DNA of 52,138 nt from NCBI GenBank assembly GCA_022566015.1, contig JADFJT010000003.1, positions 1 to 52,138 of the forward strand, read 5' to 3'. This stretch comes from Pseudomonadota bacterium (GTDB lineage: Bacteria; Pseudomonadota; Gammaproteobacteria; GCA-001735895). A program made the translations under genes and the position numbers. Below the pieces are notes generated by a model, which did no database searches, was not told where the DNA came from, and saw only the letters and a program-made list of their open reading frames with translations. This document shows, piece after piece, positions 1 through 52,138 of this stretch; positions within the stretch are counted from its first letter, which is position 1; every line of letters begins with the position of its first letter.

Positions 1-591
1 CATCAGCAGGCGCCAGCCGGATTCCTGAAGTGGGTCGTATTCGACCAGCCGTTCAGCAGATTCGATTGCAGCGTGATATTGTGATTCGGCAATCTGAAGT
101 TGGCTTAAACTGGACAGGGCTTCGACGATCAATCGACGCAATCGATCGCGTTCTTTGGCCAGCCACTCCTGGCAGGCTGAATCGCGAATGGCGATTCCTT
201 CCAGGAATTCACCCTGGTAGAGCTCGGCTGCCTTAGACAGGTTTTCCAGCGTCGGATCGTCCACCAGTTGCTCGAATTCATGGGCATCGACCTGAACTTG
301 GTCAGTGACGAGCCTGACCGTCGTGCGTTCGATTTGCAAGAGATCGGGCACTTCTGTTTTGCAAGCCTTCTTGATCGAGCTAAGCGATTGACGAAGCGAA
401 TTTCTGGCCTGGTCTTCACCGCGATCACTCCACAGTAGATTGATCAGCCGGTCTCGCGGATGACGAATGCCAGGTGCCAACGCCAGGTAGGCCAATAGTA
501 CTTCGGATTTACGTGTTGACAGGCTCAAAGGCTTTCCGGAGGGCAGTTTGCACTCCATTTGGCCAAATAATTTGAGCTTCAAAACTGGCAT
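1..591 (-). CDS. SARP-family (OmpR-like wHTH + BTAD) transcriptional regulator, N-terminal part; runs off the window edge
   Basis: Manual translation from ATG at 591 (RBS-like CAGGA upstream): MPVLKLKLFGQMECKLPSGKPLSLSTRKSEVLLAYLALAPGIRHPRDRLINLLWSDRGEDQARNSLRQSLS...LYQGEFLEG...EWLAKERDRL...DPLQESGWRLLM. These are typical SARP/BTAD motifs. The frame is open to base 1, so it is missing from the ORF track. Confidence 0.85.
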   Translation of the reverse strand, partial: MPVLKLKLFGQMECKLPSGKPLSLSTRKSEVLLAYLALAPGIRHPRDRLINLLWSDRGEDQARNSLRQSLSSIKKACKTEVPDLLQIERTTVRLVTDQVQVDAHEFEQLVDDPTLENLSKAAELYQGEFLEGIAIRDSACQEWLAKERDRLRRLIVEALSSLSQLQIAESQYHAAIESAERLVEYDPLQESGWRLLM

Positions 592-663
592 TTCGTCCTG
601 GAGTCAGTTTAATTCGGATTTATTTCAAGTATAAATCCATTTTATTTCAATAGCTTACAATAT

Positions 664-723
664 TTAATGATTTTTTAATGATTATTTTGTGGGATTTAAT
701 GTCATTGCGCAAGGAAATTAATG
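664..723 (+). promoter_or_regulatory. Four helically phased TTAATG direct repeats, probable SARP operator
   Basis: TTAATG at 664, 675, 696 and 718 (spacings 11, 21, 22 bp) in the divergent intergenic region next to the SARP gene. Confidence 0.5.
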
Positions 724-779
724 CTCGCTTGCGAGAATGCCTCCGTCGAAAACAAACAAACAGCAAAGAGGCACCTAAA

Positions 780-1004
780 ATGAGAAGAGTAAGAACCTAT
801 ATAAACACCTACGATAACGCGTTAGTGATGTTTACTGCTGGAGTTGAGCGGATCGTTAGAGATCACATGACACATCCATCAGCATACGACGACCAGGAAT
901 TGCGTGCAATGGAAAGAACGTCAAAAAAGCAGACTGTGCCTATTAGTCTTTTTGCTGTTCTTGCGCAGCAGCTATTTTGGGGAAAGACCGGTCATCAATC
1001 TTAA
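780..1004 (+). CDS. Small hypothetical protein (74 aa)
   Basis: ORF track 678..1004; better start is ATG 780 with AGAGG RBS; divergent from the SARP regulator; no recognisable family. Confidence 0.5.
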   Translation: MRRVRTYINTYDNALVMFTAGVERIVRDHMTHPSAYDDQELRAMERTSKKQTVPISLFAVLAQQLFWGKTGHQS

Positions 1005-1110
1005 ATAATCAGCCGAAAGCGACGAGTGCCAGCAATCGGGACTCGACGTGGACTTTACGAAAATGTTGTGTAATCTATGATGCGTTGAAATTAAGTAAAA
1101 TAATAATACC

Positions 1111-1713
1111 TTGAAGATTTTGATTTTTGTCCTGCTGGTGCTGATCGCTAGCGAGGGAATGGCGCATAGCTTTAAAATTGGATTCGTAGCCCCGATGTCG
1201 GGGCCGCAGGAAGATTCTGGGCGGCAGGCACTCGATGGCTTTATGCTCGCTACCACTGAAGAAGATGCGCATGCAGATGAAGATTCGGACGGCCATCTCG
1301 GTGGTCTTGATTCTTACGTCATTGAAATCGACAGTTCGGCAGGTGATGCAACGACCATCGAGCGGATTGAGAATTTGGTAAGAAGCGATAAACCGCTATT
1401 TGTGGCAGGCCTTTTTTCAATGGATTTGGCCATTCAAATTGTAGATATACTGAAAAAAAATGGAACTGTCCTGGTCAATTCGTTTGACAGTACGATGTGG
1501 CGGCGGGTAGCCGAAACGCCGGATCAGCTCACCACGTTTGGAGGAGGATCGTTTAATTCGGCGTTTAAGAAAGCTTATGGTTATGCCCCGAACGCAAACG
1601 TTCTCCAGGGATATATCGCAGCCCGAATGATAGCGTCGACGGTTCGATCCCTGCCGGAATCGCTACTTGAAGACCGTGACGAATTGGCACGAGCGCTTAG
1701 CTGGATTCAGTAA
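1111..1713 (+). CDS. Short periplasmic binding protein-like (branched-chain amino acid/LivJ type) secreted protein
   Basis: Signal peptide, then FKIGFVAPMSGP..G..ALDGFMLA...LGG typical of the LivJ-type N-terminus, and F..AFKKAYGYAPN...QGYIAA typical of the C-terminus. Only 200 aa. Confidence 0.55.
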   Translation: MKILIFVLLVLIASEGMAHSFKIGFVAPMSGPQEDSGRQALDGFMLATTEEDAHADEDSDGHLGGLDSYVIEIDSSAGDATTIERIENLVRSDKPLFVAGLFSMDLAIQIVDILKKNGTVLVNSFDSTMWRRVAETPDQLTTFGGGSFNSAFKKAYGYAPNANVLQGYIAARMIASTVRSLPESLLEDRDELARALSWIQ

Positions 1714-1731
1714 TAACGCTAGCGGGCTAAT

Positions 1732-2280
1732 ATGGACAAAGACGTTAGCCAGGAACTACTCGATGTTGTTGATGAAAACGATCAGATCGTGGACGTTAAA
1801 ACACGCGGCGAAATTCATAAACTGGGCTTAATGCATCGTGCTTCGCACATCCTGGTGTTTAATAGCCAGGGGAAATTATTTCTTCAAAAACGCTCGATGA
1901 ACAAGGATGAAAATCCGGGTCTGTGGGATACCTCGGCGGCTGGTCATGTCGATAGTGGGGAGGATTACCTCGCCTGCGCGGTACGCGAACTCGACGAGGA
2001 ACTGGGTATATCGGGCGAGGTCTCTCTGATACTTTTATTTCGAATACCGGCATCGTCGCAGACAGGGATGGAGCACTGCGCAATTTATGCCTGCCAATTC
2101 GATGGGCCACTGACATTACAGGCCGAAGAAATTGACGAGGGGCTATGGGTCAGTCCGGAAATGATGAGCCAACGGGTAAAAGATTCAGATCCAGGTCTGA
2201 CCGAAGGGGCGAAATTAATCTGGAAACTGTATTGCGGGCGGTACGGTACTTCATCCTGGATAGATACTTTATCGGAATAG
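1732..2280 (+). CDS. NUDIX hydrolase (YfcD/IPP-isomerase-like)
   Basis: ELLDVVDEND, HRASHILVFN, LQKRS..KD..PGLWD, and Nudix box GHVDSGEDYLACAVRELDEELG. Confidence 0.85.
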   Translation: MDKDVSQELLDVVDENDQIVDVKTRGEIHKLGLMHRASHILVFNSQGKLFLQKRSMNKDENPGLWDTSAAGHVDSGEDYLACAVRELDEELGISGEVSLILLFRIPASSQTGMEHCAIYACQFDGPLTLQAEEIDEGLWVSPEMMSQRVKDSDPGLTEGAKLIWKLYCGRYGTSSWIDTLSE

Positions 2281-2307
2281 ACCTGCTCTAAATTTTGGTG
2301 GCTCGTC

Positions 2308-3567
2308 CTACGCGCTTTGAATTTGAATCTTTATATTATCCTGTTTTGGACTGAGTTGTGAAACCCAGTGAGAATCCAGGTGAAACCATCGATTGGGAAT
2401 GAGTTTTCGGAAAAATTGAGAATGTAATGGCTTCTCGCCCTGCCTGACTTCAATCGTCGTTTTACCCAAAAATTCAGCCGTGCGGAAAGTGAAGTGGTTC
2501 AGGGGCAGTTGAGTGTTATATTCTGGAACAATGATGTTTGGCGAAATCCAGACGAGCGGCGTATTCACTTCTATCAGTATACGGTTGTTCGTTGGCCAGA
2601 AGTTTGTGGACAAATAACTGACGATACAATCAGCGACGTGTTTTCCTTCCAGCGCGGCGGTATCGGCTTTTTCTACGCCATGCAAAAGGTTGCCGGCGGC
2701 GAAGATGCCTTGCTTTGAAGTTCTCAGATTTTGGTCAATTTCGGGACCCTTGGTATATTTGTTTAGCGTGATATTTCCTTTTCTGGCCAGGTCATGATCT
2801 GGAATCCAGTCACCAGTGAATATAAGTGTGTCGCATTCAAGTTGTTTTTTTTCTCCGGTTTGGGTGGAGGTAATTTCAATCGCCTCTACTCGATTTATTC
2901 CGTGAATATAGGAGACTTTATAATTGGTTAACAAAGGCGTGCGATAATAGAACCGGGTGCCCCAGTAAAATGGCAAATAGGTTTGGTGCTGGCCGTGTTC
3001 GGTGATCATTGCTGCTACCTCGGTGCCGCTGCTACGCAGGGTGTGTAGCGCTGAATAGCTGACGTGTTCGGCGCCTACGACGATGGCTTTTTTCCCTATT
3101 TTTAGTTTTTTTAGGTAGATCAGTTGTTGTAATGAGCCGGTATTGTATATTCCGCAGGGACGACTTCCAGGGATGAGCTTGGCGGCACGTGGCCGTTCGC
3201 GGCAGCCGGTGGTCAGTAGTATGGCATTGGCGGTGATGTTTTTTAAACCATCTGGACTGGTGACCTGTAGCGAATGATCGTCGGTCCAGTGTTGCGCAGT
3301 GGTTTCGGTGGCGATTTCTACTCCTGCCTGTTCTGCTCGTCGCACATTTATTTGTGCATAGGATGGGCCGTTAAGAAGTCGACGCAGGTCGAACCAACCG
3401 AAGCCGGTGTGATAACAATGTCGGGGTATGCCGCCGGCCTGTGATTCTCTATCGACGACCAGCACTTTTTCTACACCTAGTTTTCGTAGTTGGGTGGCGG
3501 CGGCGAGACCAGCAGGACCGGCGCCGATGATTAATACGTCGGTGTTAATTTGTTGCGGCTGAATCAT
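2308..3567 (-). CDS. FAD/NAD(P)-dependent oxidoreductase (pyridine nucleotide-disulfide family)
   Basis: DVLIIGAGPAGLAAA, GGIPRHCYHTGFG, TGCRERPR, GIFAAGN. Start moved to ATG 3567, immediately after the upstream gene's stop. Confidence 0.85.
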   Translation of the reverse strand: MIQPQQINTDVLIIGAGPAGLAAATQLRKLGVEKVLVVDRESQAGGIPRHCYHTGFGWFDLRRLLNGPSYAQINVRRAEQAGVEIATETTAQHWTDDHSLQVTSPDGLKNITANAILLTTGCRERPRAAKLIPGSRPCGIYNTGSLQQLIYLKKLKIGKKAIVVGAEHVSYSALHTLRSSGTEVAAMITEHGQHQTYLPFYWGTRFYYRTPLLTNYKVSYIHGINRVEAIEITSTQTGEKKQLECDTLIFTGDWIPDHDLARKGNITLNKYTKGPEIDQNLRTSKQGIFAAGNLLHGVEKADTAALEGKHVADCIVSYLSTNFWPTNNRILIEVNTPLVWISPNIIVPEYNTQLPLNHFTFRTAEFLGKTTIEVRQGEKPLHSQFFRKLIPNRWFHLDSHWVSQLSPKQDNIKIQIQSA

Positions 3568-3568
3568 G

Positions 3569-4984
3569 TTATTGGTCCACGGCCAACAGTTCGTTTTGGG
3601 ACATAGGACCCCATTGCGCCATGATTTCAACCAGCTCGGCGGTACAATAAAATCCCTGGCAGCGGCCCTGTAAGCAGCGGGTGCGTCTGCGTAGGCCATC
3701 CAGATTGGGGGGAGGCAATGGGGAATTCATCGCGTCGATGATTTCGCCCCGGCTGACTTGTTCGCAGTGGCACAGGATTCTGCCGTAATCCGGGTTTTGT
3801 TTGATGCAGTCCGGGTTGTGGCTGACCTTCTTATATTGGTCTTCTCCGAGATAGGGCATGGCGATGGATTTGAATGCGTCTGTGGGTTGCAGTGTCAAAT
3901 CCGATGCGCGCAGTAGCTCCACGACGTATTCTGCGATACCCATGGACCCGGAGAGGCCGGTGGAACGAATACCGCCGACACACAGATAGCGTTGTTTTTC
4001 GTCCAGATGGATTTGATAATCTTCATGTTCGGTGGCGGCTCGTAAGCCGGAATAAGTGGCGGTGATTTCTTCTTGTTGTAGTGCTGGAAGAATTTGTCGT
4101 CCCATTTTTTGCAACAATAGGTAACCGTCCTGGGTGGTGGCGGTATCGTGCTTATTGGGCAGGTCTTCGGCGGTTGGGCCTAATAACAGATTGCCAAAAA
4201 CCGTGGGGGCCAGCATGACGCCTTTGGTGGTTTGTGTGGGGACAGGAAGAATAATGTGTGACAGCAGGGAACGGGATGCCTTGTCGTAAATGATGAGTTG
4301 TCCTCTCCGGGCGGTGACCCTGAATCGGTTGTGACCGAATAGTTGGTCAATTTTATCGGAGTAAAGTCCGGCAGCATTGATGACCCAGCTGGCGTTGATG
4401 GTTTTTTGTCGGCAAGTGAGTTGGGTGATATTATTTCCCCGGGTGATGCTTGTTACCGGGTGGTTAAATAGAAAATCCACACCATTGATTTTTGCCTGAG
4501 TGGCGAAGGCCAGGACCGGGGTGAATGGGCAGATAATACCTTCTTCTTTTATATTAAGACCACCCAATACGCCGGGACCAAGATGTGGTTCTATCTGGTA
4601 TATTTGTGCCGCTGTCAGCGGATGTAAGGTTTCGCCATTTTTCCGCGCATCTTCCTCCAGGGCAGGAAGTTTGCCCAGCTGTTCCTGATTCCAGGCAACC
4701 AGGATTCCACCGGTGTGCTCAATGGGGATACCCACTTCTAACGCGTAAGATTTTAGCCGTTTAATACTTCGTTTGAGCAGGCGGGCTTCCAGCGAACCCG
4801 GGGGTGCATCAAAACCAGTGTGGAACAGGGCGGTGTTGGCTTTGCTGGTGCCGGCGCCAACATCCGGGCCGGCTTCAATCAAAACGGTGTTGAGCCGATA
4901 TTGTGCCAGCTCTCTTGCGATGGCGGTACCGACCACACCACCGCCGATTATTGCGATATCATAGCCTGGTTGAGTCATTTCCAT
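3569..4984 (-). CDS. FAD-dependent oxidoreductase (GlpA/L-2-hydroxyglutarate oxidase-like) with C-terminal BFD-like [2Fe-2S] domain
   Basis: IIGGGVVG, GTSKANTA, GGIRSTGL; C-terminal CHCEQVSRGEI...RRTRCLQGRCQGFYC. Confidence 0.85.
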   Translation of the reverse strand: MEMTQPGYDIAIIGGGVVGTAIARELAQYRLNTVLIEAGPDVGAGTSKANTALFHTGFDAPPGSLEARLLKRSIKRLKSYALEVGIPIEHTGGILVAWNQEQLGKLPALEEDARKNGETLHPLTAAQIYQIEPHLGPGVLGGLNIKEEGIICPFTPVLAFATQAKINGVDFLFNHPVTSITRGNNITQLTCRQKTINASWVINAAGLYSDKIDQLFGHNRFRVTARRGQLIIYDKASRSLLSHIILPVPTQTTKGVMLAPTVFGNLLLGPTAEDLPNKHDTATTQDGYLLLQKMGRQILPALQQEEITATYSGLRAATEHEDYQIHLDEKQRYLCVGGIRSTGLSGSMGIAEYVVELLRASDLTLQPTDAFKSIAMPYLGEDQYKKVSHNPDCIKQNPDYGRILCHCEQVSRGEIIDAMNSPLPPPNLDGLRRRTRCLQGRCQGFYCTAELVEIMAQWGPMSQNELLAVDQ

Positions 4985-5296
4985 TATTTACCAAATCACT
5001 ATTGCCCAGTGTTTCTGATTGGCGATTTTCTCTAGCTTCGAGTTGGCTCATGCGCAGTCATTAGATAATTTAAATGCAATGTTACTTTTTTGCTAAACGC
5101 AGTCAAACGATAGTCTTTACGCTTATCATGTCAAAATAAAAAATAACCATCGAATTTCTCGATCGACACTGAAGTAAAAGTGCAAATTGTTATGGCTACA
5201 GCGATGAATCGCTTAAATCACATTGGGAAAGTAGCGTGATTCAGGATGGTGTCCTGAACTCGATGTTATCTCGAATCTGGAATGCAGGACAAATAT

Positions 5297-6073
5297 CTAG
5301 CTAGCTTTAATAGCGGTAAACAACCCCCACCGATGATCGCCCGAGCCAGCCCTGTCAAGCTTCCCACGCCAGCTTTGTGCCAATTTTAATCGAATTGGTT
5401 CCGCTAAATCCAGGCCACTAATTTTACTCAATTCAGTCTGCAATATAACGATGAATCTATCAGTCAAATCCTGATGATCCACCTGCGTCAAACCAGCCCT
5501 GGAAATCAGCTTCACGTATTCGGGAAATGTATGCAAAAAATAATCCCGATCTTTAACATACTCGGAAAACTCGTCCGTCCAGCGTTTTTCACCGCAACAA
5601 TAGTCGGTAAACAACAATTTTCCACCGGGTTTTAGCAATGAGTTTAGCACTGAAAATAAGCGTGATTTGTCGGTAATATGCAAAAACACATCGCGGCTAT
5701 AAATTGCATCGTAGTACTCCGAACGATCCATTTCCAGACAGTCACCTTGTTCAAATTTAACGCATTTGGCTAATTGGTAGCCAGACAATTTTTTCCCCGC
5801 CAGTGCAAGCATATTTTTGGACAGGTCAATGCCATCGACAATCAATCCAAATTCGCGCGCCATCACAAATGCGCTACCGCCCAAACCGCAACCCACATCG
5901 AGCACCCGTGAACCGCGCTCAAGTTTCATTTTTCCAATCAGCTCCACTGCCATTTCATACCCACCAGGGCTGACAAAATCCTCGCCAAATACCGATTCAT
6001 ATTGTCGAATCGAAGCGGTTGAATATTGTGTCGAATCGAGGGCTTCCTGAGTAATTTCCCCTGACTGATTCAT
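5297..6073 (-). CDS. SAM-dependent phosphobase (phosphoethanolamine-type) N-methyltransferase
   Basis: QYS...YESVFGEDFVSPGG, VLDVGCGLGG, YDAIYSRDVFLHI, TDYCCG, EYVKDRDY and W.GK all match the plant PEAMT/Plasmodium PMT signature segments. Confidence 0.8.
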   Translation of the reverse strand: MNQSGEITQEALDSTQYSTASIRQYESVFGEDFVSPGGYEMAVELIGKMKLERGSRVLDVGCGLGGSAFVMAREFGLIVDGIDLSKNMLALAGKKLSGYQLAKCVKFEQGDCLEMDRSEYYDAIYSRDVFLHITDKSRLFSVLNSLLKPGGKLLFTDYCCGEKRWTDEFSEYVKDRDYFLHTFPEYVKLISRAGLTQVDHQDLTDRFIVILQTELSKISGLDLAEPIRLKLAQSWRGKLDRAGSGDHRWGLFTAIKAS

Positions 6074-6562
6074 CGAGGCCCCTGACTGATTGGTTCGAGA
6101 TGCTGAGGATAATTGTCACTCACCATCCATTTTCGGCAAGGCTCGTAACGGCCCGAGTATTGCAATTTATTCGAATACTTACCGGTCGGATTTTTTAATC
6201 TAAAACGGGTGAGATCGCCAGCATAGGTGATCGGTATGCTTTCCATAGTGAGTAGGTTACCCATCGATGCCATCGATATCGCTTTTAATTAATGACTTTT
6301 TACTAATACAGATATCGGGTAGCATAGTCGACCAGGGCCAGAAGGAACAGATACGAAATACTAATTCGGACTAGTTCATCGGCGATAGCGGGAATATCAT
6401 CGATAAAATTGGTTAAATTGTGATTCGTTTTACTTGTTTTAGACCGTGTCTGAGCGGTATGATGTCGTCTGGATAAAATCTTTATTTTTACCCAGTCAAA
6501 AATAATTACCTACTGGCTAGATTATTAATCGACGCCCACTAAACCTCTGGAGGAGAAGCAAC

Positions 6563-7600
6563 ATGATAACAAGAATATTCAAGAAGAGCGCATTGATAAC
6601 CTGCATTGCTGCGATATCAATGTTCGCATTTACTAACCCTGCATTCGCGGTTGATCTGACCGTATACACTGCTATTGAGGCAGAAGATCTTAAGCGTTAT
6701 GCAGAAACTTTTAACAAAGAGCACCCTGATATCAAAATCAAATGGGTGAGAGACTCTACAGGGATAGTTACCGCCAAGCTACTCGCGGAAAAAAATAACC
6801 CGCAAGCCGATGTTATCTGGGGAATTGCAGCAACATCCTTGCTGATAATGAAAGCTGAAGGGATGTTTGTAGCTTACGAGCCAAAGGGCCTTGAAAACCT
6901 GGACCCGAAATTTTATGACACTGACTCACCGCCCAGCTGGGTTGGTATGGATGCGTGGGTGGCAGCGATATGCTACAACACTATCGAAGCTGCTAAATAT
7001 AATCTGTCTCCGCCAAAAACCTGGTGGGACCTCACTAAAGCAATGTACAAGGGTCATGTGATCATGCCGAACCCGAATTCATCCGGAACCGGCTTTCTCG
7101 ATGTCTCCAGCTGGTTACAAATGTTTGGTGAAACCGGCGGTTGGGCCTATATGGATGCGCTGCATGAAAATATCGCGCGTTATACTCACTCGGGTTCCAA
7201 GCCCTGCAAACTGGCAGCCGCAGGGGAAATCCCAGTCGGCGTATCCTTTGCGTTTCGCGGTGCGAAATCAAAAGCCAAGGGTGCACCCATTGATATCATC
7301 ATTCCACGTGAGGGTATAGGCTGGGACATGGAAGCTTCTGCCATTATTGCCGGCACTGATAAACTGGATGCTGCGAAAAAGCTCATGGACTGGTCCATTA
7401 CCAAAACTGCCATGGAAATGTATAACACAGCTTATGCCGTAGTTGCGTATAAAGGCCTCGCAAAACCAGTGAAGTATTTCCCACCCGAAACGCTTTCCAG
7501 GTTGATTGACAATGATTTCGACTTTGCAGCCAATAACAGAAAACGAATTCTGGCCGAATGGCAAAAACGCTACGATTCAAAGTCTGATCCGAAGAATTAG
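6563..7600 (+). CDS. Putative 2-aminoethylphosphonate ABC transporter substrate-binding protein
   Basis: Signal peptide; LTVYTAIE, WVRDSTGIVTAKLLAEKNNPQAD, MPNPNSSGTG, YTHSGSKPC, R.RILAEWQKRY, all typical of the PhnS2 family. GGAG RBS. Confidence 0.85.
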   Translation: MITRIFKKSALITCIAAISMFAFTNPAFAVDLTVYTAIEAEDLKRYAETFNKEHPDIKIKWVRDSTGIVTAKLLAEKNNPQADVIWGIAATSLLIMKAEGMFVAYEPKGLENLDPKFYDTDSPPSWVGMDAWVAAICYNTIEAAKYNLSPPKTWWDLTKAMYKGHVIMPNPNSSGTGFLDVSSWLQMFGETGGWAYMDALHENIARYTHSGSKPCKLAAAGEIPVGVSFAFRGAKSKAKGAPIDIIIPREGIGWDMEASAIIAGTDKLDAAKKLMDWSITKTAMEMYNTAYAVVAYKGLAKPVKYFPPETLSRLIDNDFDFAANNRKRILAEWQKRYDSKSDPKN

Positions 7601-7619
7601 CATTGCGATTTGAGTAGGC

Positions 7620-7652
7620 TACGGCCTGATCGATGTCCAGGATCAGGCCGTA
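7620..7652 (+). other. Intercistronic 12-bp-stem hairpin after the SBP gene (mRNA stabiliser or partial terminator)
   Basis: TACGGCCTGATC-N9-GATCAGGCCGTA. Confidence 0.55.
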
Positions 7653-7715
7653 CCATTTCTGGCAGCTTACCAACTACACCCGCACCCATTCCCATCACCA
7701 AAATTACTATTCGAT

Positions 7716-8861
7716 ATGAGTGAACAGCAAGCGGTCAATACCGAGAATGCTAAGCCTTATCTTCAGATAGACCGGTTGACTAAAAAATTCGGCGATTTTA
7801 TTGCGCTGGACCAGGTATCACTCGATGTATTTGAAGGCGAATTCATTTTCTTTCTGGGGCCTTCGGGTTGCGGAAAGACAACATTTCTCCGAGCCCTGGC
7901 CGGTCTTGATATTCAAACCTCCGGAACGGTGCGGCAGGCTGGTATCGACATTTCGGCATTACCGCCATCGGAACGAGACTTTGGTATCGTGTTCCAGTCT
8001 TATGCGTTATTTCCAAACCTGACCTCTGAAAGAAATATCGCATTTGGCCTCGAAAATCAAAAGTTCAGTAAGGCCGATGTCGCCAAACGAGTATCCGAGC
8101 TGCTGGAACTGGTGGGGCTTCCAGAACAGGGTAAAAAGTATCCGGCACAACTGTCGGGTGGCCAGCAGCAACGCATTGCCCTTGCCAGGGCACTGGCAAC
8201 TTCACCGGGCCTGTTATTGCTCGATGAACCCCTATCCGCACTCGACGCGAAGGTACGCACCCATTTACGCCATGAAATGAAAGCGCTTCAGAGGCGGTTG
8301 GGCGTCACCACCGTGATGGTTACACACGATCAGGAAGAGGCGTTGGCGATGGCCGATCGTATCGTTGTCATGAATCAGGGCGTCATAGAGCAAATTGGCA
8401 CACCGACAGAAATTTATCGTGATCCCAGCACCTTGTTTGTCGCCGATTTTATCGGTGAGATGAATCAATTCAAAGGAAAGGCTGGCAGCAAGAATACTGT
8501 CACAATCGGTGATGTTACATTCGCTTCACAGGAACACGACATGCAACAGCATACACCTGTGATCGTTGCGATTCGCCCCGAGGACATAGTGCCCCATGGT
8601 GAAGGTGCAAGTTCTCAGAGAGCTACCGAATCGGGTTCTACTACGGAGAATATATTCGATGCCACAGTCGAAAATATGGAATTTTTGGGTTCATTCTGGC
8701 GGGTTTCGCTAAACACCACCTTTATTGGCGATTCGCAGATGGTTGTCGACATGTCGATAAATGCGGTTCGACACATGGATGTTGCGATTGGTCATTCAAT
8801 TACCGTAGAGTTTCAGTCAGATCGGCTACGGGTATTCCCGGCCGACACTCATACTGTTTGA
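7716..8861 (+). CDS. Putative 2-aminoethylphosphonate ABC transporter ATP-binding protein
   Basis: GPSGCGKT, LSGGQQQR, LLLLDEP, C-terminal TOBE-like region; operonic with the SBP. Confidence 0.85.
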   Translation: MSEQQAVNTENAKPYLQIDRLTKKFGDFIALDQVSLDVFEGEFIFFLGPSGCGKTTFLRALAGLDIQTSGTVRQAGIDISALPPSERDFGIVFQSYALFPNLTSERNIAFGLENQKFSKADVAKRVSELLELVGLPEQGKKYPAQLSGGQQQRIALARALATSPGLLLLDEPLSALDAKVRTHLRHEMKALQRRLGVTTVMVTHDQEEALAMADRIVVMNQGVIEQIGTPTEIYRDPSTLFVADFIGEMNQFKGKAGSKNTVTIGDVTFASQEHDMQQHTPVIVAIRPEDIVPHGEGASSQRATESGSTTENIFDATVENMEFLGSFWRVSLNTTFIGDSQMVVDMSINAVRHMDVAIGHSITVEFQSDRLRVFPADTHTV

Positions 8862-10888
8862 TGTCTATCTCGGTCGAAACGTCCGCCATACCTAGCGCCC
8901 CGATTATTCGTCCTAAAACCAGTAAGGACGATCGAACTATGATCGCCTTCATGCTGGTCATTGGCCTGTACCTGATTATTGCGCTGGCCTTGCCGCTCTA
9001 TGCGATGTTGTCCAAGTCTTTTTCGACTTATTCATTCGATTTGAGTAATTTTGAATTTCAGGTCGATAAAGGTGAGGGTTGGAGTGAGCCCATCACCGCC
9101 CTGGCTCTCAATGAAAATCTAAATGTGGTTAAACCCGAAGAGCTGAAAACCAGTTCCGACGGAAGGTTAGGGGTAACTGCATTTTTTCCCGATTTCAACT
9201 TCCGTAGTCCGACTAAATACAGGCTACGTCAAATAAGGCTCGATAGTTCTTTTTTGGTCGGCAGCAAGCGCGTCGCCGATACCGAGTGGCACGAGTATGA
9301 ATCGAACCAATTCAGGCGTATCGTCCTGCGCCCGTCATCTGCGACAGGGCTGGAAAATTTTCGCACTTATTTCTCGACACCTGCGCTTTTCCGTTCCATT
9401 GAAAATTCACTATTTATTGCCGTACTGAGCACCATAATAACCGTTAGCCTGGCATTTGGATTCGCTTATGCGCTTAATCGCAGCAAAATGCGTTTCAAAG
9501 GAGTATTTCGATTGATCGCCATGGCGCCGATACTGGTGCCATCCTTATTGCCGGGTATAGCGCTGGTCTACCTGTTTGGCAATCAGGGTATGATCAAGGG
9601 GATGTTGTTCGGCGAATCTATCTACGGGCCGATCGGAATCGTGATCGGGTCGGTGTTTTTTACCTTTCCACATGCCTTGATCATTATTACCACGGCGCTG
9701 GCCATTTCGGATTCAAGACTATATGAAGCTGCGATATCGCTGCGCGCCAGTCGCTGGAGAACCTTCTGGACAGTCACCATTCCTGGTGCCCGCTATGGAT
9801 TAATATCGGCAGCATTTGTTGTTTTCAACCTGGTAATCACCGATTTCGGTCTGCCAAAGGTCATTGGTGGTCAGTACAACATGCTTGCCGTGGATATTTA
9901 TAAACAGGTAATTGGCCAGCAGAATTTTGAAATGGGCGCAGTGGTCTCGGTAGTTCTGTTGATTCCGGCGTTATTTGCATTTTCTATTGACCGCTACGTA
10001 CAGAAACGACAGGTCGCTGTGTTGACGGCGCAATCGGTACCATTTGAAGCAAAGCCACATAAACAATTTGATTTGATCTGTCTTTGCTACTGCCTGTTGG
10101 TCGGTATATTCATTGTCGGGCTCATTGGCGTCTGTCAGTATGCCGCCTTGATCAAATTCTGGCCCTATCAGTTAAGTTTGAGTCTGGTCAATTATAATTT
10201 TGACGTGATGGACGGGGGTGGGTGGGCCTCTTATACCAACTCGATTCAATTGGGTATCTATACTGCGATTGCGGGCACTATTCTGGTTTTTTCAGGCGCC
10301 TACGTGGTCGAGAAAACTAACGGTTTTTTCGCTACTCGATCAGCCTTTCAGTTTCTTGCGATGATGCCGATGGCAATTCCCGGCCTGGTTCTGGGCCTGG
10401 CCTACATCTTTTTCTTTAACGATCCCGCCAACCCACTGAATGGCCTGTACGCGACCATGGGGATCCTGGTAATTTGTACCGTGACTCACTTTTACACGGT
10501 CTCACATCTCACCGCTCTTACTGCTTTGAAGCAAATGGACAGGGAGTTTGAAGCGGTCGCCTCATCCCTGAAGCAACCATTCTACCGACTGGTTTCGGGC
10601 GTTACGATCCCGGTTTGCCTGCCCGCAATACTGGATATATCGATCTACCTGTTCGTCAACGCCATGACGACTGTCTCGGCGGTCATATTTTTGTATTCTC
10701 CCGATACGGCACTGGCGGCAATTGCAGTACTCAATATGGATGATGCCGGTGATGTTGCGCCCGCGGCGGCGATGGGCATGATGATTTTCTATACCAATGT
10801 GGTCGCGCGCTTGATCCATCTGCTGATTTCACGAAAAGTATTACGCAGGACCCAGGCTTGGCGCTCGCGCGAGTCCGTTGCCGATTGA
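8858..10888 (+). CDS. Putative 2-aminoethylphosphonate ABC transporter permease (fused double TMD)
   Basis: Two EAA-loop regions (LYEAAISL, FEAVASSL), TDFGLPKVIGG, LNMDDAGD.APAAAM and C-terminal RRTQAWR. Confidence 0.85.
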   Translation: MMSISVETSAIPSAPIIRPKTSKDDRTMIAFMLVIGLYLIIALALPLYAMLSKSFSTYSFDLSNFEFQVDKGEGWSEPITALALNENLNVVKPEELKTSSDGRLGVTAFFPDFNFRSPTKYRLRQIRLDSSFLVGSKRVADTEWHEYESNQFRRIVLRPSSATGLENFRTYFSTPALFRSIENSLFIAVLSTIITVSLAFGFAYALNRSKMRFKGVFRLIAMAPILVPSLLPGIALVYLFGNQGMIKGMLFGESIYGPIGIVIGSVFFTFPHALIIITTALAISDSRLYEAAISLRASRWRTFWTVTIPGARYGLISAAFVVFNLVITDFGLPKVIGGQYNMLAVDIYKQVIGQQNFEMGAVVSVVLLIPALFAFSIDRYVQKRQVAVLTAQSVPFEAKPHKQFDLICLCYCLLVGIFIVGLIGVCQYAALIKFWPYQLSLSLVNYNFDVMDGGGWASYTNSIQLGIYTAIAGTILVFSGAYVVEKTNGFFATRSAFQFLAMMPMAIPGLVLGLAYIFFFNDPANPLNGLYATMGILVICTVTHFYTVSHLTALTALKQMDREFEAVASSLKQPFYRLVSGVTIPVCLPAILDISIYLFVNAMTTVSAVIFLYSPDTALAAIAVLNMDDAGDVAPAAAMGMMIFYTNVVARLIHLLISRKVLRRTQAWRSRESVAD

Positions 10889-11090
10889 CTAGGTTTTCCC
10901 CGCTATATTCCCTGCTCAGGCAGTTATTCCCGATGCTATTTTCTGCGGTGAAATGCCGTTAGGACAGTATTTGAGGATTTATTTCGACAGAAATAGCCTA
11001 TATGACACAAATATACTACTTGACTATATTCTTTTAATACATATAGTTACAATACATAGTTAATCTTAATTATAGTAACGAGAGGTAATT

Positions 11091-11204
11091 GTGGATATAA
11101 TTGATGTAGTTATGGAGGCAGTAATCACCAGCACGGCGCCCAGCACCTGGTTTTTGATTATTAGTCTTTTCTTTACCTACAGATACTTTCGAAAATCCCG
11201 GTAA
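11091..11204 (+). CDS. Putative 37-aa single-pass membrane peptide
   Basis: GAGAGG RBS, GTG start, MDIIDVVMEAVITSTAPSTWFLIISLFFTYRYFRKSR*: a hydrophobic stretch followed by a basic tail. Below the ORF-track cutoff. Confidence 0.4.
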   Translation: MDIIDVVMEAVITSTAPSTWFLIISLFFTYRYFRKSR

Positions 11205-11540
11205 GTTTCCACGACATCGGTATTCGCGTCTTTGGGTCGGCAAATTCCGACCCGATAGCTTCCTGACCCCGTTTGAAAATTGACTCCCAGCCAATTTAAG
11301 CTGTGAAACCCACAGCTTAGTCATTAGACTTTTTTTTATCCAGTGTGGGTAAGGTTTGTCATACCTACATTTATATAATTAAGCAACCTCTGAACAATTC
11401 GTCATGAATTGTCAGAGGACGTAAAACGAAAAATGTAATTTTCATTTTTCTCTCAAAATCGATATCTTGCAGGTATCGATTTTGGTGGCACATCCCTGTA
11501 CCATGGAATCTCTGAGTTAATCAGAGTTTTCTTAAGTGTC

Positions 11541-12245
11541 ATGACTAAAAATGCATTGATTGTCGGTGCCGGAAGTGGAAACAGCGCCTCTTTTGCCCGT
11601 GCTCTGGCTCGTCAGGGTGCCAAAGTTGCACTCGCTGCGCGTAATATCGAAAAGCTCGACCCGCTAACCAGTGACATCGACGGTATTTCCATCGCCTGCG
11701 ATGCTACCGATGCCGAGCAGGTAGCCGCGCTGTTTGAGCAGCTGGATCAGTCGATGGGAACGCTCGACGTGGTGCTCTATAACCCGAGTGCCTTTATCGC
11801 AGGGCCGGTTGCCGAGCTCGACCCTGCCAAAGTTCATCAGTCGCTAATGCAAACAGCCTTCGGGGCATTTTTGGTCGCACAGCAAGCCGCGAAACGTATG
11901 CAGCAGGCGGGTTCAGGGGCGATTTTTTTCACCGGCGCAACCGCCAGCATCAAGGGGTTCCCAAATTTCTCATCCTTTGCGATGGGGAAATTCGCCTTGC
12001 GAGGCTTGACTCAAAGTCTAGCGCGTGAACTGGGTCCAGCCAATATTCACATCGCTCATTTCATTATCGACGGCGGCATAGCTTCACCCGGTCGAGATTT
12101 GGAACAGCAGACACCAGCGAGCAATACCGACGATTCGATGCTGGAACCCGATGCCATTGCCGAAACTTACATGGCGGTATTAAATCAGCATCGCAGCGCC
12201 TGGAGTCTGGAGGTTGATTTACGGCCCTGGAAGGAAACATTCTAG
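11541..12245 (+). CDS. Short-chain dehydrogenase/reductase
   Basis: ALIVGAGSGNS, FTGATAS, F..GKFALRGL.QSLARELGP..IH.AH.IIDG. Confidence 0.9.
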   Translation: MTKNALIVGAGSGNSASFARALARQGAKVALAARNIEKLDPLTSDIDGISIACDATDAEQVAALFEQLDQSMGTLDVVLYNPSAFIAGPVAELDPAKVHQSLMQTAFGAFLVAQQAAKRMQQAGSGAIFFTGATASIKGFPNFSSFAMGKFALRGLTQSLARELGPANIHIAHFIIDGGIASPGRDLEQQTPASNTDDSMLEPDAIAETYMAVLNQHRSAWSLEVDLRPWKETF

Positions 12246-12446
12246 CGGGTACCTCCAAAAATGCGCTTTTTCCGCGATAGCCGCGTCTGTTCCATGCTGG
12301 TACGCCAGCCCGGTCAATCCTCGTGTATTATTCATACACTCCGGTTCTGTGCGTGGAACTTCCTTGCTCTCGCGAAAAAATCACTATTTTTTGCGGCACC
12401 CTTGTAATTGAGATTTAAAAAACAATTCGGCTAGAGGTATAGTTTT

Positions 12447-13127
12447 ATGGAAAGTGTGCTCGAACCAGTCGATTATCTGAATCCTGATGTACCTGCCCGC
12501 TTGCCGTGGCACGAGGTACCGGTGATTCGGGCGAGTGCGGACACTTTGCGGGGATATGGTTGTCTGGTAGACGATGCCGAGAAGCATGAAATTGAAATTG
12601 TGCAATGGCCGGCACAGGGCTGGCGTCCGGTCGATACCGACACCGGTGATGAGGGTGGTGTCGTGGGAGGTGTGTTTCACACTGAATGGGTGGGCGATGT
12701 GCTCAAAGCGCATAATGATGCAGTTCAGGGCGAATACGTACTTGGGTGGCGTTGCAATCCTGGCGACGTCAACGCGGGTAAAGAGCAAGACGTGGCCGAC
12801 AGGGTGCTGCTGTGGCATTTGAACTATCATCCCGATGGTGGACAACTATTTTTTCCTCAGCAAAAACAGCCATTCGTAGTTCCGCTTGCTTTACCTGGCG
12901 ACGATTTGACCCTGGAACGAATCGTTGCTTTTTGGTGTGATGGTAGTCAGGGTTTGTATATTAATCCAGGCATCTGGCATGATGGTGTTTTCCCGGTCAT
13001 GCGAAAACAGTCATTTCTCGATCGCCAGGGACGGGTGCACGCACGCGTGAGTTGTAACATTGCCGCAGAATTCGGCGTGTTTTTGCACGTCAGCCTGTCG
13101 GAGAGTTTAGAGTCCCAGGAGGGGTGA
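12447..13127 (+). CDS. Ureidoglycolate lyase/hydrolase-like cupin protein
   Basis: NYHPDGGQLFFP and GLYINPGIWH cupin-type motifs; AGAGG RBS. Confidence 0.55.
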   Translation: MESVLEPVDYLNPDVPARLPWHEVPVIRASADTLRGYGCLVDDAEKHEIEIVQWPAQGWRPVDTDTGDEGGVVGGVFHTEWVGDVLKAHNDAVQGEYVLGWRCNPGDVNAGKEQDVADRVLLWHLNYHPDGGQLFFPQQKQPFVVPLALPGDDLTLERIVAFWCDGSQGLYINPGIWHDGVFPVMRKQSFLDRQGRVHARVSCNIAAEFGVFLHVSLSESLESQEG

Positions 13128-13306
13128 TCGATGAGTATGGTCATGCCGTGCTCGACGCGGCATCCTGCCAAACAAACGCGATCGCAGAACGCACCCTGTC
13201 TCGAATTGCTAATAAACAATAAAGGTTTGGATTGTGCATTTTTATCAATGTGCTGCATCCCGCTATCGGAGTTGCGGGAAGTCAGATGTTTGCTGTGACA
13301 AAATTT

Positions 13307-13762
13307 CTAGCGCTTTTTTAAACTGATCTGACGTCCAACCCAATCGGGCTTTTCTTTGGCGGCGGCTTTTTTTAACGCCTGCTGCACCGATGCAGGCATT
13401 TCGATCGTGCGTGACTCCCGCGTGCTATAGTGCAAAACCAAAAATTCTCCGGTCGCGCACAGCTTCCCGTGGACCAACATTAGGTGGGCAAACCAGATTT
13501 TCTTCGCATCTGATCCGAGGATAATCGACTCTATATTCATCACTGCAGGCGAGCGCACTTCACTGAGATAACGTAAGTGAGTTTCTACCGTGTAGAGTGC
13601 GCAGCCTGTTTCCTCGAAGTAGTCCACACCTATAGCTAAGTGATCCTGCAACTTCCAGGTGGCATTGGAAAATGGCACCAGGTAATAGGCTTCATTCAGG
13701 TGGCCGTAGGCATCCAGCCATTCGTCTTTCAGGGGCTCGCTATGTAATTTGAATTTTGTCAT
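13307..13762 (-). CDS. Hotdog-fold acyl-CoA thioesterase (4HBT-like, resembles carnitine/betaine-pathway thioesterases)
   Basis: EWLDAYGHLNEAYY, YTVETHLRYL.EV, C-terminal PDWVGRQI. Confidence 0.8.
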   Translation of the reverse strand: MTKFKLHSEPLKDEWLDAYGHLNEAYYLVPFSNATWKLQDHLAIGVDYFEETGCALYTVETHLRYLSEVRSPAVMNIESIILGSDAKKIWFAHLMLVHGKLCATGEFLVLHYSTRESRTIEMPASVQQALKKAAAKEKPDWVGRQISLKKR

Positions 13763-13918
13763 CTGCTAGGGCTCCCAAAAATCTTGCATCGATGAATCAG
13801 TATAGAATTTTTACTGGATTGTTAAAAGTGGAGTACCTGAAATCAACCTGGCCACTGTTCTACTGATTATTTCAAATAATTATTTTGCACTATCGTTATC
13901 TGATAGTAGAATCGCGCG

Positions 13919-14845
13919 ATGAAAACCATCGTCAAAATTACCGACCTGTCCAAAACTTACGAGTCGGGCCAACAGGCGCTTAAAAATATCAACCTCGATA
14001 TTTACGACGGCGAAATCCTCGCACTGCTCGGGCCCAATGGCGCGGGCAAAACTACTCTGATATCGATTATATGCGGCATCGTTTCAGCCAGCAGCGGGTC
14101 GGTTACCGTGGCTGGTCACGATATTATTAGCGGCTACCGCATCACACGTGAAATGATCGGGCTGGTGCCGCAGGAACTCACCCTCGGTGCATTCGATACA
14201 GTCTGGAATACAGTCAATTTTAGCCGTGGCTTGTTTGGAAAAAAACCGGACGCTGTATTTATCGAAAAATTGCTTAAGGATTTGTCGCTGTACGACAAAA
14301 AAGATGATGAACTGAGAGAATTGTCAGGTGGAATGAGGCGACGGGTTTTGATCGCCAAGGCGTTGTCGCACGAGCCCAGGATTTTGTTTCTAGACGAACC
14401 GACCGCCGGGGTAGATGTCGAATTACGTAAGGATATGTGGAAGCTGGTGCGAGGTTTGAACGAATCTGGTGTGACGATAATCCTAACCACGCATTACATC
14501 GCAGAAGCGGAAGAAATAGCCGATCGTGTCGGCATTATAAACGATGGAGAGTTATTGCTGGTGGATCAGAAGCAGGCCTTGATGCGCGATCTCGGCAAAA
14601 AACATCTGGTGCTTGAAATGAAGCAGGTAGTGGAATCTCTGCCCGAATCCCTGAGCGAATATAATCTTGATATTTCCGCCGATGGTAAACAGTTGACTTA
14701 TACCTACCAAACCCACGGTAATCGCACCGGTATCACCGCGCTGTTGCAAAGCTTGCACGAGGCTGGGTTAGCGCTGAAAGATTTGAAAACCAGCCAGACC
14801 TCACTGGAAGAAATTTTCGTCAAACTGGTCAGGAGGGATCGATGA
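13919..14845 (+). CDS. yadG: ABC-2 type transporter ATP-binding protein (YadG-like)
   Basis: [34 protein letters not shown]. Confidence 0.85.
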
Positions 14846-15603
14846 ATATCCAGGCTATTCGAGTGATTTATAAAAACGAAATGCTGCGCGCCTGGAATAC
14901 TCTGTTGCAATCTCTTGCTTCGCCGGTGATTTCGACGTCGCTTTATTTTGTCGTGTTTGGGGCGGCTATAGGTTCGCGCATCGAAGAAATTGATGGCGTA
15001 GCTTACGGCGTCTTTATTGTCCCCGGACTGGTGATGCTATCGTTATTGACCCAAAGTATTGCAAATGCTTCGTTTGGCATTTTCTTCCCTAAATTTACTG
15101 GCGCTATATACGAGGTTATGTCCGCTCCGATTTCTTTCTTCGAAATAATCGTTGGTTATGTCGGTGCTGCGGCGACTAAATCGCTGATTTTGGGTGTGAT
15201 TATTCTGATTACAGCCAACCTTTTCGTCGATTTGCATATCGCACACCCATTCTGGATGATGACTTTTTTAATTTTAACCTGCATTTCGTTCTCCCTGTTT
15301 GGTTTTATCATTGGACTGTGGGCCACCAATTTCGAAAAACTTCAGTTGATTCCAATGCTGATCATCACGCCGCTAGTATTTCTCGGTGGAAGCTTTTATT
15401 CGATAAGTATGCTTCCACCCGCCTGGCAAACAGTCACCCTGTTCAATCCAGTGCTCTATTTGATCAGTGGATTTCGCTGGAGCTTCTTCGAGGTAGCAGA
15501 CGTGAGTGTCGAAATTAGCCTCGCCATGATAATGGTATTTCTGGCATGCTGTCTGGCACTGGTCTGGTGGATGTTTAAAACCGGCTATCGGCTTAGACAA
15601 TAG
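14842..15603 (+). CDS. yadH: ABC-2 type transporter permease (YadH-like)
   Basis: [36 protein letters not shown]-terminal TGYRLR; ATGA overlap with the ATPase. Confidence 0.85.
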
Positions 15604-15629
15604 GGGGTCGCTAGTCTGGTGCTGAAAGA

Positions 15630-15712
15630 GGTAAAAGACGGCCATCCGTGGCCATAGTGTCCTGGGAGGAGAAGGATACCCGCGATCCCGTGGATCGGTC
15701 GCGGGCGGTAAT
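15630..15712 (-). ncRNA. Candidate 3'-UTR structured RNA with a cuckoo-like UCUCCUCCC loop downstream of the DUF1127 gene
   Basis: Minus strand has three hairpins: CCCG..CGATCC-ACG-GGATCG-CGGG; TCCT-[TCTCCTCCC]-AGGA; GGCCA-CGGA-TGGCC followed by GTCTTTT. Confidence 0.45.
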
Positions 15713-15714
15713 TC

Positions 15715-15954
15715 TTAACGCTGCCAGAAGTGCTTGCTAATTTCGTTCACGACGTCGTATCGATTGAGGCCAATATCGTTCAACATATGGTCGTTCAATC
15801 GCGCCAGTTGACGACGAGATTCTGTGCGGGTGATCCAGGTGCCAACGGTTTTATCGACAGATTTCGCGGTTGCTTCAATTTTTTGTACCATAGCGTAAAG
15901 TGCGGAACTGATGTCAAAGTCGTCGAGTATTTGGTGTAGTCTTAATGTGGTCAT
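15715..15954 (-). CDS. DUF1127 (YjiS-like) small protein, 79 aa
   Basis: W..R.ESRRQLARLNDHMLNDIGL.R.DV..E.SK.FWQ signature; AAGGAG RBS before ATG 15954. Confidence 0.85.
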   Translation of the reverse strand: MTTLRLHQILDDFDISSALYAMVQKIEATAKSVDKTVGTWITRTESRRQLARLNDHMLNDIGLNRYDVVNEISKHFWQR

Positions 15955-16019
15955 GGTGTTGCTCCTTAATAAATCTGCCTGGTGGACGAAACCGGCAGCA
16001 GGGTTAATTAATGATGATG

Positions 16020-16094
16020 AGTATAGACGCAAACTGTTATAGTAACAGATACAGATTTATAAAAATCTATACATAACAGTTTACCATAACAGTT
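16020..16094 (-). promoter_or_regulatory. Promoter/operator of the DUF1127 gene: -10 TATACT plus repeated (C)ATAACAGTT boxes
   Basis: AAACTGTTAT (16031-16040) is the inverted partner of ATAACAGTTT (16073-16082); CATAACAGTT is directly repeated at 16072 and 16085; TATACT on the minus strand at 16020-16025. Confidence 0.5.
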
Positions 16095-16111
16095 GATCTG
16101 TCTGATTAAAA

Positions 16112-16127
16112 TGTGACGTAGTTCACA
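16112..16127. promoter_or_regulatory. CRP-type binding site
   Basis: TGTGA-CGTAGT-TCACA, an exact TGTGA-N6-TCACA core, upstream of the DUF1127 gene. Confidence 0.55.
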
Positions 16128-16418
16128 GGATAAATTACTACCCGGGCGATTCGCATTTTAGCCGTTACAGGAAAATTCGCTCGGAAGAATTTTAACTCGT
16201 TGAATATAAACAATTAAAATTAAAAATTAAAGACCAAATTGGCCGCTAAATCATGCTTTTTCCAGGCGCCTGGCCGTTGCTCCCTGTAGGGCGCGAAATT
16301 ACTTGGATAGAAGTCGAAAACAGTTGTTGAGATATTGCCCGTAATTTTTCAAAACAGATGAACCTGCTAAAAATATAATTGACAGTGGTCGATATTTTCT
16401 AGGTAGATATGCAGTATT

Positions 16419-17393
16419 CTAAATTTCTAGCACAGTCGATCCAGTGGTATTTCTTGCCTCCAGACTACGGTGAGCGTCGGCACATTCGGCCAGTGAAAAA
16501 GATTGATTCACATGTATTTTGACTGCGCCACTGATTACCACTTCGAATAGTTTATTAGCCCCCTGCTCAAGTAGTTCGCGCGTTGAGGTATGTGTCGCCA
16601 GTGTGGGACGGGTGACATAAAGTGACCCTTTTGGCGCAAGAATAGATGGACTAAACGGTTCCACCGGTCCGCTAGCATTTCCAAAAGTGGCGAGCACGCC
16701 AAATGGCCTGAGCGAATCGAGCGAAGATTCGAAAGTTGCCTTACCGATTGAGTCGTATACCGCGGCAACGCCAGCCCCCTCGGTAATGTCGCGCACGCGC
16801 GTGGCAATATCTTCTTTGCGATAGAGAATGGTGTGCTCGCAACCATTTGCTTTCGCCAGATCGGCTTTTACATCCGAGCCTACGCAACCGATTACACTCA
16901 CCCCAAGCTGGCGTGCCCACTGGCAAAGGATTAGTCCCACGCCGCCTGCAGCGGCGTATACCAGTATAGTATCGCCAGATTGTACCGGATAGGTGCGATG
17001 CAGCAGGTAATGCGCGGTAAGCCCCTTTAACATCATTGCTGCCGCGGTCTGGTCGTTAATGCTGTCGGGTATTTTGAGCAAGTATTTTGCATCGATCAAG
17101 CGTGCCTCGGCGTATGCACCAAGCTGCATCGGGTAGGCGACCCGGTCACCGACTTTCAGTGAACCTGCACCCTCGGCGATTGCATCGACGACGCCAACCG
17201 CTTCCATGCCGAGAGTAGCCGGGAGTTCACCCACTGGATATAGGCCGGTACGACCGTATACGTCGATATAATTCAAACCGCAGGCTGTTTGACGTAATCG
17301 CACCTGACCTTCATCTGGATCGCCAACTTCGATTGATTCCCAGCGCAAAACTTCAGGGCCGCCGTGTTCGTTGATTCGGATTGCTTTAGTCAT
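16419..17393 (-). CDS. qor: NADPH:quinone oxidoreductase (zeta-crystallin family)
   Basis: GGPEVL, GLNYID, AAAGGVG, FGNASG, KGSLYVTRPTL, R.TTGSTVL. Confidence 0.9.
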   Translation of the reverse strand: MTKAIRINEHGGPEVLRWESIEVGDPDEGQVRLRQTACGLNYIDVYGRTGLYPVGELPATLGMEAVGVVDAIAEGAGSLKVGDRVAYPMQLGAYAEARLIDAKYLLKIPDSINDQTAAAMMLKGLTAHYLLHRTYPVQSGDTILVYAAAGGVGLILCQWARQLGVSVIGCVGSDVKADLAKANGCEHTILYRKEDIATRVRDITEGAGVAAVYDSIGKATFESSLDSLRPFGVLATFGNASGPVEPFSPSILAPKGSLYVTRPTLATHTSTRELLEQGANKLFEVVISGAVKIHVNQSFSLAECADAHRSLEARNTTGSTVLEI

Positions 17394-17561
17394 TTGTTGT
17401 CCTGGTCGTTGAGGTAAAGCTGCTGATCAGCAAGATTGGTTGTATTATGCAAAAAATGAGCGTGGCTTCAATGGTCACGAATTCCGACCCGCTGGCATAG
17501 CCGGCTTGCCAAGTTTATACCAATCCGATATCGTCAAAGTGTTATTTTCAATCTGGGACAT

Positions 17562-18428
17562 TTGATCATGCACTCGCTAGAGTTACCCGGATCACTGGTC
17601 AATGCTGACTGGCTATATGATCATATCGATCATTCGCAACTAGTACTTTTTGACGCCAGTTGGCACATGCCAGCCACGCAGCGAGTCGCGCGTGAAGAAT
17701 GGCGTAAGCAGCAAATCAGCAATGCGCGTTATTTCGATTTCGACCAGGCGATATGTGCCCCCGATTCCGAGCTGCCCCACATGATGCCCGATGCAGCGCG
17801 GTTTACCACCGAAGTGCAAAAACTGGGATTAAATCAGGATAGCGTGGTCGTGGTGTATGACACACTGGGATTATTTTCGAGCCCACGTGTGTGGTGGATG
17901 TTAAGGGCGATGGGGTTTGAATCCTGTGCGATCCTGGACGGCGGATTACCCGCCTGGAAGAAGGCCGGTTATCCGCTCAGCAACGAAACAGAAGCGAGTC
18001 CAGTTAGACCTGGAAATTTTGTCGCTGCCACTGTCGCCAACCGTTTCTGTGATGTAAACGTGGTGCTCGATGCCATCAACGATCAATCGGTCACGATACT
18101 CGACGCCAGATCGGGAGAGCGATTTCGTGGGGAAGTCGAAGAACCTCGCCCCGGACTCAAGAAAGGCCATATACCAGGAGCCAGTAATTTGCCTTTTCCC
18201 AATCTGGTATCGGAGGGTATTCTGAAACCAGAATCGGAGTTGAAGACAATTTTCCGGGAATTGATACCGCAGGGAAACCATACAATATGTAGCTGTGGTT
18301 CGGGCATAACCGCCTGTGTGATCGCGTTTGGTGCACACATGGCCGGGCATCATAATGTTTCGGTCTACGACGGTTCCTGGTGCGAATGGGGCCAGCCGGG
18401 CGATTTACCGGTGGTATGCGGGGATTAA
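17562..18428 (+). CDS. sseA: 3-mercaptopyruvate/thiosulfate sulfurtransferase (tandem rhodanese)
   Basis: DASWHMP, RVWWML, LDGGL, GHIPGA, active-site CGSGITAC, YDGSWCEW. Confidence 0.9.
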   Translation: MIMHSLELPGSLVNADWLYDHIDHSQLVLFDASWHMPATQRVAREEWRKQQISNARYFDFDQAICAPDSELPHMMPDAARFTTEVQKLGLNQDSVVVVYDTLGLFSSPRVWWMLRAMGFESCAILDGGLPAWKKAGYPLSNETEASPVRPGNFVAATVANRFCDVNVVLDAINDQSVTILDARSGERFRGEVEEPRPGLKKGHIPGASNLPFPNLVSEGILKPESELKTIFRELIPQGNHTICSCGSGITACVIAFGAHMAGHHNVSVYDGSWCEWGQPGDLPVVCGD

Positions 18429-18452
18429 CGTCGCGCAATAAAAATCGGTAAA

Positions 18453-19172
18453 TCAGGTCTGGTGGAGCACCAATCCGCCGAGGCCAGAAATATCGTCTAA
18501 CACAATATCCGCTATCTCCTCTAGCTCGCCCCGGGTACTGGCTCCGGTGAGTACGCCGACGCAAAGGCCAGCATCGGCATTTTTCCCCATTTCTATATCG
18601 TGGCGATTGTCGCCGACCACGATTACTTCGGCGGGTTCCAGCGAAAATTCGTCGCAAAATGCCATTACCATTCCGGGGTCGGGTTTGACCCCGTGGCCGC
18701 TATCGTAGCCGCAGAGGAAGTCGAACACAGAAATCACGTCAAATGATTGCAAGGTACTAAGGATACCCTGATAGCTGTCGCTAGTGGCCACTCCGAGTTT
18801 GAGCCCGGCCTGTTTCAGTTCCCGCAAAGTGGTTTGCAGGCCATTGACTGGGGTCGAGTGGAGTGCCCCCTGTTGCTGGAATAAATGGTTTAATCGGGTG
18901 CAGATGGCCTCGATTTGCGCTTCGTTCTCGATTCCGGGCAAATGCTTTGACCAGGCGATACCGATTTCTCGGTTATTTCCGGCAGCTAGCAACGAGCCAC
19001 CAATTATACGGTCGGTTTCAAGATCGTAACCATGCTGACTCAGCAATTCATCGGCTAGTTGCTGATCGTTGTTGCTTACTGCAAGGGCGGAGAACCGGTA
19101 AACAGGTAGCCAGGTTGCGTGGAAGTCGATCAGTGTTCCATCCTTATCGAAAACGACACCTTTGTATCTCAT
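18453..19172 (-). CDS. HAD-superfamily phosphatase (phosphoglycolate phosphatase-like)
   Basis: FDKDGTL, ATSD, KPDPG, VGDN.HD motifs I-IV. Confidence 0.85.
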   Translation of the reverse strand: MRYKGVVFDKDGTLIDFHATWLPVYRFSALAVSNNDQQLADELLSQHGYDLETDRIIGGSLLAAGNNREIGIAWSKHLPGIENEAQIEAICTRLNHLFQQQGALHSTPVNGLQTTLRELKQAGLKLGVATSDSYQGILSTLQSFDVISVFDFLCGYDSGHGVKPDPGMVMAFCDEFSLEPAEVIVVGDNRHDIEMGKNADAGLCVGVLTGASTRGELEEIADIVLDDISGLGGLVLHQT

Positions 19173-19203
19173 AAGTCGTCACCGCCTTCGGGAAGTATTC
19201 GAG

Positions 19204-19758
19204 TTATAGCAGTAATAGTGATTCGAGTTTTTCTCTATAGCTTCCAACCGGTTTGATATCAAGACCGGCCACCTTGCCATCGTCATCGTAGAGACGGACT
19301 TTTATCGCCGCCCGGTGGTGATAATTTGCTTTAAAAATCTCGATCTCCGCTTTTTCCATCGGTCCGCCCTGAACCTGTAGTGATTGTTTAGATGCCGAGG
19401 ACAGATTTTCGAAATAATGGTCATCGACCGCGCACAGGTACTTCTTCGCTGCAACATGCAAGCGGATCGGTTCTGTGACGGATGACGGATAGTATGGCTC
19501 AAGAAACTTGGCGCCGATCTCCTGATGGCGATTGTCGATGCCATTTTCCAGCGAATCGATCGGAAAATCGCCGACAAAATGGCCGATATCATGTAGTAAT
19601 GCGGCGATCACCATGTCGTCGGGCGCGGCATCGACTACCGCACAGGCCGCCGATTGCTCCATGTGTTGCGCCATACTCACCGACTCACCCATATATTCTT
19701 CCGCGCCACGCTGGGCGAATAAATCGAGTATGAATTCTACAATAGTATCGCGATTCAT
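19204..19758 (-). CDS. HD-domain di-iron oxygenase, PhnZ/TmpB-like
   Basis: EEYMGESVSMAQHMEQSA, AALLHDIGH, DNRH, IRLHVAAKKYLCA, LS.AS..SL..QGGPM, R.YDD.GK. Confidence 0.8.
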   Translation of the reverse strand: MNRDTIVEFILDLFAQRGAEEYMGESVSMAQHMEQSAACAVVDAAPDDMVIAALLHDIGHFVGDFPIDSLENGIDNRHQEIGAKFLEPYYPSSVTEPIRLHVAAKKYLCAVDDHYFENLSSASKQSLQVQGGPMEKAEIEIFKANYHHRAAIKVRLYDDDGKVAGLDIKPVGSYREKLESLLLL

Positions 19759-19761
19759 CGA

Positions 19762-21057
19762 TTATAAAGTGCCCTGTTTTAGCGATGTGTCGATAATAAT
19801 TTCGATTAATTCAAAATTGGACTCGGCGCTGATGTCTTCAAAATAAACCGTGCCAGGCCAGGGGGGCTCTCTTAACTCATATCCGTTTTTCGCTATGGCT
19901 CTGGCAACCGTTTTAATCGCATCTACGTATTCGATGGTCATTGCCTCGATTTCTTTTTTTGCGATATCGAGATCAGCAATACTGTTACGGTCGACCTGGG
20001 TAGCACCTATGCCTATAAAGAGTGGAATATTGGACTCAATGGCCTGGTCTACGTAAAAAGATACCGGTGTTCGATCTTCGGCGAGACGAATCACAAAATC
20101 GGGGCAAACGCTATTTTTTAATTTATATAACTCAATCAGGCTCAATGGCTCTGAGTCACTTTTTTTGGGGCTCTTGCGCCGTCTGGATGAAGAGTGACCC
20201 TTGTTAGCCCGGGTCACATAGTCCCCACGGTAATTGGCATCGTAGACGCGATTCCCCCAGGGATTGCCAGCAATTATTCGTTGAGTGGATCGGATAGCTA
20301 CATTTTTACAGTTTTGGGGGCCAATAAAAAAGGGCGAACCAGAGGCATCACTCAGCTCGACCCATCCGTCGGGGTACTGATTGAAAAAATGATCCATCCA
20401 GGGCTCTAGAACGGTGTCGCTCAGGTGATCGAGGAATCTATTAACGAAATCGGGCTCATGGGTCAGGGCGGTGATTATTTGTTCCTGCCCAAAGATATCC
20501 GCTGCAAGGCTATAAGCTGCAGTCAAATGTAAGACAGGATTTAGCCCGGTTAAACGCTGATAACAGGCTGATATTTCATCCAGCAGCCTGGGTATGCCAG
20601 CGTTCATATCGGGAGTGGCTATATCTTGCCAGTTGTCGGCATTGGCTAGTGGCTTATCTGGATCCGTACCAGGAGAATACTGATCCGAGTAAATCATTTC
20701 CTGGCCCAGGGCTTCCGCAGTAAATCCATAAACTGGCCAGCTGATATAAAGCTTGGGCATACCCAGTATCTTTTGAGTCATTAACGATGTTCGTACGAAA
20801 CGCTCGGGGTCCTGCTTATAATATTCTGCAGCTGTCAGACCATATAGGCGGTGCATTATCGTTAGTGTCATCAAATCCACGGGACCCGAAACAGGAACCG
20901 CGTCTTGCGAAGCTGGCCACTTGAAAATCTCGTCGTACTGTCCCTTTAAGGCACCATCCATAATTTCCATCAGGCGTTTTACTGCCTCAGGATCACCCGC
21001 TTGCCAGCCCGCCAACAAACGAATACCCGCTGGAAAATTCAATTCTTCAATTGGCAT
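19762..21057 (-). CDS. Uroporphyrinogen decarboxylase-like / MtaA-type corrinoid methyltransferase-superfamily protein (divergent)
   Basis: YGFTAEALGQEM.YSD...PG...PL, AAYSLAADIFG.EQII.AL..EPDFV...LD, and SDASGS..FIGP match URO-D/MtaA-family segments. ATG 21057 with GAGG RBS. Confidence 0.6.
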   Translation of the reverse strand: MPIEELNFPAGIRLLAGWQAGDPEAVKRLMEIMDGALKGQYDEIFKWPASQDAVPVSGPVDLMTLTIMHRLYGLTAAEYYKQDPERFVRTSLMTQKILGMPKLYISWPVYGFTAEALGQEMIYSDQYSPGTDPDKPLANADNWQDIATPDMNAGIPRLLDEISACYQRLTGLNPVLHLTAAYSLAADIFGQEQIITALTHEPDFVNRFLDHLSDTVLEPWMDHFFNQYPDGWVELSDASGSPFFIGPQNCKNVAIRSTQRIIAGNPWGNRVYDANYRGDYVTRANKGHSSSRRRKSPKKSDSEPLSLIELYKLKNSVCPDFVIRLAEDRTPVSFYVDQAIESNIPLFIGIGATQVDRNSIADLDIAKKEIEAMTIEYVDAIKTVARAIAKNGYELREPPWPGTVYFEDISAESNFELIEIIIDTSLKQGTL

Positions 21058-21116
21058 TATTATTTTGCCTCGATGCCTGGTCTGCAACCGATTCTAAATT
21101 GATAGGAGGCCAATGG

Positions 21117-23651
21117 CTAGCACAGAATCTTTTCCCGATTCGGATCGTAGATTGCTCCTTTCACTATCGATGCTGGACTCCGCTTACCGAAAGCCTGGAC
21201 GCTAAAATCACTGTGGGAGAATACGTCGACTGGCAGGTAACCGAGAACCAGACTCTTGCCGACAGAGTACCCGAAGTTCCCACTGGTTGTTTGAGCAACA
21301 ACCTTATCACCGCAAAAAATAGCTTCACCACCAAACACCGGCAAAGGATCATCAAGAGCAAGGCATGCAAGCTTTTGCTGTACACCCTCCTGCTTGATTT
21401 TGGTAAGGGCCTCCGCCCCAATAAAGCCACCCTTGTCCCAGTCGATAAGAAACTGCAATCCAGCCTCGAAAGGATTATAGTCAGGAGTAATGTCGAGACC
21501 CCACGCGAGATACCGCTTTTCCAGGCGCAGGCTGTCGATTGCTCGGTAACCGATATTGGTGATACCAAATTCTTCGCCAGCCCGCTGTAATTCCTCGTAT
21601 GCATACTGAAGGTACTCAGACGGGATATAGAGTTCCCATCCCAGTTCACCGATAAAGGTAACCCGGTAGGCGAGGGCGGGCGCATATCCGATCCTGATAT
21701 CCTTCGCTGCCATAAACGGGAAGGCTTCGTGGCTCAAATCTTCGTCGCAAACTTTCTGCAATACCCTACGTGCCAGCGGGCCGGCGAGATTTATCACGCC
21801 ATGCGCCGAGGTGATGTCGCGCAGTTCTACCTGTTTGAATCCAGGTGAATTCGATCGAATCGCCTGTTCGCCGGATTGAATCCATTGTTCTCCCGATCGG
21901 GCCCATTGTTTATCGCTATTACGCCTGGAATTGCTGCGTTGATCGTGATTGCTTTGAAGGTGGCTTTCAATCCAGTGTCTGTCGCGGACACCGAAGCCGG
22001 ACCCGGTGATCAGCCAGAAACAATTTTCTGAACGCCGTATGATGGTCACATCGGCCTCGATGCCGCCCCGCTCATTGCATAACTGCGTATAGGTTGCTCC
22101 CCCCGGTTCTTTATCGACATTCGCCACAGCGAGGTATTGTAAAAATTGGCAGGCCTGGGGGCCGCTGATCTCGAATTTGGTAAATGAGGACATATCGATC
22201 AGGACAACGCCCTCGCGCGCAGCCCGATGTTCGCGACCAACAGTAATGTCCTCCTGCGGCCGGTCGAACCCGAAGACGTCACGCTGCGGGATATCACCAG
22301 AGGCGAACCAGTTGGCTCGCTCCCAGCCAAATTTCGATCCGAAAACAGCACCCTGGTCTTTCAAAGTTTGATAGAGGGGACTGCGGCGCACACCACGGGC
22401 TGATTCCAGTTCCTCTCCCGGCCAGTGGATTGCGTAGTACTTGCTGTAGCTTTCGACCGCTCGGTCGTGCAGAAACCGCCGGCCAGCGTGTAAGGGTCCA
22501 AAGCGGCGAATATCGAAAGGCCATAGATCAAGGCCTGGATCGCCTTCGAGAATCCAGTTGGCTACGGCCTTTCCAGCGCCACCCGATGCGGCTATGCCGG
22601 AGGTGAATGCGCAAGCGCTAAAGAAATTAGTCAGCCCGGGAACCGGGCCCATGATTGGCTCACCATCGGGAGAGATGGGTATAGGTCCATTGACGATAGT
22701 ACGCATACCGAGTTCAGCCAGAATAGGAATGCGCCGCATCGCAGGTTCGAAAAATTCTTCCAGTCGATCCATATCGCCGTCAAACAGATGGCGCTCGTTT
22801 TGCCATGGAAAACCCTCCCTGGGATTGACGGTACTGGTTTGCCTTTCCCAGCCCCCAATGGCTAGCGCACCCGGTTCCGGTTTGACATAGAAACCACCGT
22901 CCGGGTCGCGTAGCGCCGGTAGACCAGCAGGGATCAGGTCGGATTTTTCGGTCACAAGGTACTGATGCTCGACCACGCCCGCAGGGATTTCAACCCCGGC
23001 CATCCACCCGACCTGGCGCGCCCAAAGACCCGCCGCATTGACCACTGTTTCCACTTCGATGTTGCCCTGCTCGGTGACCACCTGGGTTATTCGATTGCCG
23101 TTGCGCAGCAGATTTTTGACCATCACGCCTTCGAAGATTCTGCCTCCGTTGGCGCGGGTGCCTTTCGCATAGGCCTGGGTCAGGCTGTTCGGGTCGATGT
23201 ATCCGTCTGCCGGGATGAAAGCGGCGCCGACTAAATCACCGGTTTCGATCAATGGGTATAAATCACGCGCCTCGTTTGGTGTGAGCAGGTTCATTTCAAA
23301 CCCTACCGACTGTGCGGCGGAATAAGACTTGAGAAGCTCCTTCCAGCGGTCTTCGGTTTGCGCCAGCCTGAGGCTGCCGAATTTGTGCCAGTCGATTTCC
23401 TGCCCGGTTTCTTCGGCCAGCACGTCGAATAATTTGACACTGTCGTTCATCAGACTCATCAGGTTCTGCTGCGAACGAAACTGCCCCACCAGCCCGGCCG
23501 CATGCCAGGTAGCGCCCTCGGTCAGACGTGACTTTTCAAGCAGCACGACATCCTTCTCGCCGGAACGAGTCAGGTGATACGCGATGCTGGTGCCAATTAC
23601 GCCACCGCCAATGACGACGATGCGGGCACTAGTCGGAAGTGATGTCGACAT
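21117..23651 (-). CDS. GcvT-family FAD-dependent demethylating dehydrogenase (dimethylglycine/sarcosine dehydrogenase-like)
   Basis: IGGGVIG, GATWHAAG, NAAGLWA, GWERANWF, DMSSFTK, GELGWELY, SLRLEK, P.EAGL. Confidence 0.9.
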   Translation of the reverse strand: MSTSLPTSARIVVIGGGVIGTSIAYHLTRSGEKDVVLLEKSRLTEGATWHAAGLVGQFRSQQNLMSLMNDSVKLFDVLAEETGQEIDWHKFGSLRLAQTEDRWKELLKSYSAAQSVGFEMNLLTPNEARDLYPLIETGDLVGAAFIPADGYIDPNSLTQAYAKGTRANGGRIFEGVMVKNLLRNGNRITQVVTEQGNIEVETVVNAAGLWARQVGWMAGVEIPAGVVEHQYLVTEKSDLIPAGLPALRDPDGGFYVKPEPGALAIGGWERQTSTVNPREGFPWQNERHLFDGDMDRLEEFFEPAMRRIPILAELGMRTIVNGPIPISPDGEPIMGPVPGLTNFFSACAFTSGIAASGGAGKAVANWILEGDPGLDLWPFDIRRFGPLHAGRRFLHDRAVESYSKYYAIHWPGEELESARGVRRSPLYQTLKDQGAVFGSKFGWERANWFASGDIPQRDVFGFDRPQEDITVGREHRAAREGVVLIDMSSFTKFEISGPQACQFLQYLAVANVDKEPGGATYTQLCNERGGIEADVTIIRRSENCFWLITGSGFGVRDRHWIESHLQSNHDQRSNSRRNSDKQWARSGEQWIQSGEQAIRSNSPGFKQVELRDITSAHGVINLAGPLARRVLQKVCDEDLSHEAFPFMAAKDIRIGYAPALAYRVTFIGELGWELYIPSEYLQYAYEELQRAGEEFGITNIGYRAIDSLRLEKRYLAWGLDITPDYNPFEAGLQFLIDWDKGGFIGAEALTKIKQEGVQQKLACLALDDPLPVFGGEAIFCGDKVVAQTTSGNFGYSVGKSLVLGYLPVDVFSHSDFSVQAFGKRSPASIVKGAIYDPNREKILC
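21853..21915 (-). repeat. Degenerate 21-bp x3 coding tandem repeat inside an insertion in the GcvT-family gene
   Basis: GATCGAATCGCCTGTTCGCCG / GATTGAATCCATTGTTCTCCC / GATCGGGCCCATTGTTTATCG, encoding DKQWARS-GEQWIQS-GEQAIRS. Confidence 0.6.
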
Positions 23652-23660
23652 GAATCTGTT

Positions 23661-25202
23661 TTACGGGGATGAATTTTCCGTTTTTTTGTGTTTGCGCCGA
23701 CGACGACTAGGGCGTCGTTCACGCACTGGAACATTTCTGCCAATGTCTAAACGCTTCCATCCTTCCTGAAGCATCGCGTCACCCGCGACCAGGCCTTCGA
23801 ATTCGGCGCGGATACGGGCATCGACATCGGGTTCAAATACGGCGGTATTTGGAACGGAAAGAATATCAAACACCTTGTTCATCGCCCGTTGATGAATAGT
23901 CGAACTTCCCTCTAGCTCCCAATGCTCGCGTATCTTCCTGTCAGCCAGTTCGGGCAAAAAGGTAGACGTGTGCATGCGTTCCAGGGTCGCAGGATTTGCC
24001 GCGAACAGGCCCGCCGGGCCGGTTTCCTTGATTTCCTCCAGTGAGGCGGATTCTTTGGAGAATCCAAATCCGTCGCGCACTCGTTTAATCATCATTGCAA
24101 TTTCATTATCGATTGCAGCCTGACCGAAGTCGAACGACATCAACGCGTCCTGCAGGCCTCCCATAACGATAAAATCTACTCCCGACAGTGCTCCCATTAG
24201 CGGTGACATGCCTTTTTCGAAACCAGACTGGGCATCGGAGACCTTGGAATTGGTCAGACCGAGATATCCACCCGCAGGTACATTATAAAAACGTGCCATT
24301 TGGCAAACGGTCGAATTCATCATGCCAATTTCGATCGCACCCGGCGCATATGCGCCATCTCGCATATCGGCAAAGACAGGGAGGAAATTAAATATTTGAG
24401 CCGTTCCCGCTTTGGACATCTGTGCCAGCGTCGCGGCTGCCAGCCATTCGGCGTTCATGATGACCAACATGCCGGATAGTGTCAGCGGAGTGCTCAGTCC
24501 ACCCATCGGCGCGATCGTGCCGTAAGCAGTAATACCCTTTTCGGCGAAGTACATCAGCGTATCGGTGCTATCGAAATCCATGGTTAAGGGCGAGACTATC
24601 GAGCAGTATCCGAAATTGATAAATGGCCGCTCCCAGAAGGCTTCTTTAGACCCTGCGATCAATTCACCCAGTTTGATCACCTGATCGGCTTCGCGGACAT
24701 TGTAAACAGAAGTCCGGACGGGTTTGACGCAATTCTTCAGTGCCGTATAAAATCGGGTCAGACTGAATTGATCCCTGGGGGCATCGTCGGCGAGGGTGGA
24801 GATCGAAAACAGATCGAAGCCCGGTAGCTCGTTGACCAGATGGGCGATACGCGCAATATCGTCGGATCTAGCACGGCGTGTCACCCCAGTCACGGGGTCG
24901 ACAATGTCCGGCGCCGAGCTTGCGGTTGCGATGACCGGTAGTTTGCGGGGAAAGGTAATATCGAATGCGGGGTCTCGACCGCGCAGGGTAATAGTCGGAG
25001 GCACCAGGGCGCGGTACTTTTCGACAATCTTTGAGGGGATGCGCACCATCTCGGTTTCGTGATCGACAATCGCACCATGCTGTGCGAATCGTTTCCTTGC
25101 TTTTTCGTTACGAACCAGCAGGCCGACTTCCTCAAGAATTTCGAGCGAAGACTCGTGTACGTAGCGGATATCCTCGTCAGTCAGGTAGCTAAAAAAGTTC
25201 AT
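23661..25202 (-). CDS. Trimethylamine methyltransferase (MttB) superfamily, non-pyrrolysine (MtgB-like quaternary-amine:corrinoid methyltransferase)
   Basis: HESSLEILEEVG, SIVSPL.MD, DMRDG...GAIE, QMARFYNVP, GLTNSKVSDAQSGFEK, IDNEIA; no in-frame amber codon. Confidence 0.9.
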   Translation of the reverse strand: MNFFSYLTDEDIRYVHESSLEILEEVGLLVRNEKARKRFAQHGAIVDHETEMVRIPSKIVEKYRALVPPTITLRGRDPAFDITFPRKLPVIATASSAPDIVDPVTGVTRRARSDDIARIAHLVNELPGFDLFSISTLADDAPRDQFSLTRFYTALKNCVKPVRTSVYNVREADQVIKLGELIAGSKEAFWERPFINFGYCSIVSPLTMDFDSTDTLMYFAEKGITAYGTIAPMGGLSTPLTLSGMLVIMNAEWLAAATLAQMSKAGTAQIFNFLPVFADMRDGAYAPGAIEIGMMNSTVCQMARFYNVPAGGYLGLTNSKVSDAQSGFEKGMSPLMGALSGVDFIVMGGLQDALMSFDFGQAAIDNEIAMMIKRVRDGFGFSKESASLEEIKETGPAGLFAANPATLERMHTSTFLPELADRKIREHWELEGSSTIHQRAMNKVFDILSVPNTAVFEPDVDARIRAEFEGLVAGDAMLQEGWKRLDIGRNVPVRERRPSRRRRKHKKTENSSP

Positions 25203-25288
25203 CGCACAGGTATCCAGAGCTAGTTTTTGGTGCGGAAACTTTAGGTAGCCTCCTGACTTGCGTCAAACAATAAATACTGTCACCATGT

Positions 25289-25303
25289 ATAAGTAAATCT
25301 TAT
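25289..25303. promoter_or_regulatory. LysR T-N11-A operator
   Basis: ATAAG-TAAAT-CTTAT palindrome between the divergent mttB and lysR genes. Confidence 0.55.
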
Positions 25304-25317
25304 TCGAAAATAAGCAC

Positions 25318-26205
25318 TTGCGACGTCCCCGACTCAATATTCTACGCACCTTCGAAGCCGCTGGCCGACGCCTGAGTTTCTCGCTGGCTGCCGACGATAT
25401 GAAGATTTCTCAGGCGGCAGTGAGCCAGCAGATGCGTCAGCTGGAGGCTTATCTGAGTACTCCCCTGTTCGTGCGGCATCACCGCCGCCTGTCCCTGACC
25501 AGCACCGGTCAGGCTTATCTGGAAGCGGTACACGAGGCGCTAGATCGACTCGATTCGGTGACCGATCGACTGTTCCCAGGCCGGCAAAATCAGACCGTAA
25601 CTCTGCGCTGTACATCGGTTGTAGCGACACTCTGGCTGGCACCACAACTTGGATCCCTGCAAAAGCTACATCCTGACATAGATTTGCGTATCAATACGCT
25701 CGATCAAGGCTATGACAGTCGAAGTTCCCCTACGACAGACCTGGAAATTTTCATACAAAGGCAAGGCGCTTCCAGCGTCTCTGCACAAAAACTGTTAACC
25801 TCGACGATAACACCAGTTTGTTCGCCCGATCTGTTTGCCGGTCGCCAGCGTCTCAATGAACCGGTTGATGTGCTGAGGCATCAATTGATTCATGTACTTG
25901 GCTACGACGATGACTGGCACCGATGGTTTCGCACCTATCGACTGAATGAAGTCAGCATCCCACGAGGGTTATCCGTTGACGGATCGTTAATCGCGATCGA
26001 GGCGGCGCAGCGGGGCGATGGAATAATGCTCGGCAGGCGTCCGTTTATCGACCGTCATTTGCAATCTGGAGAGTTGGTTGAAGCATTTGAAAAGCCGTTC
26101 CACCTCTATGCCGATTATTTTTTACGACTATCAACTCGGTCTACCGGACAGCGTGCGAGTAGCATAGTAGCGAAATGGATTACCGAATTAGCCGCGCGGG
26201 AATGA
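25318..26205 (+). CDS. LysR-family regulator, GcvA-like
   Basis: LN.LRTFEAAGRRLSFS.AA....SQAAVSQQ.RQLE; W..WF; G.LV..F. TTG start. Confidence 0.9.
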   Translation: MRRPRLNILRTFEAAGRRLSFSLAADDMKISQAAVSQQMRQLEAYLSTPLFVRHHRRLSLTSTGQAYLEAVHEALDRLDSVTDRLFPGRQNQTVTLRCTSVVATLWLAPQLGSLQKLHPDIDLRINTLDQGYDSRSSPTTDLEIFIQRQGASSVSAQKLLTSTITPVCSPDLFAGRQRLNEPVDVLRHQLIHVLGYDDDWHRWFRTYRLNEVSIPRGLSVDGSLIAIEAAQRGDGIMLGRRPFIDRHLQSGELVEAFEKPFHLYADYFLRLSTRSTGQRASSIVAKWITELAARE

Positions 26206-26252
26206 CGACGGTTAAAAACAGCAGATCGAGTCAGAGCCATCGTGCTCTTATA

Positions 26253-26735
26253 TTAATTTGTGAGGCTTTTGAGCGCATCGGATATCTGGTTCTGACTAAA
26301 CACCGAAATACCGTGACGTCTTAACAGCGCGGTCGTGACACCGATACCCGCACGGCTGTGGCCAGTAAAACTTCCGTCGTAAATCTGATGGCTGCCGCAG
26401 GAGGGGCTCGATTCAGTCAGTATGGCCACCTTAATCTGGTGTTGACGGCAGAGTTCGAGCGCCAGTTTTGCGCCACGCATAAATGCACTGGTGACATCTT
26501 TGCCCTGCGCTGTGCTAACCGTTGAAATCCCATCTACCACCGCAACGCCATCTCCATGTTGAATCTCGGCCGCGGCTCTTGGTATCGGGAGCCCTCCAGC
26601 GACTTCGGGACAAAATGAAATGATCCGGCCCTGCTTTGTTAATTCAATCAGGTCGGCATCGTTGGTCGCTTTGGATCGACCGTCGTAGCGGACCGGATCG
26701 CCGAGTAGGCAGGCGCTGACCAATACTTTGCGCAT
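26253..26735 (-). CDS. DUF523 / 2-thiouracil desulfurase-family Fe-S protein
   Basis: VSACLLG..VRYDG, CPEVAGGL.IPR, SPSCG, G.GVT.ALL. Confidence 0.85.
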   Translation of the reverse strand: MRKVLVSACLLGDPVRYDGRSKATNDADLIELTKQGRIISFCPEVAGGLPIPRAAAEIQHGDGVAVVDGISTVSTAQGKDVTSAFMRGAKLALELCRQHQIKVAILTESSPSCGSHQIYDGSFTGHSRAGIGVTTALLRRHGISVFSQNQISDALKSLTN

Positions 26736-26737
26736 GA

Positions 26738-27442
26738 TCAATAATGGCTTTTGCGTTCAACCGGTGAGTATAACGAGCTGTCGAGGAAGCTAGAAATATA
26801 ACCCTGGCGTTTCCATAGCAACTCACGGTATAACTCGGTGAAATTACTCACGGTCGAATTTTTTACCACTTCTTGCTGCAATAGATGATTTTTCCATTGG
26901 GTTATTTTGGGATGTCTTGCAGAGTCGAACATAGCCGGGCCAAGTTCCCCCAGACAGTGCAGGCGATGGAATAATGGAGCGTAGGAAGCGTCGACCATCG
27001 AAAATTCCGTACCGTTAAAATAAGGCTGCGGGTTTATAATCTCCTCAAGCTGGTCGAAGCGCTGATTTAAAACTTCCAGAACATCACCAAAGTTTTCTTT
27101 AGTCTCAGCAATGCTGAGTTCGAACGAATGAGTCATGCACGGGCCCGAAAACTCGATCCAGCTACGATTCTTGGCACGTTTTATCAGATCTGAAGGATGC
27201 AGTTTATTGGGGAAGGCTTCTTCGAGGAATTCATTGATGACGTTAGATTCGAAGATTACCTCTTTGTCCCACAGCAATAATGGTACCTTGCCAAAAGGGG
27301 ATATTTTCACAAACCAGTCAGCCGGATCGGCCAAATCGATGTATTCGATGTCGTAATCTATGTTTTTCTGGCGTAATACGATGACTGCTTTTTGTACAAA
27401 CGGGCATAGTTTGAAGCTGACCAGTTTTGGCTTGATGTTCAT
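26738..27442 (-). CDS. Glutathione S-transferase family protein
   Basis: SFKLCPFVQ, SPFGKVP, FESNVINEFL, FSMVD. Confidence 0.9.
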   Translation of the reverse strand: MNIKPKLVSFKLCPFVQKAVIVLRQKNIDYDIEYIDLADPADWFVKISPFGKVPLLLWDKEVIFESNVINEFLEEAFPNKLHPSDLIKRAKNRSWIEFSGPCMTHSFELSIAETKENFGDVLEVLNQRFDQLEEIINPQPYFNGTEFSMVDASYAPLFHRLHCLGELGPAMFDSARHPKITQWKNHLLQQEVVKNSTVSNFTELYRELLWKRQGYISSFLDSSLYSPVERKSHY

Positions 27443-27526
27443 GGAGTGATTACGCCATTTATTAAATTATCCTGATGACAGCTTATCACGCTGGTCGATT
27501 CCGGTGCAGCAAAGCTGTCTTTGTAC

Positions 27527-27552
27527 AATATTCAACCAAATGGTTGAATATT
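27527..27552. promoter_or_regulatory. ArsR operator, perfect 12-2-12 inverted repeat
   Basis: AATATTCAACCA-AA-TGGTTGAATATT directly abutting the arsR ATG at 27553. Confidence 0.75.
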
Positions 27553-27885
27553 ATGAATGAAGAACGACTATCCATTTTGCTTAAAGCCGTTAGTGACAGT
27601 ACGCGCAGATCATTGCTGACTTTGCTTTGCCAGCAAGGCAAAACCAGGGTGACCGACTTGGCGCGGGTTTATGACCTGTCGCTTAACGCGGTTTCCAAAC
27701 ACATCAAAGTGTTGGAAAAGGCGGGGTTGGTACAGCGCGAAACAATCGGCAGAACCCACTGGATAGCGGCCGATTTAACCCAAACCAGCGCGATAGAGGA
27801 CTGGTTCGGGTCATTAAAATCTATCTGGGAACTTCGCCTCGATAGCCTTGATAAATTGATCAATAAAGGAGATAAAAATGACTGA
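27553..27885 (+). CDS. ArsR/SmtB-family transcriptional regulator
   Basis: AVSDSTRR.LL, V.DLA....SLNAVSKHIKVLEKAGLV, W..RLD.L; start at MNEERL. Confidence 0.85.
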   Translation: MNEERLSILLKAVSDSTRRSLLTLLCQQGKTRVTDLARVYDLSLNAVSKHIKVLEKAGLVQRETIGRTHWIAADLTQTSAIEDWFGSLKSIWELRLDSLDKLINKGDKND

Positions 27886-28303
27886 TTTAAGTTGCAATGT
27901 AAGCAAATTAATTAATGCCCCAATCGAAAAGGTTTTCGACGCGTGGCTCGATCCGGAGCTACTATCGCAATTCATGTTGCCGATGCCCGGAATGCCGCAG
28001 CCTAAAACCGAAATCGATGCGCGCCAGGGTGGGCGGTTTACGATTATGATGGATGTTGGTGAAGAAGTAATTCCGCATTCCGGTACCTACCTTGAAATCG
28101 AGCGCCCCAATCGCCTGGTATTCTCCTGGGAGTCGCCTTTTTCTACCGATGGCAGTACCGTGACGTTAGTTTTTACCTCGGAAGGGGCGGACAATACTCG
28201 GGTTGAATTGACTCATATCAAGTTTCCAGATGAAGAATCATGTAATAATCATAAAGCGGGCTGGGGTAATATTTTTGATGCGCAAAATAAAATTTATAGC
28301 TAA
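27878..28303 (+). CDS. SRPBCC/AHSA1-like ligand-binding protein
   Basis: APIEKVFDAW.DPE, D.RQGGRF, G.YLEIERP.RLVFSW, H..GW. Confidence 0.85.
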   Translation: MTDLSCNVSKLINAPIEKVFDAWLDPELLSQFMLPMPGMPQPKTEIDARQGGRFTIMMDVGEEVIPHSGTYLEIERPNRLVFSWESPFSTDGSTVTLVFTSEGADNTRVELTHIKFPDEESCNNHKAGWGNIFDAQNKIYS

Positions 28304-28452
28304 TCGGGATGGCGAAACGCCTGGGTTAGAGTAGCTAAGGAATAGATATTCGAAGGCCCTATAGTTGACAGGACATTGTCCGACCTGCTTGATGGTCGAT
28401 CCCAGTTCATCGTAGTTCTTTCCACGTATTGACCCGACTGGACAAATAAACC

Positions 28453-28758
28453 TCATTCGAACGCGCGGTAAGATCCGACCATTTCTACCACTGACGGTTG
28501 CGGTGGCTCATCGCAGCGGGCTGCGATGTCCTTAACGAATGCCTGAAATTCAGGCAGCGATGCTAATGGATTTTCACCATCGGCGGTTTCGATAGACGCG
28601 ATATGAACGAAACTAACGCCGTCTTCGAGTACGAATGAGGCATAACGTAGGCCCTCAGGGCTGGTCCGCTTTAATGCCTCGAATATCTGGTTTATATAGT
28701 TGATATTCTCCTGTGCATTTTCCTGCTTTACGCGGTGTTTAACGATTACCCTGGACAT
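28453..28758 (-). CDS. Conserved hypothetical protein (dimeric alpha/beta-barrel-like)
   Basis: GLRYASF.LEDG.SFVH, NPL..LPEFQAF, VGSY; GAGGGA RBS. Confidence 0.6.
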   Translation of the reverse strand: MSRVIVKHRVKQENAQENINYINQIFEALKRTSPEGLRYASFVLEDGVSFVHIASIETADGENPLASLPEFQAFVKDIAARCDEPPQPSVVEMVGSYRAFE

Positions 28759-28871
28759 AAAAAAATCCCTCTTGCGGTTGGGTTGACAAAACTAACACAT
28801 CCTTCTGTCTTCCGCATTAATGGTACATAGGTATTCCGGTAGAATTTGCCCAGAACCAGGCGAACCTAAAC

Positions 28872-29297
28872 TTAGCCAGGCGCCGGATTGCCAGTGCTCC
28901 ATCTTTTGAAACGCTTTTTGCAATAGGTGAGCAGGGTGGGATAGTCGGGGAAATAAAGTTCGAAGCCATCCTCGGCCGGGGCATCGTACTCGCAAAACTC
29001 GTTGTCGTGGGTCCGGCAAATAATGGGCCGGTCCTGGTAGATATTACATCTCCCATCTGGATTGAGGTGAGCGCAGACTGCATCAAACATCACGAACCAG
29101 CCATCCTCGTCCTTATAAACCCCAACACCCTCATGTGATACCTGCCAGAGTAAAATTTCGAAAGCGTATTTTGAACGCGGTGTGTCTATCTGTTGAGTTA
29201 CATAAGTACAACAGGTTGAATTAGTACACAAGTCACATTTGCTCAAGATCCTGGGCTTATTAACAGTTTCTATTTCGGGGAAAACGCTAGAATTCAT
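28872..29297 (-). CDS. YkgJ-family cysteine-cluster (Zn/Fe-chelating) protein
   Basis: C..C...CC, C.HL...GRC.IYQDRP.ICR, FCE. Confidence 0.8.
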   Translation of the reverse strand: MNSSVFPEIETVNKPRILSKCDLCTNSTCCTYVTQQIDTPRSKYAFEILLWQVSHEGVGVYKDEDGWFVMFDAVCAHLNPDGRCNIYQDRPIICRTHDNEFCEYDAPAEDGFELYFPDYPTLLTYCKKRFKRWSTGNPAPG

Positions 29298-29299
29298 TT

Positions 29300-30205
29300 C
29301 TAAATCCAGTCTCTGGGCTTAAGAAAATAGTCGGTCAGGCGTGCCTCCGCGCTGCCAGCTTCGGGTTGGTAATTGTATTGCCAGTTAACCACCGGTGGTA
29401 ACGACATCAGAATCGATTCGGTACGACCGCCCGATTGCAGTCCGAATAATGTGCCCCGATCGTAAACCAGGTTAAATTCGACATAGCGGCCACGCCGATA
29501 CCACTGGAATTTCTTTTCTCGCTCACCATATTCGGTATTTCTACGTTTTTCCACGATTGGCAGGTAGGCCGGTAAATAGTGATCGCCAACGCTACGCATA
29601 AAGGCAAACGCCTGCTCAAAGTCAGGTTGATTAAGATCGTCAAAAAACAGGCCGCCAATACCGCGTGCCTCATTTCGGTGTTTGAGATAAAAATAATCAT
29701 CGCACCACTGTTTGTGTTCTGAATAGCGCCCCGGGCCGAAGGCTTCGCAAGCCTGACTGGCGATACGATGCCAGTGTATACAGTCTTCTTCGTAGCCGTA
29801 GTAGGGGGTTAGATCGAAGCCGCCGCCAAACCACCAGACAGCTGGTTCGCCCGGTTTCTCTGCGATTAAAAATCGAACGTTAGCATGCGAGGTAGGTACG
29901 TATGGATTATCCGGATGCATCACCAGCGATACACCCATCGCGTGAAAAGTGCGTCCGGCCAGCTCGGGTCGATGAGCAGTCGCCGATGCGGGCAGGCTGT
30001 CACCGCTGACTTCTGAAAAATTAACCCCTGCCTGTTCAAAAATATCCCCACCGCTGAGCACCATGGTTTTGCCACCACCGCCACCGTCACGAATCCAGTC
30101 ATCGTGGATAAAAATCGCTCGACCATCCAGGGCTTGAATGCTACCGGTAATCGCCTGCTGTAACTGTAGGAGATAGTTTCTCACCTGGTCGATTTCATGA
30201 TTCAT
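29300..30205 (-). CDS. hemF: Oxygen-dependent coproporphyrinogen III oxidase
   Basis: [67 protein letters not shown]. Confidence 0.97.
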
Positions 30206-30769
30206 CTAATGGCGTGCTCTAAAGATTTGGCCGCTTTCCAGTGATTTTATCTCACTGGCTCGCATTGTGCCGGAATCGTAACCGCAGACAATAGAATCGA
30301 CTTGATCGATGAATTTTCGACGCGCTTGCCAGCTATTGCGTACCGGGGCACAGCCAGCCCTGTTGGCACTGGTGGAGACGATGGGTGACTGAATTTGCTG
30401 GCAAATCGTTGATACGAAGGGATGGCTGGTGACGCGGATGGCGACGTATGAAGAGTGACCTCGAATCCAGTCTGGGCAGTGGGTACTCGCGGGAATAAGC
30501 CAGGTGATGGGATGCCCAGTCTTCTGGGTCAGGCGGTTGGTCTGTTCGGCGCTTAATTGATCACTGATATAGGGTGCGAAATAATCCAGGTTCGAACAAA
30601 GCAGAATCAGGCCTTTCTCTACTGGCCTTTGTTTAATAGAGAGAATTCTGCTGACACTGTGAGCCAGCTGTGGGTGGCAACCCAATCCCCAGATGGTATC
30701 GGTAGGGTAGACGATTACCGCTCCTTGCAGGATTGCGTTGCCCAGTCGCTTGATGGCCCAGGGAAACAA
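30206..30769 (-). CDS. tsaC: L-threonylcarbamoyladenylate synthase (YrdC/Sua5)
   Basis: YPTDTIWGLGC, K.RP..KGLIL, STSAN. Confidence 0.9.
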   Translation of the reverse strand: MFPWAIKRLGNAILQGAVIVYPTDTIWGLGCHPQLAHSVSRILSIKQRPVEKGLILLCSNLDYFAPYISDQLSAEQTNRLTQKTGHPITWLIPASTHCPDWIRGHSSYVAIRVTSHPFVSTICQQIQSPIVSTSANRAGCAPVRNSWQARRKFIDQVDSIVCGYDSGTMRASEIKSLESGQIFRARH

Positions 30770-30789
30770 TTCAGGAAATCTCTTCGGGG

Positions 30790-33216
30790 TTAGTTCTCTG
30801 CGCTCGCAGCTATTTTTTTGCTGCCTTCCTTTATCGCAGATATTGTTTTTGCTGACTTCTTTTTGCTACTGGTTTTTTTCTTCGCCACCGCTTTTTTCTT
30901 GCTGGTTTTCTTGCGCCGAGACTTGGGAAATGGCGCTTTTTCGATCAGATTCTGGCATAGCTCCAGACTCAGGGTTTCCGGGTCTTCAATTTCTTTGGGA
31001 ATGCGCGCATTTTTAATACCATCGGTGATATACGGGCCGTAGCGCCCGCGTAAAACCTTAATATCGGTGCCTTCGAATACCTTTATTTCACGGTTGGCGT
31101 CGAATTCCTTCTTTTCTGCGACCAATTCCAATGCTCGCTCCAGTGTCACGGTAAAGGGATCGTCGCCCTCTTTTACTTTGAGTGAAACGAAATTACTGTC
31201 GTATTTTATGTAGGGCCCAAATCTACCGATGTTTGCTGAGATCGCTTCCCCTTCCGGGGAGACACCCAGATCGCGGGGCAATTTGAACAGCTCCAGAGCT
31301 TCTTCGAGCGTGATGCTATCCATCTTCTGCCCTGGCAGTAAACCAGCAAATTTTGGTTTATCTTCATCCTCGCGGGTTCCAATCTGTACGAAAGGGCCGT
31401 AACGTCCCATACGTACCGATATGGGCTTGCCACTGTTTTCTTCTATCCCGAGCTGGCGAGCCTGAATGGCCTCTTCGCGACTCACCGATTCCATCTTGTC
31501 GTCTACCAGGGCCTTAAAGGTTTTCCAAAAACTGCGCATTAATGGCAGCCAGTCGGCTTCTCCGCGAGATATCTCGTCGAGCGAATCTTCCAGTTGTGCA
31601 GTGAAATCGTAATCGACGTACTGGGTAAAGTGTTGAGTCAGAAAACGAGTGACCACACGGCCAACGTCGGTTGGATGAAATCGCTTGTTTTCCAGTTCCA
31701 CGTATTCGCGATCGAGTAGCGTGGTGATGATCGATGCATAGGTCGAAGGCCGACCGATACCATATTCTTCCAGCGTTTTCACCAGTGTCGCTTCGCTGAA
31801 TCGGGGGGGAGGCTCGGTGAAATGCTGTTCGAGGCGGATTTCCTTTAAATCGACCTGGTCGCCCTGCTTTAGAGGGGGTAGTATATTTTCATTGGTGTCA
31901 TCCTTCTTGTCGTCGTCCAGACCTTCGGTATAGACACGCATGAAACCGGGATCGCGAATGGTTGATCCGTTGGCCCGGAACATATTGTCGTCGCCACAGG
32001 CGAGTTCGACCGTAACAGTGTCTAGTGTTGCGTGGAGCATCTGGCAGGCGATGGTGCGTTTCCAAATCAGGCTATACAGGCGATACTCGTCGTCCGCGAG
32101 GTGTGCCTTGAGCGTTTCCGGCTCATTCATCGCGCTGGTAGGTCGAATCGCTTCGTGCGCTTCCTGCGCATTCTTGGTTTTGGTTTTGTATAAGTGCGGT
32201 TCTGGCGGTAAGGCGATAGTACCGTATTTCTGGGTTATCAGGGATCTGATATCGTTTAGCGCATTGTTCGACAATGTAACCGAATCGGTACGCATATAGG
32301 AAATCAATCCTTCCTGACCGGCACCTATGTCGATACCCTCGTATAGACGTTGCGCGGTACGCATAGTTTTTTGCGCACCGAAGCCGAGTTTGCGCGACGC
32401 TTCCTGCTGCAGGGTCGAGGTGGTAAAAGGTGGTGTCGGGTGCCGCTTGCGCTCCTTTTTTTCAACCGTGACAACTTTGAGTTTGCCCTGAGCTGCCTCG
32501 CTTAATACTTGGTGCGCCTGCCGCGCTTCACTGTCGCTGGTAATGCTGAATTGTTTTATTTTTACCTGTTTCAGTAAGGTGAGTTTTGCACTGAATGGTT
32601 GGGTTTCAAATTCATTGTCAGATTCGATGGTCCAGTATTCCTGCGCAGTGAATGCCTCGATTTCGAATTCACGCTCGACAATCATTCGTAACGCTGGGCT
32701 TTGTACCCGGCCAGCGGACAGGCCACGACGTATTTTGCGCCACAACAGCGGAGACAAATTAAAACCAACCAGGTAATCGAGCGCTCGCCGAGCCTGTTGG
32801 GCGTTGACCAAATTCATCGTAATTTCCCGCGGATTGGCCATCGCTTCGGTCACTGCCTGCTGGGTAATTTCATGAAAAGCGACCCGAAAGGCGCGTTTGT
32901 TTTTCATTAGATTATCTTCTTTCAGCAACTCGTAAAGATGCCACGATATCGCCTCGCCTTCCCGATCCGGGTCGGTGGCCAGGTAGAGAGAATCGGCTTT
33001 TCGCAATTCTTTCTTAATCGTATTGATGTGCTTTTCATTGCGTTCGACAACGGTGTAATTCATTTTGAAGTCGTTGTCAGTTTCGACCGCACCTTCCTTC
33101 GGAATCAGGTCGCGCACGTGCCCATAGGAGGCTAATACCTTGAAATCAGCACCGAGATATTTCTCGATGGTTTTTGCCTTGGCAGGGGATTCTACGATGA
33201 CGAGATGACTGGCCAT
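30790..33216 (-). CDS. topA: DNA topoisomerase I
   Basis: LVIVESPAKAKTI, DPDREGEAI, SAGRVQS, catalytic YMRTDS, GIGRPSTYA; C-terminal GR(Y/F)GP repeats and Lys-rich tail. Confidence 0.97.
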   Translation of the reverse strand: MASHLVIVESPAKAKTIEKYLGADFKVLASYGHVRDLIPKEGAVETDNDFKMNYTVVERNEKHINTIKKELRKADSLYLATDPDREGEAISWHLYELLKEDNLMKNKRAFRVAFHEITQQAVTEAMANPREITMNLVNAQQARRALDYLVGFNLSPLLWRKIRRGLSAGRVQSPALRMIVEREFEIEAFTAQEYWTIESDNEFETQPFSAKLTLLKQVKIKQFSITSDSEARQAHQVLSEAAQGKLKVVTVEKKERKRHPTPPFTTSTLQQEASRKLGFGAQKTMRTAQRLYEGIDIGAGQEGLISYMRTDSVTLSNNALNDIRSLITQKYGTIALPPEPHLYKTKTKNAQEAHEAIRPTSAMNEPETLKAHLADDEYRLYSLIWKRTIACQMLHATLDTVTVELACGDDNMFRANGSTIRDPGFMRVYTEGLDDDKKDDTNENILPPLKQGDQVDLKEIRLEQHFTEPPPRFSEATLVKTLEEYGIGRPSTYASIITTLLDREYVELENKRFHPTDVGRVVTRFLTQHFTQYVDYDFTAQLEDSLDEISRGEADWLPLMRSFWKTFKALVDDKMESVSREEAIQARQLGIEENSGKPISVRMGRYGPFVQIGTREDEDKPKFAGLLPGQKMDSITLEEALELFKLPRDLGVSPEGEAISANIGRFGPYIKYDSNFVSLKVKEGDDPFTVTLERALELVAEKKEFDANREIKVFEGTDIKVLRGRYGPYITDGIKNARIPKEIEDPETLSLELCQNLIEKAPFPKSRRKKTSKKKAVAKKKTSSKKKSAKTISAIKEGSKKIAASAEN

Positions 33217-33272
33217 AAGGCTTAACGGTTTAAAATTTTAGCTATTATTAAATAGGGGGTAGTTAACAATCA

Positions 33273-33755
33273 TCAATGAAATAAAGCGGGCTGGTCTGCA
33301 AAAACGATATCCTCGTAATGCATTAGCGTACTTTCATCGTGATCTTCGGAACTGTTGAACAATACCATCATGACCACCCATTTGAGTTCTTCTAAATCTA
33401 CTTCTGAGTCAGCATCGAGCGCCATTACACGGTTGATCACCAGTTCGCGCAGTTTAGGCGTCAGTACACCCGATTGTTCGAGAAACAACAAAAAGCCCTG
33501 TGAATTCTGCGGCAGGCGCAGTAATTCTTCCGGGGATAAAATTCGCGTCGAATGAGAAGACTGCGTCACCGACGGTATATCGTCAGCCTGTGCGAGGTCG
33601 TCCAGCCAGTCGAAAGCCTTTTCTATTTCGGTCGAATCGAATCCAGCGGCACTGAGGTCTGCTTCGATGCCATCTCGGTCGTCAGGCAGGTTATCATCCC
33701 GGTCGGCATAGCTGGAAAATATGTACATCAGAACGTCTATTACGCCTTCTTTCAT
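33273..33755 (-). CDS. smg: Smg / DUF494 protein
   Basis: DVLMYIF, AGF...EIEKAFDWL, GFLLFLEQ, RELVINR, LKWVVMMVLFN; start at MKEG (33755). Confidence 0.9.
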   Translation of the reverse strand: MKEGVIDVLMYIFSSYADRDDNLPDDRDGIEADLSAAGFDSTEIEKAFDWLDDLAQADDIPSVTQSSHSTRILSPEELLRLPQNSQGFLLFLEQSGVLTPKLRELVINRVMALDADSEVDLEELKWVVMMVLFNSSEDHDESTLMHYEDIVFADQPALFH

Positions 33756-33765
33756 GGATACCTCG

Positions 33766-34866
33766 TTAAATCCTGACGTAACAGCCGCCAGGTGCCGGTT
33801 CAATTAGATCGTTAAGCTCTAGTATTAATAGCATGGATGAAAGCTTGTCGATGGTCAAGCCACTACGTCCAACCAGCACATCGGTGGATACTGGATCGTA
33901 GCCGACTGCTTCGAGTAATTCTAGTGAATCGGAATCGAGCTGTTTCTTTGTGGTCCTGGCAGTGGATGGGGCCTGTTCAGCTAAATAGCCCAGTAGACTA
34001 CCCAGTTCCTCGACGATATCAGACGCCTGATCGACCAGCCTGGCGCCGTCCTGGATTAACCGGTGGCAACCGCGCGCCTGTGGATTGTGGATCGACCCAG
34101 GAATGGCGAACACTTCACGTCCCTGTTCTGCTGCCTGACGCGCGGTGATGAGCGAACCACTGCGACGAGTCGCCTCTACTATTAGTGTTGCGACACTGAG
34201 CCCACTGATGACGCGATTACGCCGGGGGAAATTGTCACTAATAGGACCAGTGCCTAGCGGGAATTCACTGACCAGTAAACCGTTTTCGTGAATATCATAG
34301 GCCAGTTGCTTATTTTCCGACGGGTATATTCGATCGAGGCCAGTCCCGGTTACCGCCACGGTATTACCACCACAGGATAAAGCGCCCAGATGAGCCTGCG
34401 TGTCGATACCACTCGCCATACCGCTGGTAATGGTTAACCCTGCCTTAGCCAGCGTAACAGCAAAATCCTTAGCAGTCCTCGCACCGCCCGGCGTGCAATT
34501 GCGACTACCGACAATGGCAATTTGTGGATTTTTCAGTAACTCAATGTTACCGCTGCAATAAAGCAAAGGCGGGTAGTCGGTAATTTCTTTCAGTAGCGGT
34601 GGATAATCATTTTCATCGTAACAAACGATATGATTATCGGGCTGTTCTGCCCAGGCTATTGCCTGTTCGGCAGTAGATCTGTCGGCGTTTAGCACGACAT
34701 CTATCTGTTTGTTACTGAGGCCAGCACCATTGAGATCGCTGCGATTTGCTTCTAAAATCTGATTGAAATCGAGAGAAAATTGCTCGCCCAGGGCTATTAG
34801 AGAGACCCGTCCAATTCCGAAACAATGATAAAGCGTAAGAAAACTGGCAAGTTGATCCTTTTGCAT
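33766..34866 (-). CDS. dprA: DNA processing protein DprA
   Basis: AIVGSR, SGMASGID, NFPRRNR, SGSLITA, GREVFAIPGSI. Confidence 0.95.
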   Translation of the reverse strand: MQKDQLASFLTLYHCFGIGRVSLIALGEQFSLDFNQILEANRSDLNGAGLSNKQIDVVLNADRSTAEQAIAWAEQPDNHIVCYDENDYPPLLKEITDYPPLLYCSGNIELLKNPQIAIVGSRNCTPGGARTAKDFAVTLAKAGLTITSGMASGIDTQAHLGALSCGGNTVAVTGTGLDRIYPSENKQLAYDIHENGLLVSEFPLGTGPISDNFPRRNRVISGLSVATLIVEATRRSGSLITARQAAEQGREVFAIPGSIHNPQARGCHRLIQDGARLVDQASDIVEELGSLLGYLAEQAPSTARTTKKQLDSDSLELLEAVGYDPVSTDVLVGRSGLTIDKLSSMLLILELNDLIEPAPGGCYVRI

Positions 34867-34956
34867 GCTGATTCCATTGGAGCCAATATTATTGAGGTCA
34901 ATATCATAGCATTAGAGTTACGCTAGCGCTAAAAACGCGGCCTCGACTATATATAG

Positions 34957-34989
34957 TGTGGGGTCGAATGACCTGGACCCCACAGGTCA
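34957..34989. repeat. REP-like palindrome with alternative pairings
   Basis: TGTGGGGTC(34957-65)/GACCCCACA(34976-84), overlapping TGACCTG(34969-75)/CAGGTCA(34983-89). Confidence 0.4.
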
Positions 34990-35024
34990 AATCTTTAGAC
35001 TCGATTGGGGTGACAGCCCGAATT

Positions 35025-36239
35025 TCAGGGTGATTCGATGGAATCTCGAACGCTGATTGGACGACTGGCTTCCATGACCAAAGCGTAGCTCATCTTTTCG
35101 AATGCACGGATAATCATCACAATTCCAATGCGCTCGTCGGGCAATTTAACGCGAAAAGTGGGGTCTTCTTCATTGGTATCGGGGATTACATCTCCTATGC
35201 GTTTAACGTCGAGCAAATTACCTGCTTCGACCCCATTTCTTGTGCCCAGGTTAATTGCCAGGGTTTGATACTGGCCGATCTGAGCAATTGCATCCAGCAA
35301 AGATACGACTTCGCCGCGCACATATTTAACAGGTGGCCTGGGAAAGAAATCACGGTCAAAGCTGATATTATCGATTGGCAATACCCGGTCATTGCGTAAG
35401 ATTTCGCGAACTGAATCGGTCACCAGCACCGTTGCAGGATCGCCACGCAATAATAGCTTTGATTCGCCAACGTATAATGCCTGGTAGCCAAGCAGTTCGT
35501 TGGAGCCTGGATCGAAAATAGGCTTGTCGGGTCTGAAAATTTGATATCGCCCGGTGCCGGACGAAGTATCGAGTTTTCGCACGTAGAGCTTATCGTTAAT
35601 ACTATTGATCAAGTGATCGTCGAGGCTGGAAATAATATAAGCGGCCCTGCTGAGCTCTTCCTTGTCGATGACCTGTGGTCGGGCCAGCATATGACGTATC
35701 GATTCGATCGGAATTGAAGGTATGGTGGCATCGATATTTTGCAACCGGATCCGCGGCACGAGCTTAACCACTGTCAGACCCGAGATACCGGTAGTCGATA
35801 GTACTTTGCCAGATAGTACTTTGCCAGGTAGCACTTTGCCATCGACTCCGCGTCGCACCAGCTGTATACGTTTTTGACCGTCGATGTAGATAATTGCCAG
35901 TACATCACCCGGATAAATCAGGTGCGGGTTTTCGATTTGCGGGTTTTTGAACCAGATTTCGGGCCAGTGCCAGGGGTCGCGTAAAAATTTGGAGGAAATA
36001 TCCCACAGGGTGTCGCCTTTTCGTACAATGTAGGTATCGGGATATTCCGCTTCGTATATTACAATATCATCGGGTTTAGATTCAGGAATTACGGCTTCTA
36101 CAGTATTAGTCTGAGTTACCTGACTGATTTCTTCTACGACCGAAAACGGCTCAATGGGACTGGCACATGCGGTTATTAGCAACAGACCGGCGAGCATCGT
36201 CAATCCTTTGCTTAGCTGTATTGTGGTGGTGTTGGACAT
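35025..36239 (-). CDS. LysM peptidoglycan-binding protein (TsaP-like, conserved upstream of dprA)
   Basis: Lipobox-like LITAC; YIVRKGDTLWDIS..FL.DPW.WPEIW..NPQI.NPHLIYPGD; KLPDER.G. Confidence 0.9.
   Translation of the reverse strand: MSNTTTIQLSKGLTMLAGLLLITACASPIEPFSVVEEISQVTQTNTVEAVIPESKPDDIVIYEAEYPDTYIVRKGDTLWDISSKFLRDPWHWPEIWFKNPQIENPHLIYPGDVLAIIYIDGQKRIQLVRRGVDGKVLPGKVLSGKVLSTTGISGLTVVKLVPRIRLQNIDATIPSIPIESIRHMLARPQVIDKEELSRAAYIISSLDDHLINSINDKLYVRKLDTSSGTGRYQIFRPDKPIFDPGSNELLGYQALYVGESKLLLRGDPATVLVTDSVREILRNDRVLPIDNISFDRDFFPRPPVKYVRGEVVSLLDAIAQIGQYQTLAINLGTRNGVEAGNLLDVKRIGDVIPDTNEEDPTFRVKLPDERIGIVMIIRAFEKMSYALVMEASRPISVRDSIESP
35797..35841 (-). repeat. 15-bp x3 coding tandem repeat (GKVLP-GKVLS-GKVLS)
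   Basis: GATAGTACTTTGCCA x2 plus GGTAGCACTTTGCCA. Confidence 0.8.
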
Positions 36240-36376
36240 AAAAACCCCTGTTGTGCGGTATTGATCTATCGATTGTAGCTAAAATTAGCCCGACTACAAC
36301 CTTTTTGATGAGTAAGATACTAATATAATCATTAACTTGGAGCAACTAGTTGTAAACCTTCTTGAAGTTATAAATA

Positions 36377-36886
36377 ATGACTTTATTAAATATTTTGCAT
36401 TTTCCGGATCCGAAGTTACGAACTATCGCCAAACCAGTGACTGATTTTGGTCGCGAATTGAAACAATTGATCGCCAATATGTTTGAAACTATGTATGAAG
36501 CACCTGGAATTGGGCTAGCGGCCACCCAGGTCGACCGACATATTCGTCTGTTGGTAATGGATGTATCGGAAGATCGTAATAAGCCACAGTGCCTGATCAA
36601 TCCAGAATTACTGGAATTGGACGGTGAAGAAGAATCAGAAGAGGGTTGCCTGTCGGTTCCAGGTTTTTACGAAATGGTGAAACGTGCCGAAAATATTCGT
36701 GTTAGGACTCAGGATGAAATGGGCGTACCCAGAGAATTCGATGCCGAAGGGATGGAAGCCGTATGCATCCAGCACGAAATGGATCATTTGGAGGGAAAAT
36801 TGTTTGTAGATTATATATCGTCGCTTAAGCGTGACCGCATTCGTACCAAATTAATCAAAATGAAAAAGAATGACGAATTAGGTTAG
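36377..36886 (+). CDS. def: Peptide deformylase
   Basis: [23 protein letters not shown]. Confidence 0.97.
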
Positions 36887-36925
36887 GTCGGCTCATTACC
36901 ACCTCATATAGTTGTTGACTTGTAA

Positions 36926-37870
36926 ATGTTGAAAATAATATATGCTGGTACACCGGAATTTGCGGTTCCGGCGCTTGAAGCGTTGCTGAAATCAGAGCAT
37001 CGGCTTGTCGCGGTTTATACTCAACCCGATCGTCCTGCTGGTCGGGGCCAAAAAATCCAGGCGAGTCCGGTCAAAATCTGCGCACAAACGAATAATATCC
37101 CTGTGCATCAACCCAGCTCGCTAAAAACCCCGGCTGAATTTGAGTGCCTTGAAAACTATCAGGCCGACCTGATCGTAGTAGCGGCTTATGGCCTATTGCT
37201 ACCCTTGCAGGTACTCGAATTACCAAGGCTGGGGTGCATCAATATTCACGCTTCTCTGTTGCCCCGGTGGCGAGGTGCGGCACCGATTCAGCGCGCTATA
37301 CAGGCGGGTGACGAACAAACTGGTATCACTATCATGCAAATGGACGAGGGTCTGGACACTGGCGATATCCTGCTTTCAGAATCGCTGCCGATTGACGCAG
37401 ACTGGAATGCTGCCCAGCTGCACGACCAGCTGAGGCAACTCGGTGTACTTCTACTACTCGAGGCCGTTAACCGGCTTGATTCGGGCCAGCTCGAAGCGAC
37501 TCAGCAAGATCATCACCGCTCAACCTATGCTGCCCGGGTAAGCAAGCAGGAGGCCGAGATTGACTGGCGTAAAGATGCCGATACGCTGCAGCGCGAAATC
37601 AGGGCCTTTGTTCCCTGGCCGGTTAGCTATACGCAGCTGGGAAACACTAATGTCCGAATCTGGCAAGCTCAGGCAAATACCGGTTATTCTCCGAATGCAC
37701 CGGGAGAGATCATCGACCACAATCGCAAGGGAATCATCGTCAGTTGCCGAGAATCAGTGATACAAATCACGCGATTGCAGTTGGCAGGCAAAACTCAAAC
37801 CAGTGCCGCACAGCTGTTAAACTCCCGGAATTTGACTGGTATGCATTTTACCCCTTTAAGCCAGGGATAA
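36926..37870 (+). CDS. fmt: Methionyl-tRNA formyltransferase
   Basis: GTPEFA, TQPDRPAGRG, NIHASLLPRWRGAAPIQ, GLDTG. Confidence 0.97.
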   Translation: MLKIIYAGTPEFAVPALEALLKSEHRLVAVYTQPDRPAGRGQKIQASPVKICAQTNNIPVHQPSSLKTPAEFECLENYQADLIVVAAYGLLLPLQVLELPRLGCINIHASLLPRWRGAAPIQRAIQAGDEQTGITIMQMDEGLDTGDILLSESLPIDADWNAAQLHDQLRQLGVLLLLEAVNRLDSGQLEATQQDHHRSTYAARVSKQEAEIDWRKDADTLQREIRAFVPWPVSYTQLGNTNVRIWQAQANTGYSPNAPGEIIDHNRKGIIVSCRESVIQITRLQLAGKTQTSAAQLLNSRNLTGMHFTPLSQG

Positions 37871-37884
37871 TCAGCGTTTGAAAA

Positions 37885-39210
37885 ATGAAACCTGGCAGCA
37901 CTAACCCGCGTGCTCTTGCGCTGCAATCACTTTTACTAGTGATTCATGACGGCCGATCGCTAGATGATGCACTCGCTACCGTCCTGACCGATACCGCGGT
38001 TTGCGACGCGCGTGACCTGGCCCTTTACCAGGAGCTATCGAAAGGTGTGTGCCGCTGGTATTTTGCGCTTTTGGTATTGCTCAAGCCCTATTTGCAAAAA
38101 CCGTTGAAAGCCAAAGATGTCGATCTGGAAATAATTTTATTAATCGGTCTGTATCAAATTTTGATGATGCGTATCGAAGACCATGCGGCGGTAAACGAGA
38201 CCGTTAAGCTGGTTCTGTGGCGGAAAAAACCCTGGGCCAAAGGATTAGTGAATGGCGTGCTACGCCAGTTAATTCGGGACGGGGTAGAAATAAAACCCGA
38301 GCATGATGAAGCCTCTTATCCGCAATGGATGCGCGACACGATATCCACCGACTGGCCGCAAAATCACCAGGATATATTTCGCGCGGGAAACTGTCGGGCG
38401 CCGATGACACTGCGGGTAGATACGCGACAGCGGTCAATAGCAGAACAGATCGAATGTTTGGCCGACCGTGGCCTGGTAGCGAGTGCCCATGAATTGGTCG
38501 AATCGGCTATAGAGCTGGATACCCCCAGTCCGGTTAGCAGCGTCGAGGGCTTCGATACTGGCCAGGTCAGCGTACAAGATGCCGCCGCACAGATAGCGGC
38601 GGTATTACTCGATTGTGAGCCCGGTATGCGGGTGCTGGACGCCTGCGCGGCTCCGGGTGGAAAAACCATCCACTTGCTACAGGTTAACGATGATCTGGAT
38701 TTAATCGCGCTAGATCAGAATCCCGCACGCCTGAAAATGATCGAACAAAATCTTGCGCGGATTAACCGGCAGGCCAGGTTGATTTGCGGCGATGCAGCTA
38801 ACCCGCAGGTCTGGCACGAGGGTGGGCTATTTGACCGTATACTTGCCGATGTCCCCTGTTCAGCCAGCGGGGTGATCAGACGACACCCCGATATAAAACT
38901 CTTGCGGCGCGCCAGCGATATTGCGCGTTTGGTGCAGCAACAGAGAAATATTCTTGACGGATTGTGGTCTGTGCTCAAACCGGGAGGCTTGATGCTCTAC
39001 AGTACCTGCTCGATATTTAAGCAGGAAAACGAACGCCAGATAGAATGGTTTGTTGATAAATATGATAATTGTACGGAGCAGTCACTGAATTCAGTACGAT
39101 GGGGTGAAAGCAGGGCATTGGGTCGACAGATTTTTCCAGGGCAGCATAATATGGACGGATTTTACTATGCCTGTTTGCACAAGGTTGCGATCGGCAATAA
39201 ACAGGACTAA
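37885..39210 (+). CDS. rsmB: 16S rRNA m5C967 methyltransferase
   Basis: NusB-like N-terminus, VQDAAAQ, DACAAPGGKT, DVPCS, YSTCS, DGFYYA. Confidence 0.95.
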   Translation: MKPGSTNPRALALQSLLLVIHDGRSLDDALATVLTDTAVCDARDLALYQELSKGVCRWYFALLVLLKPYLQKPLKAKDVDLEIILLIGLYQILMMRIEDHAAVNETVKLVLWRKKPWAKGLVNGVLRQLIRDGVEIKPEHDEASYPQWMRDTISTDWPQNHQDIFRAGNCRAPMTLRVDTRQRSIAEQIECLADRGLVASAHELVESAIELDTPSPVSSVEGFDTGQVSVQDAAAQIAAVLLDCEPGMRVLDACAAPGGKTIHLLQVNDDLDLIALDQNPARLKMIEQNLARINRQARLICGDAANPQVWHEGGLFDRILADVPCSASGVIRRHPDIKLLRRASDIARLVQQQRNILDGLWSVLKPGGLMLYSTCSIFKQENERQIEWFVDKYDNCTEQSLNSVRWGESRALGRQIFPGQHNMDGFYYACLHKVAIGNKQD

Positions 39211-39470
39211 TGTCTTTTAATAAGGTGCCGGTATCCTCAGATATTTGGCTGCTACTGGTAATTGCGAGTCTTCTGTTTGCTCTGATTATAACGCTCCCAG
39301 TAAGTGGCTAAGGAAAATCCGGGTTTATATAGTCCACAATGCCGGGTTTACGCTCGACGAACTATGTGGGTGCTTGCAGTGGAAGTGGAAATAGAGTTGC
39401 TGGAATATACTAACATTTCGATTCACCAGGGATTTGCAAAGTGACTGGAACGAGTGGAATTTTGAGAGGC
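39210..39470 (+). pseudogene. Degraded DUF4390 gene remnant
   Basis: Occupies the usual DUF4390 slot between rsmB and the NtrY-like kinase. ATG 39210 gives a signal-like MSFNKVPVSSDIWLLLVIASLLFALIITLPVSG*, followed by frameshifted fragments (VHNAGFTLDE; VLAVEVEIELLEYTNISIHQGF) and a C-terminal-like LQSDWNEW. Only about 260 bp long. Confidence 0.55.
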
Positions 39471-39477
39471 CAGAATT

Positions 39478-41682
39478 ATGAATAGCACTATTCGTAATAC
39501 TGCCTCAGTATTGGCGCTCGTTATCCTGCTAGTGGTGTCGCTGTATTCGATCAGCGATGCTACTTCAAATTCGGCTACGTTTGGGAAATATTACAATTGG
39601 CTGGTATTTTTCAATGCGGCTGGCCTGGCCGCGTTACTGGGTCTGATCGTCTACAACCTTTACAAATTGATCGTCCAGTACCGAATGAAAGCGATCGGAT
39701 CTCGCCTGACAACTCGCCTGATCAGCGTGTTCGTATTATTGACAATTATTCCTGTGAGTATTGTTTACTATTTTTCGCTGAGCTTCTTGCACCGCAGCAT
39801 CGATAGCTGGTTCGATGTCGGTATAGAGACCGCGCTCGAAGATTCCCTGCAGCTGGGGCGTAGTGCGGTGGATTTGCGTAAGCGAGAGGCGCTTAACAAG
39901 GCACTTAAGATTGCGTCTGAAATTACCGATATAGCCGATGAATTAATGGTCGTTTATCTCGACGAAGCACGAGAACAGCATAATGCCAACGAGTTGACTC
40001 TGGTCGATCACGACCAGTCTATTCTGGCTTCGAGTAGCATCGACTCAACGGTTTTGCCGACTGCTTTATCGCTTACCGATGTAGGTGAGCTGGGTACTGA
40101 AAACCATTATCTGAATCTGGAGGAAAGCTCGGTATATGGGCTTTCGATACGCATTGTCGTACTGGTTCCTAGCTCAGATGTGACGGTACCGAGTAAGACT
40201 TTGCAGGCACTATTCCCTTTTGCCGATCGACTGAACGAATTGACTATAGGCGTGCAGAACGCTTTCGAGCAATACAAGGAACTAGCGGTATTACGCAATC
40301 CACTCAAAACCAGTTTTACCCTGGCGTTATCAGTTATTTGGTTAATGAGTGTGCTATCGGCGGTTTGGCTGGCATTTATAGCCGCACGAAAACTGGTTTC
40401 ACCCATTAGTGATCTGGTTGAAGGCACCATATCGGTCGCAGCGGGGGATTATGAAAAACAGCTTAGAGTAGAAGGTTCCGACGAACTCAGTATTTTGTTG
40501 CAATCGTTCAATACCATGACACGCAAAATTTCGAAATCGCGCGCGATTGCGGAACAAAGTCAGTTAATGGAAGCGATGCAAAAGAATTATCTGGAATCGG
40601 TGATGGCGCACATAAATTCCGGCGTATTAACCATTGACGAAACTGGATTTATCAAGAGTGGGAACCCGGCGGCCTGTTCAATTTTTGGTATAGAGAGTTA
40701 TTTCTTTACCGAACTTTACATCGATGACGTGGTGCGTGAATACCCGATGATGCAAGGATTTTTCGAAACGGTTCGAAGTCACATGCAGCAAGACTCCGAA
40801 TGGCAGGAAGAAGTAGTGATTTTCGGACACAGTGGAAGGAAAGTGCTCCGAGTGAGTGGTACCAGCCTGGAAACACAATCGGATAATCGAATGGAACAGG
40901 TGATAGTTGTTGACGATTTGACCGAATTGATCCAGGCGCAAAAAGATTCTGCCTGGAGCGAAATGGCCAGGCGCCTGGCACACGAAATTAAAAATCCGCT
41001 CACCCCAATTCAATTATCGGCTGAAAGATTGCAACGTATATTGAGCGGCGAAGTACCGCCGGATAAACAAATCATGCTTGACCGTTACACCCAGACTATC
41101 GTACAGCAGGTGGAGGCGATGAAATCGATGGTCAATGCCTTTAGCGACTATGCACGTTCTCCAGCACAAAAGTTGGAGTCCCTGAATTTGAATCAAATGC
41201 TCGAAGAGATCACGATACTGTATGATGAAGACAATACCGATGTGGCTATAGAACTTGATCTCGATATCTCGATGCCGGATATACAGGGCGACGCAGTGCG
41301 ATTACGTCAGCTGGTTCATAATCTAATAAAGAACAGCCTGGAATCGATCGATCAAATTGGGTGGATAAAAATGCAGACTCGTAGTGTGCGCGAAACTGGT
41401 CGACACTTCGCCGAGTTATCAGTTGAAGACAGTGGCGCTGGGATCGATGATAAAATATCCGAGACCCTGTTTGAGCCCTATGTCACAACAAAAACTTCGG
41501 GTAGTGGGCTTGGACTTGCCATTGTAAAGAAAATAGTCGATGAGCACGGTGGTGTGGTGTGGGTCGAGAAAAGTACCCAGGGCGGGGCAAAGTTCATAGT
41601 ACGCTTTCCGCTGACGTCGCAAATGAAGGACCAAACGAGTAGCAATGAAATCAGCGAAAAAGATGCCAGGGTAATTTCATGA
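39478..41682 (+). CDS. NtrY-like sensor histidine kinase (HAMP, PAS, HisKA, HATPase)
   Basis: SIDSWFD, AWSEMARRLAHEIKNPLTPIQLSAERL, FEPYVTTK..GSGLGL. Confidence 0.9.
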   Translation: MNSTIRNTASVLALVILLVVSLYSISDATSNSATFGKYYNWLVFFNAAGLAALLGLIVYNLYKLIVQYRMKAIGSRLTTRLISVFVLLTIIPVSIVYYFSLSFLHRSIDSWFDVGIETALEDSLQLGRSAVDLRKREALNKALKIASEITDIADELMVVYLDEAREQHNANELTLVDHDQSILASSSIDSTVLPTALSLTDVGELGTENHYLNLEESSVYGLSIRIVVLVPSSDVTVPSKTLQALFPFADRLNELTIGVQNAFEQYKELAVLRNPLKTSFTLALSVIWLMSVLSAVWLAFIAARKLVSPISDLVEGTISVAAGDYEKQLRVEGSDELSILLQSFNTMTRKISKSRAIAEQSQLMEAMQKNYLESVMAHINSGVLTIDETGFIKSGNPAACSIFGIESYFFTELYIDDVVREYPMMQGFFETVRSHMQQDSEWQEEVVIFGHSGRKVLRVSGTSLETQSDNRMEQVIVVDDLTELIQAQKDSAWSEMARRLAHEIKNPLTPIQLSAERLQRILSGEVPPDKQIMLDRYTQTIVQQVEAMKSMVNAFSDYARSPAQKLESLNLNQMLEEITILYDEDNTDVAIELDLDISMPDIQGDAVRLRQLVHNLIKNSLESIDQIGWIKMQTRSVRETGRHFAELSVEDSGAGIDDKISETLFEPYVTTKTSGSGLGLAIVKKIVDEHGGVVWVEKSTQGGAKFIVRFPLTSQMKDQTSSNEISEKDARVIS

Positions 41683-42950
41683 GTGCGAGAATTCTTGTTG
41701 TTGACGACGAACCAGATATCAGAATTCTGCTCAAGGATATCCTGGAAGATGAAGGTTACGAGGTCGATACCGCAGCACATGCAAAAGCGGCGAATGAAAA
41801 AAAGCGATCAAATTCTCCCGACCTGATATTGCTTGATATATGGATGCCCGAAATTGATGGCGTTACTTTGTTAAAACAGTGGAAGGCATCCAATACTGAT
41901 AATTGTCCGGTGGTGATGATGTCCGGGCACGGCACCGTGGAAACAGCAGTGGAGGCGACTAAAATTGGCGCTTACGATTTTGTCGAGAAACCGCTTTCTA
42001 TGGCTAAACTATTGAGTACTGTAAAAGCAGCTCTTTCCAGCGCTTCCAATTTAGCGCGGCAGGAATCTCATGCAAGGAAAGAAGAGCCAGTGGGTAATAG
42101 CTATGCCGTACGCCAGCTTAAGCTAAAATTTCAAAATTTGAGCAGTTCCAGTGATGCAGTGTTTCTTAGCGGTGCTACCGGCAGCGGGCGTAAAATTTGG
42201 GCTTCTTATCTCGGCGAAATTTCGCATCCAGATAAAGCGATGCAAATTTTTGACCCTGGCCAGAAGCTGGATGAATTTCTGTCGCTAAACGCTAATCTTT
42301 ATATAGAAGAAATTATAGAGCTGGACGAGGGTCAGCAAATAGATATTTACCGCGCGATTGAAGACAAAACCAGGCATTCAGGCACTCGTTTAATACTGTC
42401 TAGTCGGTTAGATCATTTGCGGCTTGGCGAGCAGGCTAAAATGCTACCAGCACTTGCCGCTTGTTGGAGTAAAGCCATTCGTATTCCGTCCCTGGACGAG
42501 CATATTGAAGATATTCCGGAATTACTCGAGTATTACGTGAACTGGTATGGCGACCACGAACAATTACCTTATCGGCATTTTGGTGTGGCTGCGCAGAATT
42601 TTCTTCGCAACTATAGCTGGGATGGAGATATAACCCAATTAAAGCATTTCATTCAATCTATTTTGGCCAATAGTACCGATGAATCCATAGAACTGGATGA
42701 AATTCGACAGTTACTGCTGCAAACTAAGCCGGTCAATGTGCAGAAACCCGAAAATGCCATACAGGTCACTATAGATCTAGGCCTGGATTTGCGTCAGGCG
42801 AGAGAAGTATTTGAACGAGAGTATCTGGCTAAACACCTCGGTTTGTGCGGTAATAATATTGCCGAACTAGCGCGGCGGGTGGGGCAGGAGCGGACCCACT
42901 TATATCGCAAGCTAAAGTCACTAGGCCTGTATAGCAAGAAAAAATCCTGA
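41679..42950 (+). CDS. NtrX-like response regulator (REC, degenerate AAA+, Fis HTH)
   Basis: ILVVDDE, LLDIWMP, MSGHG, EKP; C-terminal [12 protein letters not shown]. Confidence 0.85.
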
Positions 42951-42951
42951 T

Positions 42952-44328
42952 ATGAAGATTATTATACTGGGCGCTGGGCAGGTCGGCTCAACGGTTGCGA
43001 GCGAACTTGCCCGTGACGAATCTAACGAAATTACCGTTATCGATATCGACCAGCATATCCTGACCGACTTACAGGATCGCCTGGATTTGCGAACTATTTG
43101 TGGTAACGGGTCTTATCCAAACATGCTCGAAATGGCTGGCGCCGACGATGCCGATATGCTGATCGCATTAACCAATAGCGACGAAATCAACATGGTTGCC
43201 TGCCAGGTTGCCTCGTCACTATTTAATACACCCACCAAAATTGCCCGTATTCGCTCACCAGAATACCTGGGTAATCCCGGACTGTTTGCAGCTGAATCTA
43301 TTCCGGTAGATGTAATGATAAGCCCAGAATCGCTGGTGACCGATTATATTTATCATCTGATCGAGCACCCCAGTGCGCTGCAAGTGCTGGATTTCGCTGG
43401 AGGGAAGGTGCAACTGGTTGCGGTCAAGGCTTACGATGATGGCCCTCTTTGTGGGCATGCATTAAAAACCATGAAACAACATGTGCCTGGTGTAGATATG
43501 CGGGTTGCCGCGATATTCCGAGACGGAGAATCGATTCAGCCCTCTGCCGAATGTGTTATCAAGGCCGACGATGAAGTGTTTTTTATTGCTGCCCGAAAGC
43601 ACATATCGATCGTAATTTCGGAATTGAGAAAACTCGAAAAACCGATCAAAAGAGTGATGCTGGCCGGCGGCGGCAACATCGGCGGACAACTGGCTGGACG
43701 GCTTGAAAAAGATTACCAGGTGAAGGTAATTGAATCCTCTCCCGCCCGCGCCAGAGAGCTGTCAGGCATTCTCGATTCTGCCATCGTTTTACTTGGAGAC
43801 GCTGCCGATCCGGATCTGCTGGCTGAGGAAAATATCGAGTCTATGGATGTTTTTTGTGCGCTGACCAACGACGATGAAGCAAATATATTGTCTTCGATGC
43901 TGGCTAAACGTCTGGGAGCGAGGAAAGTAATGTCGTTGATCAATCGCCCAGCTTATGTTGATTTAGTTGAAAGCGGCCTGATCGATATCGCCATCTCACC
44001 TCACCAGGTCACGATCGGAACGCTACTAGCGCATATACGGCGGGGTGATGTAGTCGCGGTCCATGCATTACGACACGGTTCAGCCGAAGCGATAGAAGCT
44101 GTAGCGCACGGAGATAGTAGTTCGTCGAAAGTGGTTGGACGCACCATCGAACAGATCAAGCTACCCAAAGGCGCCACCATTGGTGCCATTGTTCGTGGCG
44201 ACGAGGTGGTCATAGCCCATCACGACACGGTGATCGAATCCGAAGACCATGTGATCCTGCTTTTGATCGATAAGAAAAAAATCGCCGACGTGGAACGATT
44301 ATTTCAGGTTGGAATTACCTATTTTTAG
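42952..44328 (+). CDS. trkA: Trk potassium uptake NAD-binding subunit
   Basis: [12 protein letters not shown], second [17 protein letters not shown]. Confidence 0.96.
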
Positions 44329-44334
44329 AGCGCC

Positions 44335-45786
44335 ATGCAGTTTTTAGTCGTACAGCGCGTACTAGGAATGCTGCTAATCATTTTTAGTAGCAGCCTGATA
44401 CCCCCGTATTTAGTCGGCCTTTTTTATCAGGATGGCGCCACGCAGCCTTTTATTCAGGCATTCATAATTACTGTGACCTGTGGGTTGCTGCTTTTTTTGC
44501 CGGTCAGGACCCATAAAAAAGAATTACGTCTACGCGACGGGTTTATGGTGGTGGTGCTATTTTGGACTGTTCTGGGTATTGCCGGTAGCTTGCCACTGTA
44601 TTTATCCGGTATTTACGATATTTCGATTACCGATGCAATTTTCGAATCGATGTCGGGGCTCACCACGACGGGTGCGACAGTGATCACGGGGATAGATGAG
44701 ATGCCGCATTCACTGCTGTTTTATCGACAGGAATTGCAGTGGCTCGGTGGCATGGGAATCATCGTTCTGGCCGTGGCGGTATTGCCAATGCTTGGCATCG
44801 GCGGAATGCAGTTATATCGGGCAGAAACGCCCGGACCGGTGAAGGATACTAAGCTGACGCCGCGTATCACCGAAACCGCTAAAGCACTCTGGTTTATCTA
44901 TATGAGCCTGACGGTCAGTTGCGCGCTGGCCTACTGGATGGCTGGTATGTCGAAATTCGATGCAGTGTCGCATGCTTTTTCCACGGTTGCGATTGGAGGC
45001 TTTTCTACCCACGATGCGAGTATTGGATACTTCGATAGCACTGCAATCGAATTGGTAGCTGTGGTGTTTATGCTGCTTTCAGGGATTAATTTTGCAGTCC
45101 ACTTTGTCGCGTTTCGCAATAAATCTCTGAAGCCTTATTGGCGCGACGCGGAATTTAGAACCTATGTCTCGGTACTGCTGGTGGTGAGTTTTATTACCAT
45201 AGGATATTTGCATTTTACCAAGACATTCGATTCGACCGCCGAGTCGATTATCGAGGGCTTGTTTCAGGTGGTTTCTATTGGCACCACGACTGGGTTTACC
45301 ACCGCAGAATATTACACCTGGCCTGGATTTTTGCCGGTGTTATTGTTGTACGTCAGTTTTATCGGTGGTTGCGCCGGTTCTACCGGTGGCGGTATTAAGG
45401 TGATTCGTGTTTTATTGCTGGTGAAACAGGGCGTGCGTGAACTAAAGCGTCTGATTCATCCCGCGGCCCAAATTGTAGTGAAAATAGGCAAGAAGCCCCT
45501 ACCGGAAAATGTAATCGAGGCCGTATGGGGTTTTTTCGCCGCCTACTTTGCAATATTGGCATTGATGGTACTGTTATTAATGGCCTCAGGACTGGACCAG
45601 GAGACGGCTTTTTCGGCGGTCGCGGCCTGTCTCAATAATCTGGGGCCAGGGCTTGGAGGCGTGGGTCAAAATTATGCCGAGATTAATGATTTTGCCAAGT
45701 GGGTATTAAGTCTCGCGATGCTACTCGGTAGACTGGAGATATTCACCCTGCTGGTATTATTCACGCCGGGTTTCTGGAGAAAATAA
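44335..45786 (+). CDS. trkH: Trk potassium uptake membrane subunit
   Basis: SGLTTTGAT, QWLGGMG, GGCAGSTGGGIK, GRLEIFT. Confidence 0.96.
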   Translation: MQFLVVQRVLGMLLIIFSSSLIPPYLVGLFYQDGATQPFIQAFIITVTCGLLLFLPVRTHKKELRLRDGFMVVVLFWTVLGIAGSLPLYLSGIYDISITDAIFESMSGLTTTGATVITGIDEMPHSLLFYRQELQWLGGMGIIVLAVAVLPMLGIGGMQLYRAETPGPVKDTKLTPRITETAKALWFIYMSLTVSCALAYWMAGMSKFDAVSHAFSTVAIGGFSTHDASIGYFDSTAIELVAVVFMLLSGINFAVHFVAFRNKSLKPYWRDAEFRTYVSVLLVVSFITIGYLHFTKTFDSTAESIIEGLFQVVSIGTTTGFTTAEYYTWPGFLPVLLLYVSFIGGCAGSTGGGIKVIRVLLLVKQGVRELKRLIHPAAQIVVKIGKKPLPENVIEAVWGFFAAYFAILALMVLLLMASGLDQETAFSAVAACLNNLGPGLGGVGQNYAEINDFAKWVLSLAMLLGRLEIFTLLVLFTPGFWRK

Positions 45787-45813
45787 ATCAATGAAATCAA
45801 TGGCAAATCAATG
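45785..45813 (+). repeat. AAATCAATG tandem triplication at the left end of the RAYT element
   Basis: AAATCAATG at 45785, 45794 and 45805. Confidence 0.7.
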
Positions 45814-46629
45814 GGGTCAGTATCGATTGATTTCTATTATCATTTGAGCTAGGGTAGTTCGTACGCTAATTTCTGTCATCCGAACAGTCTACCTATGGCT
45901 CGTCTTCCTCGTTTTGTCATCCCCGGCCAACCTCAGCACATTATTATCCGCGGCATTAATCGTGATCCCGTTTTCTATCGGGATGAGGACTATCGCTTTT
46001 ATCTTGAGAAGCTCCAGCAGGCCTGCGACAAACACCATTGCGAAGTGCATGCCTATGTGTTGATGACCAACCATGTCCATTTGTTGTTAACGCCTTATTC
46101 GGAGCAGGGTATGGGTAAGGCAATACAAATGCTGGGGCGTTATTACGTACAGTATTTTAACTATAGGAATCAAAGGACAGGCACACTCTGGGAAGGTCGA
46201 TATAAGGCGACATTAATCGATTCGGAACGGTATTTATTGACCTGCTATCGCTATTTCGAATTAAATCCAGTCAGGGCGAACATGGTTCCTCACCCTTCCG
46301 CCTATCCCTGGTCGAGTTATGGTTATAACGCGCTGGGACATACCGATATACTGGTGACACCCCATACCGAGTATCTCCAGCTTGGGTCGAACCCTGAGCA
46401 ACGTCAATTAGCCTACCGGGGACTCTTTAAAACTCATATAACCGAGAAAACATTATCCGAAATCAGGGATGCATCGAATAAGGCCTGGGTATTGGGGAGC
46501 ATTCAATTCAAACAGGAAATAGAGCAGATATTGAACCGACGTGTTAGTCCTTTAACCAAAGGTGGGGATAGAAAATCGAAGGCTTATCGGGATAACGCTA
46601 AAATCAATCGATACTGACCCCATTGATTT
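45805..46629 (+). mobile_element. RAYT (REP-associated tyrosine transposase) element bounded by perfect 29-bp inverted repeats
   Basis: 45805-45833 AAATCAATGGGGTCAGTATCGATTGATTT is the exact reverse complement of 46601-46629; each repeat is itself a hairpin (AAATCAAT...ATTGATTT); the pair encloses a Y1 HUH transposase. Confidence 0.8.
45895..46617 (+). CDS. REP-associated tyrosine transposase (Y1/HUH)
   Basis: MARLPR, H...RG.NR..VF, AYVLMTNHVHLL (HUH), G.LWEGRY, YFELNPVRA (catalytic Y), YPWSS; stop lies inside the right IR. Confidence 0.9.
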   Translation: MARLPRFVIPGQPQHIIIRGINRDPVFYRDEDYRFYLEKLQQACDKHHCEVHAYVLMTNHVHLLLTPYSEQGMGKAIQMLGRYYVQYFNYRNQRTGTLWEGRYKATLIDSERYLLTCYRYFELNPVRANMVPHPSAYPWSSYGYNALGHTDILVTPHTEYLQLGSNPEQRQLAYRGLFKTHITEKTLSEIRDASNKAWVLGSIQFKQEIEQILNRRVSPLTKGGDRKSKAYRDNAKINRY

Positions 46630-46685
46630 ACTCTGGGAAGGTCGATATAAGGCGACATTAATCGATTCGGAACGGTATTTATTGA
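46630..46685 (+). repeat. Exact 56-bp direct copy of transposase-internal segment 46185-46240
   Basis: ACTCTGGGAAGGTCGATATAAGGCGACATTAATCGATTCGGAACGGTATTTATTGA occurs at both positions. Confidence 0.9.
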
Positions 46686-46734
46686 ATTTTACCGAACACT
46701 TGCCCGGAGCCCTAGCTAGTAATATAGTAGTCCT

Positions 46735-46840
46735 TCCTCAACGGGGTGCTCTATTGAGCTGAGAGGTTGCTGTACACGAAGGGTACAGATGCCAACTCGA
46801 TGAACCTGATCCAGATAATACTGGCGTAGGGATGTGAGAG
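46735..46840 (+). ncRNA. TPP riboswitch
   Basis: GGGGTGC...GCTGAGA...GAACCTGATCCAGATAATACTGGCGTAGGGA conserved core, CTCA/TGAG P1; directly upstream of thiB. Confidence 0.93.
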
Positions 46841-46913
46841 AATCATCGGCATTCCCCCCCATCTCTCCTTTTTATATTCGTCCAAATTAATATTGGGCTC
46901 AATGGAGATAATC

Positions 46914-47921
46914 ATGAAATTAATTATGCGTGTTACTGCAGTAGCGTTTCTGTGCCTGTACGTTCCTTATGCTGCACAGGCAGCCAGTTCGCCGCTAGTG
47001 ATTTATACTTATGATTCGTTTGTCAGTGAGTGGGGTCCGGGCCCCCAGGTCAAAGAGGCGTTTGAAGCGCAATGCGACTGCGTGATCGAGTTCACAGGCC
47101 TGGAAGACGGAGTGTCAATTCTGAATCGACTGAAACTCGAAGGCAAAAATTCCAGGGCCGATATTATTCTCGGTATCGATACTAATTTGACTGCCGAGGC
47201 TCGGGCTACCGGGTTGTTTGAAGAACATGGAATGACACTGGATAACTCGGCCTTACCGGACGCCTGGGAAGACGATACTTTTCTACCGTACGATTACGGT
47301 TATTTTGCTTTTGTTTATAACCAGGAATTGTTGAAAAACCCCCCGAGCAGTTTAAGGCAACTGGTTGAAAATTCTCAGGGGCCGACGATCCTTGTGCAAG
47401 ACCCACGTACCTCAACACCGGGGCTGGGCTTACTGCTCTGGATAAAGAAGATATATGGCGATCAGGCCTCTGACGCCTGGGCAAAATTATCAGACCGGAT
47501 TGTGACTGTAAGCAAGGGCTGGAGTGAAGCCTACGGAATGTTTCTCAAGGGCGAAGCAGACATGGTGCTGAGTTATACCACTTCACCAGCCTATCATATC
47601 ATTGCTGAGCAGGATCAACGTTTTGCGGCAGCAAAATTTTCAGAAGGCCATTATCAGCAAATTGAAGTGGCCGGGCTGGTTAAAAGTAGCCAGCAAAAGG
47701 ATCTGGGTCGCCAATTTTTGCAGTTTATGCTCAGCGAGCGATTCCAGAGCATTATTCCGACCACCAACTGGATGTACCCTGCTGCTCTGGCGGCGTCGAA
47801 ATTACCACAGGAGTTCAACGCGCTGATCGACCCGTCTCCAGCACTGCTGTTCGATGACAAAATTGTTGCGCGCGAACGCAAGGCCTGGATCAATGAATGG
47901 CTTGAGGTCATGTCAAAATAA
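46914..47921 (+). CDS. thiB: Thiamine ABC transporter substrate-binding protein
   Basis: YTYDSFVSEWGPGP, QDPRTSTPGLG, GWSEAYGMFLKGE, SYTTSPAYH; ATG 46914 with GGAGA RBS. Confidence 0.95.
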   Translation: MKLIMRVTAVAFLCLYVPYAAQAASSPLVIYTYDSFVSEWGPGPQVKEAFEAQCDCVIEFTGLEDGVSILNRLKLEGKNSRADIILGIDTNLTAEARATGLFEEHGMTLDNSALPDAWEDDTFLPYDYGYFAFVYNQELLKNPPSSLRQLVENSQGPTILVQDPRTSTPGLGLLLWIKKIYGDQASDAWAKLSDRIVTVSKGWSEAYGMFLKGEADMVLSYTTSPAYHIIAEQDQRFAAAKFSEGHYQQIEVAGLVKSSQQKDLGRQFLQFMLSERFQSIIPTTNWMYPAALAASKLPQEFNALIDPSPALLFDDKIVARERKAWINEWLEVMSK

Positions 47922-47933
47922 AACGACTATACA

Positions 47934-49487
47934 ATGCGTTCAGCTTACCTGGTACTTGCGATTCTGGGTATTGTAGTGCTGCTTCCTATGGCAGGACTTT
48001 TGAACCTAAGTCAGTTGCCGGGTTTTGAACCACAGGACCTACAGTTCTGGCACAGTGCCTATATACGCAGGGTCGTAGTCTTCAGTTTCTGGCAGGCATT
48101 ATTGTCGTCGCTGTTGAGCGTTATCCCGGCGGTATTGGTCGCTCGGGCATTTGCCCACACTGGTGATTTCCCGTTTCGTTCGCTGTTATTGCGACTATTC
48201 GGAATACCACTAGTCGTACCCTCGGTGGTCGCGGTACTGGGCATCGTATCGGTTTACGGGAGTGGCGGATGGATTCCGCTTGGGCGTTCGCTCTACGGTA
48301 TAAATGGCATATTGCTGGCGCACGTATTTTTTAATCTGCCACTGGCGGTAAGACTATTGTTGCCGGTTTGGCAAGGGATTCCCCGGCATCACTGGCAACT
48401 GGGCGAGCAATTGGGTTTTAGCAAATGGCATCGCTGGCGATACCTGGAGTGGCCGGCATTAAGAGAGGGCTTGCCGGGTGTTTTACTGCTCGTATTCATG
48501 CTCTGTCTGACCAGTTTTGCGGTCGTGCTGACACTCGGGGGCGGGCCGAAAAGCACCACGCTGGAAGTCGCTATATACCAGTCATTACGATATGACTTTG
48601 ATCCGGCGCAGGCAGTGATACTCGCGCTATTACAATTGTCTTTATGCGTACTGGTAGCGGTAGCTATGTTCAGGTTCCAGAAATTGCCAGAAGTGGAAAT
48701 ATCGATTTCTTCGCAAGCCATCGAATCGCAAAATTACCGAAGCCTGTTGAATTGGGCGGTTATAGTATTTGCGGGCATCTTTGTCGGTTTGCCACTGGCA
48801 TCCCTGCTGATAGACGGGTTGTTAGGGCCGCTTGGTCGGGTAGTGAGCAATATTAATATATGGCGTGCGGCCGGGAATACTTTAATGTTGGGATTAGCTG
48901 CAGCGCTGTTATCGAATATTGCTGGCTGGTTTTTGCTGCGTGGCAGTAGCGAACTTGCAAACCAAGGTCACCTCAAACAGGCGAAACTGATTGAGCTTTG
49001 CGGTTCTGTTATCTACGTCGTGCCACCGCTCGTGATTGGCACCGGCATTTTTGTGCTGTTTTCAGACTATGTCGATATTTTCGAGTGGGTTTACCCGGTG
49101 GTGATCCTGGTCAATGCAATGATGGGGTTACCGTTCGTGATTCGTACCCTGGGTCCTTCAATGCGTCAAAACAGGATGCGATACGAGTATTTGTGTCACA
49201 GCCTCGCGCTCGACGGATGGAATCGGTTTCGCATCATCGACTGGCCATTACTGCGTCGCCCTCTAGGCTTGTCTGCAGCGTTGGTGGCTGCGTTGGCCAT
49301 GGGAGATCTGGGCGTCATTGCTCTGTTCGGTACGCCAAAAACCGCGACCATGCCATTGGTGATTTACCAGCAGCTGGGCGCCTACCTGATACCGCAGGCC
49401 ACGGTAACTGCATTGCTACTGCTGGGCCTGTGCCTGATGGTATTCTGGGCGCTGGAACGCTGCATCGGTGGAAATCAAAATGCTTGA
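47934..49487 (+). CDS. thiP: Thiamine ABC transporter permease
   Basis: FSFWQA.LS, AHVFFNLPLA, LGGGPKSTTLEVAIYQ, GDLGVIALFG. Confidence 0.93.
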   Translation: MRSAYLVLAILGIVVLLPMAGLLNLSQLPGFEPQDLQFWHSAYIRRVVVFSFWQALLSSLLSVIPAVLVARAFAHTGDFPFRSLLLRLFGIPLVVPSVVAVLGIVSVYGSGGWIPLGRSLYGINGILLAHVFFNLPLAVRLLLPVWQGIPRHHWQLGEQLGFSKWHRWRYLEWPALREGLPGVLLLVFMLCLTSFAVVLTLGGGPKSTTLEVAIYQSLRYDFDPAQAVILALLQLSLCVLVAVAMFRFQKLPEVEISISSQAIESQNYRSLLNWAVIVFAGIFVGLPLASLLIDGLLGPLGRVVSNINIWRAAGNTLMLGLAAALLSNIAGWFLLRGSSELANQGHLKQAKLIELCGSVIYVVPPLVIGTGIFVLFSDYVDIFEWVYPVVILVNAMMGLPFVIRTLGPSMRQNRMRYEYLCHSLALDGWNRFRIIDWPLLRRPLGLSAALVAALAMGDLGVIALFGTPKTATMPLVIYQQLGAYLIPQATVTALLLLGLCLMVFWALERCIGGNQNA

Positions 49488-50190
49488 AATCGAACAACTT
49501 TGCTATCGGTTTGCAGGCGATCACTCGGAAAACATGAAATTTGATTTGTCGGTAGGCGCCGGCGAAGTGCTTAGCCTGATCGGCCCCAGTGGTTCCGGAA
49601 AATCAACCCTGCTCAGTCTGATCGCCGGATTTTTAAAACCCGAGCGTGGACATATCCGTGTGCATGGACAGGCTATCGAACACATACCGGCGTCACAGCG
49701 GCCAGTAACGATCGTTTTCCAGCAACACAATTTATTTCCTCATCTCGATCTTTTTACCAATGTCGCTCTAGGTATCAATCCTTCGCTCAAACTTTCCCAG
49801 CAACAGGATCAGGTGATTATTGATGCGCTCGATTCGCTTGGCCTGACCGGATTAGAAAATCGCAAACCAGGTGAATTATCGGGGGGCCAGCGACAGCGCG
49901 TTGCGCTCGCCCGCGCACTGGTGCGAGACCGCAGCATTTTGCTGCTAGACGAAGCATTTGCAGCGCTTGGTCCGGCACTGCGAGCGGAATTGATTACGTT
50001 GGTGAAAGCACTGGTAGAGCGAAAACAAATGGCGGCACTACTGGTCAGTCATCAGCCTCGCGATGCGCTGATCGCGTCGGATCGCACTGCGTTTATTCAC
50101 GATGGCCGCGTTATCGCGGTACAACCAACGCGCCAGTTACTAGAAAATCCGGATCTTGTGGAAGTGCGCACTTACCTGGGGTCGATGTGA
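49480..50190 (+). CDS. thiQ: Thiamine ABC transporter ATP-binding protein
   Basis: GPSGSGKST, LSGGQRQR, LLLDEAF.ALGPALR; start ATG 49480. Confidence 0.93.
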   Translation: MLEIEQLCYRFAGDHSENMKFDLSVGAGEVLSLIGPSGSGKSTLLSLIAGFLKPERGHIRVHGQAIEHIPASQRPVTIVFQQHNLFPHLDLFTNVALGINPSLKLSQQQDQVIIDALDSLGLTGLENRKPGELSGGQRQRVALARALVRDRSILLLDEAFAALGPALRAELITLVKALVERKQMAALLVSHQPRDALIASDRTAFIHDGRVIAVQPTRQLLENPDLVEVRTYLGSM

Positions 50191-50270
50191 GTTATATGGC
50201 TGCACGGGAATCTGCCTTCATTAAGTCATCGATGTGGAGACCTCAAAGTCTGGCCCAATGACCTGGCCAT

Positions 50271-50302
50271 AAAAAATGCCCTGGTCAGTCATCGACCAGG
50301 GC
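50271..50302 (-). terminator. Rho-independent terminator of the CsrB-like sRNA
   Basis: Minus strand GCCCTGGTC-GATGACT-GACCAGGGC-ATTTTTT. Confidence 0.85.
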
Positions 50303-50534
50303 TAAGGGGTATTACTGAAGGAGAGATTAAACATTCCCTGTACTGCATCCTTGCCCTGCCATCCTCGATAATGCCTCCCTGCACAATCGTCCTTGAAAAT
50401 TGCTTCCTGTTCCACCATCCCTGATTAAGCGTCTCCGCTTCATCGCCCTTGAATGTGCCTCCGTTCAACCGTCCCTGAATGTGCGTCCCTGCACGTCTGT
50501 TGCTGTCCTTAGCTTGGCGACTCATCCTTGAGAC
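50271..50534 (-). ncRNA. CsrB/RsmY/RsmZ-type CsrA-sequestering sRNA (~260 nt)
   Basis: 14 GGA motifs in ~200 nt on the minus strand, many in short hairpin loops (CTCA-AGGA-TGAG, GTGC-AGGGAC-GCAC, GCT-AAGGAC-AGC), plus own terminator, -10-like CATACT at 50540-50545 and an upstream GacA-like box. Confidence 0.8.
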
Positions 50535-50614
50535 GTGCTAGTATGGTGTCACGCCCCATTGGATATTTATATCGGGAATAAGCTGAAACTATGTCAGTTA
50601 TTTAAGCGCATACA

Positions 50615-50632
50615 TGTAGGAGATATCCTACT
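50615..50632. promoter_or_regulatory. GacA/UvrY-type upstream activating palindrome
   Basis: TGTAGG-AGATAT-CCTACT, close to the TGTAAG-N6-CTTACA GacA box, about 80-100 bp upstream of the sRNA start. Confidence 0.65.
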
Positions 50633-50668
50633 TTCTGTAGATAAACCGGAATCAGTAGTGGTTCAATA

Positions 50669-51613
50669 ATGATATTTCCTGCCATACAACCGGAAGAAAC
50701 CTGGCGGTTTTCTGTTTCGGATTTACATACTCTTTATCTCGAGGAGAGTGGAAGTCCAGATGGAGTACCTGTGATATTCCTGCACGGGGGGCCGGGTGGT
50801 AGCTGTGAACCAGGGCATCGTCGGTTTTTCGATCCGGAGAAATATCGCATCATATTGTTTGATCAACGCGGCTGCGGTAAATCGAAGCCGCACGCCAGCC
50901 TGGAACAAAATACCACCTGGGACCTGGTCGCGGATCTCGAGAAAATCCGTGAGTTTCTAAAAATCGAGAAATGGGTGGTATTTGGCGGTTCCTGGGGCTC
51001 GACGCTGGCCCTCGCCTATGCGCAAAAGCACTCTGAAAATGTGCTGGGCCTAATATTGCGTGGAATTTTTCTCACCCGTGACGAGGATATTCGATGGTTT
51101 TACCAGGAGGGTGCATCCCGAATTTTCCCCGAAGCATGGAAACATTTTCTCGAGCCTATACCGAAAGACGAGCAAGTCGATATGATAAGTGCTTATCACA
51201 AGCGACTAACCAGCGAAAATGAAATTGTTCGAATGGGGGCTGCCAAAGCATGGTCAATTTGGGAAGGCACGACTGCAACGCTATTACCCGACCAAAGCGT
51301 CGTTGACTATTTTAGCAATCCACACATAGCGCTCAGTATCGCGCGTATAGAATGTCATTATTTTATTAATCAAAGCTTTTTTAGCCCCAACCAGTTACTC
51401 GATGCTGCCTCCAAACTAAATCATATTCCAGGTTTCATCGTGCATGGCCGCTACGATATGATTTGCCCGATCGACCAGGCATTGGCTCTCAGTCGGCAGT
51501 GGAGTACTTCCCAGCTAAAAATTATCAACAATGCTGGGCACGCGATTTCTGAGCCGGGTATCAGCAACGCGCTGGTCGATTGTTGCAATCAAATGCTTGA
51601 AATTCTGTCTTGA
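50669..51613 (+). CDS. pip: Proline iminopeptidase
   Basis: FLHGGPG, FDQRGCGKS, FGGSWGSTL, LRGIF, ARIECHY, HGRYD..CP, AGH. Confidence 0.95.
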   Translation: MIFPAIQPEETWRFSVSDLHTLYLEESGSPDGVPVIFLHGGPGGSCEPGHRRFFDPEKYRIILFDQRGCGKSKPHASLEQNTTWDLVADLEKIREFLKIEKWVVFGGSWGSTLALAYAQKHSENVLGLILRGIFLTRDEDIRWFYQEGASRIFPEAWKHFLEPIPKDEQVDMISAYHKRLTSENEIVRMGAAKAWSIWEGTTATLLPDQSVVDYFSNPHIALSIARIECHYFINQSFFSPNQLLDAASKLNHIPGFIVHGRYDMICPIDQALALSRQWSTSQLKIINNAGHAISEPGISNALVDCCNQMLEILS

Positions 51614-52044
51614 TCACCTTATTGCAGCGCGTCAGCGCGGCGAGCGTATATGTTGCGGGCCAATGTATTGCAAGTATCAATACAGGCATACTGGTATTAG
51701 TCGGCGTAGAGGCCATTGACACGGAGGAAATTGCACGAAAATTTGTTTCACGATTGCTCAACTATCGAGTATTTTCCGATTCGGAAGGTAAAATGAACCT
51801 GTCTTTACTCGACGTTCAGGGTAGCCTGTTGCTGGTTCCGCAATTCACCCTGGCTGCCAACACACGCAAAGGGCGCAGGCCCAGTTTTGCTTCGGCAGCG
51901 CCACCGGCACAGGCTGAATTAATTTATCAAACCATGATCGACGCGGCGAGAAACAGTTACCCGAAAGTTAAATCGGGCCAGTTCGGAGCTGATATGCAGG
52001 TAAAATTGGTTAATGATGGGCCGGTAAGCTTTATTCTAGATTGA
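51610..52044 (+). CDS. dtd: D-aminoacyl-tRNA deacylase
   Basis: LLQRV, GKMNLS, PQFTLAA...KGRRPSF, FGADMQV.LVNDGPV. Confidence 0.95.
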   Translation: MITLLQRVSAASVYVAGQCIASINTGILVLVGVEAIDTEEIARKFVSRLLNYRVFSDSEGKMNLSLLDVQGSLLLVPQFTLAANTRKGRRPSFASAAPPAQAELIYQTMIDAARNSYPKVKSGQFGADMQVKLVNDGPVSFILD

Positions 52045-52138
52045 TTTTCAAAGCAATATCTCTGTTCAGGCGTCTGGCTCAAGTAAAACTTGGTGTAAAT
52101 CATCTAAAAGGTCGAATTCAAACCTGATGTCGACTATC

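Follow-up and report, generated by a model that had tools for sequence, protein, structure and literature searches.

The window analyzed here (the whole stretch of gammaproteobacterial DNA, 52,138 nucleotides in length) encodes on its reverse strand, at positions 5297 to 6073, a single-domain homologue of phosphoethanolamine N-methyltransferase (PMT) of 258 amino acids. This gene diverges from a complete ABC transporter on the forward strand, which consists of a periplasmic substrate-binding protein whose N terminus resembles a signal peptide (PhnS2, 6563 to 7600), an ATPase with a TOBE domain (PhnT2, 7716 to 8861; Pfam ABC_tran and TOBE_2), and a fused double permease of 676 amino acids with two BPD_transp_1 stretches (PhnU2, 8858 to 10888). 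All three components exceed the equivalog cut-offs of the NCBIfam models for 2-aminoethylphosphonate (AEP) importers (TIGR03261, 504 bits versus 393; TIGR03265, 515 versus 458; TIGR03262, 778 versus 593), the last of which covers PhnU2 residues 162 to 670, so that some 160 residues at the N terminus lie beyond the family match. The 489-bp region between the two units (6074 to 6562) gave no Rfam match, no promoter-like site in a simple scan, and no alignment with the regions upstream of relatives' phnS2. Contigs from an RNA-labelled run fall on 6901-7084 and 7144-7345, within phnS2. The earlier note had described both the complete, divergent transporter and the absence of typical AEP catabolism genes beside it, and both descriptions hold: none of phnW, phnX, phnA, or phnY is adjacent to the locus in the window.

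On the other side of the methyltransferase gene lies a reverse-strand gene (3569 to 4984) for a glycerol-3-phosphate-oxidase-like FAD oxidoreductase with a DAO domain and a C-terminal BFD-like 2Fe-2S domain (Pfam DAO and Fer2_BFD), whose best PDB match is L-alpha-glycerophosphate oxidase (4x9m, E 1.8e-43). Its probable partner subunit is a Pyr_redox_2 flavoprotein encoded on the same strand (2308 to 3699); the Pfam match begins at residue 54 of this long open reading frame, and translation probably starts near 3558. In the closest relative, G010, the two genes are again adjacent (86% identity for DAO, 82% for the flavoprotein) and lie next to a Nudix gene, with no methyltransferase gene beside DAO. 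The DAO gene is a neighbor of the methyltransferase gene, not its partner. The interval that holds the methyltransferase and transporter genes is anchored by an NF011922-like Nudix hydrolase gene on the left (1732 to 2280, forward strand) and by an SDR oxidoreductase gene with NCBIfam SDR matches on the right (11541 to 12245, forward strand), and its content differs among relatives. G012 and G048 have the order Nudix-PhnS2T2U2-SDR, with phnS2 directly adjoining Nudix and, in G012, SDR following phnU2, and in G010 the Nudix, flavoprotein, and DAO genes are followed by a 3' remnant of phnU2 and then SDR. The gene order in the window is not an assembly artifact. Three metagenome contigs, at 96 to 98% nucleotide identity, carry phnS2, methyltransferase, DAO, and flavoprotein genes in this order, and contigs from other runs bridge DAO, methyltransferase, and phnS2 (X1 record 5, 4371-6593; X19 record 19, 2959-6345).

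Judged by its sequence, the product of the methyltransferase gene is a true member of the PMT/PEAMT family, as the earlier note had supposed. Its Pfam matches are to SAM-methyltransferase domains. In phmmer searches of PDB sequences, PMT structures are the top 11 matches (E 3e-63 to 2e-39), led by the C-terminal domains of Arabidopsis PMT2 and PMT1 (5wp5, E 3.4e-63; 5wp4, 2.7e-61) and including nematode PMT-2 (4krh, E 1.8e-42; 4ine, 1.2e-41) and Plasmodium PMT (3uj6, E 2.3e-42), whereas the first methyltransferase outside the family, MitM, follows far below (E 4.8e-15). Assignment as a sarcosine/dimethylglycine methyltransferase was considered and rejected: the putative enzyme of this type in the PDB (2o57) reaches only E 7e-11, and model NF041675 scores 44 bits against a cut-off of 550. 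The motifs listed from the sequence beforehand (QY, YE..FG, SRD..LH, TDYC, Y...R.Y, and W..K) are real, and all ten mapped active-site residues of PfPMT (3uj6_A Q18, Y19, Y27, D128, H132, Y160, Y175, R179, Y181, and K247) are identical in the alignment to window residues Q16, Y17, Y25, D128, H132, Y158, Y172, R176, Y178, and K238. Among these, Tyr17 and His132 would be catalytic, and Tyr25, Tyr158, Tyr172, Arg176, Tyr178, and Lys238 would bind phosphate. These roles are assigned by alignment from PvPMT, whose residue numbers are three lower than those of PfPMT; in the excerpted text of PMC4357015, Y16 and H129 of PvPMT form the catalytic dyad, and Y24, Y157, Y178, and R176 bind phosphate.

The protein aligns over its full length with the solved eukaryotic enzymes (3uj6, 4mwz; 4krh, 4ine; 5wp4, 5wp5) as one methyltransferase domain spanning residues 9 to 256, with the Tyr/His dyad, Asp128, and the Tyr/Arg/Lys phosphate cage identical. 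It resembles the Plasmodium enzymes in being single-domain and of similar size (258 versus 266 amino acids), whereas the plant and nematode enzymes have two domains; only the C-terminal domain of the plant enzyme matches it well, the N-terminal domain scoring 13 to 15 bits. PfPMT performs all three methylations, and PMT-2 of nematodes, like the C-terminal domain of the plant enzyme, performs only the last two; the window enzyme may follow either pattern. A marine-sediment bacterium carries an intact version of the enzyme with which plants and the malaria parasite convert phosphoethanolamine to phosphocholine. The bacterial enzymes PmtA and Pmt also use SAM to methylate the nitrogen of an ethanolamine head group three times, according to excerpts of PMC12139422 and PMC13669648. 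Theirs, however, is the head group of the lipid phosphatidylethanolamine, in the known bacterial route to phosphatidylcholine, whereas the window enzyme has the soluble-phosphobase pocket of the PMTs, a distinction that we draw from the descriptions of PmtA and Pmt.

By sequence comparison, the enzyme belongs to a large clade in uncultured marine Gammaproteobacteria, in which the usual neighbor is a choline/ethanolamine kinase. A gene of the Choline_kinase/APH family lies within 500 nt of the homologue in 47 of 80 genome loci; of the 52 loci that extend 1.5 kb or more to each side, 31 have it. It adjoins the homologue in 37 of 44 metagenome loci. These counts are not independent, as many loci duplicate one another or stem from related metagenome-assembled genomes. 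The kinase gene is likewise beside the methyltransferase gene in all six genus relatives examined, which are themselves among the 80. A quick maximum-likelihood tree places the window protein in a group of 11 sequences with a support of only 82 (SH-aLRT), the other 10 of which are all kinase linked; this group is nested in a clade of 62 (support 100) with 46 kinase-linked members. Homologue loci often also hold genes for an OpuAC-type importer and for a dimethylglycine-dehydrogenase-like protein, and these neighbors, together with the kinase, point to a route from ethanolamine to glycine betaine. The window enzyme is 55 to 71% identical to the copies in these clusters and nests among them, yet it lacks an adjacent kinase, OpuAC importer, or dimethylglycine-dehydrogenase-like gene and has, where the clusters have those genes, the GlpO-like flavoprotein pair and PhnS2T2U2. 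At typical loci the enzyme adjoins an importer and a kinase; in the window it adjoins an importer for compounds that contain phosphorus from the outset.

Homologues without the kinase adjoin genes of methylamine and choline-type metabolism, namely MttB, Rieske, or GMC-oxidoreductase genes. The methylamine-catabolic genes among the clade's neighbors (MttB-like, dimethylglycine-dehydrogenase-like, GMC oxidoreductases) are odd for a biosynthetic enzyme, and we found in the literature no measured activity for any bacterial member of the clade. Both points suit the idea that a PMT-fold enzyme has drifted to a substrate other than a phosphobase, so that the phosphocholine reading would be wrong for the whole clade. 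We regard this as quite unlikely, as the ten phosphate-binding and catalytic residues are invariant across 34 bacterial homologues, the conserved neighbor is an enzyme of the choline/ethanolamine kinase family whose expected product is the phosphobase substrate itself, and the NF041675 score is far below its cut-off.

By its sequence, PhnS2T2U2 is a predicted aminophosphonate importer of the AEP type that would serve catabolism. Its PhnS2 belongs to SBP_bac_6 (PF13343), the fold shared by the binding proteins of the experimentally studied systems AepXVW and AepSTU (AepX and AepS), according to part of the text of PMC8316502, and AEP is its predicted ligand, although the locus has no adjacent phosphonate catabolic gene. 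The word phosphoethanolamine does not occur in that paper (PMC8316502). At its other loci in the genus, PhnS2T2U2 has PbfA (674 bits, cut-off 525) and PhnW (526 bits, cut-off 296) as neighbors, without a methyltransferase gene; PbfA, PhnW, and FAD enzymes are its conserved partners.

The earlier note had tied the methyltransferase to this transporter in a coupled route of phosphobase or phosphonate methylation. Of that proposal, the PMT identity stands, and in the literature we found no characterized route of free-phosphobase methylation in bacteria; the coupling is not supported. Neither PhnS2 nor PhnU2 is encoded beside a methyltransferase homologue in any of the 80 genome loci or 44 metagenome loci, and methyltransferase and transporter genes lie on different contigs in all seven genus genomes that hold both. 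Their presence in the genus is uncorrelated: PhnS2 exceeds its cut-off in 7 of the 13 genomes that have the methyltransferase and in 6 of the 11 that lack it. The earlier note had named a lack of linkage between homologues and phosphonate genes as a result that would refute the proposal, and no such linkage appears at these loci; beside kinase-less homologues there were none in the 10 loci listed (37 annotated neighbor proteins). Nor is there support for the suggestion that the enzyme feeds the downstream HD/demethylase operon: the HD oxygenase occurs in 48 of 60 genus genomes, with or without the methyltransferase, and methylation at the expense of SAM merely to demethylate afterwards would be wasteful. 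The adjacency looks like a lineage-specific, local rearrangement of genes rather than a new pathway for phosphonate methylation.

The coupled route itself, in which PhnS2T2U2 imports AEP or phosphoethanolamine and replaces the kinase as supplier of a phosphorus-bearing amine to an enzyme making mono-, di-, or trimethyl-AEP or phosphocholine, is in our judgment unlikely. In its favor, the divergent arrangement is genuine and stably present in several sediment populations, a genome that is 96.2% complete lacks the usual kinase, and purifying selection still acts on the gene. N-methylated AEPs occur commonly as natural products, a paper on their catabolism does not contain the word methyltransferase (PMC10590968), and the phosphate cage might take a phosphonate. 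However, besides the missing linkage, the enzyme nests among kinase-linked orthologues with its pocket residues all unchanged. None of its six specific substitutions at conserved columns (M115, R164, D177, F183, L195, and E214) falls on a mapped ligand residue, and solved PMTs have K, G, or Q at position 177. AEP is one atom shorter between nitrogen and phosphorus and is thus no isostere of phosphoethanolamine. Moreover, the window PhnS2 is an ordinary orthologue (72 to 77% identity) of the genus copies that adjoin PbfA or PhnW, and no PEP mutase in the genome is above cut-off, so the cell would have no phosphonate biosynthesis of its own.

Is the methyltransferase gene still maintained? No orthologue of the methyltransferase-linked kinase was found in the genome; the best match, on C74, is 28% identical, looks like a GntI/thiamine-kinase-type protein, and lies beside a class-V aminotransferase gene. 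The gene could accordingly be pictured as the stranded, currently functionless leftover of a broken operon, a picture to which G010 lends some color with its methyltransferase gene in two pieces (one in-frame TAG) beside a kinase fragment, as does a syntenic locus in the same genome (C148) that lacks both genes. We consider this highly improbable. The window open reading frame is full length with all catalytic residues and is likewise unbroken in three more population contigs, and its 13 synonymous and 7 nonsynonymous differences from a population variant give, on these small counts, a dN/dS of 0.146, like that of the neighboring DAO gene (0.15 to 0.21). By these sequence measures the gene is functional and under purifying selection.

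We conclude, with a probability of roughly 0.65, that the locus holds a functional bacterial PMT of a phosphocholine-making clade, here without its kinase, set by rearrangement beside an AEP-type importer. The enzyme would use SAM to N-methylate a free phosphobase, the Tyr/Arg/Lys cage holding the phosphate and the Tyr-His dyad serving amine methylation; we infer that phosphoethanolamine, its mono- and dimethyl forms, or both are converted to phosphocholine. In the clade, the gene would normally be cotranscribed with the choline/ethanolamine kinase gene in a route from ethanolamine through phosphoethanolamine, phosphocholine, and choline to glycine betaine. Here, the kinase neighbor would have been lost, and the gene would have come to sit in the variable Nudix-SDR interval beside PhnS2T2U2. 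Against this conclusion, the absence of a kinase orthologue leaves the source of phosphoethanolamine unaccounted for, yet purifying selection persists, and an importer of phosphorus-bearing cargo in the kinase's place is what one would expect to see if the supply did not depend on a kinase. In the genome, no betaine-aldehyde dehydrogenase is above cut-off (best 502 bits versus 669), and no LicD or phosphocholine phosphatase was identified, so the fate of the product is one that we infer. A sink does exist, as BetA, encoded on C139, exceeds its cut-off (813 bits).

We conclude that the 258-aa methyltransferase encoded at 5297..6073 on the minus strand is, judged by sequence, a member of the phosphoethanolamine N-methyltransferase family (PMT; EC 2.1.1.103), as the earlier note had claimed. 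The gene lies on contig C82 of a metagenome-assembled genome (2.97 Mb, 197 contigs, 96.2% complete). When the protein was searched against all PDB chain sequences, the top 11 matches were all PMTs (E values of 3.4e-63 to 2.1e-39), comprising the C-terminal domain (residues 238-490) of Arabidopsis PMT2 and PMT1 (3.4e-63 and 2.7e-61), nematode PMT-2 (1.8e-42 and 1.2e-41), and the Plasmodium PMTs (2.3e-42 to 2.1e-39). The first match outside the family was the unrelated methyltransferase MitM, at 4.8e-15. The N-terminal domain of plant PMT, in contrast to the strongly matching C-terminal domain, reached only 13-15 bits. Pfam covers the protein only with generic class I SAM-methyltransferase domains (Methyltransf_25/11/31, residues 52-170, E values of 1e-17 to 1e-18), and no NCBIfam model matched it at its cut-off, while its glycine-rich SAM loop, VLDVGCGLGG, aligns with the loop of solved PMTs. 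Identity as a sarcosine/dimethylglycine N-methyltransferase was rejected (44 bits against the 550-bit cut-off of NF041675; PDB 2o57 at only E 7e-11).

The active site gives the same picture. In an alignment to 3uj6_A, ten PfPMT residues (Q18, Y19, Y27, D128, H132, Y160, Y175, R179, Y181, and K247) are all identical in the window protein, where they correspond, in the same order, to Q16, Y17, Y25, D128, H132, Y158, Y172, R176, Y178, and K238; all ten are also invariant across 34 aligned bacterial homologues. The motif list drawn up for this protein in the earlier note was therefore correct in every detail. Among the ten, we take Q18, D128, Y175, and K247 of PfPMT to be active-site residues, with Y175 and K247 presumably binding phosphate. 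The predicted phosphate-binding set of the window protein would thus comprise Y25, Y158, Y178, and R176 together with Y172 and K238, identical to PfPMT and invariant, and the Tyr-His pair is kept as Y17/H132, likewise invariant in the 34 homologues. An excerpt of PMC4357015 assigns PvPMT a putative catalytic dyad, Y16/H129, and phosphate ligands at Y24, Y157, Y178, and R176; PvPMT numbering is that of PfPMT minus three, so that Y19/H132 of PfPMT is Y16/H129. Six columns with at least 85% conservation bear a substitution unique to the window protein (M115, R164, D177, F183, L195, and E214); at one of them, 177, solved PMTs have K, G, or Q. None of the six falls on a mapped ligand residue, and a remodelled pocket was rejected as a property of this enzyme.

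The window enzyme is thus of a known kind, within a bacterial clade that deserves biochemical characterisation. Database searches returned 1206 homologues at E values up to 0.001; the best 120 of these are 61-99% identical and come mostly from marine metagenomes, and a few of the homologues carry the JGI/NCBI pipeline name "phosphoethanolamine N-methyltransferase." No characterised bacterial PMT was found in full-text literature searches that reached a minority of subscription journals. A scan with one genome per species gave 80 homologue loci at 43-71% identity. Their hosts are nearly all uncultured Gammaproteobacteria (Arenicellales, Acidiferrobacterales, Granulosicoccaceae, Poriferihabitaceae, and one Thioglobus), with a few Chloroflexota and others, and the clade is concentrated in uncultured marine lines, sponge-associated ones included.

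Most of these homologues have a characteristic neighbour. Among the 70 of 80 loci whose methyltransferase was recovered by a crude ORF caller, the top neighbour cluster, assigned by Pfam to Choline_kinase/APH, is present in 36, mainly immediately upstream on the same strand. By the more robust tblastn count, a kinase lies within 500 nt of the methyltransferase in 47/80 loci, and in 31/52 of those with at least 1.5 kb on both sides. Further recurrent neighbours are PhyH and TauD dioxygenases, EamA, an FAD/GcvT protein resembling dimethylglycine dehydrogenase (DMGDH-like), and an OpuAC-type ABC importer; by tblastn, DMGDH-like genes occur in 21/80 and MttB-like genes in 8/80 loci. Ten loci with no kinase match were annotated (37 neighbour proteins). 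They include MttB at two loci (L005 and L006) and Rieske oxygenase with GMC oxidoreductase at two others (L036 and L039), and phosphonate genes are absent among the 37 proteins. A metagenome scan that excluded the window's own population added 44 loci, and a kinase-family gene adjoins the methyltransferase in 37 of them (35 of these match cluster representatives at 63-78% identity and 2 at 27-28%); five of the seven kinase-less loci are on contigs shorter than 3 kb. The counts are not independent, since several loci of the genome and metagenome sets share a contig or derive from related MAGs.

In many metagenome loci, the recurrent order is methyltransferase, kinase, OpuAC-family binding protein, ABC ATPase, fused permease, and DMGDH-like gene (L131, L135, L139-L141, L153, L154, L158, L159, L161, L169, and others), often with YaaA upstream. 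A biosynthetic methyltransferase set amid genes for uptake and demethylation is an odd setting.

A quick maximum-likelihood tree of 75 sequences places the window protein inside this kinase-linked assemblage. It belongs to an 11-row group (SH-aLRT 82) whose remaining ten rows are all kinase-linked, and this group is nested in a larger clade with support 100, in which 46 of 62 rows are kinase-linked. The nearest relative of the window protein, from a genome of the same genus (L001, genome G014), is 70% identical and has the kinase 21 nt from the methyltransferase. The bacterial kinase-PMT cluster, in which the kinase adjoins the PMT gene on the same strand, differs in this respect from the window copy: window positions 1..12000 hold no kinase gene, so that arrangement is missing from the locus. 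The closest match to the linked kinase in the same genome is only 28% identical; it is encoded on contig C74 beside a class-V aminotransferase and shows NCBIfam kinship to GntI and thiamine kinase.

What stands beside the window copy instead, across a 489-bp gap, is a divergently transcribed importer of the 2-aminoethylphosphonate (AEP) type, with all three components above their NCBIfam equivalog cut-offs: PhnS2 at 6563..7600 (504 bits against 393), PhnT2 at 7716..8861 (515 against 458), and PhnU2 at 8858..10888 (778 against 593), all on the plus strand. The divergent arrangement described in the earlier note is confirmed. The window gene order is real: it is found on three metagenome contigs at 96-98% nucleotide identity, contigs of other runs span 4371-6593 and 2959-6345, and at least 86% of the window's sampled words recur in each of 19 runs, which belong to about six or seven studies of marine sediment.

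Could the importer, then, supply a phosphorus-bearing amine and render the kinase dispensable? The PMT would in that case methylate imported AEP to N-methyl-, dimethyl-, and trimethyl-AEP, or imported phosphoethanolamine to phosphocholine, and the window layout does mirror the usual set of importer, kinase, and methyltransferase minus the kinase step. We nevertheless consider this improbable. The pocket is unchanged, AEP has one atom fewer than phosphoethanolamine between N and P, and PhnS2 in the window is a regular orthologue of the catabolic copies. The pairing with PhnS2T2U2 recurs in none of the 124 other loci (partly overlapping): tblastn with the window proteins found PhnS2, PhnU2, and the two flavoproteins on the other side of the methyltransferase (DAO and PyrRedox) in none of the 80 genome loci, and PhnS2 in 0/44 metagenome loci. 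A functional link between methyltransferase and AEP transporter, as put forward in the earlier note, is thus not supported. Were the enzyme fed with imported AEP, it would be the first identified aminophosphonate N-methyltransferase, and we found no description of such an enzyme.

The genus itself suggests how the adjacency arose. Among 24 relatives sampled, 14 had matches to the methyltransferase at the search threshold and 13 were counted as carriers, namely, 12 with strong matches and one with a fragment at a contig end (G015); a match at 32% identity in G009 is not an orthologue and was left out. PhnS2 scores over its cut-off in 30/61 genus genomes, our own counted. It is present in 7/13 carriers versus 6/11 non-carriers, so there is no association within the genus, and the seven genomes with both genes have them on different contigs in every case. 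The interval between a Nudix gene (1732..2280) and an SDR gene (11541..12245) varies among relatives. In two of them (G012 and G048), PhnS2T2U2 follows Nudix immediately, and in G012 it continues into SDR, ureidoglycolate-lyase-like, 4HBT, ABC, and ABC-2 genes, collinear with the window from 11541. The closest relative (G010) has Nudix, PyrRedox, and DAO (81-86% identical to the window's), then 491 bp that include a fragment of a HAD-IB hydrolase gene, then the final 505 bp of phnU2 (corresponding to window 10384-10888), and SDR. The segment at 8970..9965 of contig C183 (L115) is a recent deletion scar: a 491-bp replacement and a 172-aa remnant matching positions 383-546 of the PhnU2 model are found where the window has the methyltransferase gene, phnS2, phnT2, and the 5' portion of phnU2. 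The Nudix-SDR interval thus holds different cassettes in different species, and the window order of PyrRedox, DAO, methyltransferase, and PhnS2T2U2 is one state of it. Another contig of the closest relative carries a methyltransferase gene broken into two pieces, with one TAG, next to a fragment of a kinase gene; the syntenic site in our own genome (contig C148, around 20.8-23.0 kb) has neither gene.

We therefore favor, at a probability of roughly 65%, the joint reading that the window protein is a soluble SAM-dependent phosphobase N-methyltransferase that makes phosphocholine and that the shuffling of cassettes in a variable interval brought it next to PhnS2T2U2. Its substrate and the number of methylation steps we infer from its family: it would convert phosphoethanolamine and/or its methylated intermediates to phosphocholine, as the kinase-linked orthologues most likely do. 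The enzyme family assigned in the earlier note thus stands, while the coupling to the transporter does not, given that neither recurrent linkage nor association in the genus was found; comparative evidence gives no backing to a phosphonate methylation pathway at this locus. The window would then hold a further bacterial copy of the phosphobase-methylation route to phosphocholine known from plants and parasites. Its own contribution is a naturally kinase-less variant on which selection still acts, and the sharp question is the origin of its phosphobase. Head groups freed in phospholipid turnover are a possible source of phosphoethanolamine.

The kinase-less gene does not resemble a remnant in decay. 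Compared with a population variant (L123), it has 13 synonymous and 7 non-synonymous differences, a dN/dS of 0.146 that, on these small counts, indicates purifying selection; the value for the neighbouring DAO gene is 0.15-0.21. The one clearly RNA-labelled run (X20) yielded contigs on phnS2 and phnU2 and none on the methyltransferase; such contigs show neither absence nor level and so are uninformative on its expression. Two runs labelled "metatranscriptomic WGA" (X17 and X19) have even coverage throughout and may be DNA. As to the fate of the product, conversion of phosphocholine to choline and on to glycine betaine is our guess. In the same genome, BetA choline dehydrogenase scores over its cut-off on contig C139, BADH stays under its cut-off, and no LicD was found. 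A second BetA-like GMC oxidoreductase (C148, 25205-26788) scores 652 bits, below the 732-bit cut-off, and lies a few kilobases from the site syntenic with the decayed kinase-methyltransferase locus of the closest relative. Since the 1206-homologue clade is tied to choline/betaine-type genes, it could genuinely supply sediments and holobionts with choline and glycine betaine.

The transporter has a context of its own. No phosphonate catabolic gene adjoins it in the window. At 12 other genus loci, whose PhnS2T2U2 proteins share 68-85% identity with those of the window, a DMGDH-like gene lies within a few kilobases in 8, and NCBIfam annotation of four of these loci identified, beside the transporter, PbfA (674 bits against 525; a second copy, truncated at a contig end, scored 442), PhnW (526 against 296), a GlpD-like FAD protein, and a MetE-like protein. 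PbfA is (R)-1-hydroxy-2-aminoethylphosphonate ammonia-lyase. These loci are a genuine aminophosphonate context, and the FAD/GcvT gene hints at N-methylated substrates; an excerpt of PMC10590968 describes N-methylated aminophosphonates as common and in need of dedicated oxidases. Within about 6 kb on either side of phnS2T2U2, a recurrent cluster (L095, L096, L097, L098, L100, L092, and others) comprises the DMGDH-like FAD/GcvT gene, PbfA, a 535-aa GlpD-like FAD protein, phnU2-T2-S2, and a 350-aa MetE-like protein, with PhnW in one locus. It looks like a catabolic island for hydroxylated, perhaps N-methylated, AEP. Our own genome has PbfA on another contig (C184, 678 bits), and PhnW, PhnX, and PEP mutase do not exceed their cut-offs in it. 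The window's PhnU2 begins at a TTG that overlaps the phnT2 stop, and about 160 N-terminal residues (8858..9340) lie outside the TIGR03262 model, with a hydrophobic segment within the first 45; PhnU2 of relatives is similarly long (669-682 aa).

A shared regulatory element in the divergent region was considered and rejected. At a permissive E value, Rfam had no match in 4900..6700 or in the phnS2 upstream region of one relative; a simple promoter scan returned two sites, fewer than the shuffled mean of 4.4 and both located upstream of the DAO gene (5079-5134); and the window intergenic region could not be aligned with the relatives' phnS2 upstream regions. At PbfA-type loci (L092, L093, L095-L098, and L100), a conserved promoter-like block, ATCGAAGCAATCTATATT ... 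GGGTAGAGTA, lies about 180 nt upstream of phnS2, and the same set has a leader about 150 nt long whose CCGG repeats form hairpins. Rfam gave no match for either, and both are absent upstream of the window's phnS2. RNAalifold placed only 10 pairs in the leader (-5.5 kcal/mol, with a positive covariation term), and covariation is weak.

On the other side of the methyltransferase, at 2308..4984 on the minus strand, is a gene pair. One gene encodes a DAO flavoprotein whose C-terminal domain is a BFD-like 2Fe-2S domain, the other a Pyr_redox_2 flavoprotein (PyrRedox). The long ORFs overlap by 131 nt; the Pyr_redox_2 domain begins at residue 54, so the true PyrRedox start is probably near 3558. Fourteen other genus genomes carry the pair at 38-45% identity. 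In the closest relative it is 86% identical and adjoins Nudix with no methyltransferase, and a role as partner of the methyltransferase (e.g., N-methyl-AEP oxidase) was rejected. The top solved relative of the DAO protein, well over glycine/sarcosine oxidases, is the Mycoplasma L-alpha-glycerophosphate oxidase 4x9m (E 1.8e-43). This glycerol-3-phosphate oxidase kinship and a score of 47 bits against the 285-bit cut-off of TIGR03364 also told against the partner role.

A minus-strand operon with a divergent LysR gene occupies 18453..26205, 8 kb downstream of the transporter. It encodes a HAD hydrolase (18453..19172), an HD-domain oxygenase (19204..19758), a 441-aa URO-D-like protein (19762..21087), a DMGDH-like protein with DAO and GcvT domains (21117..23651), and an MttB-family methyltransferase (23661..25202); the divergent gene (25318..26205) encodes a GcvA-like LysR regulator. 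The HD oxygenase scores below cut-off for TmpB, its best model (218 bits against 300), and for Phn-HD (183 against 215), and there is no TmpA/PhnY-type hydroxylase in the operon. Its gene is present in 48/60 genus genomes irrespective of the methyltransferase. The operon (18453..25202) may act on a hydroxylated, N-methylated aminophosphonate, cleaving it to glycine betaine and then demethylating the latter.

Follow-up and report, generated by a model that had tools for sequence, protein, structure and literature searches.

The locus described here, in the window (the whole 52,138-nucleotide stretch of DNA analysed), is a composite of two separately conserved units and not one dedicated five-enzyme pathway. 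Five minus-strand genes lie head to tail in the order HAD, TmpB-like HD, URO-D/MtaA-fold, DAO-GcvT dehydrogenase and non-Pyl MttB, divergent from a plus-strand GcvA-like LysR gene (Table 1). Unit 1 (19762-26205; LysR-MttB-dehydrogenase-URO-D-like) was assigned as a corrinoid-dependent module for quaternary-amine demethylation, and unit 2 (18453-19758; tmpB-HAD) as the remnant of a genus-typical tmpB-tmpA-HAD operon for 2-(trimethylammonio)ethylphosphonate (TMAEP), minus tmpA. The intergenic gaps are 31, 3, 59 and 9 bp in the order above, the 59 bp holding for the ATG start of the URO-D-like gene at 21057 (431 aa); from a TTG its reading frame spans 19762-21087. The initial annotation had given the same gaps, the divergent LysR gene and a T-N11-A box, all confirmed from the coordinates and the spacer sequence, and its family calls for all genes were borne out by Pfam and NCBIfam profile scores. 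The only minus-strand terminator-like site from 17400 to 26400 lies inside the dehydrogenase gene, and both units are probably read as one transcript, as predicted from the sequence. An assembly artefact as the source of the gene order was ruled out by a single contig of 8878 bases, assembled from an independent DNA run, which covers 18502-26800 with 47 differences.

Table 1. Positions of the genes of the locus and of neighbouring features in the window
Feature	Position	Strand	Basis
HAD-IA hydrolase, 239 aa	18453..19172	-	HAD_2 93 bits; phosphatase-type motif I DKDGT
TmpB-like diiron HD oxygenase, 184 aa	19204..19758	-	Pfam HD 27 bits; NF049941; 6NPA
URO-D/MtaA-fold protein, 431 aa	19762..21057	-	Pfam URO-D 24.3 bits (cut-off 23.9); structure model
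DAO-FAO_M-GCV_T-GCV_T_C dehydrogenase, 844 aa	21117..23651	-	domain models
Non-Pyl MttB-family methyltransferase, 513 aa	23661..25202	-	Pfam MTTB 261.6 bits
Divergent control region MttB/LysR	25203..25317	.	palindrome 25299-25314
GcvA-like LysR regulator, 295 aa	25318..26205	+	HTH_1+LysR_substrate
Putative 2-aminoethylphosphonate-type ABC importer PhnS2-PhnT2-PhnU2 (context)	6563..10885	+	NCBIfam cut-offs passed
Ureidoglycolate-lyase-like (UGL-like) protein, 226 aa (context)	12447..13124	+	identity to tmp-associated genes
Quinone reductase, synteny anchor	16419-17393	-	beside HAD-tmpA-tmpB in genus relatives
3-Mercaptopyruvate sulfurtransferase (SseA), synteny anchor	17562-18428	+	beside HAD-tmpA-tmpB in genus relatives
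DUF523/2-thiouracil-desulfurase-like gene, synteny anchor	26253..26741	-	next to tmpB in module-free relatives

The separate origin of the two units was evident from gene order. Two genus relatives (L092 and L093) have the order quinone reductase, SseA, HAD, TmpA, HD, DUF523, with HD proteins 67-69% identical to that of the window; the TmpA adjoining tmpB in genus relatives passes its NCBIfam cut-off, and in relatives without the module the DUF523 gene directly adjoins tmpB. The window has identical anchors, with HD and HAD directly neighbouring; the four-gene module separates HD from DUF523. Its HAD is orthologous (61-65% identity) to the one closing the genus tmpB-tmpA-HAD operons, and we therefore assign it to the tmpAB genes of the genus and not to MttB. 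The phosphonatase model TIGR01422 gave HAD 50.6-53 bits, well below its cut-off of 220. Among 62 related loci, window-type MttB and dehydrogenase genes precede the URO-D-like gene in five, in the same order; the LysR gene was seen in four of these, the fifth (L036) starting at MttB. Of these five loci, L024 alone has HD and L025 alone has HAD; both carry the module at the equivalent site, rearranged. All five genes occur together in this window only. A LysR-MttB-dehydrogenase set (MttB 83%, dehydrogenase 73% identical) was also found in cultured Pseudohalocynthiibacter.

The initial annotation had treated the five genes as one conserved unit that removes both methyl groups and phosphorus from a single substrate, with the MtaA-like protein passing methyl from the corrinoid to an acceptor (MT2). 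Neither claim was supported, and we consider this model improbable. The close spacing of the genes and their one divergent regulator speak for it, as does the fold of the URO-D-like protein, whose structure model (pLDDT 92.4) was closest, by Foldseek and VIA-align, to MtaA 4AY8 (Z 26.4, rmsd 3.1 Å, 315 aligned residues) and to URO-D. An MtgC ortholog (66-92% identity) was moreover present in 48 of 50 genomes carrying the URO-D-like gene. Against it are the gene distribution and the origin of HD-HAD described above, and most URO-D-like genes in the related loci stand alone with a LysR gene and no MttB. Among 43 URO-D-like family members no His or Cys is invariant, which rules out a conserved His/Cys/Cys zinc site. 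Methylcorrinoid:folate transfer is already supplied by MtgD. The protein thus shares the barrel fold of the methylcobamide:CoM methyltransferases MtaA/MtbA (4AY7/4AY8) and uroporphyrinogen decarboxylase (Z 26.4 and about 26, rmsd 3.0-3.3 Å over 315-324 residues), together with a marginal Pfam URO-D match and 19-29 bits to MtaA models, but it is only 10-14% identical to them and differs in about 45 extra N-terminal residues and in a basic, disordered loop at residues 287-301 that is conserved in the family. No PDB sequence matched it at E <= 1. We conclude that it is a barrel without a zinc site, in a strongly conserved, uncharacterised family.

The MttB gene has no in-frame stop and hence is of the non-Pyl type. 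In an alignment to MtgB structures 9YCE/2QNE, the MtgB residues Y97, R312, H348 and F356, which bind glycine betaine (PMC13080624), correspond to Ser95, Gly311, a one-residue gap after Val346, and Leu354. The same signature was found in 120 of 120 top homologs, which by sequence form a distinct, large subfamily far more widespread than its URO-D-like linkage. Because all four betaine-binding residues are absent, the pocket appears to be non-betaine and glycine betaine is an unlikely substrate. The Arg312 equivalent is kept in MthB and other enzymes for acid-bearing substrates (PMC13080624), and the Gly in its place argues against an anionic group there, phosphonate included. MthB of Eubacterium limosum, which demethylates phosphocholine (PMC12155760), resembles the window enzyme as an MttB-superfamily member, and its substrate is a phosphorus-bearing quaternary amine isosteric with TMAEP; it differs in that E. 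limosum is an anaerobic acetogen, where MthB works with a corrinoid protein of its own and a choline kinase, and, according to PMC13080624, in keeping the Arg312 equivalent.

These residues bear directly on a route in which TmpB would free glycine betaine from hydroxy-TMAEP, MttB would convert it to dimethylglycine, and the dehydrogenase would yield sarcosine. Such a route would use the known TmpB product, glycine betaine (PMC10574752), the established MtgB-type betaine demethylation via MtgC in aerobic marine bacteria (PMC12478193), and a dehydrogenase whose DAO, FAO_M, GCV_T and GCV_T_C domains form the dimethylglycine/sarcosine-dehydrogenase architecture. We judge it quite improbable: besides the altered pocket, MttB paralogs on two other contigs of the same genome (C139 and C33) retain Tyr/Arg/His, one of them beside the MtgC hub, and tmpA was not found in that genome. 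Several DAO-GcvT-type dehydrogenase genes are present there, four of them adjoining an MttB gene.

The initial annotation had reported no corrinoid protein and no TmpA/PhnY within the window, which was confirmed, and had proposed either a route unlike TmpAB or partners elsewhere. A genome search provided the corrinoid part of such partners: contig C139 carries B12-binding_2+B12-binding, DUF1638, MTHFR_C, MTHFR, Pterin_bind and RACo genes, a hub that we read as MtgC, DUF1638, MetF2, MtgD and the reactivase RamA, in agreement with the published aerobic MtgBCD system (PMC12478193). As in the MtgBCD(E)/split methionine synthase system of Ruegeria pomeroyi (PMC12478193), all the hub genes are clustered, and a gene for an MtgB-type MttB lies 2.8 kb away; unlike that system, the window MttB lacks the betaine residues, has its own LysR, dehydrogenase and URO-D-like genes, and lies on another contig. 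The TmpA part was not recovered: a search of the genome, which is 96% complete, gave no member of the TmpA family, nor was tmpA found in any of six module-bearing genomes searched. None of nine PhyH/TauD paralogs scanned in the genome resembled a known phosphonate hydroxylase; the four TauD-family matches also include a separately scanned gene on contig C79 and a fragment on C11 outside the scanned set. PhnX, PhnW, PhnJ and PhnA gave no match at cut-off in the genome, and HD was the only protein in it that could be recognised as C-P-cleaving.

TmpA and TmpB of Leisingera caerulea reportedly convert TMAEP to (R)-hydroxy-TMAEP and then to glycine betaine and phosphate (a 2019 study), and 6NPA is the TmpB structure. 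The window HD protein was closest to TmpB (6NPA, E 2.2e-46 over 168 residues; PhnZ, 1.4e-27) and retains the diiron ligands H..HD..H..H..D and the YxxE loop (Y22-M-G-E25), motifs whose roles are given in PMC8177086. It differs from the L. caerulea system in the missing TmpA and in its score of 217.6 bits against the TmpB cut-off of 300 (NF049941); the PhnZ-type model TIGR03276 gave 182.8 against 214.6. Compared with five genus orthologs, pN was 0.15-0.23 with synonymous sites saturated; in three genomes without TmpA, the HD gene has stayed intact under purifying selection. The consulted portion of PMC10574752 describes TmpAB as a two-gene operon, whereas the genus operon has HAD as a third gene and Leisingera sp. 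ANG-M1 a UGL-like gene. TmpAB is the sole TMAEP pathway described (PMC10590968). The FAD oxidoreductases PbfB/C/D (PMC10590968) likewise extend aminophosphonate catabolism to N-methylated forms, in their case N-methyl-AEP, but their products are methylamine and phosphonoacetaldehyde, they lack a GcvT/folate domain, and they are inactive on TMAEP.

Our favoured reading, to which we give a probability of roughly 0.4, is that the module and tmpB-HAD serve the demethylative use of TMAEP and of related compounds that are hydroxylated or have lost some of their methyl groups. The anatomy, the partners elsewhere in the genome and the non-betaine pocket were observed; what the substrate is, in which order the steps run and what the URO-D-like protein does are inferred. 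The MttB-family enzyme would transfer one methyl from a carboxylate-free quaternary amine to the MtgC corrinoid protein, the window MttB presumably docking on MtgC of C139; the dehydrogenase would pass the next methyl group(s) oxidatively to tetrahydrofolate; the URO-D/MtaA-fold protein may perform some further step; and HD would release phosphate from the 1-hydroxylated form, either hydroxylated by another enzyme or taken up. The TMAEP family is favoured because of PhnS2T2U2, the tmp-associated gene nearby, and the linkage of the URO-D-like gene with tmpA and tmpB; MthB, acting on phosphocholine, offers a precedent. The importer (504.4, 514.8 and 778.3 bits against cut-offs of 392.75, 457.7 and 593.25) and the UGL-like gene lie <=12 kb away. 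The UGL-like protein is 60-66% identical to the products of genes following tmpA-tmpB in Leisingera sp. ANG-M1 and HD in Amylibacter, and in four loci the gene immediately after the URO-D-like one is 46-63% identical to it. The URO-D-like gene is beside HD (tmpB) in 17 of the 62 loci and with TmpA-like plus HD genes in 12, across Gammaproteobacteria, Alphaproteobacteria and Actinomycetota (three phyla in our count). TmpB-family matches were found in 23 of 32 URO-D-like genomes without an adjacent HD and, in a 151-genome family sample, in 5/8 URO-D-positive versus 21/143 URO-D-negative genomes. The link to methylated aminophosphonates in the initial annotation was thereby supported; the neighbourhood comparison it suggested recovered this linkage and the module order, but not the five-gene set. 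Against the favoured reading are the failure to find TmpA or a similar hydroxylase that could make the hydroxylated substrate of HD, the Gly at the Arg312 equivalent, the lower frequency of HD in genus genomes with the URO-D-like gene, the wide spread of the MttB subfamily beyond the URO-D-like linkage, and the HD score below the TmpB cut-off. Should TMAEP be demethylated to AEP, no PhnW/PhnX was seen to use it.

Rather unlikely, in our estimate, is that the two units are incidental neighbours, the module degrading a quaternary amine without phosphorus (one like choline or tetramethylammonium, or some other osmolyte that has no carboxylate) and tmpB-HAD being a decaying leftover of the tmp operon beside the insertion site. 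Because HD is rarer in genus genomes with the URO-D-like gene (8/13) than in those without it (21/23), and was not found in module-bearing genomes G036 and G021, the juxtaposition could be incidental. The Gly for Arg312 would suit a substrate without an acidic group, tmpA was found in none of the module-bearing genomes searched, and in Pseudohalocynthiibacter the gene after MttB and the dehydrogenase encodes a PLP enzyme, in a neighbourhood that lacks phosphonate genes. This explanation has to contend with the recurrent URO-D-like/tmp linkage, the nearby importer and UGL-like gene, the purifying selection on HD in TmpA-less genomes, and the 3-bp gap between the URO-D-like and HD genes.

The LysR regulator scored 236 bits against the GcvA cut-off of 288. 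In the 115-bp spacer, a perfect 6+4+6 palindrome ends 3 nt before the LysR start and contains the T-N11-A at 25301-25313, a short box that is a candidate LysR site and no proof of binding; a promoter-like sequence at 25266-25238 on the minus strand is a consensus match only. LysR genes at the equivalent position are 70-82% identical in L024, L025, L027 and L029, and 57% identical in Pseudohalocynthiibacter.

The six genes of the locus (see table) lie exactly at the positions given by the initial annotation, and each of its family assignments was confirmed with Pfam and NCBIfam models. The gaps between the five minus-strand genes, from HAD to MttB, are 31, 3, 59, and 9 bp. The T-N11-A box it had proposed was located inside a perfect palindrome (25299–25314) within the 115-bp divergent spacer. 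The LysR protein scored 236 bits with the GcvA model NF008352 (cut-off 288) and 204 bits with a choline-sulfate regulator model (cut-off 324.8). In an independent DNA run, a single 8878-base contig spans 18502–26800; therefore, the gene order is real. The stretch was found in runs of seven studies, mostly labelled marine sediment metagenome, and contig cover was flat across the genes and their flanks in two "metatranscriptomic WGA" runs, which may be DNA. At the sulfurtransferase/HAD junction (18406–18476) contigs were broken or loose-ended in all four of the runs compared, which suggests a strain-level rearrangement there. Base composition gave no sign of transfer: GC content was 0.47–0.55 in the module genes (LysR, MttB, dehydrogenase, and URO-D-like), no different from the flanking HAD, quinone reductase, and DUF523 genes (0.53–0.54), and in 2-kb bins it peaked at 0.56 at 22–24 kb. 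Basic Ser/Arg-rich low-complexity stretches occur in three module proteins: the URO-D-like protein (loop 287–301), the dehydrogenase (an insertion), and MttB (its C-terminal tail).

Coordinates of the genes of the locus, of two further features of the window, and of the corrinoid gene row on contig C139 of the same genome
Feature	Position	Strand	Remarks
HAD	18453–19172	minus	HAD_2, 93.2 bits
HD (TmpB-like)	19204–19758	minus	best NCBIfam match TmpB NF049941
URO-D-like	19762–21057 (ATG start)	minus	marginal Pfam URO-D
DAO-GcvT dehydrogenase	21117–23651	minus	four Pfam domains
MttB	23661–25202	minus	Pfam MTTB
LysR	25318–26205	plus	HTH_1 and LysR_substrate, both present (Pfam)
PhnS2-PhnT2-PhnU2, AEP-type ABC importer	6563–10885		all three above NCBIfam cut-offs
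UGL-like (PF04115)	12447–13124		kin of tmp-operon neighbours
Hub row on C139	7351–13618		237-aa corrinoid protein (B12-binding_2 + B12-binding), DUF1638, MTHFR C-terminal protein, MTHFR, pterin-binding methyltransferase, RACo-type reactivase

The five minus-strand genes had been interpreted as one operon acting on one substrate. Six loci of the same genus were retrieved for comparison of the HD-HAD pair, and two of them (L092 and L093) have HD, TmpA, and HAD genes in one run, the HD being 67–69% and the HAD 61–65% identical to those of the window. These runs (L092:3587–1763 and L093:2570–4960) represent a three-gene tmpB-tmpA-HAD operon in the genus; near the L092 operon there is also a gene with a weak ceramidase-like match (36 bits). 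The L092 run is flanked by the window's quinone reductase and sulfurtransferase genes and the L093 run by the sulfurtransferase gene, and DUF523 is found on the HD side of both runs. Because these flanks agree, the HD and HAD genes are only 31 bp apart, and the module lies between HD and DUF523, we conclude that the window is the L092/L093 site with two changes: tmpA is gone, and a block of URO-D-like, dehydrogenase, MttB, and LysR genes is present between HD and DUF523. The HD-HAD pair thus derives from a separate tmpB-tmpA-HAD operon, and the single five-gene unit is not supported; the composite anatomy is well supported and highly probable. The arrangement varies among relatives: the order is GST, LysR, MttB, dehydrogenase, URO-D-like, DUF523, HD in L024 (= L096) and GST, LysR, MttB, dehydrogenase, URO-D-like, HAD, SseA in L025, and G017 (L097) has HD-HAD without tmpA.

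The HD protein scored 217.6 bits with TmpB NF049941 (cut-off 300) and 182.8 bits with the PhnZ-type model TIGR03276 (cut-off 214.6), and its match to PhnZ in the PDB was weaker than that to TmpB. Aligned without gaps to 6NPA over residues 1–168, it has the diiron ligands H..HD..H..H..D and the YxxE loop, as these motifs are defined in the available text of PMC8177086. The HAD protein has a phosphatase-type motif I (DxDxT; residues 9–13 are DKDGT) and scored 53 and 50.6 bits with the phosphonatase model PhnX TIGR01422 (cut-off 220). Across the genus, 49 of 61 genomes encode a TmpB-family protein, none above the NF049941 cut-off, and 42 of 61 encode a TmpA-family protein (NF049936, E ≤ 1e-20), 30 of them above the cut-off.

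In the window's own genome there was no NF049936 match at E ≤ 1e-20, tblastn gave only a 22%-identical TauD paralog, and no TmpA gene stands in tandem with HD. The initial annotation, having seen no TmpA or PhnY gene in the window, had expected either partners elsewhere or a different route; the first expectation held for the corrinoid proteins (contig C139) and failed for TmpA, none being found in the genome search. All six module-bearing genomes that were searched gave no TmpA match. The family model was applied to four of them (G000, G019, G036, and G021). For G001–G005, of which G001, G002, and G004 are the same genomes as G019, G036, and G021, only a protein query was used, and since that query had no positive control the blank result is weak for G003 and G005. 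The HD genes of three TmpA-less genomes are intact, with saturated pS values of 0.76–0.80 and pN values of 0.15–0.19, and have therefore been kept under selection; because synonymous sites were saturated, dN/dS was not computable for most pairs and pN values were used. As PhnX, PhnW, PhnJ, and PhnA all fell under their cut-offs, HD is the only recognisable C-P-cleaving enzyme found in the genome. None of nine PhyH/TauD paralogs scanned from this genome, nor a TauD gene on contig C79, came near the phosphonate-hydroxylase models as a candidate hydroxylase for HD.

The URO-D-like gene is patchily distributed, occurring in 13 of 36 same-genus relatives and in none of 25 genomes of other families. 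Within the genus, the counts run against a link of this gene with tmp genes: HD is rarer in carriers than in non-carriers (8/13 vs. 21/23) and TmpA-family genes are far rarer (4/13 vs. 22/23). This deficit could reflect replacement of TmpA, or it could reflect a single clade of carriers that lost TmpA.

A wider comparison covered 62 related loci from Gammaproteobacteria (including sponge-associated lineages and Thioglobus/SUP05), Rhodobacterales, Hyphomicrobiales, and Acidimicrobiia. HD was present in 17 of these, in 16 cases no more than 1.4 kb from the URO-D-like gene, and a TmpA-like gene adjoined HD in 12 of the 62. The SUP05-type TmpA-like proteins exceeded the TmpA cut-off (427.6 and 422.8 vs. 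400) and also passed an older gamma-butyrobetaine dioxygenase model. A LysR gene adjoined the URO-D-like gene in at least 24 loci, and window-type MttB and dehydrogenase genes lay upstream of it in five; more distant MttB/dehydrogenase pairs were near it in L033 and L054, and MtgC hub or corrinoid genes were near it in L048 only. MtgC of 66–92% identity was encoded in 48 of 50 URO-D-like carriers. Among 32 carriers without an adjacent HD, 23 had a TmpB-family gene elsewhere, 12 of these above the cut-off. In a 151-genome family sample around Leisingera, 26 genomes had TmpB and 8 had the URO-D-like gene; TmpB occurred in 5 of 8 URO-D-positive and 21 of 143 negative genomes (Fisher p = 0.004; 0.015 without the chosen centre genome), a co-occurrence that is indicative only, because the relatives are not independent.

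In locus L047 (8284–9972), from a Candidatus Thioglobus sp., the TmpA-like and TmpB-like HD sequences form one ORF of 563 residues without a stop, a natural bacterial TmpA-TmpB fusion seen likewise in L049, L051, and L053; they are separate genes in L050, L054, and L057–L059. In L050, L054, L058, and L059, a tandem pair of type-II-dehydroquinase-like genes, each encoding about 150 aa, lies 3' of the URO-D-like gene. In L050, L054, and L059 an MtgE-like homocysteine S-methyltransferase gene follows further downstream, and a gene for a PhyH-family dioxygenase lies upstream of tmpA.

The UGL-like (ureidoglycolate-lyase-like) protein of the window is 60–66% identical to the products of a gene 3' of tmpA-tmpB in Leisingera sp. 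ANG-M1 (L124:6495–7214), a gene after HD in Amylibacter (L126:7974–8636), and a gene before tmpA in L095. Kin with 46–63% identity are encoded directly 3' of the URO-D-like gene in L032, L047, L049, and L051. The PF04115 matches of the window, L124, and L126 proteins were 44–52 bits, and the gene is a conserved tmpA/tmpB neighbour across Gamma- and Alphaproteobacteria. The ANG-M1 copy comes third, after tmpA-tmpB; in its available text, the review PMC10574752 describes tmpA/tmpB as a two-gene operon only. In this locus and its relatives, at least three conserved genes (URO-D-like, UGL-like, and HAD) accompany the tmp genes, and none of the three is described in the literature searched.

The window also encodes a complete importer of the 2-aminoethylphosphonate (AEP) type, in a genome where PhnW, PhnX, PhnA, and C-P lyase are all under cut-off. 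No PhnS2T2U2 genes were found in the retrieved flanks of the related loci, a result of little weight with flanks of only 10 kb. Divergent from the importer, on the minus strand (3572–6073), are genes for a 471-aa DAO-family oxidoreductase (247.6 bits with the type-2 glycerol-3-phosphate-oxidase model; cut-off 460) and a SAM methyltransferase with a weak match to the corrinoid-protein-associated CpaM (66.8 bits; cut-off 180). Farther along (45895–50187) are an IS200/Y1-type transposase gene and a thiamine ABC transporter, of which ThiB and ThiP exceeded their cut-offs and ThiQ fell slightly under.

The corrinoid partners, which had been guessed to lie elsewhere, were found by the whole-genome search on C139 of the same assembly (2.97 Mb, 197 contigs, 96% complete). 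MtgC, DUF1638, MetF2, MtgD, and RamA, the mark of an aerobic MtgBCD system, are all encoded in the genome, an MttB gene lies 2.8 kb beyond the hub row, and the DxHxxG motif is invariant across 21 MtgC orthologs. The C139 gene set is that of the Ruegeria pomeroyi MtgBCD system, in which, according to the available text of PMC12478193, it moves glycine-betaine methyl groups to folate and makes methionine. From this published work on the same gene set, it is quite likely that the module draws on the MtgC hub. The dehydrogenase has the domain order DAO, FAO_M, GCV_T, GCV_T_C of the dimethylglycine/sarcosine dehydrogenase family, all four above their cut-offs. No NCBIfam equivalog model reached its cut-off with it, and it is 25–35% identical to paralogs in its own genome.

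The window MttB matched MTTB (PF06253) over residues 4–466 with 261.6 bits (cut-off 25) and scored 351.8 bits with the Pyl-type model TIGR02369 (cut-off 525). Its gene is an uninterrupted ORF of 513 aa (table 11) with no in-frame amber codon, which makes it a non-Pyl member. In MtgB, as described in the available text of PMC13080624, Y97 and F356 grip the trimethylammonium group of glycine betaine by cation-pi contacts, R312 and H348 bind its carboxylate, and R312 is retained in relatives that use other acid-bearing quaternary amines. The window enzyme lacks these betaine-binding residues: in a phmmer alignment with MtgB structures, Y97 is replaced by Ser95, R312 by Gly311, and F356 by Leu354, and one residue is deleted after Val346, at the position of H348. 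MAFFT alignments gave the same Ser/Gly/gap/Leu combination in orthologs from L024, L025, L027, L029, and L036. Of the paralogs in the window's genome, those on C139 and C33 have Tyr/Arg/His and those on C138 and C74 have Arg/His; Gly plus Glu occurs in the C96 paralog and in the L033 and L054 MttB genes, which are likewise near DAO-GcvT genes. Homologs of the window MttB numbered 2276 at E ≤ 1e-50 among 8000 candidates scored, and the best 120 of these (80–89% identity) all had Ser/Gly/gap/Leu. Nine MttB matches were found in the window's genome, that of the window being the most divergent from the Pfam model, and four of the nine genes adjoin a DAO-GcvT gene (C82, the window contig; C96; C127; and C33). 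A precedent for a phosphorus-bearing amine is the MttB-family enzyme MthB, which demethylates phosphocholine (PMC12155760, available text); however, MthB is said to retain the R312-equivalent arginine (PMC13080624), whereas the window enzyme has Gly. Judging by its pocket residues, the window MttB would likely act on a substrate other than betaine. The subfamily without the betaine pocket is abundant, and it adjoins tmp-linked genes.

For the URO-D-like protein, 1133 homologs were found at E ≤ 0.001 among 3988 candidates; few of the 120 listed are named, and the names are hypothetical protein or URO-D family. The window protein scored 24.3 bits with Pfam URO-D (cut-off 23.9), 22 of 43 family members matched that family and no other, a profile search of PDB sequences returned nothing at E ≤ 1, and homologue P0112 fell only in "URO-D-like" clusters of the ESM Atlas. 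The AlphaFold model (pLDDT 92.4, pTM 0.89) is confident except in the conserved basic loop 287–301 and has the barrel fold of the URO-D/MtaA superfamily. Its best structural matches were tied between MtaA 4AY8 (Z 26.4, rmsd 3.1 Å, 315 residues) and uroporphyrinogen decarboxylases (Z about 26; 26.2 for 4ZR8), with MetE well below at about Z 17.

The 43 sequences, from three phyla, are 46–82% identical to the window protein. Many aromatic and acidic residues are invariant among them, as are four basic ones (R89, R270, R277, and K314). MtaA and MtbA (MT2) have a conserved His/Cys/Cys zinc site for thiol activation; with no invariant His or Cys among the 43 sequences, and only C250 and C318 reaching 90%, that site is not conserved in this family, and the MtaA equivalog NF040654 gave 19.5 bits (cut-off 400). 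The catalytic residues of URO-D are Asp, Arg, and Tyr; sequence identity to uroporphyrinogen decarboxylase is 10–13%. Two roles fit the evidence. Zinc-less corrinoid-linked methyl transfer fits because of the MtaA fold and the near-exclusive occurrence of the gene in MtgC genomes. The protein may instead be a lyase or decarboxylase for a trimethylammonium compound, given that most of its invariant residues are aromatic or acidic and that a LysR gene is most often the only companion of its gene.

On gene linkage only, 2-(trimethylammonio)ethylphosphonate (TMAEP) and its relatives are a tentative choice of substrate family, somewhat short of an even chance, and the loss of the acid-binding arginine from the window MttB weakens it. 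The most far-reaching interpretation, to which we give a probability of roughly one in five, is that the MttB subfamily, the DAO-GcvT dehydrogenase, and the zinc-less URO-D-like protein would together demethylate TMAEP-type phosphonates by a route that depends on corrinoid and folate and is linked to MtgC, with TmpA replaced in this lineage. Phosphonates would pass from trimethyl to dimethyl and then to monomethyl forms or AEP. In the available text of PMC10590968, TMAEP is frequent in nature and not attacked by any flavoenzyme, and TmpAB is the sole described route; an initial demethylation dependent on a corrinoid would close this gap and constitute a second TMAEP pathway. In that case the URO-D-like protein, together with the UGL-like and HAD ones, would be a missing enzyme of trimethyl-phosphonate metabolism with a wide distribution in SUP05, roseobacters, Acidimicrobiia, and sediment Gammaproteobacteria. 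Our literature search, thin on subscription journals, turned up no paper describing either demethylation of TMAEP through a corrinoid or a partner of TmpAB that resembles URO-D. Should methylated phosphonates be the substrates of the module, it would tie the marine phosphorus redox cycle to cobalamin/folate C1 metabolism; should its substrate be a different quaternary amine, it would add a new substrate class for aerobic MtgC-hub MttB enzymes.

Pseudohalocynthiibacter aestuariivivens BS-W9, a cultured bacterium, carries at L128 (5969–12150) a LysR gene divergent from MttB (83%) and dehydrogenase (73%) genes, followed by a gene for a PALP-family PLP enzyme. Elsewhere its genome encodes two URO-D-like proteins and a TmpB above the cut-off. 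Because a cultured strain has the module genes, URO-D-like genes, and tmpB, the question is testable at the bench, and BS-W9 is a possible laboratory model.
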